This document shows, piece by piece, positions 1-64,000 of a DNA stretch of 64,000 nucleotides. Origin of the DNA: Polymyxa betae A26-41 (Eukaryota; Protista; Endomyxa: Phytomyxea); NCBI GenBank assembly GCA_003693705.1, contig RBZT01000125.1, positions 372,001 to 436,000 on the forward strand, in the 5' to 3' direction. Position 1 is the stretch's first letter, and the number at the start of each line of letters is the position of its first letter. Made by a program: the position numbers and the translations under genes. A model generated the notes under the pieces. The model had not been told where the DNA came from, did no database searches, and saw nothing but the letters and a program-made list of their open reading frames with translations.

Positions 1-1029
1 TGCAGTGGTCCACCTCCAGAATATTTTAGGGACAGCAACATCATTACGCCAAGCGAACAATTTGGCTACACGTTCTGCAGATCGGCCTTCCAGGGAGAAG
101 TCCAGTTCCTTCATTAAGTTGCCTGAATACAACAATTTTGAATAGTGTCTCGATGCCGGTGATAATGCTTTACTTCTGAACTCATCAACCATCCACATTA
201 AGTCAAGATTTGGATAAAAGTACATGACACTTCTGCAAACGTTTGTCATGGTCAAGAGATCAGAAATGAAAAGCTGATGCAGACGAGGATACTGTTACAC
301 GCAGTCGATATCAGAACAACAAAAGCGAACCGTAATGCTAGTTCACCTGAATTTTAACGGCAACCTCCTTTCGTGAATGGCGAAGTGTCGCTCGATGAAC
401 CTAATCGAACATCGTAATCATGAACAGCGAACAAGGCAAAATGTTCGAACTTGAGCAAGGCTGGCGGCTGCGATAGGATTCGGATCGAACCAAGAAAAAA
501 TCTCGTTAGGGTGCCGTTTATGTTCCTGCTTAAACAGCCGAACGACATCCCCAAATGGACTGGGCTTGGCGTGATCTTGAAGTTTTGATAACGTCTGTGT
601 ATATTCGGCAGGAAGAACATGTGTTAGAGTAGCCATGTATTGACCCGCCTTCACATAGACACTAAAGCCGCACAATAACTAGATTGTTATAGCTGAGCAA
701 TTGGATTACGAACCCTCCATGTCTTAGACATAAAGTTAACAGTTTCTGGGCGCTTCGGGAATGCAGCTGCGCCCAGCATTCCTTGTCGTTTTCGCATTTT
801 GACAGTTGAAAATCAAACGCAATCGAGGTCGCGACGGATGTTGTTCGCTGGAAAATTGTATTAACAAGCGACAGCGAGTCGAAGCAAGACTGACGAAAAA
901 CCGGAATGAGGGCTCAAATGGGTTATGGTCGCGGGCATAAGCGATCCCAGCGGCAGTTCCCATAACCCCCATGCCGACCAGCTTGCGGCCATGAGCCGCC
1001 AGCAGCCGCTGCATGACAGAAAACGACAT
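1..1029 (-). CDS. AarF/ABC1 (ADCK1/5-like) atypical kinase, 5' part; multi-exon, runs off the window start
   Basis: Exons give YVKAGQYMAT..LPAEYTQTLSKLQD, FDPNPIAAASLAQVH and ELDFSLEG, the ABC1 kinase signatures; basic, mitochondrial-like N-terminus. Confidence 0.9.
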
Positions 1030-1386
1030 GATCTGAGTGACGGACGTTGCCGTTGCAGGCCGATGGTCACGAGATGAAATCCATCGAAAATGGCAAAGAA
1101 CTGCGTTAAGGGGCTGCCTTCATCGTGACCATTTGAATGGTGAAGGCACCCTCCTGATATTGTAATGTTACCAGACTCACCCCGACTCATGACTCCCATC
1201 TTACAAAGGAGTACGGTAGGTAATGAGCAGGAGACAGCCTCTCTTGGAATATGGGGAAGCTGACACAGCCATAAGCAAAGGATTCGGAGTGATCGGATTC
1301 GGCCCGCCCTCTCTTGCTGCGACAGGCATCTCTGGAACAGACTCAATGACGCAACGGATGTAGACATTGAACCGTTTTTTATAGAA

Positions 1387-3973
1387 TCAACAGAACATAT
1401 GTAGATCCTTATCGGCGCCGATCAATTTCGCTGCTCTAACAGACCCGATGATACGTTCAAGAGCAAAAGAGTCGAACCGAGAGAACAAGGCCAATGAGGT
1501 CTGTTGCGTATCGGCTTCAATGGCGTTTAGAAAGTCGACATAGAACTCAGGTTCTTGAGGAATGCTGTAGAAGAAGACCGTGTGGGCACCGCGAATACAA
1601 TAACGGCGAAAGAAATGAAATCGTTCGGTGCAGATTAAAAATTTCTGCTGGCCATGGAAAAATCGACTTCGAGCTCGAGCTACTGAACCTGAAACAAGTT
1701 AGACACTTTAAAATGAACAAAGAACGTCCCGATCATACCTTTTCCGGTGTATTCAGAGCATAGTGCGACTTTCACCTTCTGGGATCGCAATAGATTACGA
1801 ACCCGCACATAATCGAAATAAGAAGGGATAAAGATCAAGATCTGTGCCGATAAATCCTCTTTCAGCTGCGGGAGAATGACACTCGAGAACCATTTAAAAC
1901 GAGCCTCGGAAGCCTCCGCCACCGAACGTCCAGGATCGAATCGCTGGAAATGCTGACGGATGGGGCGTACTATCTTCTCGAGAACGCCTTCAAAGCGTTT
2001 CTGTCGTATTTTGATGGTCCCTGAAACCGATCGACAGTATTTGTTGGCGAGTGAATTGATTTCTGGTAGGCTGGACGTATCGTTATTAGGACAATTGATT
2101 CGTCGGAAAAAAGTTCGATTACCAATGAGATGCGAAGACCAACGTCTGACGGTAACGAGACGATAATCCATCTAAATGCCAATGATGAACACGAGAGAAA
2201 TCAGTGTGAGATCCATCCTATAGGAAATAATCAGAACCCATATCAATTGCGTATGTATGAAGGATTGTCTTACTCGAGGAATCTGATTGCAACAGTCTAA
2301 AACAGAGACAACATGGTCCCAATTCTGCATTGTATAAACATCAGACTGATCCAGCACAAGTATCTCCAACGACGAGAGAAAGTCGAATTCACGTTCGCTG
2401 GGTTTATCACCTTCACCGCCGACAATCATACGCAGACCAAGAGGTGAAGCAATGATGATATCAGACTAACAGGAATGAGACAGATTTAACGTATTGCCAG
2501 AGATTGACATACAGAGTAGAATTCCGAGTACAGCTTCACAGAACGATTTCCTAACTTGATTCCGATTCGGAAATTATCATCAAAATTGCCTAAATGGCAG
2601 ATCTTAGTAAACAGAAGTCGATGAAACCCTTTATCAGCCCCACCTTGAATGACGGCTCTGTACAATTCTGGTTTCGCATTGAAACGATTAAGTTCGTCAT
2701 CGTCCAAATTCGGTGGTCCAAATTCCTCAACGAATCGCTTGCGATTGGAGATCTGATCGGACCAGCTTAGGATAACAAGCAGATAAAGTCATTAGCAATG
2801 TTCACCTGACGGGTATATTTATGTGGAAGAAGTTCCAGCAAGCGGTTAATAACATCGAAAGCGTTGCTTTTGAACGGGCACATAATCAGGACCTTCGGTT
2901 GTGTGAAACCTTGATCACGAACTTCCGCATCAGGATCACTGGCGAGTATCTCGTCGCCTTCTGCGACTTTACGTCTTCCATAGAGGATATGACGAACAAT
3001 ATGACTGAGATAAGCATCACTGCGATCACATTAATGAACAGGTTCAGAATCAAGCAGAAATGAGTGGTACCTAATTGGTTGATCATTACCGTGAGCACGA
3101 CAAGTAAATACGAGATCTTGATATCTGGAGATAATCGGCGATAGAGGCGACGGCTCTATTGTAGATGCTGATTGGAGCTGATTGCCTGGCCACTGGTTCT
3201 GTAGCAAGGATGAATACGAGGAATACAATTTAGCAGGTTAAAGAAACGATTACAAGGAGTTCCAAAGATGTTGGATGGCTCGCGAATGACGTCTGTCTTT
3301 CTGCTTTATCGAATCGGCCTGTTGCCTTCCACTCAGCCAGACCGTCTGCCAACTCGACGAAATCAGAAGTCGGTTGCCCTAAACTGCGGTCAATGGAGGG
3401 AAAACAGAAGCAACATGCATCGTAATAACCTGCAATATCAGAGCTATGGAAATGTCGATCATAGAATCCATAGTCGATCTTGATAGATCTGGCATTACCA
3501 TCGCTATCTACAGATCCAGCATCGTCTTCTTCTTCTTCGTTTACTTCGCTTTCTTCTCCAGATTCGGAGTTGTCGGGATCCTCAATGCCATTATCGTCGG
3601 TGTCAGCTTCCTCGTCAGAGTCAGTATTTTCATCGTTTTCGCTATGGTCGCCTTCATCAGTATCGTTATCAGAGGCGTCATCACTGCTCTGAGGCGCAAT
3701 CTCAATATTGTCACCATATTGAGCGCGCAGCTCTTCCAATTCTTTTTCAGTCAGCTCAACATTCTCCTCAAGTTCGCTCCCATCACCATCATCGTCGTCG
3801 TCCTCGGATTGTTCAGCTCCAGTTTCTTCCAGGCGTCGTCTTTTCAGAATTGGTTGATATTTCGGATTGACTTCTAATTGAGAAACAAGTTTGTCGAATG
3901 GATCGACTTCGGAATCCGAACTGTCAGAATGACTATCTGTTGCTGGGCTTCTCTGTGTTCGAATTCCGCCCAT
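1387..3973 (-). CDS. UTP25: U3 snoRNA-associated protein 25 (UTP25/DIEXF), multi-exon
   Basis: Acidic N-terminus; [11 protein letters not shown]; [19 protein letters not shown]; [25 protein letters not shown]; [15 protein letters not shown]. Confidence 0.93.
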
Positions 3974-4130
3974 ATTGACTAAGAATCCCGAAATCGAAAT
4001 TCCAGTTTTCAGTATTCCACAATCAAGAAAATCTGCGCGCGTCACGGACATTTTTCTCGAATTTTTGTATTTTTTACCAATAAGATGTTTTGCTAGAGTT
4101 TAACGCGAAAATTTTTAATAATGCTGAAAA

Positions 4131-4318
4131 CCTCGAATATTAGGCACACTGTAAATCAAGCGAAATGTGAACCCTTGAATAAAAGGCACATTTTACGTTA
4201 CTTTGAATATAGGGCATATGCCTTATGCCCAAGGGATAGGGTCCCGTAGGCGGATATGATCAGAAATTATTCAACCTTGAATATATGGCATATGCCTTAT
4301 AAGCAGGGGAAGACGGTA
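4131..4318. mobile_element. Probable remnant of a Tc2/pogo-like (Tc1/mariner superfamily) non-autonomous DNA transposon end
   Basis: Four copies of C(C/T)T(C/T)GAATA(T/A)nnGGCA at 4131, 4173, 4201 and 4275, ending in ...GCCTTATAAGCAGGGGAAGACGG|TA; no matching left end seen. Confidence 0.4.
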
Positions 4319-4826
4319 GTGGTTTAAGTGCACCTTGCTACGAATTATCCTTATCGAAGTGATTGATTTGGATGACATAGGGTTTTAGGGTTAGCTCGAC
4401 ATTGCTGTTTACTTGCCATGCGGCCTTCTGGATACTTAACGTATGCAGATGAGTGGAGCTAGCAAATCTCAATTACTACAGATTGACTTCTTTGCATATA
4501 CAGTCAGAGAAACAGATTTCTTTGTATCATCTAACGGTGATCTAAATCTATCGTTTTTCATAAACAGAAAGAGTAGAACAAAGAATTCGGAGTGCGATTT
4601 ATTTGCAAGACTCGATCATTGAAATCATATCACGAGTATTTTATATTCTGCGAATCGGCAAATAACTTCACTTGGGAGGTTGTTGCTGCATAAAACTAAG
4701 CATTTCATAGTATTAATCTGTACTTACGACAATGGTATAATATGCAAAGAATTGTAACATTGCTGCGTGGTGGATTGCCCAAACTTTTGGGATCGACAGG
4801 GCGGCGTCATCAAACTCAGCTAGTTA

Positions 4827-5585
4827 ATGCGATCGCCATCTGACGATGGTGGCCATCTTTGGAAATCAACAGTACCCATCGTGCTGGCCTGTTGCTATGT
4901 GGCTTTAGCCAGCGATGCTGTGGCCATGTCTCTGTCATCAGCTGCAATAGATCCAGTTATAATATCTGTGATCCTGTTTGCCACATTGCACAGCATTTGC
5001 TCTCTATCATTCCTGTGGCAATCATCCCCTTCCGCTTTCCGTCTGTTTCTTCAATCAACATCTCTATTGGTTGTTCTTCCGATCGGGAGTCGTATCGCTG
5101 CTGCTTGGAATGTACCTTTTGTATGATTTGGGATATGTCGTTACCTGATCCTGCCCGGTGATTGCTTAAACAGGGATTCTTCCGTTTAAAAGACAGTGTC
5201 ATCGCCATAATAGGATTCGCAGCTGTACTAGCAGGTTTTCTGGAGTTTGCATTCAAAGGTGACAAGCTGTTATACGATTCGCGGTCAGTTATATTCGATG
5301 AATCGCTATCATAATTTAAATATCCCGTCTTTTAGAATTAGTATTTTGCAATTCATTCATGCATCAGCGAATGCACTTTGCTGGGCGCTGATTATCTCAT
5401 TGTTCACGCACACGAGCTGCTCAGTGCAGGTCATGCTAATCGGCTGTATAATCCATACAGTTTCAGTACTTAGCTTGCCAAGAATTCACAGCATCGGGAT
5501 TGAGGTTGCAGTATTTATTCTTATTTTGGCTCTATATATTACGTTTACACAGTCTATCCTAATAACAACTATTATTCATTCTTAA
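4827..5585 (+). CDS. Multi-pass membrane protein of unknown function, about 3 exons
   Basis: Consecutive hydrophobic ORF segments joined by plausible short GT-AG introns; no family recognised. Confidence 0.5.
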
Positions 5586-5681
5586 AACACCAACACCATT
5601 GTGAAACCGCTCCGTTTCTATTGATTAAATATCTTCAACAATTTTATCAAGCTGCCGTTGTATGTACTTCGGCTGGGTTCA

Positions 5682-6843
5682 CTAACCACCTGCACGCGCT
5701 CTGTCCAGACGTTTTGGATACTTCAATGCGATGCGGTCAGAATTCCAGCGAAAGGCCGACGTTACCATGACCACAAGGGGATGGATCAAAACGTCAAAGA
5801 TGTAGAGACGGCGAGGCGTGACACCCGACATCAGAGCAATCAGAAAATCCTGCAGAATATCCGGGCACGAGCAGTTGAAATCGCCCTTTCGTACCGAATA
5901 CCAGATATAAGTGGCAACAGTGTCAGGAGAATGGGCAGATGGCATCAACATCTCAACAGTCTCCACAGGCTTCGTCTTGCTTTCTTCTATGAATCCGGCA
6001 GTTTCTGTATCAGGAGGATACGCGACCGAGATCTTGATATTGAATCCGCTGAATTCATTACGCAGAGCCTCGCCGAGGCCTCGAACAGCAAATTTTCTGA
6101 ACCAATCGTTGAGAATAGGAGCCGTCAAGTAACTAGCTGAACATACGTTGGGCTATACGATGAGTACCCGAGCCATCCGCTAATACCAGCCCCAGATGAA
6201 ACCAGAACGATATGACCGCTTTTAGCTGCGACCATATGAGGAAGGGCAGCTTTTGCACATGCAACGGTTCCGAGGTAGTTGAGTTCGACAGACTACAGAG
6301 ACAATGCTTCAACAATTGATTCTGCAGCAGAATCAGGCAATCCGTTACCTTCCTGAAGACATCCATTCCTTGCTCCAGGAAATAACCTGGAAAAGCGGCT
6401 CCGGCAGCACATACCAGATAATCAGGAGACCCATAAATATCAATGGCCTCATTAATAGCCTTGGCGATGTCTTCGTGATTAATAACATCAGCAGAAATAA
6501 TCTTGACATCGCATTTAGGCGATTTAGCCAGAATATCGACCTTCGCTGCCTCTAAATTGCTTAAGGATCTGGAAATTACTGTAATAGCACGAGCATTATG
6601 CTGAGCTGCTTGAATAGCCATTGATTTTCCAATGCCTAATATCACAACATGAACAAGGGAGTCAGAACGCCTGGAAAGACTACCTGAAGATCCGCCAACC
6701 ACAATGACATGCTTATTGAATAACGACTTCGATGGTTTCATCCATCGCCAGACAATTTCAGCAAGCAGAAGCAGCAGTGGAATGATCACCACGCTGGCAA
6801 TGATAATCGTGACCTGGCTGTCATGAGACACCTCAACGGCCAT
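5682..6843 (-). CDS. KDSR: 3-ketodihydrosphingosine reductase (SDR family)
   Basis: N-terminal TM; VVGGSSG|IG Rossmann motif; YSSYSPT|KFAVRGL YxxxK; AYPPDTETAGFIEE..KP. Confidence 0.92.
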
Positions 6844-7618
6844 CTTATCTCCAGCGGCACCCTAGGGCAGACAAGCGTGGCAATTGGCCCCAGATTCGAG
6901 CCAGACGAGAGCTAAGGCTGGCCGAATTCGAGACTGCTCTTAATCCGAGATTAAGAACCTCAAAACGTCAGAGGGTGTTCCGTGACCGAGTCACCGATTC
7001 AAGACCTCAGTGCGCGCACTTTATAGCTTTATGTGCGCGGGTTGCGCCTGCAGAATCGCGCAGATCGCTTGAATGAAGTGCAAAATTATGACCAGCGAAC
7101 ATTCTGGTTGTGTTGCAATCGGGTTCATTTCGTAGTTGACCAATTTACGGGTCGGACCTCTCGGTCCATGATGGCAGCTGGTCAAACTGGCTTGCAGTCA
7201 TAGTCAGGGTCACAGGTCGTACTCGATTTCGTCAATCCCGATATTCAGGCGAGTGAACAAGCTCGCCAGGGTACGGTTGCCAGCCTGCAGTGCACATTGG
7301 TCAAACAATTACGATTACCGCGTCGCCTTATCTCGCCTGCTTTTGCCTTTTCCTTTACTGTCAATCCATTTTTTTGATCGTGCTCAGTACCTGTTTCCAT
7401 AAATTTCGAATATCTAATATCATTAAGATTGCGCGATTTCACTTCTGAGTTAGATTCTTTGGTCATGAGAAGTAACGGTGGATTTTTTGAGATACCCAGA
7501 TCAATATAGAGCAGTCCCATGGATCGTTTCGGTAGGCGGGTCGAGTGAGCTATTAGAGCGTTTTTGTTTCTTTATTGTGCAAATCAACACCGGTGCCGAT
7601 TTGCTGCAATCTTCAACA

Positions 7619-9071
7619 ATGAACAAGCCAGTAAATCACGAATTTGTCGTTGTTAAGCCGGACGATATCGAGTCGAGCTCGGAGGGACAAGCACCCGGCC
7701 GGAAAGAAAACGAGCTGGGCGAAGCTGAACCTAAGCGCTCTTCCCGCACGTGGACAACTGAAGTAAGATGGATCCAACAAAGAGCATTCTGACTGACTTT
7801 CGCTCAAGGAAGACGAGCAGATTGGGAAATTTGTTCGCCAATTTGGGACGAGAAAGTGGACGACAGTGAGCATGTTCTTGAAGCGATACACGGGAAAGCA
7901 ATGTCGTGAACGGTAATTGTGGCTTAAGCTAGCAACAAATCCAATCCAATTTAATCGCTATTTTAGCTGGCATAATCACCTGAATCCTGACATCCGTAGA
8001 GATCGCTGGTCCAAGGAAGAGGATGAGACCATCGTCAGAGAGCATATGGCTAGAGGCACCCGATGGTCGGAAATTGCGAAATCTTTGCCTGGCAGGTTTG
8101 GCTAGTCGTTTGCAGTAATGGTCTGTGATTGAAATTGGTTTTAAGAACAGACAATGCCATAAAAAACCGCTGGAATTCCACTATGAGACGTGTCTGCAGA
8201 CATATCAAAGCAATGCAATCAGGCAATACACCAGGCAGGCGTATTTCACTGCCATCTGGTGAAGAGAGTCAACTCTATCCATATTGCCTTTCATTGGTTC
8301 AGAACAACAGCGACGACATAACCATGTGCTATTAGAATAACCTTGACTGATGAATCTGTGTTTACTGTCTTGTTCAGGCCAATGTTTCAAGACCATAATC
8401 CTGGAGTGAGAATAGGCGAGGTTTACGATGCTGTTAAGCACCCGGATCATTCACCGATTTCTATCCCGATCCCGATCAGGCCTGTTCAGAACATGGGGGT
8501 GCAGAAACAGTCAATTCAGCAAGAACCAGTTGTGAGTCAGACCAGCTTCGAAACGGATGGACTCCCAGTTCCTATTATCGATGAGAAACTTCTTGGTGCT
8601 GCACAGATCTTGTTTCAATCGGCATCACCGAATAGCTCTGTAGTGCTCACTGATAATATTAATTCTAAAATATTCAATGTTTAGATTCTCGCAGCTCCTT
8701 TATCATGCATTTCTCAACGCTCTATGGGAAGTTGTGTCAAGTCGGCATCACGATTATTTCCCAGCCCTTGTTTATCGGATCGGCAGGGTATCACGCCACC
8801 AAAACAGTTCATCCAATATGACAATATGGAATTGGAACTAGGTCATCCTGCAGGTTTTCATCCCTACAAACCCATCCTATCCACAGCACGCTTTCATCCC
8901 GACATTACCCATCCTATTTCACAGCACGCTTTCATACCTACAAACCCATCCGATTTCACAGCACGCTTTCATCCCTACAAACCCTCTGCCGGAAAGTTCC
9001 CTACCAAGGGTTGTGGGCCTATTAGCGTGACACGCGCACTACTTTTGATCTTTCGCTCTCCAGTGCAGTAA
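7619..9071 (+). CDS. R2R3-type MYB transcription factor, multi-exon; 3' end approximate
   Basis: WTTE|[61 protein letters not shown]. Confidence 0.9.
8856..8984 (+). repeat. Minisatellite, about 3.5 units of 36/38/37 bp (TTTCATCCCTACAAACCCATCCTATYYCACAGCACGC)
   Basis: Read directly from the sequence; lies in the last MYB exon/ORF. Confidence 0.95.
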
Positions 9072-9149
9072 AAAGTAGAGTGACTGTGTCGGTGGGCCGT
9101 CTTGAAATCATTTCATATAGAGCCATTTCGCTTTTTCCTTCATTGAGCC

Positions 9150-11890
9150 ATGCAATCGGTTCGCCTCAAGAGCCTACGCCAGACCGACCTGATCGGCCCG
9201 CTTCGAGCCTATATTAATCAGCACTTTTCCGCGAGTGAATCGTCCGGTTTGGATCCAGCTCTCGGTAACGTCCTGCTCGGCTTTGTGTTCCGCGACCTTA
9301 GTGGATTCTCTAGCTGACATTCAAATGTTTCGAGACCAGATTCTGAGGTATTGTAACGCTTCATCCCTCGATTTCGAACGAGCTCTGCACGCTCATGAGG
9401 AATATCTGGCCGCGCTAATGGGGCTGTTGTCGAGGTTCCCTTTTGGTGAGATCGAAGCGCCCAAGCTATTCAAAAAAAAAAACGTATCAGCAGTTACGGT
9501 ATGTCTTTTATTTGCTCGTCTATAAATGCTAACGATTATTAGGTGCAATGGTATGCAACAGACGCATACAAACCTCAAAAATTCGCCGTTTCGTATAATG
9601 TGGCCTTTGAACAGTCTGTAATCTGTTTTAACATTGCTGCTATTCATTCACAGCAAGCTCTATTATTCGATCGCGAATCATCCAACGGCATCCAGTCCGC
9701 ATGTAAAAGCTTTCTCAAAGCAGCGGGCATCTTCCAAACGATGGCGGCTACAATGAGCGGGGTATATGCTAATAATATGGATCTAACTTCTGGAAGCCTG
9801 TCATTTCTTTCAAACTTGATGTTCGCCCAAGCCGCTGCTCTTTCATTTGACTCAGCTGTTCGTAAATCTATGGCACCTGCTGTGCTTTCTGTTCTGGCAG
9901 CCGGTGTTACAGACGCCTATGCACAGGCAAGAACTGCATTACGTAGTCAGCCGGATTTAGCCAAATGGCTATCCAAGTCCGATTTCATTGACGAAAAGTT
10001 CTTGTCCTATCAAATTGGGTAATTTTGGAAATGTTGTTATTAGCGAATTTGAGGTTCAAGGACCCTGTCTAGATGTTTTGAGAGTGCTTCTCATTACTGG
10101 CAATCTGAGAAAGATCAGGCCGACTGCAAATACGGCGTCGTTATTGCTCGATTGCAGCTGTCCCAGCTTCTTTCACAGTCGGTGGCTAGCAGCGAGCCTG
10201 CTCTTGAGAGCTCTCGTAATGCACGAAAGGTTTCCATTTTTTATGTTTTTTATGTGATTCGGTTTCAATCTGATTTATCGATGTAGAAGTTGGACGATAT
10301 CGTTTCCAGTAAACTGAAGACCGCAATTTATGATAATGACACGATCTATCACTATTCTGTTCCAAGTTTTCCTGAGCTACCGGTCATTGCTCCTAAGACC
10401 GTTGTAAAGCCAACTCCTTTCGTTTTGCCTCTTGGAAAACTTCCTCGCGTAATACTTTCTTGTTTGAGACATAATCGTGCTAATTGACTGATAGGCATTT
10501 GATGGCTTGGTATCAGTTGAGATTCAGAAAGCTGTACAGCGTTTTAAATCCGAAATGTCGGATGATGTAGCTGCAATTTCTAACACATGTCTGGATTCCA
10601 CAGACATTTGCCGTTCTGCTCTGTCTGAGATGAACTTTCCTGCTGCATTAGATGCATTGGATGCTGATGCTCGCATCCCTAAGGATATCGTTGGCAAGCT
10701 CAATGATGTTAGAAGTGCAGTCAGTGCTACATTTGTGTAAATTTCTTCTGTAGAATTAAGCAATTTGTTAGGGTGGACTTGCAGTCTTGCAAAATCTTCA
10801 GGGAGAGATACAAGAAATGTCTACCAATGCCTGGTCTATTCGAGATGAAATCGCTCAAATGTTATCAAAAGAACAGGTCCTTTGTTTCATCAGATTTTTC
10901 GGAGAGCTAACGTTTAACAGGAAAATGAAGAAAGGTTTCGGAATCACTACCAGCAGAACTGGGAGAGAACGCCATCATCTGAAATCAATTCTACGTATCA
11001 TCGCGATCTGAGCACTGTCACTAAGTACTTGGAGCAAGCTAAAGAGGCTGATTCCAAGATCGCTACGCTTTTTGCCAACTCTCTTGATATGCTGTCATCG
11101 GTGTCTAAGCCCTTAGCTGAAATTGAATCTTCCCTTCCTGTTCTTGATAAGGTATTGATGTCTGTTGAGCAAATTTGGTATGTCTGACAAACAAGATCAG
11201 TCCGCTAAATCGGACGCAAGTGAGAATGTTCGGTCAATTCTTCATGAGTTGTCATCGTTACTCAGGAAACGTGATCGTCTCATTGACGACTTTGTTAAAG
11301 CAGTCGATTCTTTCGATCCGACTCCCACTGTTTTAGCAAATAAGGTATTGAATTAAGTGAGCATTGTGTGGTTAACTGCTCAACGGCCTTAGGATTCGTC
11401 TACCGTTGATGAAATACTTCAATCCCAAAAATCGCATTTTGATGCAAACCGCAATGCTATAGATGAAAATCTTGCTAGGCAAAGTGTCTTGTTTGATACT
11501 CTGGTTGATGCCAACCAAAAATTCGTGCAAAGCCACAAAGTATCTGGTGTTGAAGAACAACGCCAGAGATGTTTACAGAACATCAACGAAGGCATCGCGG
11601 CATTTGAAAAAATGCACAGAAATTTCGCTGAAGGCATATCCTTTTACACCGATCTGCTTAATGATTATCTGAAGCCGTTAAAAGATGTAAGAGACTCGTA
11701 TCTATGCATTCACCCGCTAACCCGAAAATAGAACGTTTTAGGCTTCGTTACTGCTCGAGACCACGAGGCTCGTCTACTGCTTGATGATATCTCCAGAAGA
11801 TTTGGTCAAGTTTCTATTTCGGACAGAGGAAATCCGGTGCCGAGATCGGTCCCACAAGTGCACAATCCATCTGCACCTCCTCGTTTTTAA
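9150..11890 (+). CDS. BRO1/ALIX (PalA/Rim20-like) ESCRT accessory protein, multi-exon
   Basis: VAFEQSVICFNIAAIHSQ, FLKAAGIF, MFAQA, YDNDTIYH, V-domain helices, FAEGISFYTDL; C-terminal PSAP. Confidence 0.9.
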
Positions 11891-11968
11891 TTGCATAAAC
11901 TTATTGTATTATTCTGGTCTCTTCAGACAAGTGACTTTATGAAGCATCTTTACGCTGTTCCCAAATTT

Positions 11969-13919
11969 TTATATCATCTCGAAATATCGATTTCGCTCCC
12001 AATCCGTAACGGATTTGTTAAATGCTTGGTACTCCTTTCGGAAGAAATTGCTGTAATGCTCAACAACATCTTCACCGAAGGCCTTGCGGGCAAAGTCGCT
12101 GTTCTCGAATGTCTCTACCCCAGAGAGTAATGATTTAGGAACCTCTGGAATCTGCTTCGCTTCGTAAATGTTTCCATTGAAACATCTGGGAGGCTCAATT
12201 TGCTGCTTAATACCTTCAAAGCCAGATGCAATTGAGGCGGCGAAGACCAAATAAGGATTGACGTCAGCGCCTTGATAACAGTTCACTACATCTTATAAAA
12301 GAAATCACTTGATCATACCTGGAATTCGGCATTCGATGCGCAGGCTCTTGCCTTTGCCTACCGCGCGGTAGCCAGCAGTTCTGTTATCATACGACCCTGA
12401 ACGCCTAAGTCAGCAATAAAATGAAGTGAACCAAATTGCCTTACAAGCTAGGCGAGTAGGCGCCCATGACGAACTTTGGAATCTTTTGTATGAATTCACA
12501 GTTGGCGCATAGAATGGCATGCAATCAGGAGTGAACTTTAACCAACCTGGTCATCATCATCAAAATCTGAGGCAGATGCTTAACAATATTTCCCAGACCG
12601 CCCAGGAACATTTTGAATTCAGGAGAGCACTTAATGCCATCGAAATCTTCGTCTCCTTGAAAAGCATTGACAGTGTTTTCCTGTTTGTCGTTTTGTTTCC
12701 ATAGACTAAGATGAACGTGACAACCACTGCCGGTGGCATCGGTAAAAGGCTTGGCCATGAATGTCACGCTGCATCCCATTGAGTCGGCAACTTCTTTTAA
12801 GCACTGCTTATAGACCACATGCCGATCGCTCATTGTCTTCGTATTCGAGTTAGCACTGAATAGAGACACAATCTGATGCAGGACACACCAGCGGTTCTGC
12901 ATATTTGACGTTTAACTCGTGCTGGCCGACTCCAGCTTCACCTTTGCTGTTTTCGACTGGAATCCCTGATAAACTGCAAAGTTTTGGTTATTGTGGACTT
13001 TGTGGAACGAACGTTGCGTTTACCGAAGGTGCTTCCTGAAACTGGAAGTCAAATCCTCCTCTCGAGTAGTTTGTAGTATGTGATAATCCTCGACGTGGTT
13101 TGAAACCGGAATAACATGGTTGGGATGATAGCCTAAGCATTAATTTAGTGATGATCATATTATAATAAACTTCGTTACTGTTCTTATTTGCATTAGCATA
13201 GGATGTTCGATATTGGTAATATTCTAATTCTGATCTTGACACTCAAAATCAACAATCTAAAATAGGGTACTTACAAACCTGTGGCTGCAAGCGCTCCAAA
13301 TCCTTTGTTCTTTATGGCATCTAATTGTTTCCGAAGAACAGAACGGGGAGCGTACTGGATCAAATCGTGATTTGCGTTGTTGTAATGAACGTCGCAAATA
13401 ATCATTGCTGTTCGGTCAAGCCATGAGGCAATTCGTAAGCTTGATAAATCCGGTATTAAATGCATATCGCCGTATCCTGAAATCTGTATGAGGCTTGAAA
13501 CAATCAGAGCAAATAAACTCTGGTACCCTTCTCCCAGTTAGCAAACGACATGTCTGGTATCGGGTTCATGCTCATATCGCATGCTAAGAGATAATTGCCT
13601 TTGCAAGCTGCGTCATTTGCCCATCAAGAATCTAAGAGCTGCCTTACAGCAATGCGTCCCATTTGTTAAACAGTCTTCCAGGAAAAATTCAGCATCAAAT
13701 CGTTTGCCCATCAGCCTCCCATATATATCACTAAATCCAACGACAACCGTACGAATATTGTCATCTGTTCCCACATCCATAAATTTCGCAGGTATCCTGA
13801 AACGAGACTCAACTCTTCACAAGCGATTTGAGCTCGTTAACGGTTATATGGCCACGAGGCACGGCCGTCGTTATCAAGCGATGCGCCCCAGCAGCGACAG
13901 ACACCAACCGTCTCAGCAT
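11969..13919 (-). CDS. Glutamine-synthetase-like gamma-glutamyl-amine ligase (bacterial GlnA4/PuuA-type) with mitochondrial-like presequence, multi-exon
   Basis: IRTVVVGFSDIYGRLMGKRF, CNYLLACD, WEKGYGD, ELEYY, ENSKGEAGVGQHE, KPF..GSGCHVHLSL, NSYKRF..SWAP, DNRT, IECRIPGADVNPYL, VTDWERNRYFE. Confidence 0.9.
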
Positions 13920-14257
13920 GATGGAGCAATGGGAAGACAGCAGTATTCAAGAACTGGATAAAGAAGGCGACTACACAGGGTTGCTGCTTTTTTCTTACTT
14001 GGTGTGGGGGGACTCACAGTCGAATGTAATGTTACTTTCCCGTCTCTTTACATTTCACCATTTAATAATGTCATTAGTTTAAAGCGTCTGGGCGTCAAAG
14101 TCACGAAGGAGGTAATGATGCAGCAGATGATCGCTGGGTCCGGCGTCGATTCCATGAATCGCAACCGGACCACATTGTTGCGGAATGCAAATTGTTGCAC
14201 GTTACAGCAGTTGGCAGCCGAAAGAATGCCTGTCCCAGGGCCAAATTTCCTATTGGC

Positions 14258-17200
14258 ATGGCCGTTGCCACTAGCGCCGTCAATGAGCTGTCTTTAGATT
14301 CGGCAAAGCAGCTCCGAAAGTGGTATGCCTATTCACGCGCCCACGAACTCATACCAAGCACGGCTTCTACCATTGCCAATCCAGATACGCCAAATGCATT
14401 CCTATGCTTGCGGTTGGACCGTCTTGAAGGTCTACTATGGCACAACGTGCTGGATACTGATTTCTCAATGATAATTTTATAGGTTTACGAATACCGCGAC
14501 AGGTTACTGAGCGATATGGTGCTGCCGCGACGCTGCAGATCTGCGTCCGTATCTCGTTTTTCCATGAGAGCACACGACGGTTCTTTGGTCGCACGGCAAC
14601 AACGCCAACGGTCGCCTTCGACGCCAGCTCCGATGGGACACTCGTTTTGAACGCCCCATTATATTTCCAAACGAGAATCTGCGACCCAACTGCGTTCGCC
14701 GTCGCTGAGCCCGTTCTCACTATCCTGGAACCTATTGATGGCGCTATAATTGAAAGCGTCGCGTTGGGATTTTGCACGCTAAACATTTTCGGTCGTTCGT
14801 TGTCATCTTTGCCCAGCTTGACCACGATGTCTGCATCTCGATCCCGCTCGTCGTCGTCAAGCTCATCATCAGCTTTGCATCGTCCGTTGTTTCAAGGATC
14901 GGCACGGGCCCTCCTCGTTATCGATCCTGCCGTAAATTGGAAAGATCGTTTAAAAGCAACCCCGGCTCGTCTTGTGTATGATATTCTGGACGCTTCATCG
15001 CTGCGTGATGCTGTGTCACATTTGATCCAAGATAATGAGCTTATCACAACGCAATCAATAGTAGCTGGCTTACCGCAACGTGCATTAGCAACAGTTCTGG
15101 CTCCGCCACCTTCTGCGGTTATTCAAATATCGTCCCCGAAAATTGCCATTCCAGAAGAAATGGAACCTCGTGCGCTACGGCATGTCGACAACCTTCGTCG
15201 TCGTTCCGGTGGCAAAGTCGTCAATCGACGCCTGATTTTGGGCGTTCACAACGGTCGACGATTCATTCATCCTCCAGTCGGATTAGAGCTAATGGCGGCT
15301 CCGAGGAATCAAGCCTTTAATTACGCGTTTGAAGGCACGACAACGTTGTCAGTTCGAGCATCGTTTGACGATCCTCTAATCGTTTTTGTCGTCGAAATTT
15401 TGCTGGAAATTGAATGGCAGACCGATAGCAGCAAGGTGCCTGAACGAGCTGTAATCTGTACTGGATGGACAGCACGACCGATATATTCGACAGAGCTGCC
15501 CGCCAATGACAAAAGGATCAATATGACCTTGCTATCAGTGCCAGGCCGTTCACCGTCAAATATGATGACGTTGGCTTTCAGCGATATTGCCATTTGTATA
15601 GAAGTTGGCATTCAGGATCCGAATCTGAACGCCATGGAACTACCCAGGTTATTAACTGCAGCAGATACTCAAATTGAGAGAGAACAAGATTTCGATCCTA
15701 TCGAGAGAAAGAGCCAGATTGGAGAACAACCACCGAGTTCTCAAGAAAAACAGTCGCCTCCCAGGACAAAACCGCCACCATCTAATTTCCTCAAGCTCGC
15801 AGCTGCACCAGCTGCCATCCTTATTGATGGTGCGATATGTCTAAATCATTTTAAGCTTCTTGCTTATGTGTCTCCAGGGGCATTGCCAAATTATGACATC
15901 TCTCTCGAACTGGAAGTTAACGACCCATTAAAAGCAGCCCGATACCAAGTGCGATCATGGACGTCCAAACATGGATGATTCTACTGATTCTGCATCTTAG
16001 GTCACTATAGAATGGATCGAAAGCATGGGCGCCCAGCCCTTCACCAGCATCGTCATGTTCATGCACATTTTTGGTGAAAAGGCCCTCGTCAGCAACCCAG
16101 TTGAACTCTCAGCAGGTTGGTCTCATTTATTTTTTCCATGCCAGACTGGATTGACGTAACACAGCTAGTGATTTCATTACGGGAAAGTCTTCATTAAGGC
16201 AAAACCTATCAATCAGTCATGCCATCTTCGTTAGAGGGCGCGACCACGATGAGTTTGTCAGCCGGATCTATGAGCAAAATGCAACTTTAGAAGTTTGGGA
16301 CTACAAATCTCAAATGTTAATCGGCCACGCTCGAATGAACTTGCGGCATACTTTACGACAGCGCCAGGTTTCCAGCTAGCGAACTACTATCGCTACCTTT
16401 TCAATATTGTTTGGTAGCCTTCAATTGAAGCGCGCGTAACCGTTAACGTTGAAGACTCCGACGATAACGTTCGTGGTCGTTTGGGGATTATGATTCGTCA
16501 TTTTGGACTTCCAGAAGAGCCTGATTCTGATTATGATGCTGCCATAATAACTCAGCCTCGTTCCCATCATATCCGCCGTGCTTTTGATAAATCATCTGGT
16601 TTGTCAATACTATGTTTTTGTTTCATAATCATATCCATTTGCTTAGAAATAATTGCTTTGAGCTCGAATCTGAATTCATCGCGGTCGGCTCAACCTATGC
16701 GAGTGATTGATCGACATGCGATTCTTGGTGATAAATTGGCTGAATATGGGTGGCACCACTCTGTTGCACAGCATCAAAATCACGTTTATGATTCCTATTC
16801 TGCACATGCCGATCAGCGTGCAAAGCTTCGCCACTTGAAACCAATCGTCAGTTACGTTGGACCTGATATACCGTCTTACTGAACGTTATTAGGTTCGCCC
16901 ACCGCTGTCGCCCTTGAATTCAACGAAAATGGAACGTGGTCTAGCGCTCATCGACGATTTCCGATCGCAAATGAAACAAGAAGGTGTGAAGAGGCTGATG
17001 CACCAGCAATGTCGTAAGATCCGAACCCGATTCGGGGAGGCGGTGCTGTTCCGTGCTCGGCTAAAGAATCCGTATCGTCAAAAGACTCGCTTTATGCTGC
17101 GTCTTCGTAATGTATAGCGATCGTTACCGTAATTTCATTAATAATCTTTTTTGTCATAGCATCCGGATGAAGCCCGTTTAGGAGGGTTACGATTAGTTAC

Positions 17201-19003
17201 CACTGCATCAGAGTTAAGGCATTGTCAGAGCCTTTTTTACGATGCAAACTCCAACGATCGGGAAGCTGATCGGCTTGGCCGTGTAGCGCTGCTGAAGCAT
17301 AAAGGCGATGACAAAGAGTAGGCAGGTGAACTATACCTTGTTAAATGCTCATCTTAATCAGAATTCTGCTGGAGCTGGGTGTCGAAGAATCCATTTTGTT
17401 TTGTTTCTGCTTCCAGCTTTGGGATGCCACCAGCATCCCGGAACCGTATACAGAAAAGGATACGAAATGCCAAAGTCCTTTCGTGGAATTAGTGGGTTTC
17501 TAAAACGGGCATTGGCTGATTGGAATTCATTCGGGATAGGTTGCCCCAGCTACACCAGAACGAAGACAAACATTCAGCAGTGAAATCTCTATTGAGAACG
17601 CCGATAACCATAATTATGTGTCCGGCCTGAAACTTCAAATCGAGCAAGCGCCTTTTTTGGTAAATCAGCAAGCCACAATTATATGTTGTCTGAATTATTT
17701 CATGTAGGTCGATGTTACTTTCCGATTTTACCACTTTAACAATGAGATTTTGAAAGCAAGTCTTCCTCTGAGCAGAGCCTGCGCTGATAGAGACCATCGA
17801 TTGCCTCTTGAGAACCGATTTGCGAACACCAATGGTATCGCTAAGGTGGGGTTCGGTGCGTCTGTCCCTTCGTATCCTTGAGCCAATAATGAAGGTCCGT
17901 TGTACAAACGATGCGGTTGCTTTTGAGTTTAGCAAAAGCGATGATGGATTCGGCGTCTTGAACTTCCGATACGCATGCGGTCAATATCCTGAAGTTGACC
18001 TCTTCTATCTGCTTTTGTATGTGCTTTATGATTGGAGTCTCTGTAGCTGATTTTTGTTCAAGATTTGAGGATGAGTTTTGTTTTTCGCTTCGCTGCATTT
18101 GGAAAGTACTGATTTACTCTCGACGTAAGCATGCCATGCGTGAACTTTATAGGTATGCATGGCTAAGCATATTCATAGCTCGTATCGACGTAAACGCTAT
18201 CGTTGGAGCATCCCAGATAGTGCAAGCATGCTTACCTCCAGTCAACTTAAGGTTGCAGATTAGATTCTTCTTCAGCTGAAAGTAACAGAACTGCAGGAAT
18301 CTCTCTCTCGCTGTCGGGTTTTCATCTGATCCGTCATTGCTTAATTTGGAGCACGGTAGCACTTCTTTCGAACTGGTTTCTAATGCATTGAATCAGGTCT
18401 TTCCTATGCTGTAACGCTCTAGATTTTTCGTTTCACATGGCTTTATAGATTGGACTTCTGGTTCGACCTAATGCTAATCATACCGATGGTGCACATGTTC
18501 TTGTCAATTTACTAGATGCTAGTGATTTTACAGTTGTTTACAGCTGGCTTGTCGAAGTTCATATTACATTTCCGCCAATTTCTACTTCATTCGATGTTGC
18601 ATTATCTCTAGGTTGTATATTGGTTTCCGTTTGTCTGCAGTCAAAACTGACAATGTTCTGAAGGGTCCACTACAAAGAAAAAAATTCGTTATAAAAACGG
18701 ATATAACGAAGATCGGGTATTCAAGTTCGAAAGCAGCAACCCTAGGTATTTGCAAGTAATAACAAATACTGTCAAAATTTCAGCAAACGAAGAGGTTTGG
18801 CATTGATTTTAGCTTCTTAACAATGATTGAACCGTTTCAAGGGTATTTTTGTGTTGTCATTTCCAGCACAGAGCTCTGCTAAAAACGAAATGGTCTACGT
18901 TTTCATTAATGATGCGCAAGATCATAATGAGGAATGTCTATCATTTTCATTAACATATGGGGTTCGCCGCTCAGCGACTGAAGCTAAAAGGATGTCCATA
19001 TAG
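14258..19003 (+). CDS. NPHP4: Nephrocystin-4 (ciliary transition zone protein), many exons
   Basis: N-terminal W..F/Y..LIP; VRISFFHESTRRFFGRT; LGVHNG; LEVNDPLKA; LEVWD..SQMLIG; LKNPY; C-terminal VFIND..DHNEECL. Confidence 0.82.
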
Positions 19004-19134
19004 AGTGCTTTTCTAGTACGTACATCCACTAATAAATAAGATATGAGCAATATAATAGCCCGAGATTAAATCTCAATCAAGAATCCGAAACTTCCTTCGT
19101 GATTTTGTGAAGTCGCCGGTTGCGCAAACAGATA

Positions 19135-20041
19135 ATGAGCGAAGGTGACTTGGCTGGATTTTCCTTTAGCCTTACCGATGACCGAACGGCTACCGACGAA
19201 ACCCTTCACGCTCGAGATGTTCAGCTGGCATACGATGGTCTTAAAATTGCCTGGATCAACGAGCGAGCTGCTCCTGAGATCTTACCGTATCAGGGTCACA
19301 TCGTAGATAAATTGAAGTTCACAATCGATGAAGAGGTGTCTGTCATCAATTCGAAATGATCCTATTCGAGTTACTGATCGTTGATCAGCAAGATCGACTA
19401 ATGGAAGAACAAAGAACCGGTCGAACAGCTGGGTTTCATTCAATATCGGATCAGATCAAGCAATTAGAAATTGATCGAGTTCGCTTTCTCCTTGCTTCCT
19501 ATCTTAGGACGCGGCTGAAAAAAGTAAACCTTTAAACGCTATGCTGACAGTACATTTTGTGACCGAACATCTAGATCGAACGATTCGTAATGAAGATCTT
19601 GCTGACATCACATTATTTCGAGTGTTTATCCGAAGCAGAAAAGGAGTTCGCAAAGCAGTACGAGAAATTTATGTGTTTTAACGCATTCTGTCTAACATGG
19701 AAACAGATACGTTGATTTGCTAGCTCTGCATTTCGAGGATTCGTTTTTAAATGCGATTCCCGAAAGAGTTCGGTCCCTAGACGAGCCAGGTGAAGGAGGA
19801 CCCAATATGAGTATGAGCCATTGTCAGTTCCGTTTGGGTTGCGATGGCTAACTGGTTTGTAGTAGAAGAGCCTATGCTTGATCAACATGTATTTATTCGA
19901 GTCACGAATCCTGTCGGGCCATTTACTGTTCAAAATTCTCAGCAAGAGGATCGAATCAACCTCGAAGCTGAGGATATTGTCTTGGGGCGTTATAGCGCCT
20001 TTAAAGTATTGTTGGAAACAGATCAGGGTCAACTTATATAA
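19135..20041 (+). CDS. GINS4: GINS complex subunit 4 (Sld5)
   Basis: LKIAWINERAAPEILPY; QLEIDRVRFLLASYLRTRLKKIE; LSEAEKEFA; P.LDQHVFIRV..GRYS..K.LLE. Confidence 0.92.
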
Positions 20042-20095
20042 TGATATTTGTATTGTCTCCATGTTTTGTTCTGATCTGAGTAGGCTCTAACTTTA

Positions 20096-21753
20096 TTAGT
20101 AAGTGATAACTCGAGATAATTTCTGAATACGGTTGAGCAAATGATCACCATGCTTAATGACAGACTGATACTGGGCGTTCTTGGCATCAGGTCGGCATGT
20201 GGCAATAATGCCACCGACCTACAAAGCGTTAGCTGATTCATAGCATCACACAAGTTCTGATAACCTTATCAATCTTGCAGTTTAGCCTTCCTGCTGCAAT
20301 ATGTTCTGACAAAGACTTGTCAAGCAATTCTTCCGATATAGAAAAGGTATTTGCCATAGACGCAATCTGCAAAATGTTCGATAATTAGCACGAGCAAAAG
20401 AACCCAGCTCTTATCGTACGGTTATGGAACGATATGACTGCAAGAACTGCCTATAAGCGACAACTCTAAGCTCGCGTAAGATGTAGGCAACATGGCGATG
20501 CAGATATGGGTCTAATTCAACCAAGCGCAATACTGACATCAGCGATGGGAAGAAAGTTTGGTATTCGCACTGTCAATTGTGTGAGTGTTTTGCACAGATA
20601 ATATCATTTCTCAACCTTAAACATAGAAGTCAAAAACAGATGCAAGTCGTCAACGTCGCGAATCACAGCAAGAACATCGGGAGCATTTACCAGCTGTTCA
20701 CGAATTATATTACGAGGCTGGGTTGCAATTAGTTTAGTTGTTCACATCCAACATCTACATAAGGACACACCTGGGTCATCATGGTACAAATGACAGTGTA
20801 AAGAACGAAGCGGCGGTAAGAAAACAGCTCGTAACAAGTAAAGGTCGAAACAGAATCGAGAAGCAATTTCGCTGCTTCGCTGAATTCACGACCAATCAAC
20901 AAGAAGGTCGCATTGTATACTTTAAGGCGATTGCGGCGTTCCCAGTCACCTCCTTTTTCAACCATTCTATTGGTGAACCAATTAGAGTTGTGATGACAAT
21001 CCTGCAACGTACATACGAAGAAGTTTCCTCGATCAGCTTCTTAACGGAAGAGAAGTCGCTCCAGAAAAGCCCCAACCGAATTTGGTCAAACATGAGGTCA
21101 ATCTTCTGACCGCTGCCGACCTATCAAAATTGAATAAACTGGATACACAGCATTGAACGGCTATCTTACCGTTTTGCTCATCGTTTCCTTGTAGCACTCT
21201 TCAGCTTTAGCCTTATCGCCAATGCGTGCATAGAATTCGGCTTTTCGCTAAAAGAAGTTATTATAAGATTTTAAAGAAAGCTCGCATATCATAAAGAGCC
21301 AACCTGAACTGCATCGCGAACTTCGCTTTCCCCCAAACTGTCAACAGCATCTTTGATCTTGGCCTCAATCTCAGCGAGCTCCTGGAATGGATATCAGCGA
21401 CTATAATACCTATTTTGATTATGTTGATTCCAAACATACTTGAGCGTTAATCACATCCAGCTTCTCTTGCAGCCCTGGGGCAGTTTGGAACTTTGAGTCA
21501 TGAGATGTCACGTGTCTTAGGAAAGGGCCCATCTCTTCAAAAACCAAATGAAAATTCGATATGAAGCTTTTAGTGCATACTAACTGTGTTCCTCAATAGC
21601 TGAGAGCAATTTCTTCCTGAGCTCAGTTTTTTGAGCACGGCTGGTGACCGAATCGTCCAGAGCTAGACGGGTCCGAACCTCAAGCAACTCCATCAGCAGT
21701 GCCTGAGATTCCCCTTGCTTCACTTCGTCCTTTTTCAGTTCCCAATCAAACAT
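20096..21753 (-). CDS. PSMD6: 26S proteasome lid subunit RPN7/PSMD6
   Basis: FGESEVRDA; [13 protein letters not shown]; [12 protein letters not shown]; PCI domain; [30 protein letters not shown]. Confidence 0.95.
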
Positions 21754-22157
21754 GACTGTCGCAACTAGAAGTCCCTAAAGCTCGAATAACGACAGAAAGA
21801 TATCAATGAGCTGGATGATGTCGGCGCCTCACTTATACTCAACGAGGTGGGTTGAGGGCGCAACCCTTCAGAGCAGCCTTCTGTCCCCGTTCAGCAACAT
21901 AGTGTAACATTACCGCAACAAAGCTCTTCATGTCCAGTTTGCAAGGAAGGGTCACTCGCTCATTTAATACTACTAAGTCGTATGATTTCTTAAAGCTTGC
22001 TTTAAAGATTTTTTTGCGATGGAGAAAACATCCATGTCGGGATTCGAGCTGTGTCCCGATGTTGGCTTTATAGGTATTAGGAATGCTTCCCTCCTTACGA
22101 TATTCAACACGAGATCGGTTGTCATCTAAAAGCCTGCCGTTTGAAGTTTATTGGCTA

Positions 22158-22999
22158 CTATATTGGAGAGACATACATCCAGTGTTTAGGAGGTTGGTAA
22201 TATCGATGGCAACCCCTTGAATCTCGTCTCGAATTCGCACAGCATGACCAGATACCTTCCGGGCCGAAAGCGCCCGGATGATCATACAGACTCCTGCTTT
22301 CGTTCGCCTGATTTCGCTTTCTCAGCTTGATATGGTCTGCATCTTGAGCAGTTATTGAAGGTAGTGATTCTATATATCTTTCCAGCGCTTCCATTGTATA
22401 ATTAGGCTCACGAACGACAGGTTTTTGGTCTTCTTCTGAGCGCCGTTGTGTCAGTTTTCGTTCTCGCCACTCCTCGATGCTATGCCGTACTTGATCGATC
22501 AACGAACGATAAACAGGCCCAGGTGCGACTCGTTTCAGGGTGGAGACCGGCCACTGCTTGTATTCTGAAGTGGAGAAACTCGTGCTCACTTGCCAGCCAT
22601 GCTTGTGGATGCTTGGCGTTAGAGGCTGTATCGACGCTTGCTTCGTTGATGCCTTTGGAATCCCTGGAAACGTTGCAATTTGACCATCGAGAATTGAAGG
22701 TTTCAGATTTGGTGTTGTATCCCAAGGTGCTCGGATATGGCAGTTGTTTACTAATCCTGTTCTGCATTCAGGATTCCAGGGCGGTCTACGGCTGAGGCCC
22801 TGTTTATCATTTAACGAATTGCCATCCAAAAAAATGGATCAACCTTGGCTGCTCGCCTCAGTTCAGATAACGTTCGTATAACTTCTTCCCTAGCATCCTT
22901 TGCAACATCAGGTACGTCTTCATTAGTGAAAGCCTTTTCCGTTCCGCTGTATGACAATTTGCTATGAATGCTACCGACTTTTGGTCTTCTCTTTGTCAT
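22158..22999 (-). CDS. Hypothetical protein with C-terminal HPG..W.CC..S.GC (Btk-type zinc) motif; probably 2 exons
   Basis: ORFs 22811-22999 and 22158-22829 joined by a plausible GT-AG intron; YDHPGAFGPEGIWSCCANSRRDSRGC. Confidence 0.6.
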
Positions 23000-23143
23000 T
23001 CTTTACAAAAATCTCTTATCATCAACTCGGCATTGATTTAATTCAATCCGAGTACTATCATCGATCATAGAAAAATCTCCAACTATCATTACAAATATAA
23101 CGAGATATAATTCATTTTCTGAGTTTATCTTTGAGTTAGGAAC

Positions 23144-23709
23144 TTAGAATCCCTTGAACTGCTTTTTGGCGGCCTTAGCCTGCTTAGTAGCAGCTCGTTC
23201 AATACGAAGAACGTTGAAGCAGACGGTCTTGGAAAGAGGACGGCACTGGCCGACAGTGACGACATCGCCTTCGCTAACACGGAAGCAAGGAGAGCAATGA
23301 ACCGACATGTTCTTATGACGCTTCTCATAACGGTTGTACTTTCGGACGTAGTGCAGGTAATCACGACGAATGACGATGGTACGCTTCATCTTGGTGGATT
23401 TCACGACACCAGACAAGATACGACCACGAATGGAGACGTTGCCGGTAAACGGGCATTTCTTGTCGATGTAGCCGCCAACCATGGCCTAGACACTAATAAG
23501 AACATGATTGAGGAAGGATGCAGCAGATAGAGATCTACCTCCTTGGGGGTACGGAAGCCCAGACCGACATTCTTGTAGTAATGGGTCCTCTGCTTCTTGT
23601 TCTTCTTGCCCAGAACACGACGAACGCCCTGAAAGATGGTGGGCTGCTTCTGGTAGGCCTTCTCGACCTGCTCGACGTGAGCGGCTGCGGAGGCGACGGC
23701 GGAAGACAT
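23144..23709 (-). CDS. RPS11: 40S ribosomal protein S11 (uS17), one intron
   Basis: [20 protein letters not shown]|[31 protein letters not shown]. Confidence 0.98.
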
Positions 23710-23786
23710 GGCTTCAAAGACGAATTTGTCGATGGAGAATACTCAAGCCGATGTGCGCATTGTAGTCCGCAAATATATTGCAGGTC

Positions 23787-23800
23787 CCCTATATAAACAC
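23787..23800 (-). promoter_or_regulatory. TATA-like element about 80 bp upstream of RPS11
   Basis: Minus strand GTGTTTATATAGGG upstream of a typically highly expressed gene. Confidence 0.4.
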
Positions 23801-24084
23801 CGTCACGGACTTGCCAGAGGAAATTTTCCACATAAAAATCTTGAAAATAAAGCCAATCCGATGCTGAAGTTCCGGCCCGATTACAAATTGAGGACCTCTA
23901 ATGAATAAAGATGTTGCAATATGTTCGGAGATAGGATAAGATAGCGATGCGTTATAGTTCGGCCATTTTGGGGGTTCTGGCATCCAGGTGATTGCTGTGA
24001 CCATCAGTTAAATGGGGTGGTGGTCTCGCCATAGTTACTATTACGTCAGACTTGTTGTTATTTCACATTTAACGACGTCGGGTC

Positions 24085-25579
24085 ATGTGGCTCTATGGCG
24101 TACTATTAGCTTGCTGTGGATCTTTGTTCAGCTGCACGGGGCTTAACCTCCAACGGCTGTCTCAGGTCGTTATCGCCTGCAACATGCAACCCTGCAGAAT
24201 TACAACCCTGTCGTTCAGGTTCGTAATGCGAAACTGCCAATACATCGACAGAAGCGTCCGCATCAGCAGCCTTTGAATATCCTTGGTAAACACCCCCAGA
24301 ACGACAATTTCTTTCTTAATTCGCCTAGGAGTATCCTTCATGGTTCTAGAAGCGTTTTTCGACATGTATCTTGATCATCAGCTTGCATTTCGAAATCGCA
24401 TTGATATATTGCTAGGGCTGCTTATGAGTTCTCATCGAATTCGACTTTGGCGCCGTTCAGCGCTCTAACGCTTACTTTGAATATGGTTCTTGCTCCAGCA
24501 ATCTCAAACGAAAGAATACATCTGCAAGATGTATTCGTGTCTGCTGTTAGTATGGTTGGAAAAGCAGTTTGGACTGGAAATCTAAGCTCTGTGCAGATGG
24601 TCTTTGCGGGAACATCCATAGCTGTCAGGTTCAGCAATCATGAACCGCCAAATCTTGAACTCGCCGCCTTGATCGAAGTCTTGACACGCCCCATAGCACT
24701 CATCTGCTTATCGATTTTTTGCCTTTGGATTGTCCGCTTCTTAATTGCTGTGAAATCCAATTTATTTACATGTATACAGGCACTCCTTTCGATATTTATT
24801 CATGCATGTGATCCATCCAAGACCTTTGAGTACGAATATCGACAGCGTCTGCTTCAGGAGAGCGCACACCTTGAGGTTGGCGCTAATGACGTTTCGATTT
24901 TAACGAAGCTAATGCTATTTTGGCGTTTGTAGCTTAGTCCTGGAGATTCCATGACTGATCAACCTGAGAGGCCCTCTGAGCGTTCATGCCTTCAAAGTCT
25001 ATGGACATGCTCGTTCTTCAGCCTAACTTCAACCAATTGCAAGCTTCGTCTTCATCGATGCGCATTGCCGCTGTTTGCAGGATCAGTTGGTGCATGTACA
25101 GCCCTACTTGCCAAATCGCTCAATGAATTGCTCTACGTAACTTTAGCTGGCGACAATCAGGCATGCAATTTCGCTTTGCCAGCTTGTCATTTCTTAATCA
25201 GCTCCATTTAGTTTCATTATTTCGGGACCTGGATCATAGCTGCTCTATTGATCATCTCTGCATCTACACAGATAAAGTTCCTTAATATCTCCTTGCGCTT
25301 CTACGAGTCGCTTTGGGTAAACATCGCTGTCGAATGATGATATCAAAGTAAACATGTATGCAGGTTGTACCGTTATATTCTTCTTCATATATCCTCATGG
25401 CGTCCTCCTTTACAAGCATGGTGCTTGGTGATCTTGAACGACTAAGGGGATTACATCTTTTAGGATTCTTTCTGGGAATATTGTTGACCTTATCTGGCGT
25501 CTTCATTCTGTTGGTGCGAACTGCTGAGCATAGAGTTGGCCTGGTTTTGGATGATCCCAATGGCAGTACTTACATATAA
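24085..25579 (+). CDS. NIPA-type Mg2+ transporter (DUF803), multi-exon
   Basis: GSLFSCTGLNLQRLS; LAPFSALTLTLNMVLAP..NE; GSVGACTALLAKS; GDNQF; VVPLY. Confidence 0.85.
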
Positions 25580-25757
25580 TTCTCCAATCGACATATTACT
25601 TCAATCTACACTATTTACACTGTATGTCAAACAGACCATCAAACTGAACTTGTGTCTTTGACTTTAGGGCATTTTTCATTTGAGTTGTCGCAATAAGTTT
25701 TATTATCTCGTTCTATGGTCTTATATATTCTTATCTATCTCGACGATGGATGCTGTC

Positions 25758-28700
25758 TTAGACACTACGCCTCGTGCCTGTGCGCTTGGTATTCTGTTTC
25801 TCCAGCCTGGCGTTTGAAGCCCTATCAATACCAAAGGTGCTGAATACAGGAGTGCTTGTGCCATCATGTACTGCCGCTCGCAGTAGACCTTCCAATGTCA
25901 CATCAAATTCAAAATCGTTATTGACCGATTTCAAGTCTGAATCGCACATCCATTCAGGAACAGCTCGTTTGTTTTGCAGATCAAAGTAGCCAGATATTGT
26001 CGAAAACAGCCAACGCAATCGGTGCATTGGCAATGCTTCAGTAGAATATTTAAAATCGCTTGGAAGCCAGTCATTTGGCAGATTCCCTCGCGATGCCTTT
26101 ATGTCGTCTGATAACTCGACGATCGTTGGCAGCTTTGATTCGGCAAAGACGGGTGGGGATTGCTTGGCTGATACGAAAGAAAGAACATGTGAGATTCTTT
26201 TGGCATTCAGAGGACCGAATCCAGTATTCCCTGCTCTATACCATACGTGTTTGCACATGCCGTTGTCGCTTTTACCGAATTCTTGTATCCTGTTCTCGAT
26301 GTTTATCAGCGCTGATTGGGTGAAGACACCGTCATGAAAATATGTGAAATGTCGGCGAAAAAATTGTAAAATATTGTAGCCAGACAACGTAAGCTGTACG
26401 CATACGAATTAGGAAGGAAGCAGATATTGCAGTCACTAAACATACCGAAGTAACCAGCAGTTCGTCAGCGTGCTCTAAGGCTTGCGCGATACTGAATCGT
26501 TCTGATGAAAGGGAATCGGGCTGTTCGTCTCTTCCAAAATAGGTACGAATCCGTCGACTGTCATACCCATATTGGTGGCAAATCTGTTGCAGAATCCATT
26601 GAAGTAATTTTGCGAACTCGAGCGAAGTACAGAACGTAACGGCTGGTTGCGATGACATGCCAGAAACGGGGCAGAAATGATCCAGAAACGACAGGATTTG
26701 ATAATCGAATAGATCAACAATACGATGATAGCAATATGTTGGAACAAGACGTATTGGAACAGAGATGTGCCGTTTTTGCAGAAAATCCGGATTCAGATCG
26801 GGGTCAAATCGGCACAGAACACGACCGGCAAAGTCAATAACAGAAGACGGGATCATCGCACCCAATGCGTATACAACCGAAGCCAACGAACACACTCCCA
26901 CCAATGCCTCCAGATTTCGTTCCGCTTCGTCCGCTAATCCGAACTGCTGCTCGAGATAAATGGCGAACACATCCTCCAGAATCACATAATCCCATTTCGA
27001 GCGGGCAGGTAGCGCTTGCATCATCGTCCCGATATGATCGAATGCCACTGTGCATTGGGGCGAGAAGTTCGCCGTCCATTCCCGATTGTTTTGCTTCACC
27101 CAGATCCCTGGGTCCGCATAGCAGTGCGCTGCATACGCCGACGCCATAGTCCTCGACGTCGCCATGGTCGTGGTCAGCACGACGAACGCCGCTTTAGCTG
27201 CATTGAGATGAGAGGCGACGAGCCGAGTCGTGCCACTCTCTGAATCGCTTTCGATCACAACCAGACGAGCCTTATCGAATGGGCTTCTACTCAAATCGAG
27301 ATGGGAGGCACCATGAGGAAGAGAGGCCGCTCCGCTGACAATGTCGATCACGTTACCCAGTCTGGTATCAAAAGGGGAAGCGATCACCTGCCCTGCACCA
27401 GGCTCATTGTGAAATGGGACTTGTTCTGGGATCTCGATGATCGAGATCATGCGCTTGCAGGCGCCGGTGCAGAAAATCACTCGCCCGTTGCTGAATCCGG
27501 GCCGGAACCGCGATGGGTAGATGACCGCCTCAGCTCGGATGCGGTCGACCGACAAAGTCGAGAGCCAGAACGTGAACAGAGCGGCGCGAGCGTCGCCCTC
27601 TCGTGTCTGATGAAGAGGGCAGAATACGGCATTGCCTTCTTCCAGATCTTGCGCTCGCCATCGGGTCCCATCGTCCCGGATTACGACCCGGTCGCCGTCG
27701 ATAGAATCGGCCTGCAAGTCGAGTGGGATTTGGCTCTGATTGGCTAAAAGCCGTTGCCGAAACTCGTCAATGACATCCTGTTTCATTCGATCCCAAACGG
27801 TTCGCGATTGTCGCAGGAATTTCGGCGCCCATGTGACATGCCGGTCCTCGTCAGGCAGATCTTGGTACCCTTCAGGATATGTTTTACGGGCCACCAGCGT
27901 GCATATCGAATCTGGCAATGGCCATAATCTGATAGCATATCTGTTAACGACAAAACTATCGGGTTGGTGGACCAGGCAAGACTGCCACTGTTCAAGTGAG
28001 TATGAGAACCCTTCTTCGGGATTGTCGCAAAATTTGATCGATTCAGGAGCTGGACGTTCCGGGTCTGTTGCAAACTGAGTCGGAACAAGCCGTAATATTT
28101 GTTGATTATCCATTCTTGAAGCTCCTAGCAGAGGCAAAGCCTGGATGGGTTCGTACATTGTGCTGTTGATGATACCTTGCGAGACGGCAGCTTCCATCAC
28201 ATTCTGCAGTATATCTGGTGCTTTTTCCTCGGATAACTGGCGTCGAAGCTGACGCAGCTGAGTGTAGAGACCAACCATCGCCTCTTCGATATACTCACGC
28301 ATGGACACGTGATGATCATAGAAGATCACTTTCCGGAATATGACAAACCAGCTTATACCACTTGACGTCGATGCGTTCATACAGACAATATTCGACTCGT
28401 CAACATCGAGTCGTGTTAATGACGAGAAAGCCGAGCGCAGATGTCGGGCGAAGTATCGTATGGAAATGCTAACTATAAGCCGTGAAGCAAGGGCGTTCCA
28501 ACTGGTTTGAGATGGAGCAGGTACATCGATGCAGTAATAAAAGCAAGTATGACGCATACTGTCGGTTAAGGTTTCGTAAAGATGGTGTTGTTTGTTGGAG
28601 CTTCGCAGCGATAACATCCGATGCATTTCTGATGTAGAGCGTGCTGTGTAGTCCTTTCCATATTCTAAATTTGTGTCAGGCGCAGCTGCACCTGGACGAC

Positions 28701-28800
28701 TGATTAAAGGGCAATCCCGGGCCCAGATTCTTTCATTGTCGCGCAAATCGCGTCTTGCAAATGAGAACTGCTTATGCCAGCATCGTATTGAGGTGGACAT
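25758..28800 (-). CDS. PrimPol-type AEP primase + CHC2-like Zn finger + UL9/origin-binding-protein-like SF2 helicase fusion (~996 aa), predicted catalytically inactive; exons 28800-26446 and 26393-25758
   Basis: Colinear motifs with PrimPol (HLYETL, FYYCID, NASTSSGISWFVIF, IINSTMY..ALPLLGASR) and UL9-like helicases (VIESDSESGTT, VILEDV, VYALGAM, VTFCTS..FAK, TSLTLSGY); a 52-bp GT-AG intron (26394-26445) joins the two ORFs in frame. Confidence 0.78.
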
Positions 28801-29322
28801 TGTTTATGATAGACATGACCTGAGATATTCACGTCTAAGATAAGCAGGATCGATAATGAAAATGAGTCCCGTCATGCAACGTCCTTAAGGGTACGGTGGC
28901 GATTTGACGTCCTTTCAAGTTAGATATCTGGAGACGTTAACCCTAATGATGACCTGAATCGCATTGTCCTTCGCTTTATAGTCATTCAAAATGATTAGAT
29001 GGAATCAGTAAATGAAGGTCATCCCCCGTCAGCTACTGATACAGTCTGAAAGGGTGTGTCCTTGATAGCCAAGAACTTCACAAGATGTTCGAATCCACAC
29101 CATTGAAGGATTTGCCGGAACGGCCTTGTGCTCAAGGTAGCCGCACCGCCCATTAACCAAAATCAGATCCGACGATTCCCTCCCATTCTCTCACATTCAG
29201 AGACAGCAAACCTTATAGCGCACAGCACATACGATGATGAAACTGAGATTTATTTGGTATCCATCATAGATATTGCTAATAGACACAGATAAGATCGATA
29301 TGGCTGAAGGTATTGGGCATTA

Positions 29323-29908
29323 TCAGTTGATTTTGAGAAGTTCGACATCAAACAGGAGGGTGGCATTTGGAGGAATAATGTTCTAGTTAGTCAATAAGAA
29401 TACAGCAATGAGAAATTACAGGGTGAAACATACAGCAGCTCCAGCAGCACCATAGGCGAGATCAGACGGAATCGTCAACTTTGCACGTTCTCCCATTTTC
29501 ATTCCTAGAAGCGCTTCAGCATGGAATCTGGTGAGATTGCTACTCAAAAAAACTTACGTAGAACAGCCTGATCCCAACCGGCAATAACTTCACCCATGCC
29601 GACTCGAAACTGCATAAACATTTAGCCTACACGAAACCTGTTTGTTACAATGTTCACCTGAAAAGGTTTGTTCTTATCACGAGAGCTGTCGAACTTGACC
29701 CCATTTTGAAATGTGCCAATATAATGGACCTAGTAGAACAGTAAATTGGCCAGCAGACAGCACCATAACAAGTTTGTTTTACAGTGACGCGATCGCCCGG
29801 GTGTGGGCAAGGACCAGTTCCTTCCTGAACAATTTCTGAAGCGGCAACTTGTCAGTTTCAAATCCAGACACGATTCAAATCAATAGCACCTTTAGCGACA
29901 GAGGCCAT
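29323..29908 (-). CDS. FKBP12-type peptidyl-prolyl isomerase, multi-exon
   Basis: [65 protein letters not shown]. Confidence 0.95.
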
Positions 29909-30867
29909 TATCGTGTAAGGATTTCAATTCCGAGAGTCGCTGCGAATATCCTGGGAGCATGTCATGACTGCAGCAAACGAAGGCCAGCATCGAGCTGTGA
30001 CAATGCTGAAACCTACCGGCGTAGAACTCGTAAGACGACCCAGCAAGTGACAATCTGAACACTATCTGACAAATGGCGACGGAGGCGATTTCCCCCGCGC
30101 AAACTGTCACTAACTGATACAGATTTACTCACAACAGGATCCAAACAGCTCCCTCCAACGATATCTAGTTGAATACCCTAAAGACTAAACAACAGAAAAA
30201 TTAGAGCGAAATTCCTTTAAGCTGTAATTGCATTGGACAAGGCTTTCAGAGATATGTTTCCCTAGTTGAGGAAAGGCAGGCGATTGATTTCCAAGTAGCT
30301 GGTAGCTGCAGAGTGCCATCTCAACGAATTCAAAGATTAGAATAGCCCCATCCCAGGGCCCAATGATGCTATATCATTTCAAATCATGATTTGGTATTCG
30401 AGATCGGAATGTGAGCTGTGTGGTTCGGTTGATATTCAGCAGCTCTATGGAGAAACGTTTCATGCAGATTGCTAATGGCAGTTGCAGGCTGATAGAGTGC
30501 TGCCGACAGATTCTGATAGTCTAGTTGAAGGGCAACGACGGCTGACGCCCGACCCAGCGCAAACGCGTTGAGGACAATCGATAACAATCGGGATACGATG
30601 TTATAACTGCTGAACTCTAGTCGAAGGTCGCCATTTGCAAACATTAAAAATACGCTAGTGTCGGCAGCAAAAATTGGCCCTTTCTCCAATGGTTTGTTAT
30701 TAAGCGGTCTGACCTCATAACCAGCTTTAGTCGTGTAATATTCCAGCCTGCTAGTCATTCAGATATTCATTATTCTGACAAAATGGCTGGAGAGAAAATC
30801 TTCCTGAAACAACACGCATTTTTCTACAGGCTGTGAGACTTAATTTAATCTGGTGCGGTTTGAAGAC

Positions 30868-31525
30868 ATGGTAGGAAGGAATCCAAACGTGTTCCATCGG
30901 CAGATTGATGAATAACGTCCTGATTAGGCTAACGATGCTGTCAAGAAACGCGATCGAAAAGCGTCTTACATGTCGGCATTGTACACGAAAATCACTTTGG
31001 GCGTCCAGGTCTGACCTATGGACCGCTACACTGGATCAGAGCCCCTAACTGACAATCACCGATTTTTCAGGCGTTCTATCTATTGTTCCGGGTCTTGCTG
31101 TTCTGGAAATCGTACTCATCGTTCTGGGGCTGGATCATACTGTCTGCTAGCCAGATCATCTGTTATAATCTGGTGATATCGGCCATTGCCAGTGGTCGTC
31201 CTTATGCGTATTACCAAGATATTCTTTACATTGCTTGGTTCATTCAAGCCACTCTCATCCTCACAGATTACGCCTGGCTAGTCGGCCTTCTGGTATTGTT
31301 TTCAGCTCGGTCCGTACCTGTCGCAAGTATTAAACCGATTGTGTGCAGATTCCTGGGTATATTCTGTATAAGTTGGGAGGTTATATATTTTCAGCCTTGA
31401 AATCTACTGAGGCTCCAGACGCTCAAGAACCCGAATTAACTGACAAAGAACGAAAAAAGATGGCCAAATTAGAAAGGAAGAATAAGCAACAAGAAGGGCG
31501 ATTCGGTCGTCGTGCTACTCAATGA
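30868..31525 (+). CDS. TMEM208: TMEM208/SND2 (DUF788) ER targeting protein
   Basis: M|ANDAVKK; YYQDILYIAWF..W..L.IPGY.LYKL; C-terminal KERKKMAKLERK. Confidence 0.85.
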
Positions 31526-31778
31526 TTCTATGCTGGATAAGCATTACATTAGATTTATTATCTGTATGGTGTATGTTTTACTGTATCTCTAATTGTATAG
31601 ATTGAATATTCAACTAGCCCATGATAGACGCATGGTTCCAGACAATGATCCAAGTGAACTGGTTCCTGATGCCAAATCGCACATGAACGAAGCATTGCTT
31701 TGCACGTTCGCAAATTGCTCTAGTTGGGACGACGCTACTCTTGATTTTGTCTTTTCAGTTCTAGATTCGAAAATTCAG

Positions 31779-34700
31779 TTTAGTTGATTGGAAGCAACAT
31801 AGCCTTACTCTGAATTCATCAGCGATTGCCGATGAATGCTTGAGCTTTGGCTAACACCAACTGCGGAAGCTTGCTTCCTGGCCAATGCTCTATATTAACT
31901 TATTACAATTCACCACCAAAATTGAAAGATCAGCTTACTCCGACATGGATGCTGGATGCCTGCTCTCCCTTCTGGAGCTCGGCCTAATAACCATTTGTGA
32001 AATTCTTCGATTGGGACCTGTGGTTTGTGCCTGGCCACATACTGTCAGTCATTAACCACAATATGAGCCAAATATGGAACCGCTGTGCTTGCAGGAGACA
32101 GTGTACTTCCGCCAGATAATTCAGCAGAAGTGGTGTCATTATCTAGACATGAGGATTAGCGTCACCTTCGATTACAGCAATGTTGATTTTCGCAAACCAT
32201 GTTGGGATGGTGGAGTTTGCCTATGCAGGTTGAAGGAAGACGCTTTTGACGAGCCAACCTTAGTAGTATCTATCTCTGACAGATCAAATATTTGAAAGGT
32301 CACGATTCCTTGAGCATAAACAGTGCCAGTAAAGTGCAACAGATCAACAGAAATGATATGCTGCTTAAGACGTTGTAAATTATTATGCTTCAGCTTGATA
32401 ATTGGAAAGAGAGGAGCGCTGAGCCAAGCATCATCCATTGATGGTGTTGCAGTATGATCCTCTGGCTGTGTTGGCCCGGAAATTGTAATACTCTGAATCA
32501 TCAAGTGTGTAAATGAGTAGTCTTCAGTACAGACGGAAAGTACCGTTGGCGTTGTTAAACGTACAGGTTTATCAACTAACGCTTGAATGATTGGATTTTG
32601 TAAAAAACAATCAGAACGAAAGCGCAAATGATATTGAGCGGGATTAGCGTTGATAGTCTGATCCGTTAACGTCATTGAAACCTCAGTAAACAACAGTTCA
32701 GCACGGCCTCTTTTGAAATTCTGCCAAGCAATTGAGGGAATTAAACAGCAATCTCTCTAACAGCAGTTACTCTAGATTCCTCGAAATGAAAGACAGTAAC
32801 ATCAAACAGCGAAGAAATGGGTTTGTGATCAGATGTCGCAATCGACTCGCATATGCGCATACTGGTTTGCTGGATGAGATCATCGCAGGAAAATGATTTC
32901 CATAGAACACGATCACACCACGCTGGAGACCTAATTTGAAAATTGGTAATGACAATAAACAATATGAAGGAGGTAATAACCTGGCTGGATTATATCTAAA
33001 CCCAGCATGTCGCTCAACCTTGAAGCTTGGAGGAAAATCATAAGTGCCTTCAACCCATTCGGACAGTATTTCCTTTTTTTGCATATCACGGTTAAGTTGG
33101 TCGAAAGTAAACAGGGCATTGAATCGCCCAGCTTGAGCTAGACATTCCATTTCACGGAATTCCTGAAGCGTTGGAGACTTTTGGATCGCTTGCGCGCCGT
33201 AATCCAAACGATAATTAAGATCGCCCAGGAGCCATATATAGTGAAACCTTAACATAGTCAATCAATCAAAATACAATGCATATGTAGACTAACTGGCACG
33301 CTAAGTCATTTTGCTTGTTGCCTATTCTTGATCCACTTTTGATAATTATGTCTCGGATGTCTTGATTTCTCTGATCGCGTTTCGTTTGATGAGCCGCAAG
33401 ATGGCAATTGACGAAACACATCCAAGTCTGAAACAATCGAAACGAACAGACAACGCCTCCTTTATTACCAAGAACATGAGCAATGCCTAATTTCGTCGGT
33501 TAGTAAATACTAGTCTCTAATGATAATAATACATTGCCAAGACCTGTAGCCTCTTTATGCACATTAACGTTCGATATATGAGCAAAAAGATCTTTTTTGG
33601 CAAAAATAGCCATTCTGATTTGCCAGAGTGAGCTATAATCCACCTAAATGTAATCGGTCCAAAGTTTTAAAGTCAGGATCTGATAACGTACAAGAGCGTA
33701 ATCAGGTCCCAAATGCGCGCTTAAGGTGATAATCCAATCATCTTTACAGTTTGTTCCATTTTTTGGCGTATACTGACACTCTTGACATCCAATAACATAG
33801 AGCCCTACATGATAGATAAGCTACAAACCATAATAAATTGAAGCATACCTGGGGGTGTAGGAATTTCAATTGGACTGCGTTGATATTTTGAGCGACCGAC
33901 TGGATGAGATTTTACTCCATTTCGAGGTTTACGCGATCTGATCTTTAGCTCATTTAGGCTTCCCAGTTCGTCATCATCATCGATTGATGCCACTTCTGCA
34001 GAATCAGCTTTCAGAAGCCTTCTAGTCGATGATGGTTCTGTGAGATCATTGTCGTCAACACTCTCCGATGTCTTTCCCATGCTGTCTAGCTTTGTGAGCT
34101 GAAAACCGGTCTCGCTCGCCATTGAATCTGCTCTTTGCATCTTTGGTGGCGAAGCTGGCACAGGGGTGTTGTTATGCCGGGCAATCCATGCTGAAATGTC
34201 ATCTGGCGGAGGCTCATTGCCAACATTCTGAATATCTCAGCAATCAACAAGCGCGGTATAAAAAAAATCAAATTCCTACCCAAGTTCCCACGAAAACTGG
34301 AATCTTTTGTGAACTGGGAGATACGGATTCAAGATTGTTTGTCAAGCCTTGCAAACGAAGCAGTCGAGAACTGATAAAATTTGATCCACAAAGGGAAATA
34401 TGATCTAAGAATACGACAAAATGAGCATGTGAGTCGGAAAATGCATAATGGCATACCAACTGAGTCGACTGCATCAAATATGGCAAGCTTGATATGAACA
34501 TATCCATTTCCGGGACGCACGTCGCCGAATGCATCTAATACGGGAAACCAGCCATGCAATCCTCCACGGTCCCAGTATTGTGACAAGTCAACACGAACGA
34601 ATCCAATTAACTCTGAGAAATACAAATCCCATCATCAGAAAAAAAGTGCTTGACATTATCAGGAATAACCTTTCTTTCCCCACTGATCAAAATCGAACAG

Positions 34701-36148
34701 ATCAACAACTACATCATCATCTCCATTAACGCATAGGCTTTTAGAGAAAGACAATAAGTATATGATACATTACGATCGGTATATTACTCACAATGTAAAC
34801 GGATCGCTGAAAACAGGATTACGCTCTCTATCACGAATTCGAACCGAGAAAACAATATCTTCGCCTTCGTTGGATTTGTGTTTCGGACGAAGCGTAGACT
34901 GCCCAGATGATTTAGGGATTATGCGAACCTGAACGAAAGGATCTACAGCAGAGCCTGGACAAAGTATGAAGGGATTATGATTTCCATCAAAACCTGATTA
35001 CCAGAATCAAGCAATGGCAAATCCCAGATTTCGGTCACTGTCAACAGCAACTTAACAATATAATACAGTGCAGCATAGAACTTTACCAAAAACATGGACT
35101 GTATATTTGCCCTTCCAGAAGTGGAACCGAGCTTCCCGATTCGTCTGATTTACACTCTGGTTATTGATCAAAGCAATGCAGTTATCTACAGCATCTTCAT
35201 CCTTCAATTTGATAGCAACAACTAAAGTTGTCGTCCTAATGCGAAAGTATTAAGATTTATAATACCTAGTCTGTTCAAAACGCACCGAATTTGCATTGTA
35301 TTTTTGACAGGAACTTCAGGAACCATAGCATAGCTGTCGTGAATCATGAGCGACATTTCAGGCGATGATTTCTTCTTGGAACTATTCCAATGCTTTTTGG
35401 ATTTGTAGAGTCGGACGGAGCATTTTGAAACAACGATGTAATTGGATTTTCCGTAAACGCTGCAATGGCTCTCGAATAGAATTTCTTGGTCCAACTTTGC
35501 TTGTAGAGCGAGCAGTTGTTGAACCGCCAAAAGTTCCTCATTCGAGACCTATTTTTCAGAGTATGAAAGATCGCTACTTTGACAAATAGATGCAATTAAC
35601 TAACAGTATCAGGAACATGCAAGTGATCATCTGCACGCTTTGGAGTTTGATACGTCTGGTCTCTGGAACCCTGAATTCGGTCAATAAAGACGGCAGAGGA
35701 TTCTCAAATTCAGCCTGACTTTGGCACCTGATAGCTTCTGTCGAAGTTTTTTAAACATTCGACTGGATCGCAGTGGACGTCTCGCGGTTCTAGAGAGCTC
35801 GATGCAGCACCTGCACCTGCAACATTGGATACGATCAGGTCAAGTACCGGGTACAAAACGAGAACTTTGAAAAATATGCCAATCGAAAGCAGAAACAGAA
35901 TCATTGGTCAATGGATTTTGAGAAACAAACTTGGGCCTTCGGACCGATTCCAGCCCCGATAACGCAGCTCGTTTGGCGAGCGAAGTCACCGACCTCTGTT
36001 TGTCTGACCTATCTGCTGGACGACGAGATTCTGATCCAGATGGGTGACATGACCTATTCGATAAACGAAATGAAATGTGATGGAAAGGAAGTGTTAAGAA
36101 TAGAGAGCAGCAGGGCTCACTAAGCGGAGCACTGTTGTTACGATACAT
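31779..36148 (-). CDS. Inositol polyphosphate 5-phosphatase with N-terminal PH-like and C2 domains and a SHIP-like C-terminal C2; ends approximate
   Basis: VFVGTW|NV, YVIGCQE, NKGGV, FVNCHLAAH, GDLNYRLD, PAWCDRVLW, SDHKP; C2 exon DPFVQV..RNPVF. Confidence 0.88.
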
Positions 36149-36200
36149 GACATAGTGGGCCCAACCACCTCATCCCTTCTTCATCTTCAAAGTCACCGCC

Positions 36201-37688
36201 ATGGAGGATGATATCGATGAGGCTCCAGACCCGTCGTCTGGGTCCGCTACCAAGCTTGTCGACCCGCTCCAGGTCCTGGAGGTGTCCCCGAGCGAGCTCC
36301 GCATCCAATGTCGGAGCCTGGGGTCGTAGACCATGTCGACTCTGAACTTGGTATAGGCCAGCTGAACACGGAAGTCAGCTATACGTTCACATTGAAGAAC
36401 TTTGTTGATCGCTGTGTGGCGTTCAAAGTGAAGACGACAGCGCCCAGGCGGTACATGGTCCGGTAATGAGATTGCGTTGCAATCCCAGCTCGTTATAAGT
36501 CTATATAGGCCCGCACAAGGCACCATTTCATCTGGTGATGCAGTTCCTATCACAATCGTCTTGGTAAAAATGTCCCAATATCCAGACCAATCGAATCCCA
36601 GGAATCTTCGTGATAAATTTCTGGTTCAAAGCTTCGCTTTGCAGCATGTATTTTAACGCAAAACTGAACAGCTGTGTCTCCGATTTATTGGGTAATTAGG
36701 AGGTTGCCGTCGATGAACTGAACGCTCTCTGGGTCACTAAAGAAAAAGAGCATAACCCTCGAGCTAATAGCCGAGCATATTACGAGCATCGTCTGAAATG
36801 TCGCTTGCTGATTCCTTCTGAGGAATCACAAGGGCCCTCTCAACCATTACCGGTTTCTCCTTTAGCCGACTCGGCTGCAGGTGTATCTTCAGATCCTGCT
36901 GATTCGGTCCTGGGAATAGTCGTATCGCCGCCACCTGATCCCGCCGTTGATGATGTGCCTTCTCCCTCAATGAAGACACCTTCGAGCTTGCAACTGAAAA
37001 CTCCTGCAGAAGGTGGATCCGACTCGGCTGCCGCATTGCCGACCACAACATCGGATTCGGCAAAGGAATCGAAGGGGAATTCCCCTGAGTCAGAGCCTGA
37101 CGCAACGCAATCAGACCAACCTGGAGTTCATGTAGAAAATCGCGAGGTTCGTTAAGTTTTTTATATGTAGCGCCGCCTGAGTGTTCTTAATTAGAAACCT
37201 GCTCCTGTTAGTAATAAGAATTTGGATAATACGCCATTATTAGCAAACCACCCAAAAGAGTATGAAAAGGTTGTTATTGCACAGTATCCGTTTTGCGTCG
37301 CTGAGGCATGGCTTTGCAGATATTGGCGTATTCAGTGAAGCTGACTGTCGAACGCGAAGCGCTCGAAAGCAAACTTGTCAAACTGTCAGAACAGAGTTCA
37401 TTTCTTTTACAAGAAAATGAAAGGCTGAGAAAGGCGCTGGCCATTGAGCAAGGAATTTCGGCAGACGCTGAGTCAAGTGCTGCGTCTGCCGAGCCAAAGC
37501 AACGCTCAGTTTTAGACGCTATTCAAGCAAGTGATACTGGATATGGACCTCTTTTCGATCAGGATTTCAACTTTTCTCGAAGCCATGCTGACAATGTCGC
37601 GTCCCAGCTCGCGTGTAGCTCAGGCATTCAAATATGGCAAGTTCTTGCTGTCGCCGTTCTTTGTTTCTTGATTGGGCGAATTTTTTGA
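36201..37688 (+). CDS. VAMP-associated protein (MSP domain, linker, coiled coil, C-terminal TM)
   Basis: VAFKVKTTAPRRYMVRP, RDKFLVQS, coiled coil, tail anchor VLAVAVLCFLIGRIF. Confidence 0.92.
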
Positions 37689-37769
37689 TTGCATTTGTAA
37701 TACTGTAATATATTTGAAGAGTTTCCCTCTTGAGGTCGTTTATGTGTACGAGTTAGATTTCATATCCTT

Positions 37770-39173
37770 ATGTTGCGGTTGCAGCGCCATGACCCAATGC
37801 CGGATATCATTCCCGCTGGCAAGCAAATCGTGAAGTCGTCTTTGGATTCCGTTTATGAGCCATTGGTACAGGCAGCAGCTTCAACAGATGACAACTTGCC
37901 AGTGAAAGCACATGGGCGCAACGATCCGAATTTGAAGCAGCATCGTTTCGGTGTGCAGTCTGCAAAGGGCTCCGACAATTGCTTTGATTTGCTTCACAAT
38001 GCTGAATTGAGTGACATCGGACAGTATTTCATGGATAAGAAAGAATCGATATACAACTCCCGGCAAAAGGTATTGCCTCGTATACATCAAACAGATTGAT
38101 TGTGAAGATCTACAGAAACCTCTGGGTCGAGCACCCTCAAAAGCCAACGATCTTCCAGAAAAAGTTTTTCATCAGAAATTCCGGTTCGGTTCCATATCGG
38201 AGGAAGGCGAAAGCATGGACAAGATTTTGTTCCCTGAAGAAGGTGCCGATTTCTATCGCAAAAGCGATTCTGGCGAGTTCTCCCATCTGGACAAAGACCG
38301 TCGTAAATGTATCACTCGAAATTGGCGATCTTTCGTCAATAACAACTGTAACAGGGCGGCTCTCGAATGGTTGCAGCATTGATCCAGAAAGTTATCGGTT
38401 TGGTGCCCCAGCAAATGGATCTGAAGATACTGCTGCTGACTTGCTCGCTCCAAAACGGTCGTTGTTAATCGGCATGCGCCGTCGCGAGGACCATAAAGCT
38501 GCACATCAACATGTGGTTGGTCGGTCTGGCCGTCCATCGTGAGATTGAGTTGAGTTGTCTGTGTAAAAATACGAAGTGATTGTGTGCAGAAAACCTCTAC
38601 GAGAACTAACCGATCACGCTTTTGGACTGCCGTCCAAGTCTGCAAAAGAAGAGCAGAACTGGGGCGCCAAGGAATGTTTATCCGGGTACTCGCTGCACGA
38701 TGACGCCTTTGGTGAATCTCGTCCAAAAGCCAACTATTGCGATATGATAGCTGCCGGAACCCCATCCATCCAGACAGATCGAAAGCCCCCACGAATTCGT
38801 TCTTTGGCGAACACCATTGTAAGGCCGATTGGCGGTTGTGCGCTCATGGTTAGCTGGTTGATACTTGGTCAAAGAATTATGGGGATTGCCCTAGGGCACA
38901 CGAACTTCTATATCCGCCCAAGTTCTCTTCTAATGGAATCATGGATAGCGATTTCTCAGATCAGCGCCGTCTGGATGATCTCAGACAACTGTTTAACGGC
39001 GCTGGAATGGAAGTTACCGATATTGAGTTCGATCAGATTAAGAGAAGGCTAGATAGCTCAATGTAAGGCCACAAGCTTGGATATAGCACTAGGGTGGCTC
39101 ATATGGCGTTATCAGATACTCTGACATTCTCTCGTATCAGAAAGCGTATAATCAGGTGAAGAATATCTCATAA
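37770..39173 (+). CDS. EFHB: EFHB/CFAP21-like flagellar protein; 3' end approximate
   Basis: KKESIY.S..KPLGR; FRFG/YRFG/HAFG repeats; GTPSIQTDRKPPRIRSLANT.NYGD..A.ELLYP..F..G..DSDF. Confidence 0.75.
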
Positions 39174-39219
39174 GGTGGTTAAATTACCAGCAAAACAAAC
39201 GTGGTAATAAATATTGGAT

Positions 39220-41694
39220 TTATATACAGGTGTTGAGGTTCTTTCTTTGGGCCAGAATCAAAGTCAGCTGCTTCAAGCGCGCCTTGATCACAGAACGAGT
39301 ATAACCGGGTCTCTGAAATAATGATATACTGTTGATTGGCCATAAATTGACATCGGAACCTGTCAACAATGTCAATCGTTGCAGCAAGCAGAAATGTGAA
39401 AAACCACCATGGTGCTTTGCAGCAATTAGAATTTCGCGATCCGATGCTTTGTCGAACGTGACATCGACGCCCTGGGTTTGCGGGCTGGCGCCAACCGAAG
39501 CGGGCGAGTCGAACCTTGCCGCCCAACTTGGCTCTTTTGGCAGCGATAAACCGTGAAGAGGTAATGCATGTAATTCAGGCAGCGGAGAACGCGCGTCGGA
39601 GTCGATATTCGCGATGGGAGACAGCTCCAATGTAGCTCGTACAAGGCGAGTGGCATCGTCTAATGCAGATTGATGCACATTCTCGCTAAATGTTCGATTC
39701 GTTCTAACTGGCGAACACTCATTCACGGTAGATGCGGCATGATTATCATCTTGTTGCTGATTACCAGCCTTGAACAACCGCAAATATTCCCTATCGTAAA
39801 AAGCACAGAAATGTTACGAAGGACCCCATGTGCAACGCGAAGGTTACCTTCGAACCATTTTCCTATCTCTGTGAGGAAGGAATTCTTTGACAATACGACT
39901 CCATTGATTCCCATACAACCTGACGCCCTGGGAGTTCATTATAAATCTTTCACAGATCCCCTATCAACGTATTGTACCTGTTGGACTAAATCGAACTCTT
40001 GAGCTGTCAGATGGAGCGAGTCCTTCTTTAGATCCGAATTCGTATTCTGCTAAAATTCAGTGACTTATTGCTAATACGCCTTCCTATTACGAAAGCGCCC
40101 TTGACGAAATCCCCCTTTCTGAACAGCGTCTTGTACCTGACGCGAGCCTGCTGGACAGAACGACCGGGAATATAACGACTGCATATCCTCTCCCAATCTG
40201 GTGATAACGGGGACAGGATATTACGAACTGCAGAAGCAGCTCGAGCATATCCGAACTTTTGTAATCCCAATCGCAGTAGCTCATCCTCGGCCTGAGTAAA
40301 CTTCGTGGCCTTTGAAACGATCGGCAGCTGCGTTTCCGAAAAGGGCGGCGCCAGAGTTCTGTCGATATTTTCGGGGCCTAACACAACGAACGCCTCCCGT
40401 AAAGATCTAATAGGGACTGAATGCTTTGCCCAGATGGCAAGCGCAGGAATGTCGATAATCGGAGGTCGATCGCTGATCTCGCCTGGAAGTGCCGAATGCC
40501 AGGCTGACCTGGTAATTACTGACGTCTGACGCCCCGGTAATGTTGATGAATCAGGAGGCAGCGGTAGTTCCAGCCTTGCTCGTGTTCGTTCTTCCAGGAG
40601 ACGTCTCTGTTGAAAAAGTTGGTATCACGTCAGCAATGAATTCTCAATTAAATGAATACCATCATGAGTGAGGTCAAATCAAACACTTCTTGATTTCTGG
40701 TTCCGGGACTACTGGCGATAATGTTAACCTGAAGTAGTGTCTGAAACAGCTCCGTAAATTGACGACGAATTGCTGCACGATGGTGGTCTAGGGCTACAAA
40801 ACGGGAGATGGGCATTTGTGGCGCTAGAGAAATGTATCAGAAAATCGCATTCCCCCAAGGCGAACATTTACCTGCGTTAACGCTTGCCGAGTTCTGCATT
40901 CGCTGTTGCGATTGAAGATCGCGGCACTCTTTCAGTGTCACACGTTTAGGAGAGCTGTCCTCTTCGAAATCTGATTCGAGCCCGGCTTCACTGAATGTGA
41001 ACGACTCGTCATCGTCAACGCCATTATCGTTCTCTAAAAAGACAATATTTCAGGGTGAAAAAAGGATATTATGCTGGGTTAAGACCTGAGAAGTTGCCGT
41101 CTGCAAGGATTCCAGATAGGAACTGGTAGTATTCTTCAGATAATCTTTGTTCTTCGATATGACAATCGGCAATTTCACTCGGGCTGAAATTTACCAATCT
41201 GTTCTCAGCCTCCTCGTAGGATGTATTAAGACAGAGATCAGCGTCCTCGTAAGATGTATTCAAGCATATAGAATTGTTAACGTCATTGTTTTCATATGAA
41301 TTATAAACATGGATGTGGCCATTATTGCCATACGAATTGCTGTATTGCGACGACTGAAAGACTTGATCAACCGAATTCGTAAAATCTAATCATCGTCAAA
41401 AACAAAAACCAAAATCTCACCAAACTCAGTACTTCGGGTGATAGCAGGCATCAAGCTATTTTCGGTAGGGCATAAATCCTGGGAGACGTTGCCATTTCTC
41501 GACACTTGCGGCTGAACGCTTCTGAAAGCGTGCCCCTGGGCAAAGTTAAGCTGATTTGACCTATCAAAGCAATGACCATCTAAATCCATACACACAAACT
41601 CGGAAACCAGCTACCTGGGGCTATTCGAAGTTGATGAGGCGCTAACCAAAGTCATGCCACCGAAGGGGACTCCGGTCGAGCTAGGCTCCTCCAT
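39220..41694 (-). CDS. GON4L/YARP/DUO3-like nuclear protein with internal Myb-like repeats and a C-terminal FLASH/YARP-type SANT domain
   Basis: EEYYQFLSGIL, IRRQFTELFQTLLQ, FTQAEDELLRLGLQKFG..DWERICSRYIP, FDKASDREIL..VIKARLKQL. Confidence 0.72.
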
Positions 41695-42159
41695 CAGTTA
41701 CAGATTTTGGTAAACACTACTGCTGCCTCTGTTGGTTAAACGAATATGCAAGACTGGCACGTTGTCTGGCTGTTGCTGGAACAAGCAGGCAGGATTCAAC
41801 TCCGCGATGCCGACACCCTCAATCTCTTGCCTTTTCCATCACGCTTCCATCCTCTTATACCACTTGAATTTTGACTACTCACTGCTTCTCGTTCGTGCAT
41901 TTATCAGCACAAGAATATCAAGATTGAGGTCATAGCAGCATCGACCTGGAAGCAGGGACCTGCATTGGCATCGATTGCACGCAATAGAGGCATTCTATTA
42001 ACAATGACGGTTTGTCTCATCTATTGTTTCCAATGGCACAGAGATGGCTGCCTGCCACCCCACGACCCCATGGGCTGAGAGGAGGCCTCGTGGTCGATGT
42101 GCAACCACATAGGCCCTATCACATGTCACGGAGGTCCCCTGATCCACGTCATAACAATA

Positions 42160-43095
42160 ATGTCGCTGGTCGTCGTCATCAGCTTGGTCGCTGCTTTGTA
42201 TACGAATGCTGCTGAGCCAGGCTGCACTGACAGGCATGACATCGTTGCTGATTTTGCCGATCCTATTCGATTCCAGCAAGGACTCTGTAATCTGATGACT
42301 GAAATCGACCATTCGGGCGATAGAGAATTCAGCCTCTTTCAAAGGGTCGAGCAAGCTCGGCCTTGGAACGGTGTGCATATACCGATGGTGTGTTTGAAGC
42401 CGAGACAGTCTAGTGCCTTGGAGATTCCCTTTCCGGAGAAATTCGACTCCCAACCAGATGTATTCGATAATGCTTCATGGATTGAAATTACTGATTTATT
42501 ATTAGGGTCTCCCATATACATCACTTGAATTTTATGCAATTGCGCCAAAAGAACGAGCGAAACTATATGTAAGCTCTTATTTTAAAACGATTTTGCAATA
42601 ACCGTGGTGCAGGTAAAATTGCTAAGCGACCAATCAGTTACTTGGGAATATGAAGCTCCAGATAATCAGATGCACCGTATCAGAATCTGGCTTAGGAGTA
42701 AATTGACCCAAGAAACAACTTCAATTCTCTTCACAGATTTTTCCAATATCGGGGAAAGCTACTATATCGGAAAAATAAGTTTAGTTCGAAACTGCTCAGT
42801 CGCAATCCCAGATGGGGCAATATCCTATGCAAAAAGATTGAAAGAATCAAAGTCAGTCATTTCTTCGGGCAAATCAGCATCGCTTCTTTGGTTGCTTCCC
42901 GTGATAATCGGCGTCTTTTTATTGTTAGCCATCGGTGTGAAGACGTTCCTTGCGCGCAGGTCTAAAATTCGTGCGCTTCGTCGTGGAATGAATGATGTGT
43001 TGGAAAAAGAGGATGATTTCAGATTAAATCCATGGGCACATAGCACTAATGCTGATGCATATCCGACCCAAGTTGCTGAGACTATTAATGCATAA
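42160..43095 (+). CDS. Orphan type I membrane protein (signal peptide, Cys-containing ectodomain, single TM)
   Basis: MSLVVVISLVAALYTNA signal; TM LLWLLPVIIGVFLLLAIGV followed by basic residues; about 2 short introns. Confidence 0.6.
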
Positions 43096-43235
43096 TTATA
43101 ATCAATACAAATGTCTAAAACTGTTATTATTTATACTCCGTATTGATTTATTTTCCTTCTATTAATTCGACATTTGAAAACAACAAGAATAATAATAAAA
43201 AACGTCGTTTTATTTTCAGAAAGAATCTATTAAGA

Positions 43236-44690
43236 TTAAGCAGATGGAGCGGTATTTGCGAAAGACCGATCGATATCACTAATATTGGCAACAGCGGCTG
43301 TACGACGGACTGTCTTCATAGTTTTTTCAAGATTGCTGGCATCAACTTGCTCATTGCGAACAATGATGTTCCCGAACCGCGTAATCTGCTCCTCGTTTGG
43401 CCGAGAAGCGTTAACGACCTCATCTTCATTATCATCCTCAAAACGCTGATTACGTTCCGGTTCGGCAGTAGAAGATCGTTTAGACGGAGCCTTAGCGGGA
43501 GAACTCTGTTGCGATGGCTGTTGCTGGCCACCGAAGATAAAGTTAGCGAACGAACTGATGCGCTTGCCAAGAGCCGCATTCTCATCCCCGTTTTCGCTAA
43601 TGTTGCGAGGGGTGCTGTTAATACTGGTGATAGGTTCCTCGCGGTTCGGCTCGTCTTGGCGAACGAATTCAGAGGTCTGACGGACTGGACGGAGATCTCG
43701 AACAGGACGAATGCCAAGTTCACTGATTGGAACCGGCAGGGTGTACTCGAACAATGCCGGCCGCTCCAAGTGAGGAGTCGGCATTTGTCGGCACGTGTTA
43801 ATGAACACTGATCGGCAAACAGCATCGTCAATACCGGCAACACCGGTCATGATTTCCATGGCCAGCTCGGTCATAACAGATCCCATCGTTTTGACTTGAC
43901 TGGCGAAAGTGGTCAATGTCTCTCGAGTAATTTCGATACGTTTGGTCTCCAGTATCTCAAGCTTGTTCTTCAAGAGTGGTCGTTGAGCCATGTACTTCGT
44001 CAACCATGCGTTAGCTTCATCAATCTGCTCCACGTACTTGACGATCGTTGGGGCAGCTCGACGAACAGCATGGCCTTTGCGAGCAGGCGTCTGATCGAAA
44101 TATTCAGGAGTCATGACGACGGAAAGCGCCTTGTAGCATTTGGCTTGGCGCTTGGCGATGCTCGTGTGGAAAATAGAAAGCGCTTTGTTCAGCTCAACAT
44201 TCCAAATAGCACTTTCTTTCAAACGCTGTCGGCCACCGATGACGACTTTGTCGAGAGGACTAATTAGGCGGCCAATGGCGGCGCTCATCTCTTTAGTAGA
44301 TTGCGACCACGTCCGACATAATCGCATCGCTAGTTGAAGCTGCGTCCAATATTCCCGATAAATAGCAGCCTCTTCAGCAGCAGGCCTAGCGCGAGCCAGT
44401 TCCCCAGCAGAAATTGCAGCTAGTTTCTCTGCGAACTCAATCTGAGCAGCGTTCAAAGCCTTCATGAAGGACACCATTCGCTCAGAAAGGGTGGCACCAC
44501 ATTGGGTTTGACGCGTCACCATCCAGAAATCAGCCTCGGTTCCAAGAGGAACCAAAGGTGTCTCATTAATTCCTGTGTCAAGACTCTCTGCACCATTAGG
44601 AAGATTCGAACCTTCAGAGATAATCTCGACGCAGGATTCCGAATCGGAAGACGAAACGTATTCCTGATCTTGTTGGTTATTTGAAGACAT
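43236..44690 (-). CDS. F-BAR (FCH) domain protein, intronless
   Basis: F..V..GATLSERMVSFMKALNAAQIEFAEKL; YVEQIDEAN..Y..LEILETKRIE..F; P..FEY; disordered tail. Confidence 0.72.
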   Translation of the reverse strand: MSSNNQQDQEYVSSSDSESCVEIISEGSNLPNGAESLDTGINETPLVPLGTEADFWMVTRQTQCGATLSERMVSFMKALNAAQIEFAEKLAAISAGELARARPAAEEAAIYREYWTQLQLAMRLCRTWSQSTKEMSAAIGRLISPLDKVVIGGRQRLKESAIWNVELNKALSIFHTSIAKRQAKCYKALSVVMTPEYFDQTPARKGHAVRRAAPTIVKYVEQIDEANAWLTKYMAQRPLLKNKLEILETKRIEITRETLTTFASQVKTMGSVMTELAMEIMTGVAGIDDAVCRSVFINTCRQMPTPHLERPALFEYTLPVPISELGIRPVRDLRPVRQTSEFVRQDEPNREEPITSINSTPRNISENGDENAALGKRISSFANFIFGGQQQPSQQSSPAKAPSKRSSTAEPERNQRFEDDNEDEVVNASRPNEEQITRFGNIIVRNEQVDASNLEKTMKTVRRTAAVANISDIDRSFANTAPSA

Positions 44691-44881
44691 AGTTCGGATT
44701 AGGTTGCGGGGAGAAGCAATTACAAAAATTGATAAAATACAACAATGGCTTCTGGTCCTGCTCGGAGAACGAAAGAGAACGTTGAGTATGACTCAACGGG
44801 AAGTAGGCGTCATGATATGAATTAGTCAGACCAGCGAAACGGTTGAGTCATCCGAATTCCAAGGGAACTTTGAGAGAACCT

Positions 44882-45585
44882 TCAAGGGTTCTGATGCAAA
44901 TCGTCTAAGAACTGTTCAAGATCAACAGTGTTCTGGTCATGCAATACGTTGTCAACGATTATAGCGGTAGTTCCGAATGTCAGAAGAGAATCCGAATGGG
45001 CTAATCGTCGAGACGGAATCTAAAAAAGGTTTGAATAGAGAGAATGATAAAAGTCGTTCATCTTACTGGATCCTCACAATTGTCGTCAAATAAGTGCACA
45101 GACTTATTCCGAATAGCAGCAACTGGAGGGAAAGGTTCAATCAGCGTATCAGGAACCGTATGGTGGGCCTGCTTGGGCATATCTTGAAAGAAGCAGTTAT
45201 TTGGTTTACTTTTCGTGAAGGCAGCAGTCGCTTGAGGTCTCTTTTCAGTTGGAATCATCTGAAATTTCTGAAATTCAGCAGCGGCTGATTCCGTATTTGA
45301 AAACTGAAAGAATCCGTCTACAGTGTCTCCATTTTTAACATTTAGCCGCTGCTTCTTATGATTAGGCTCGTTAACACCCGATTTGAAATGACCCGATACA
45401 ATCGAATGAATCCCCCGAAGTATCATATCAGCGTCGAAGCATTTCAGGGGGTCGACTGATTCAGTGAGCCTCTGCGATGGCAGGCGGGATCGCAGCAGCG
45501 AGGCGACATCGTCCAGGTTGCGAGACTCCAGCCAGTTCAAGATAGTGGCAGCGGTCATTGCATCATCTGGGCTCAAGACCACCAT
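44882..45585 (-). CDS. Small LisH protein, NPAT-like (218 aa; exons 45585-45067 and 45019-44882)
   Basis: N-terminal LisH-like AATILNWLESRNLDDVASLL; 47-bp phase-0 GT-AG intron; C-terminus VDLEQFLDDLHQNP*. Confidence 0.55.
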
Positions 45586-45948
45586 TGAAATCAGCAATGT
45601 AAAGGATAAACCAATCTGATTGATATTTTTGTCCGTCGACAAATTAGGGAGGCTTCCTGGTACACCTTATACATGGCCTTATTTCTCATATAGCATAGAT
45701 CATACGATTCTGGAAGTACAGCACAGATGGCAGCAACAACCATCACCAGATTCTGCTCTCTTGGCGATTAGCGCTGATTGCCTCCTAAACCTGAATGAAA
45801 CGCCTGGATAGTTGATGTTGACGAGTGCAGGAAACATTCTCGCTCAGATTGACAGACTTGACCGTTGAAGATTAAATCAATTCGAAATCGGAACTGTTTC
45901 CATCATTCTACATCATGCAGGACCACCCTTTTTAGTCGGCTTAGATTG

Positions 45949-47925
45949 ATGTCAGTTTTTGTTCCCAATCTCATGAAGCGCGAGTTTCTTCTAATTGCTG
46001 CTGCAATCTGCGTAATCATCGTGATCGCTGTGGCGTGCTCAACTTCTGGAGCTGCCGATCATGACCGTTTGGGGAGTCGATCTACCAAGAATGTACACCA
46101 GATAATCAAAATGCTGAATTTAGGAAAGGTTTCAGATGTTGATATCATAACATGGCGATTGATAGCCGTATATGCGAGCAAAACTGGAAAATGGCAATCT
46201 GTGAAGCTAATTTTGGATCGAATAACTGGCATCATTGGACATTCTCCAACGCTGGCAATTCTTTATATAGAATGTCATCGATCAGATTCAGCGTGCCATT
46301 TACTGGACAGACTGCAGACGTCATTGGATGAGAATGCGGCTGCCTTCATTCTACAGTATGGATTCCAGAATGGAGATTTCGACATTCTCAAGCTGATTCT
46401 AACGAAATTCGCAAATTCTGTGGAGACTCGGTTACGAGCTGGCCAATTACTTCAAGTTGCAGTTGCTAATAGAATCTTAGACGCCATAGAACCATTGAAT
46501 GGATTCTGCTTTTATTTCGATCGTGAAGCCGCTATTCAGACGGCTGTTCACTTATGTGATCTGGATTTAATTGTGGCTCTGGATGCCATCGATCAAGAGC
46601 GGCAATGGCGCTACAGTCTTGGACTTGCAGCGATGTTCGCGGCTTATGACGACCGCAATGAGAATCTGAGCTGGCACATTTATCAACATTTCTCTTTATC
46701 AACTGAACTTCATGACGCGGGCCGATTTGCCAACGTACTCTACCGCAAATGGTATTTTACAAGTAGAGATTGTGGCAAATCCTGGCACTATCAATTAACG
46801 CATCCAACACCTCCAGAGATTACAAGCAGTTCAGCAGAAGATAGAAGCAATTATCATTCAATCCAGCAATCATTAATTGATGGAATCATTCGTGGTGATC
46901 TGCCATCTATCGAGATCGCACTGTCTGAAATCCGACAGAGCAGCGACCTGTATGCGAATGCATTGATTGCGGGCTGTATTGTAGCCAGTAACCATAACCA
47001 GGAGGAGATTCTGCACCGATTAATGCAGTTAACCGATGAGAGAATTCGAGCTGGTATCATATTGGTATGTGGTCATACACGAAATCTACATTTACTCAAG
47101 TCGGCTATCGGTCTGCCACCTATTTGCGGATCGAGGCTCATGCAATCGGAAGTTGGACGGTTGATGGAAAGAGCTGTGATTATTGGAGACAAGGAGGTCT
47201 TCTCTATTGTCTTGCAATTTAAGGATCGAGACACAGCCAGTATGTGTGGCATGATTCGCGCTGCTGTATATGCTATACGTCATGGTGATAAATATTGGAC
47301 TGATGCTATGTTTCAAGAACTATCGATCTTGGAGCTTCGACATGTCAATCGGTTGCTGCTTCATATTATTGGAGCCGCATTAGAGACTGAACGGTATCAA
47401 TTAGCATTTGATTACTGGCGATTGCGATTTGAGCTGAACGAGCGCTCGGCCGAAATCCGCCACAATGCCCGAAGAGATCGTGAATATGCAAACGATAACG
47501 ATCGAGTTGGGGCTCCAGCATCAGATAGATATATGAAGCTCGGTTTTGCACTAATGATGTCAAGTATTCCAGCATTAGAACCACTTCCTGAACTGCTGCA
47601 AAAGATATCAAAAACAGGATACAAATATGATCTGCAGCACTGTGAGACCATTCTAATGCATTTGAAAGATAATTCCGAGCCATTCTGGACGAGGCCTGAA
47701 CGAGAGCCAGTGCCCAGGAATCTCTTTCTGCCAGATTATTGCAAACAGAGGCGACCAGATTTGTATCCTGAATTTGCTGGAACACCTCCTTTACCTCTTC
47801 CGAATGGTTGGCACGAGCTGGCTAAGGCTGTATTGATGGATTTAGAGGATTGGGGACGAAACGCTCCAGTGCTACGAAGGACAACTGAGGGCATTCCCGA
47901 CCATCTCAGACCAATCAATACATAG
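45949..47925 (+). CDS. Intronless signal/anchor-bearing helical-repeat (degenerate ankyrin-like) protein; candidate effector
   Basis: Hydrophobic FLLIAAAICVIIVIAVAC; repeats such as YGFQNGDFDILKLIL, AVHLCDLDLIVAL, GIIRGDLPSIEIAL, AVIIGDKEVFSIVL. Confidence 0.6.
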   Translation: MSVFVPNLMKREFLLIAAAICVIIVIAVACSTSGAADHDRLGSRSTKNVHQIIKMLNLGKVSDVDIITWRLIAVYASKTGKWQSVKLILDRITGIIGHSPTLAILYIECHRSDSACHLLDRLQTSLDENAAAFILQYGFQNGDFDILKLILTKFANSVETRLRAGQLLQVAVANRILDAIEPLNGFCFYFDREAAIQTAVHLCDLDLIVALDAIDQERQWRYSLGLAAMFAAYDDRNENLSWHIYQHFSLSTELHDAGRFANVLYRKWYFTSRDCGKSWHYQLTHPTPPEITSSSAEDRSNYHSIQQSLIDGIIRGDLPSIEIALSEIRQSSDLYANALIAGCIVASNHNQEEILHRLMQLTDERIRAGIILVCGHTRNLHLLKSAIGLPPICGSRLMQSEVGRLMERAVIIGDKEVFSIVLQFKDRDTASMCGMIRAAVYAIRHGDKYWTDAMFQELSILELRHVNRLLLHIIGAALETERYQLAFDYWRLRFELNERSAEIRHNARRDREYANDNDRVGAPASDRYMKLGFALMMSSIPALEPLPELLQKISKTGYKYDLQHCETILMHLKDNSEPFWTRPEREPVPRNLFLPDYCKQRRPDLYPEFAGTPPLPLPNGWHELAKAVLMDLEDWGRNAPVLRRTTEGIPDHLRPINT

Positions 47926-48513
47926 TTACTATTGCACAATAAAGCGAGAAATTGCAGTCATTGCTGAATCCGTGATAAATTTGCCTATAACAACGGCAAG
48001 TTTTACGTTGGCAGAACCGTTCTTGGCGACATTAAATACATGCGCTGGTCTATGAGTATCATGCCATTCAATTAATCCTTTATGAAAATATGCTTGCCAG
48101 TTCCTAGATTTCATCCTTGACATTACTACTGCTTTCGACTGGATTCAGATCCAAGCAAACACTGCCCTCAGCTTCTGGATTGATGATGACCTGCCAAGTT
48201 GAAACTGCACGAACAAGATCACGAAATGGTTATCGACATTCCAGTATCTGGAAAGATGCACCGCTTCCGTTTGATAGACGAGAGGTTGGCCTGAACGGAG
48301 TTTCTCTGGTAGAAGACGTAAAGGGTTGTGTTACTCCTCTCGACATAATCATCTCTTAGGTCTTCCAAAGTGTCTTTCACTTCATTGCTTTCACTCCAGA
48401 CTTCTGTACGAGAAATCCTCATTGCTTTGACTGCAGACTTCTGTACGAGAAGTCTACTCACTAACTGACACGATTCAAGCGAGTCTTAATCCCGGTGTCA
48501 AACCGCTTGTATT

Positions 48514-51344
48514 ATGGGGACGTTCTCCAACTTCTCAGGCAAAAGTGAATTCGTTTTCCAAGCACTGATTCTAGCTTGCATATACATCCTTGGTAATGAT
48601 TATAATCTAGAGCTGAGTTTTGTTCAATTGAATTATAGCATTCTGCGTTCGACTGTTTAGTGTTCTGAGGCACGAAAGTGTGATTCATGAATTCGATCCC
48701 TGGTTTAACTTTCGAACTACAAAGTACCTAGTCTCTGAAGGTTTCTATGAGTTTCACAACTGGTTTGATGAGATGTCATGGTATCCATATGGGCGCTATA
48801 TCGGCGGGACCATATATCCAGGTCGCCCTATCTGAAATCGTTCTGCTTTTATCTATTAACAGAATTTGCTGTAGGATTAATGTGGACTGCGGCAATCGTC
48901 TATAAACTACTGCATGCTCTGAATCTGCCAGTTGATATCCGAAATGTTTGTGTGCTCTTAGCGCCTTGGATGGCAGGCAATACCTCCATTGTTGCATATC
49001 TCTTAACAAAGCGTGCCTGGACTCCAGCGGCTGGTCTTGTTGCTGCTGCTTTCATGGCTCTTTCTCCCGGGTATAATTTCTGCTAAACTTTCTGTTTTCA
49101 GCTGAAATTCCGGTTAGATATATATCCCGATCTGTGGCTGGATCTTACGACAATGAAGCTGTGGCGATATTTGCCATGGTTTGTACATTCTGGCTGTGGC
49201 TTGTCGCCCTTGATACTGGGTCGTTACTTTGGGGTGCATTTTGTGCTTTATCGTATGGATATATGGTGGCTGCCTGGGGTGGCTATGTATTTATATGGAA
49301 TATCATTGCCGTCCATGCATTTGTATTAGGTCGACTTAAATCAGCGTTTTCTTAGTTCAACATCAACTCACTGTTCAAATAGTCATCTCTGGGCGCTACT
49401 CTGCTCGATTGTATACTGCATACTGTACTTGGTATATTCTAGGTCTGCTTATCTCAATGCAGAGTCTGTGTATTTTCTATGCGCCATATCGTATCTAAAA
49501 ACTGATTCTGCAGTCATGTTCGTTGGATTCCAGCCGGTGTCATCGTCCCCAGAGCACTTTCCTGCAACGGGAGTATTCTGCCTTCTTCAAGCCTATGCAT
49601 TTTTGAGCTACATTCATTCACGAGTCTCTGCTGAAACGGTAATCTCACCAAGATTGGTTTGTTAGCTAGCTAAAAGATTCCATGTAGTTCCGAAAGATAA
49701 TTCGAATGATATCTTTAACGATTGCCGCCAGCATTGCAGGTGTTCTGGTTCTGGCGATCACAGGAACTGTGCCATTCTTGACTGGACGTCTAAAATCTCT
49801 GATGGGAGCCACTTCGAATATTGCTATTGTCAAGAGTGTCTCCGAACATCAACCGACAAAGTGGCTGACTTTCTTCCTCGATCTTCACTGTATGGTAGCT
49901 CTTGCTGCTGTTGGCATATACTGTATGTACACTCTTACTCTTTTTGGATCACCCATCTTACTTTTGTGTCAGATGTATTTTGGTCGGTGTCTGACACAAA
50001 TATCTTCCTGGTTCTCTACATGCTATTTTCTGGGTATTTTGCGTCCATTATGATCCGACTAATGCTTGTCATCTCTCCTGTTGCATGCTGCCTTGCTGGA
50101 ATCGGGACATCTGAAACTATGCTGACATTCTGTCATATTCTTACCTCACGGTCGGATTCGCAAGAGTCTTCAACGCGCCAAAGTGGATCGAAACCCCGTC
50201 CCTATGGAGCCTCTCAGGAAGAACAAAGAGATTGGTATCGCCAAACTTACGTCAAGCCAGGTTTCTTTGCGGTGCTGATCAAATGCTAATAATCTCATAC
50301 GTTATAGTTCCAAGCATCTTTTGCATCGCCGTCCTCTCTATGTTCGTATATATGTTTTTCTTCTTCGTACCTCACAGCAGCTGGATGTCTGCCAATATGT
50401 ACTCTTCACCTCAAGTATGTCTTCTCTTTTCAAACGGGATTCAAACTTAGTTTGATTATCAGGTGGTACTTTCTGCTAAAAATCGGGACGGCAGTCTGCT
50501 CATCTTCGACGATTTTCGTGAGGCATATCAATGGCTAAATCACAACACCGAGCAGGATGCAAAAATTCTAAGTTGGTGGGATTATGGATATCAGATCACC
50601 GGAATGGGGAACAGAACGTAAGCTTATGAGTCCTTCTTAGAATGTTTATTGATAGCTGCTCACCTAGGGTCATTGTGGACAATAATACCCGCAACAATAC
50701 TCATATCGCAACAGTTGGGCTGGTCATGGCTTCTAATGAAGATCGGGCAATTGAAGTCATTCGCCGATTGGATGTCAGCTATTTACTGGGTCGGTAACTT
50801 GGTGAGAATCGAAGGTGGATCTAAAATTAATTCGCAGTTGTTTTTGGTGGCATGGTGGGTTTCTCATCAGATGATATCAACAAATTTCTGTGGATGGTCA
50901 GAATCTCGGGTGGCGTTTATCCTGAGGTATGCTCCACCTCCAAGCGGTTTGCTTCAATGCGTTGATGTTTTGCTTCAGGTTGTAGAAACCGACTATTTCA
51001 ATAGTCATGGAGAGTATCGCGTTGATCATACTCTATCTGATCGTATGAAGAATTCGCTGATGTATCAAATGTGCTACTATCGATTTGGAGAAGTGCGGCT
51101 GGGCTGGGAAGGACAAGTAAGTTCCTTGATAATTCTATTATTATTGGTTGAACTCGTCGTAAAGGGAGGTTACGATCGTGTTCGTAATTGCGTTATTGGA
51201 CACAAAGATTTCAAGTTTAAATACCTGGAAGAGGCGTTCACTAGTGAGCACTGGATGGTGCGAATATACCGGTATCAAATCATAATTTGGGGTTTGTGTT
51301 GGTTTAACATGAATTCTAGGGTTAAACCACCTGCAAATGTCTGA
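48514..51344 (+). CDS. STT3: Oligosaccharyltransferase catalytic subunit STT3, many exons
   Basis: [69 protein letters not shown]. Confidence 0.97.
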
Positions 51345-52005
51345 TATCAAGTTTATTATCAATAAATCTCTTTTCTACTGCAACAGAAAAAGCTCAGTTC
51401 GGTTTATTATCCTATCAGTTTCTGTTTTAACTTCAATTTCCACATTCGGTTCTTCATGTATACTTTCATAGTCATCAGTTTCTAGGGTCTTTTATAGATG
51501 ATTGCTATTGCTTGTGCCACAATCTAGGAGTCGAGGCACCAGAACAGTAGTGCCTTGAAAGGACCCATTTCAACTTTACTAGGATCGTCGAAATCATACA
51601 GTCGAACCTCATGTTAACCGAACATGATGCCAATTGTCATGCTGTATTGGCAGGGCGGAGCCCACAGCTCCAAGTTGACTCCAAACGGGAGATGAGAGAT
51701 CAATGAAGGTCCCCTCCGAATTGCGATGAGGGGTCACTTACCAGTTGGTCACTGTCCCATGACCCATGTCATGCATGACCATGTTCGCGCATGTCACTGT
51801 TTTCTGTTCATGACATGTCATGTCCTTGCCTGGCATCACTGAAGACCCCGTTTTTCCAATGAGGGGCCCTTTTTTCGTTTCTAAGTTCCAGTTGCTCTCG
51901 TAGTCGTATTGGATGACAATTGACACCCTCGTTGCCACACCCTTTTGTCACTGTCATATCGCCTTCGTTTGCTTAGGATTCATTTTCGTATCTTAAGCCT
52001 CCTTC

Positions 52006-53450
52006 ATGTCGTCGATCGTGCTCTGGCCATCGAACCCGGCATCGCAGATCCATGTACAAATCCCAAAGCCTCCTGAACCTACATCAATTCCTTCCCCAAA
52101 GGCTAAGGTTGGATAAGTTGCCTGCTACTAGTCAACTCGTTCTGAACCTTCTTCTAGCATGGTGCATACAAGAGTAATAGACCGCTGACAATATTGATCG
52201 TTTTAGCTTACAATCTATAGTCTGGCATCGAAACGTCGAACCGTCTTTAAGAGAAGCATATAACAGTGTTTATGGTCTGTCACTGTATGGATCCTTAGCG
52301 TTCGCTTCATTGCGAACGGCAACCGATTTTGTTCTGATCCAAACTGAGGTAATGCTGTACGTGGTCACATATCATTGCCTCATATTCCTATTATTCAGAC
52401 ACGAGAACGATTCTTGGGTCCTGCAACTGTCTCCACAACGCTGCGTTGTGGTCACAATAATTCCAAAATCGTTAAAGTAACAGCAACCAGCGCTGGCAAA
52501 GATGACGGCGATTTTGTTAGTATATTATTGGACGGCGTTGAAGTCTCATGCAATCAACGAGGATTCAATATTGTCGTTATCAATCGCGCAACAGGTATAA
52601 CGGTAAATTTGCCGATGGATTGCTCAGATTGAAAGCTTTTTAAAGGCGAACTTCATTCAAGCCACGTGTTTGATACGCATGGCTCTCCTTCGGAATCAGT
52701 GCGCTTGGCAGCTTTCATCAATGAAACAGCGACCACGCTTGAGGGTCATATTATTTTTGGTGAGTGCTGCTATTGTCGCAATCATGCATTGAGGCCTGAT
52801 ATGCATTGCAGGTGCCATTCGCGATGACGGTGCCAAGTTTCTAACTGCGAAAGGACGGAGCGCCATATCTCGTCTGGGAGTGCAGCTTCCTGAAGCAGAT
52901 AATGCAGAGCGTTTAGCTCAGGTTCGTGACATTTACGATTGACCGTCTTACTAAGTTGATGTAAACAGGTTATTCACTTGCTCCCAGCTCACCGTTGTCA
53001 AGTCTTGCTTACTGTATGTGCAAAAGCGAATGCTGCTCGGTAAAAAGATGATACCATCTAATTAGCGTGTAAACACTTGTCCAGATGTGCTCGTTTGTTG
53101 CTTGAAGCTGGATGGCCAGTATCTTATCGTGCGGCTCATACACTGAATACTCCATTGCATGATGCAGCATATCAGTGCAATACAGAGGTAATTGCTTGGT
53201 ACGGTTTCTCACCACTTCATTGATGTGTGTAACCCAGGTCGCTGAGGTCCTGATTGCATACGGTGCATGCCAAAAAGCAACGAACAGGTACTGGTTTTTT
53301 GTTCGTAAACATTTGGCTGACCGCCCTGCTAGATGGGGAGAATCCCCAAACGATATTGCAGCTACACGGCATTCATTCTCCTGCCTTGATGATATGCTGC
53401 TTGAAAGATCCATTCCAGTTCAGTCTATCATCGAATTCCTTAACCTTTAA
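52006..53450 (+). CDS. ILEI/FAM3(GG)-domain + ankyrin-repeat protein, multi-exon
   Basis: SAGKDDG..RGFNIVVIN..G..FDTH..LAAFI..AIRDDG..AISRLG (ILEI); TPLHDAAYQCNTEVAEVLIAYGA..N.WGESP (ankyrin). Confidence 0.78.
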
Positions 53451-53725
53451 GTTTACAAGTAACGATTTCGGTCATCTTTGCGAAAGAACGTTCACAACCT
53501 TAAACATAATAATCTTGTATGTATATATAAAACTAATATCTGAAGTGTTCAGTTAGATCGATTGTATTGAAGTTGAAAAACACCAGCACGATTACAATAA
53601 ACTATTCTGGATGTTTCTACATGGACAGACTTCTGACTTTGATTCAAGCTGAGAGTTTTGGCACTTCCACAAAGTTCGTTATTAAACATCAATTTATTAG
53701 GTAACTGATGCACAATGGAGACAAT

Positions 53726-56328
53726 TTAAAGATCACGCTTTTCCTTGGATTCTTTTAATTCAACAACTCTGTTGAACACTATCCTTTCAGCGGTGGTATC
53801 TGTATCGACAATGAAGTAGCCGAGTCGTTCGAACTGAAACCTGCTGCCAACAGCAACATCCTTCATCATCTCATCAGCCAAAGCAGTTTTCTTGACGACC
53901 AACGACTCGGGATTCAGGTCGCTGAGCCATTCCCCAAGACCAGCCGGGTCCATTGATTTGAAGAGGTGATTATATAGGCGAACTTCGACTTGAACCGGGT
54001 TCTTGCCAGAGACCCACGTGAGAATGCCTAGCGAGAGGGATCAACAAATTCATATCAGATTGACGTTAGCGAGACCCACCTTTTACTTTCGCTTTTGATT
54101 CCTTATCAACCGAGCATAGAAGCTCGACGACATCACCGTTTTCGTCAGTAATGACCTTATCACAAGTGATGTGGAAAGCGCATTTCAAATGCACCTGCAA
54201 AACTGTTTAAGACGACTGTTGAAAGACACAATCTAGCTTGCGCACCTGCTTGCCTGGCGCCAGACCATAATAACCAGCGACATCTTCCATCCTGAAGTCG
54301 CTTCTGTCGATATAGACGACGTTGGAGATGGGGACCTTGCGAGTTCCCAGTTCGGGTCGCTTCGGGTGGATCGGGACATCGAGCATCTCGACGCCCTCAA
54401 AGTTGGTCAACCGGATTCGCAACGGGTCCAGTACGACCATGTTCCGAGGCGCTTGCTCATCGAGCTCGTTACGGATGCAGGCCTCGAGCAGCGACATGGC
54501 GATGGTGTTCTCAGCACGAGTAACGCCGACGCGCGCGCAGAACTCGTTGATGGCGGATGGTGTGTAGCCGCGACGCCGCAGACCGTTGATCGTGAGCAGG
54601 CGCGGGTCGTCCCACCCCTGAACATAGCGATCTTCGACGAGCTGCTTCAGCTTCCGCTTCGACATCACATTATAGGTGATGTTTAGACGAGAGTATTCCC
54701 AAACCAGAGGCCGGTACAGGTCGAGTGCCTCAAGCAGCCAATAGTACGAGTCCCGTCGTACCTCGAATTCCAGCGTGCAGAGCGAATGCGTGATGTGCTC
54801 AAGAGAATCGACCAGACAGTGTGTGAAATCATACGATGGATAGATACACCATTGATCACCAACATGAGGATGCGGCTCATACTTGATACGATATGCAATA
54901 GGATCCCACATACACGGATTCGGATGTCGAATATCGATCTTCATACGCAGGGATACCTCACCCTCCTTATACCGGCCCTGACGCATCCATTCGAATTTCT
55001 TCAGGTTCTCATCAGGATCCGTATCACGCCAAGGCGACGGTGCCTGCTCCATGCGTGCAGCTCGAGCCGCCTTGATCTCGGCCTGAGTCTGATGGCAGAC
55101 ATAGGCCTTGCCGCGCTTGATCAGGAGCTGGGCCAGCGCGTACAGCTGTGGGAAGTACTCGGATGAGTACGTGATGGCAGCTGGTTCATGTCCAAGCCAG
55201 TGGACATTCTCCTGAATCGAGTCGATATAGACCTTCTTCTCAGCTGATGGATTCGTATCATCGTAACGCAGGAAACAGGTTCCAGTCTTGGCCTTGGCAT
55301 AGCCGAATGAGAAGTTCATCGCCTTGGCATGACCAATGTGAAGGAATCCGTTGGGTTCAGGCGGGAATCGAGTCCTTACACGCCCACCTGTGATCTCATT
55401 ATGGATTTTGAGCAAATCGGGCGTGTTGATAGCTGAGTCTAGAGGACGAGCAATGAACTCTTTCTCCATCTCGGCCATGGTCATGACCGGAGCCAGCTCG
55501 GTCGATGATTTTGGGGCGGCGGCCGTTGTTGTACCGTCCTTCTTGGGGGCCTTGGATTTCTTAGTCTTCACCATATCTGTGAATGAAATGAGGAACGACA
55601 AAATGACACAAAGGTTAAATTCACCTTGTTCGGTTTTAGGACCCAAAAGGTTCAAAATCTGAGCATCCATCTCAGTTTTGACAGTGTTGGCATCAACGAA
55701 TGGCAGACGTCCTCGAATCATGCCCAACAAAGGGCCAAAAGCGTAATGATATCTATTTGAAATTTGAGATATAGAGCGGATACGATTAAGTTGATAATGA
55801 ACCTCTTTTGCTTGATCTCATCGACGAAGTTGCCAATTACGTCAGATACAGCCTGGGCGATCTCTTCGGGAGATGTCACCACACCAACACCGCATTTTGA
55901 TTCAAATGTGGCCTGGTCGAAGGTGGTGTTCTTGGAGAAGTAGTCGATAGCAGCAGCAACGTGTGCTGGGCTGCCCAATCGCCTATCATGTTATATCAAT
56001 AATCGGATTCTCTTTTATAAGCAAGCTCTGGTTACCCATCAACGATATAGGAAAGCAGCAGCTTTCTATGATTGAGAACAAACGGGGTGGGCTTCAGATT
56101 AGAAGCTACAGAGACCAATAGCTTTCCAATAGATTCGGAACATCCCGACACCAAGCCAGCCTAATGCATAGAGATTAGAGCGTGGAATGCCCCTTCAACA
56201 AATGCGATCTAATCAACCTCACGGATGATATTCTCGAGATTCTGAGCGTCCTGCTCGCTGAGCTGTGACACAAATTTGGGATTCAGGCCGATACCCAAGA
56301 GGAGATCATTGCGGTCGTGTGAGTGCAT
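53726..56328 (-). CDS. QARS1: Glutaminyl-tRNA synthetase
   Basis: TRFPPEPNGFLHIGHAKA, DSLEHITHSLCTLEF, MSKRK, GWDDPRL, FQFERLGYF; eukaryotic N-terminal domain. Confidence 0.97.
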
Positions 56329-56679
56329 ATTCTCTAGACAAATGAGGGCTCGGATCACCTGTGCGCAGATTCTCGAATCTCCATCACTATACGCAAGTCA
56401 GATTGGTACATAGAGGACCGACGTGGGCCAAGTGTTTTACAAGAGATTCCGCTCACTCGCAATATCCTTCCCCAATCTATATTTAGATCAATGGGGACAT
56501 GAACTCCTCTATTCTATCACGACAACATTTCAATGACCCATGTTGAAAGATACGGATCTCGGGCATCATTGCCCGGAAATGGCTTCTTCCGCAGTTACCG
56601 TTTCATCATTTAATATTACAATATGCTACAACTTATTGATAATGATGAACTGAATAAATATATTAGTCGATAAATTAAT

Positions 56680-59600
56680 TCACCTAGATAAGCGATCCAA
56701 TAAGGAAAGAACATATTGCACACTAGAGTCCCTAGACTCAAAAGAAATGGACTCCAGCAGATGATGTTGCAGTTTAAAGGGCAAATCTAACCATTTTGAC
56801 AGCAGGTCGATGTCGATGAAAGATTTCAATGGATGAGAACCTGATCTATATCTCGGAGAGATATTGAACTGCCTTATGATGCTCGATTGAAGCTCTTCAA
56901 GAATTCGGCTGTCTTTCTCCACCAATTCGTCACGTAGAGATTGAACTTCGTAAACCGATCCAGAGAGAGTGAAAATAAGGTGCCGATTATCCTCCTTTGC
57001 CACAATCTTACAAACGGTTTCTCCCAAATAAAGAAACCCTTCATAAAAGCTACAGATAAAATGAGCTTGGGTTCATATCAACAATTTATCACAACGTACG
57101 CTGTCTTAGCGGCCGGGTTGATAATAGATATAGAGCCCATTTTATCAGCAACAAATTCGTTTCCGTCAGGAAGAATAGCACAACGTGTTGCAGGATGAAG
57201 ACTTCGATTTGTAGAGATGATCTGGCACTAATGAATATCAAAATGGAATAAACTGTTGCTTGTTACCTTAAAGCACGCATTGGGACCAGTTTGATATCGG
57301 AGCAGTTGCACGAAACCCCGAGAGCCACAAACCATGATTTGTCCAACTTCTTCAGACAACGCCCGGCACGAGATATAAACCACCTAAGCCAAGCACTGAA
57401 TAAATAATAGGAACTGGACCAGTGCACACTAACCAAGTCTTGGATTTTGACTTTGCATTGACTCACTATGTCTTCCGATGATATTTTCATCACATGAACA
57501 CTGTCAGCAAATGCTACACATAACGAGCGTTTATTCATAGCAGCAATCGATAGAACTGCTGCTCCAAAAACTTCACGTAACCGCGAGATAGGAGCACTAG
57601 AAGGATTAGTAAACAAACTTGAAACCCACGCACACAGACAATACAACCTTGAAAGAGCGATATCATCTTTGGAATGCCTAAGTCGAGTACCAGTGTTTTC
57701 AGATAACCGATAACAAAGTAAGCGACCGCGACTTGAGGAAAACGCGGAAGTGGTGCTCGAAACGGAAGTCCCAATACAGAGAAGTTTGCCATACAGATCA
57801 TTGTCCCAGAAACACAGAGATTGCACCGATTCCATTTGTTCCAGTGAGCCTACAAAGAGCATAGAAGCGCTGTTCAGAGATAATATAGCGTTTGTGATCC
57901 ATACCGAAAGCTGCACGAAAACCAGTCGTATTATCAATCAGAAAAAGCTTTGATCGAAGTGCGCCTTCAACTGAATCGGTACAAGCGCAAACGATAATGT
58001 TCGAAGCGGGATCGTGAGCCAGACGACGGGGCGTTAAGTTTAGTTTGTGGCCATGAGCTGAATAGTGAGAGCATGAATTCAGATTGTTCATCAGAGATGG
58101 CTTCTGACATACGAGCAATGCTGGAATTGTGCAGAATAGCGGACCTGTCCAACGTACGTTCCATCTAAGACGCATATTCAGGACTGGCAGAAGTGACTAT
58201 GGCTTGATTAACATCACCTCGACAATAGACATTTCATCATCACAGACGACGACAAAAATACCAGGAGCAAATCCAGATGCAACTAGAAATGGCGCCACAG
58301 AAGCTGATTTTGAAGATGAACCTGGCAAGAATTGCACCGAAAACTTGTCGGTGCACTGTTTTACTTCAACTGATTCTCCTCGTGTTCGTATGAGGAAAGG
58401 CTTTTCGCAAATCACCAAAAGGGAAAAGATTCCTGCAGTTTCAGTATTATAGCAAGTAACAACGATAGTGGATCAAGATACCGCAACGATCGAGAACAGT
58501 TGTCATTGCAACCGGTGCCTCACCCAATTCAATGGTTTGAGGAGCACAAAAGCAAACCGATTCCTGAGCTTGTAGCGTCTTATGGAAGGCAGAAATCGGG
58601 TAAAAGTAGCGGTCAATTTTTCCGTCTCGGCGGCCAAGGAAGATATGTATCATATCATTTGTTTGGGATCGCAAAAGTTCGATACACTCCACCGCCATAA
58701 AGCTGCCTTCGTCTGAACTTCCCTCATTCAGCGTGGACGCTATATGAAAATCTAAATCTGCATCGGGAATAGCAAGTTGAGCAGATCCGTTGCTGTAACA
58801 AAAAATGGCCCAAATAAGAGATTTCGAATTGACACTTTCGGAACACAATTTCAATGCTGTGACATCCGAGCTTGGGTGAGAATGCGCGTTAAAAAGTACA
58901 GGAGGATCCTGCTTTGTCTTTCCAAACCAATACAAGCAGCATTCCTTTCCAGAGCCAATTAGCACGTTACCAGACTCCAAGATTGAAGCTGCGACTATTG
59001 GCTCGGAGAAAGCAGTATCTGAGATGATGCTCTCTGTAGTACCCGGCTGCTGGCATCGCACAATACGAATACCATACTCATACACCTGACAGAGTAGTTC
59101 ATGGTGGTAAACTGGACTTGTTGCTATAGTCGTCGATACTTGACAGATGTTCCATTGATCGGATATATCGTTTAGGATATACTTTCCATCTAAGTCTGTT
59201 ATTCCAAGAAGGCGGCTGCTGCCAACGAAGCATAGTAGCAAAATTTGGAAAGATTTCCCACTCTGCAGCGATATGATCCGACGGAGGCCTTTATAGCCGC
59301 GAGAGGAGTTTGAAATACTTTTAAAAGGAAGTCCATATTGAAGGACAGATATCCGGCCATGTTTACCAGCTTGGCAGCCAATTATAACTTGATCCTCAAC
59401 GGAGAGGAAATCCGCGTCTAAAATAGGGCTGAAAGTAGGAAATGAATCTAAGACAGAAATAGAAGATAATCCATAGGAGGGGAACCAATTATTGATAGTA
59501 AACAGGCACCCATCACAGAAATCACCAAATAAGCACACAGCTGTCGTATTCCCAGGTGTCCTAAAAGCGGCATTCGAAGTTGCAGCGGTCGGAAACGAAG

Positions 59601-60639
59601 CCAAGGTACGGCCGGGATTCACAACGCCAAGATGATGCAACTCAAATGAGTTCGAATCATTAATAGCAATATGGAAGAGATCTCCCGATTCAAACGAAGC
59701 CAAAATGCGGCCATCACATAGGTGAAGAGCCGATAATAGGGGGGCAGAATTTTGAATGGGACGATGACCGCAATTACTCGGTTGCCAAATAGGCACGTCC
59801 TTCGAGCAAACAAAACTCTTTTTTTCTAAATCAAGTAACGAAATTTTGGATTCGCTGAAAACGATGATCGTATGATCGCTTGAGGGAATCCGAGAGCAAT
59901 CGATAACTTCGCCACTCCATGGAGTTGATATTGTAAAGACAACTCGTTGCTGAGGAGCGACCTGTATCAGACAAACACGTTCGGAACCAGCCTCTGACGA
60001 GAGAAACACAACGAGGCGCGTAGAATCAATAAATTCCATAGCCATAGGAGTCGAAGACAATCGAAACGGTTTCGTATCCGATGGATCTGATTCATTGGGT
60101 GAGACAATCCATAGATCAGTTTCAAACGAGGCAATGGCAAATCGCGAGCCATCGTCGTTTGCCACCATTAAACGGGACGGTCGGGAAAATGGCGATTCGT
60201 CTGGTAGGTAAATGCATTGCCTTGACAATACCAAATCCGGATTGAAGAACATAATTCGGCTCGTGTTGACAAGAATAGCTATGGAATCAGGACGGTTCGG
60301 CAAAAGCAGGGCACACAAGGCGACATCATACAGGTCTGCTTGCTTAACACAGTTTAACGTCCCATCGGCAAACCGCAAACGCCAAAGAGTGGACTCGCCG
60401 ACCAGAACGCAATCAGATGTGTCAGGAACAGGGACACAGGCGATGGGTGTCGATGCCTTCAGTAGGCATCGCAATGCGAATCGAGACGACGACGAATGGT
60501 CTGGAGAGGAGGCGGAAGAGGAGTGTGGCTGCTCCCCAGACAGAGATTGAAAGGGACCAAGACTGTGGAGGGGACCGTCTTCAGATGACATTGGTCGGTG
60601 GGGCCGGTCTGACTGTATTCTCCCACTGTCTAGGTCCAT
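56680..60639 (-). CDS. Divergent DDB1/CPSF160/SF3B3-family triple beta-propeller protein (MMS1-like)
   Basis: FSPILD..GCQAGKHGRISVLQYG, LCQVYEYGIRI, TPRRLAH; C-terminal YRS..KSFIDIDLL..LDL..Q. Confidence 0.72.
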
Positions 60640-61634
60640 CTGCTGCCAGTGACCAGATCACCCCACCGCAACACACTGACACTGACCACCTGCGGATTCC
60701 ATCCTTCATGCGGCTCAAACTCGAAGGTCTGTTCGATACTCGGCTCAGCATTTGACCCCTCTGTCCTTGACAAACCTTGCCTCATCGTCAATCCTTTTGC
60801 CTTGGAGAGATTCGTAACCGGTTTCTTTTCCTGGATCTGGCTATGATAACTGATGGATATCCCTGATACCGAGTTATTGAACGCATTAAAGACGACTGGT
60901 TTTCTGTTTGGTATTGAATTTATCTTTGCAATTTAAGTCTATGGGCATTATTGAACTACCAAACGGAACTCTGCAGTTAGGTATTGCCAATCTATAACTC
61001 AAGGTTTTCTGGAAGATTATGGGACGTCAACCCAAATAGGAGGTCACTCAAAGCCTAATTCGTTTTGGTAAGTTCATGTCTTCCGATAATGTTCTCCCCT
61101 GAGATCCTTCCGTCCCAATATAGCACGGCAAATGATTTATTGATACATCTTTCAATTAATGAACCAAAGTTGTTCAAACGATTCTGAGATTGCTTTTGAT
61201 ACGTCGCCAGTCAGCGAGATTGGTCCTAGAGGCTTGACTGGGTTTGGACTGGTTGCTTACATTTTGCTCGGATTCGCTTGGGACATGATAAAATACAACA
61301 ATGTAGCAAATACCTAGGTGAAGGTTGCTAGTGGTACATATACGGAAGCAATCAGTTTTTGCAAAACGGATATTGGCTGTCAGTTTCTCGGTTCAGACCG
61401 CAGGACATTCTAAAGGCTAAAGGAGCGCAGGGCTTCAATATAAATGCCACAAGCACCTAAGGCCAGGCGTCTTCTTGGAATTTTCAAAGCGAGTAATGTT
61501 ACAATGTGAGGCTGCGCCTCACGCTATTTGAATATTGAATCCATTCAATCTCCCAGTCGGGATCTGTCGTCATTTCGTAGACTGCCTGGTGTCTGCTTTC
61601 CCAGGAATCTAATTCGGCATCCAGACTCCGGTCC

Positions 61635-64000
61635 ATGTCCAATGTGTTCCGGCTCGGTCGTCTGGATCAGATCACCGTTGAGACCGGGCCTCTGCCAGCA
61701 CATGACCCGCTCTATAGACTCTGTGACAGCAGCTCCACCCATATTACACTTGATGTCATTCTCTCATCAGGATGGCAACCGCCCGGCCCTTTTCTCTCAT
61801 ACCCAGTTCGAACCGTCGACAGCTTCACAATCTGGTCGTTCTTTATCAACGACGACGCCCAAACACGCCGGCGTTTCCCTAATCATGACGACCCGACCCG
61901 CGTATCAGCTATCCAAGCTCTAAATGGCGCCCTGCAATTCAGTTATCATCGGCGAGTTGCCGAGATGCAGGTCCCATTAGTCCCTATTGATTTCTTTATA
62001 ATTGATGATGAACCTGGGACTCTATACGCTTATGCTGATACAAACCCCATGGAGTCACCCCCCGACCCCATCTCCTATCTTGGCGATCTCGACTTCTCTC
62101 TTAAAGGCAATTGTGCCGATCTCCTTCGTCAAAGCAACGCCCTTCTCCTACAGGCGTCGCTGACCTCCGCTCCGGCCCCTTCGTCCAACGTATCAACGCC
62201 GCGCGCTTCCCCGTCGCTTTCGATGGCGGCTCTGGTCTCCGCCGTCTCCCCTGCCATCCGTGAAACTGGGCCTCGAACATACTCGTCGTCTGGTATCAGG
62301 CGGACGCGGACTGCCGGCAGCAGTCCTGCCTCCCAGCTGCCACAGCAGCCGAATGTACGCGCCTGCGTTTGTAAGCCGACCTCGGGTATCAGCAGGTTCG
62401 CGGTCGATCGTCACCCACTGGCCGACGCCGTCACTCTTCCGGATGTCGTCTCGATTCGATTCGGGGCGAAGATGGCGCGCCTCCTTCCCCGCCGCATTCG
62501 CTATGGCCCATCAGCGACACCGGCTCCGATCGCCGTTGCCGGCGCCAATGACGTCATGGATGTCGACATGACTGCGACAGGGATCGAGGCTGGTCAGAAC
62601 GACGACGACGACCGCGACTGTTACGTGACGGATACGTCCAGTGATAGTGACGTGCAGAGCTCGGCGTCCGTCTTGTTGACCGCCGCCAAGACATCGCGTG
62701 CCCATCGTGCAGCTCCAGATCTCGATCCGCTTGATGCTCCGACTTTGCTGCTTCTGCAGCAGCACGTCCACGACCCGTTCTTCGGGGCCATATTGGCCCG
62801 GAGCTGGCGCCAGGCGGGTACCGCGGCGTCTGAGACGATCGGGTTTCCAACATTTCTGTCGCAGAGCTGTGGCGAGGCAATTCGTGTCAGACAGCTGCTG
62901 TTGGCGTCGAGTTTGTTGCCGAACTGGAGGGCAGTCACGAATCCGCTCCCGGTTCAGCAAACTCGACCCGACCAGACGACCAATCTAAAGGATTCGGGGT
63001 CGTCGGCCATCGACCAGATTGTCGTCAACGACTGCGACCTGCTGTTAGGGTTCGATGGTGACATCCGAACAATGTCGGCGGCCGCCGTCGAATTCTGGGA
63101 GGAATCGTGCCTGGAGCCGTTCAAATCCAAAGCCGATGTGTCGTACGTGGTCATACTACCTCACGAGACAAAGCCAACGGTTTCTTCCACCCTCATTGAG
63201 CCGTTTATCGAGGCTGTAAGCTCCATGTATGAGGTCATCCGATACTGCTGGTTTATTTGTTAACCCGCCTAACTGCTCTATAGACGAGCATGCTGGGCCA
63301 TCATACGCCCATCAAATGCTTCAGAGAGATTTTATCGCTGTCAACTCAGTTCCAGGAGACAATCGCTGCAGGAGCTAAAACTGATGACGACTTAACTGAA
63401 CGATATCACGAGTTCATTCTCGAAGCAATGAGTAACGCTCTAAAGAGATTCGCTGAAAATTTCCGAATAACATTGTTTGCAGGTTCTGCGGCGATGCGCT
63501 CGAAGCTGATTTCCACCGACACAAGCGTCGTCGTTATCTACATTGTCGTGGATGGGACGTTGCCCATCAATCTACGGCAGTTCGCGCTGCTCGTGAATCG
63601 GTTACGTTTGGTTCTGGGAGCTCCCAGCTGGAACTCGACGTCAAGACGGAAGAACGTGGTAGCTCAGATCGTCCCTCTCAGTCTAGTTCATGGAGTTCAC
63701 ATCTCCAATGAAATATCACCAATCACGACTCTCCGCCAGCTTGTGTTCTCGGTTTTCTCGCGGAACCACTTCGTACCAGCGATCCCCATCGATTTCGAGC
63801 TGAATATGAAACTTGATGCCGGCCTGGGATTGACGGCATTCGAACCGGCATACGTCGTCCACAATGAATGTGCGGTCCCGAATCCATCCCAAACTATGCA
63901 GCGATCACGTCTCTCTGTTCACATCACTTATCTCTCTATACGAGTTAGTGAACATCAGGAATGGATTGTTGGCTGTGCGACAGATATGAGAGGCGAACGT
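61635..64000 (+). CDS. MED13: Mediator kinase-module subunit MED13-like, continues past the window end
   Basis: N-terminal SNVFRLG.L..I; LLLGFDGD..SAAAVEFWE..LEPF..DVSYVV; VSSMYE..LGHHTP; QIVPL..L..FSVF; EPAYVV; HITY..WIVG.TD.RGE. Confidence 0.82.

Follow-up and report, generated by a model that had tools for sequence, protein, structure and literature searches.

We describe here a gene of Polymyxa betae, a plasmodiophorid parasite of beet roots, whose product is on balance best explained as a descendant, now without catalysis, of a giant-virus-type PrimPol-zinc finger-UL9-like protein, kept by selection in a non-enzymatic role. Because the catalytic residues of both enzymatic domains have been lost and yet about 1000 codons have stayed open, the sequence indicates that the gene is probably maintained for a function other than catalysis. 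The ancestor would have united three parts in a single polypeptide, namely a primase-polymerase of the PrimPol-like AEP type, a zinc finger and an SF2 helicase resembling UL9, and its present form is a lone, single-copy, intron-bearing gene amid ordinary host genes. Loss of both enzymatic activities may have followed capture or, alternatively, divergence from an ancestor that was still active, with the frame then held open by selection. The most likely non-catalytic action would be the binding of nucleic acid or protein through the fold that is still there, together with the two RecA-like domains and the Cys/His zinc finger, which would make the protein a pseudoenzyme scaffold or a regulator in DNA metabolism. 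Viral replication genes are common in protist genomes. To our knowledge, almost every one of them is a broken relic or else an active-looking copy in a recent insertion. A full-length and apparently spliced copy that stands alone and lacks primase and helicase chemistry would be a clear candidate for the reuse of a viral replication protein as a pseudoenzyme, and this one lies in an unannotated genome from a little-studied lineage, the Phytomyxea, members of which transmit important crop viruses.

The gene is located on the minus strand of the window, which is the whole analysed stretch of 64,000 nucleotides. Exon 1 (785 codons, 28800-26446) starts with an ATG at position 28800, with an in-frame TAA two codons 5' of it, and covers the protein from the AEP domain through the zinc finger and RecA-like domain 1 into the beginning of RecA-like domain 2. 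Exon 2 (25758-26393) comprises 211 codons (26393-25761) and the stop codon of the gene at 25760-25758. Both exon lengths are divisible by three, and the exons are joined in frame across a predicted spliceosomal intron of 52 nt (26394-26445) with the sequence pattern GTATGT...CTAAT...ACAG. The adjacent FKBP gene has introns of the same size class (48-53 nt) and with the same donor. Moreover, the alignment with homologues runs on across the predicted junction of exon 1 and exon 2. An earlier sequence-only reading of this DNA had proposed two exons joined in frame by a GT-AG intron of 52 bp, and the open reading frames and the intron sequence were as described there.

The same reading had placed the gene between housekeeping genes for NIPA and FKBP. 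The upstream neighbour was identified as an FKBP exon (FKBP_C, 4.7e-07), but for the downstream neighbour NIPA is no more than a weak suggestion, with an E of 0.073 in one search and no match in another. Of the flanking host genes, one is about 180 bp away and the other, on the opposite side, about 520 bp. A search for TIRs or LTRs around the gene was empty, in agreement with the earlier statement that the locus shows no ends of a mobile element. The composition of the gene is host-like. Its codon usage also correlated with that of the open reading frames in the window in a host-like manner (r 0.53), although out-of-frame controls reached 0.40-0.49, so that this measure barely discriminates. 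In four RNA runs there were zero reads in the whole window, on the gene and on its flanks alike. These runs were without reads of this organism and, since even the flanking genes had zero reads, they are no test of expression. The species label of the four runs probably refers to the host plant. As a further observation, the window encodes a GlnRS that is 75% identical to that of Spongospora subterranea, which identifies the DNA as plasmodiophorid and rules out a fungal genome, a reading that the intron signals had at first suggested.

Searches and models were run exon by exon. With the P. betae protein itself as the query, neither the Pfam, PHROGs and PDB sequence searches nor a word-index protein search gave a match. 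A phmmer search over 1.84 billion representatives returned three matches in all, including P0002 (E 5e-10) and P0003 (E 2.8e-9). Both of these proteins carry Pfam Herpes_ori_bp (6.6e-19 and 1.9e-10, respectively) together with a weak AEP_C962R/PPL4 match. A family profile built from five active relatives and exon 1 of the P. betae gene matched HSV-1 UL9 (6.6e-16) and human PrimPol (1.9e-12) in the PDB. In hhalign, the first 300 aa aligned to an alignment of active AEP domains with a probability of 96.6 (E 6e-10). Besides, an HMM made from active AEP domains only had a single match in the 27-Mb genome, which was this gene (8.7e-18, window positions 28078-28686). On the basis of hhalign and the HMM, the region 28078-28668 on the minus strand (aa ~45-241) is assigned to a putative remnant of an AEP primase-polymerase of the PrimPol/herpes-pox type. 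The PF02399 model scored neither exon nor any place in the genome, and on the helicase side the homology became visible only via P0002 and P0003. The first ~60 aa of exon 2 aligned with helicase motifs V-VI (weak, E 0.006), and the C-terminal ~150 aa of this exon had no detectable similarity. Language-model neighbours were Herpes_ori_bp (0.98) and NCLDV AEP_C962R/Herpes_UL52 clusters (0.95-0.97). At the level of sequence, these comparisons confirm that the homology to the PrimPol-helicase family is real and not due to chance. The architecture proposed at the outset, a PrimPol-type AEP followed by a zinc finger and a UL9-like SF2 helicase, agrees with the profile, HMM and fold matches, and the viral flavour that had been attributed to the family is reflected in its giant-virus fold and language-model neighbours. 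Neither PF02399 nor PF03121 or PF23162 was found elsewhere in the assembly. An active paralogue elsewhere in the genome, for which a check had been suggested, was ruled out by the searches of the assembly with these Pfam models and with the AEP HMM, which finds this gene alone.

The AF2 models were poor, with pLDDT values of 44 and 53, the latter for the AEP model, and values of 50-76 in the helicase part. At E<=1e-3, Foldseek returned 375 matches to SF2 helicases in the PDB, among them the HSV-1 OBP at rank 8, and the models predict two RecA-like domains of SF2 type. AEP and SF2 folds had both been expected. For the SF2 fold this expectation was borne out, while for the N-terminal model (pLDDT 53) the top 21 matches were nearly all PrimPol, MPXV E5 and HSV UL52 but with a best E of only 4e-3, which is weak. 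A VIA search with the AEP model placed UL52 (Z 6.8) beside the unrelated LuxS (Z 7.1), both of which are in the noise range.

Motif residues were checked by translation and by alignment to active relatives. The earlier description of replaced catalytic residues in both domains was confirmed for CID, SWF, N212, P223, SESGTT and ED. Four diverse active relatives all keep DxE, SxH, the motif III Asp, GSGKT and DE. In the P. betae protein, the DxE of motif I, which reads D-I/L-E in active relatives, is changed to C90-I-D92 within the strand FYYCIDV (28522-28542, minus strand). SxH of motif II has become S150-W-F152, the Asp of motif III is N212, and the downstream NTP-binding Arg and Lys are replaced by P223 and R229. 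The zinc-finger region C394-P-L-H397...C444-T-G-A-C448 (27457-27621, minus strand) aligns to CxxC...CxxC; in comparison with the relatives, one ligand of the putative finger is His instead of Cys, and the second knuckle is longer by one residue. In the helicase, the Walker A remnant ESDSESGTTR (27223-27252, minus strand) stands against DAPMGSGKT, with the Lys replaced by Thr524 and the first Gly by Glu521, and the Walker B remnant VILEDV (26968-26985, minus strand) corresponds to (V/I)LDE of the active relatives. The Arg of motif Ia has also been lost. In exon 2, where the alignment is weak, VLQAGHS of motif V is changed to LTLSGYN, and QLxSRLR of motif VI to NIENRIQ with one Arg retained.

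Given these changes, it appears highly improbable that the protein is still an enzyme which works with non-canonical or shifted residues, such as D92 and other acids for the metal and E609-D610 as a swapped Walker B. Such an activity could draw on D92, which survives in motif I, on the acidic pair ED at Walker B and on the retained residues S150, G523 and T525. However, two of the three metal ligands of the AEP domain are gone, as are the His of motif II and the NTP-binding Arg and Lys. The helicase lacks the Lys and the first Gly of Walker A, the Arg of motif Ia, and the Gln and the second Arg of motif VI, and every residue lost here is retained in all of the four diverse active relatives.

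The changes extend to other conserved positions, as 60 of the 100 family-invariant columns are altered in the P. betae protein. Erosion at the 13 motif residues was compared with that at the other invariant columns (Fisher p = 0.23); for the seven strictly chemical residues the p value was 0.04. The alignment suggests that erosion at catalytic positions is not much stronger than at the other family-invariant ones. The sequence-only reading had set the loss of catalytic residues against an intact hydrophobic core. The loss itself stands, but with 60 of 100 invariant columns changed and a p value of 0.23, the idea of an intact core from which catalysis was specifically removed overstates the contrast. 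Such a spread of erosion would also be expected from a long phase of relaxed constraint.

Evidence bearing on selection comes from the reading frame, which is open over 996 codons, and from a soil-metagenome fragment. In a simulation with the exons kept apart, 0.1% of the copies were still open at 0.05 substitutions per site, and the frame would not survive neutral divergence of around 5% (2-5%). The fragment, P0001, comprises 105 aa, is 63% identical to the P. betae protein and aligns ungapped until the last few residues. It begins at the same start and has an identical FYYCIDV including the dead motif I. Its identities are clustered and reach 26/28 in the best window, with a permutation p of 0.002. 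An exact look-up of the contig of P0001 gave no match. A search of about 15 billion proteins, in which annotated plasmodiophorid proteomes should be represented, gave no orthologue, and neither did the JGI metagenomes with the two most conserved blocks as queries. Because the frame is fragile at about 5% divergence, the intron is of the host type and P0001 carries the dead motif I in a conserved block, selection for a non-catalytic role appears indirectly supported.

The same observations have to be weighed against an unselected endogenous viral remnant, in which a paralogue that was degenerate already in the donor virus would have been inserted so recently that no stop has arisen yet. P0001 would then originate from a related virus or from another insertion and not from a host orthologue. 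Giant viruses with multiple paralogues exist, as Catovirus and Bodo saltans virus appeared with several entries among the Foldseek matches, and both the annotated proteomes without an orthologue and the erosion across the whole protein are consistent with this origin. Nevertheless we consider it unlikely. The gene stands alone at about 180 and 520 bp from host genes, and searches of the assembly turned up no second viral gene, nor a capsid or a further AEP match; a large insertion must have been nearly all deleted while 996 codons stayed open. The host-type predicted intron of 52 nt, the host-like composition and the loss of the frame at 2-5% neutral change also argue against a remnant. The gene had been called domesticated at first, a term that is only partly supported overall: what was found is a single-copy locus in a host context without element ends.

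For the favoured descent from a giant-virus-type protein, the closest counterparts are the PrimPol + UL9-like helicases of giant viruses (Nucleocytoviricota), such as the Marseillevirus helicase origin-binding protein and the Clandestinovirus PrimPol/helicase, which have the same domain order in one chain. The usual example given for this PrimPol/UL9-like type is ASFV F1055L. Giant-virus proteins named 'replication origin-binding protein' and 'PrimPol/helicase' were the full-length Foldseek matches (770-890 columns, best E 9e-12), and such proteins are found among the language-model neighbours too. They are presumed to be active replication enzymes, whereas every catalytic motif is replaced in the P. 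betae protein. Unlike the viral genes, the P. betae gene is cellular, single-copy and, with its predicted intron, spliced. In IMG/VR, scans with the family alignments matched no viral contig. A helicase-only scan matched one contig, which is presumably from a phage and uninformative, with the gene running off the contig end.

Human PrimPol (PDB 5L2X, 7JK1) is alike in the AEP core. Its residues 78-173 were matched by the family profile that includes the P. betae gene, and it was the top Foldseek match of the N-terminal model, with a weak E. In contrast to the P. betae protein, it is active and has no helicase domain, and the P. betae protein alone does not match PrimPol by sequence. HSV UL9 (PDB 9HGI, 9HGJ) shares the SF2 core and belongs to the Pfam family seen in the nearest relatives, but it lacks an AEP domain, is active as an ATPase and possesses a defined origin-binding C-terminal domain. 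For the proposed role, herpesvirus UL8 may serve as an analogy. UL8 is a catalytically dead homologue of family-B polymerases and acts as a scaffold in the helicase-primase complex. The parallel would lie in a replication-enzyme fold that has a non-enzymatic role without catalytic residues; UL8 differs in that it has another fold, is encoded by a virus and has a known partner complex. More specific roles can be imagined for a captured giant-virus protein, namely a dominant-negative, decoy or sensor function directed at the replication machinery of related viruses or selfish elements, or a new DNA- or chromatin-binding factor, with the dead FYYCIDVPAPS strand conserved because it would now be a binding surface. 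We regard these as rather improbable.

The only relatives of the P. betae protein detectable by sequence are yeast PrimPol-helicases (E 5e-10 and 2.8e-9). This yeast family consists of Starmerella bacillaris GMM52176.1 and its cluster as well as P0002, P0010 and P0011 from Logan assemblies. Like the P. betae protein, these proteins carry an AEP, a zinc finger and a helicase in colinear order, and the identity is 20-25%. They differ from it in that they keep DxE, SxH, the Asp, Arg and Lys, CxxC...CxxC, GSGKT, DE and QxxSRLR; moreover, their genes are intronless and their C-terminal regions are longer. The S. bacillaris copy lies between Seipin/IDO and MFS genes, and the P0002 gene adjoins a fragment of a fungal fatty-acid synthase. 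Active relatives beside housekeeping genes in yeast chromosomes would fit a vertically inherited cellular PrimPol-helicase fusion that was patchily retained in yeasts and plasmodiophorids, with the P. betae copy as a degenerate orthologue. We consider such a descent quite unlikely, as the distribution is extremely patchy (3 matches in 1.84 billion representatives) and the neighbours nearest in fold and in features come overwhelmingly from the Nucleocytoviricota. Besides, the Starmerella copy is part of a 5.35-kb unit with direct repeats at its bounds and an adjacent LTR element, which resembles an inserted or duplicating unit more than a core gene. A literature search found no report of this fusion in fungi or of giant-virus remnants in plasmodiophorids. 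The yeast genes form a small, apparently undescribed set of PrimPol-zinc finger-UL9-like helicase genes that are active as judged by their motifs, and they provide active comparators for experiments on the P. betae protein.

The gene encoding a PrimPol-like AEP domain, a zinc finger and a UL9-like SF2 helicase (minus strand, 28800-25758) carries replaced catalytic motifs in both its AEP and its helicase half. Four active relatives, which are mutually diverse (27-68% identical across domain alignments), retain all canonical residues. Their DxE of AEP motif I corresponds to C90-I-D92 in the gene, the SxH of motif II to S150-W-F152, the Asp of motif III to N212 and the following Arg and Lys to P223 and R229. 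In the helicase, Walker A reads ESDSESGTT (K524T, G521E) instead of DAPMGSGKT, Walker B E609-D610 instead of DE, motif Ia TTT instead of TFR and motif VI NIENRIQ instead of QLxSRLR. Each replacement named in the sequence-only reading was found again. That observation is confirmed in full, and its description as a double-dead primase-helicase is correct. At the zinc finger, C394, H397, C444 and C448 remain as four potential ligands; one Cys has become His, and there is one extra residue. Of the alignment columns filled in exon 1, 100 show no variation among the four active relatives, and the gene keeps 40 of these. Erosion at the catalytic positions is therefore not dramatically stronger than elsewhere in the protein (motif residues kept, 3 of 13, Fisher p = 0.23; strictly chemical residues kept, 0 of 7, p = 0.04). 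A residual non-canonical activity of the protein is very improbable.

Exon 1 (28800-26446) comprises 785 codons from the ATG at 28800, which is preceded two codons 5' by an in-frame TAA, and exon 2 continues the same frame for 211 codons to the stop at 25760-25758. The predicted intron of 52 nt between them (26445-26394, GTATGT...CTAAT...ACAG) is supported by an FKBP12-type gene upstream (29323-29900, minus strand), a handy local standard for host intron signals, whose four introns, read by eye, are similar in length (about 48-53 nt), one of them starting GTATGTTT. Moreover, the homologue alignment crosses the junction unbroken (...DxLIVT(T/S) followed by VLQAGHS, here LTLSGYN). Without splicing, the exon 1 frame would stop 37 codons past the donor. 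The two exons were searched and folded one by one rather than as a joined protein.

On its own, the protein gave no match in Pfam, PHROGs or PDB sequences. When 1.84 billion cluster representatives were searched exhaustively with phmmer, three proteins came up: the soil-metagenome fragment P0001 and the active relatives P0002 (959 aa, E = 5e-10) and P0003 (1384 aa, E = 2.8e-9). The latter two match Pfam Herpes_ori_bp (6.6e-19 and 1.9e-10, respectively) and also give weak AEP_C962R/Prim-pol 4 signals. A profile search added two further members, P0010 and P0011. Searched against the PDB, the family profile including exon 1 matched HSV-1 UL9 (6.6e-16) and human PrimPol (1.9e-12). Compared with an alignment of the active relatives alone, the N-terminal domain gave an hhalign probability of 96.6 (E = 6e-10, 184 columns), and exon 2 matched the relatives weakly (E = 0.006, probability 6%), yet at the expected colinear position. 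P0002 and P0010, both active members, share 57% identity and stem from one Logan sample (SRR29713745), representing either paralogues of one yeast or two yeasts sharing the sample.

AlphaFold models, built from six or seven sequences only, were poor: exon 1 reached a pLDDT of 44, its helicase part scoring 50-76, and the isolated AEP domain one of 53. At this pLDDT of 44, the exon 1 model matched 375 SF2 helicases in the PDB at E <= 1e-3, including the HSV-1 origin-binding protein. Its best matches in BFVD were giant-virus proteins annotated as 'superfamily II helicase', 'replication origin-binding protein' or 'PrimPol/helicase', spanning 770-890 columns (best E = 9e-12). For the AEP model, Foldseek ranked human PrimPol, monkeypox E5 and HSV UL52 at the top with weak E values (4e-3 and worse), and an exhaustive VIA search placed UL52 (Z 6.8) beside the unrelated LuxS (Z 7.1). 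In a language-model search, the whole of exon 1 led to Herpes_ori_bp clusters (0.98) and residues 1-460 to Nucleocytoviricota AEP_C962R/Herpes_UL52 clusters (0.95-0.97). A cellular gene that was patchily retained, which concerns the origin and not the function, is improbable next to these giant-virus matches; on its side, the cluster of P0003 contains a chromosomal protein from Starmerella bacillaris and a fungal fatty-acid synthase fragment adjoins P0002. We consider it probable that a giant-virus-type PrimPol-zinc finger-UL9-like helicase gene was turned into a host gene, which would have lost both its primase and its helicase activity and whose product would have been retained by the host as a pseudoenzyme.

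The host is a plasmodiophorid (Rhizaria) and not a fungus. A glutaminyl-tRNA synthetase exon (54207-55730, minus strand) shares 75% identity with its Spongospora subterranea counterpart, whereas all others reach no more than 59% across 96-98% of the query, or up to 64% where about 80% is covered. Much of the window is lineage-specific coding sequence. Five long ORFs of 443-730 aa are without a Pfam match at E <= 1e-4 (14647-15978, 45865-47925 and 61635-63263 on the plus strand; 43236-44690 and 58447-60639 on the minus strand). Composition and codon usage of the gene fall in the range of other window ORFs, a test of little power. The draft genome of P. betae (1,001 contigs, 27,085,946 bp, GC 45.1%) is unannotated (PMC6328671), which explains why the protein is missing from protein collections. 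Housekeeping neighbours, NIPA and FKBP, had been proposed. FKBP holds, since one exon of the FKBP12-type gene, which ends about 520 bp upstream, was confirmed as FKBP_C. For NIPA there is a weak hint: the convergent multi-exon membrane-protein gene about 180 bp downstream (24447-25579, plus strand) has a sub-threshold Mg_trans_NIPA match (E = 0.073) and does not appear in the genome's set of 15 NIPA-like matches.

Across all six frames of the genome (27,085,814 bases in 1,001 contigs searched), an HMM of the active-only alignment gave a single match (28078-28686, E = 8.7e-18), and the gene is single copy. The genome gave no further match to Herpes_ori_bp, Herpes_UL52 or AEP_C962R and none to an NCLDV capsid; it contains no active paralogue and no visible provirus around the gene. 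Neither inverted nor long direct repeats were found in the flanks, in line with the reported absence of TIRs.

When random point substitutions were simulated for each exon separately, the frames stayed open in 7% of cases at 0.02 substitutions per site and in 0.1% at 0.05. Replacement of the motifs took far more change than this, and the open frame thus argues indirectly for selection. P0001, a fragment of 105 aa that may come from a plasmodiophorid or from a virus, shares the start Met with the gene and is 64% identical over aa 4-103 (HMMER; 63% over 105 aa), aligning gap-free until the last few residues. The dead motif I strand HTCFYYCIDVPAPS is identical in both. Identical residues cluster along the alignment: the best window has 26 of 28 (permutation p = 0.002), and the longest run is 16 (p = 0.011). 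If P0001 is a true orthologue, motif I was already inactive before the two organisms diverged and has stayed conserved ever since. An unselected remnant that had become degenerate in a donor virus would fit the similar erosion of catalytic and other positions and a viral source of P0001, and is unlikely given the open frame. The proposed domestication is accordingly plausible from indirect support, the frame simulation and P0001, and falls short of proof. A retained pseudoenzyme would probably act through a putative binding of nucleic acid or partner proteins; the decoy or dominant-negative role suggested in the sequence-only reading may be conceivable. Four RNA runs with the same species label gave zero reads on the gene and even on its neighbours, and hence lack the organism; they were probably labelled after the plant host or a mixed sample, which makes the runs unusable for P. 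betae expression.

The active yeast homologue of Starmerella bacillaris (GCA_037102755.1, BTGC01000008.1, 10001-14161) lies within a unit of 5,352 bp delimited by 39-nt direct repeats (8885-8923 and 14237-14275, 97% identical). Its left end carries a long 9-bp tandem repeat array (8850 to about 9290), and its final 52 nt are repeated just downstream (14123-14174 and 14284-14335). The region 8850-15330 resembles what is left of a tandem or inserted unit more than it does an ordinary gene. An LTR retrotransposon (15184-20940) directly adjoins the homologue; its identical LTRs of 141 nt (15184-15324 and 20800-20940) enclose ORFs of 1232 and 266 aa.
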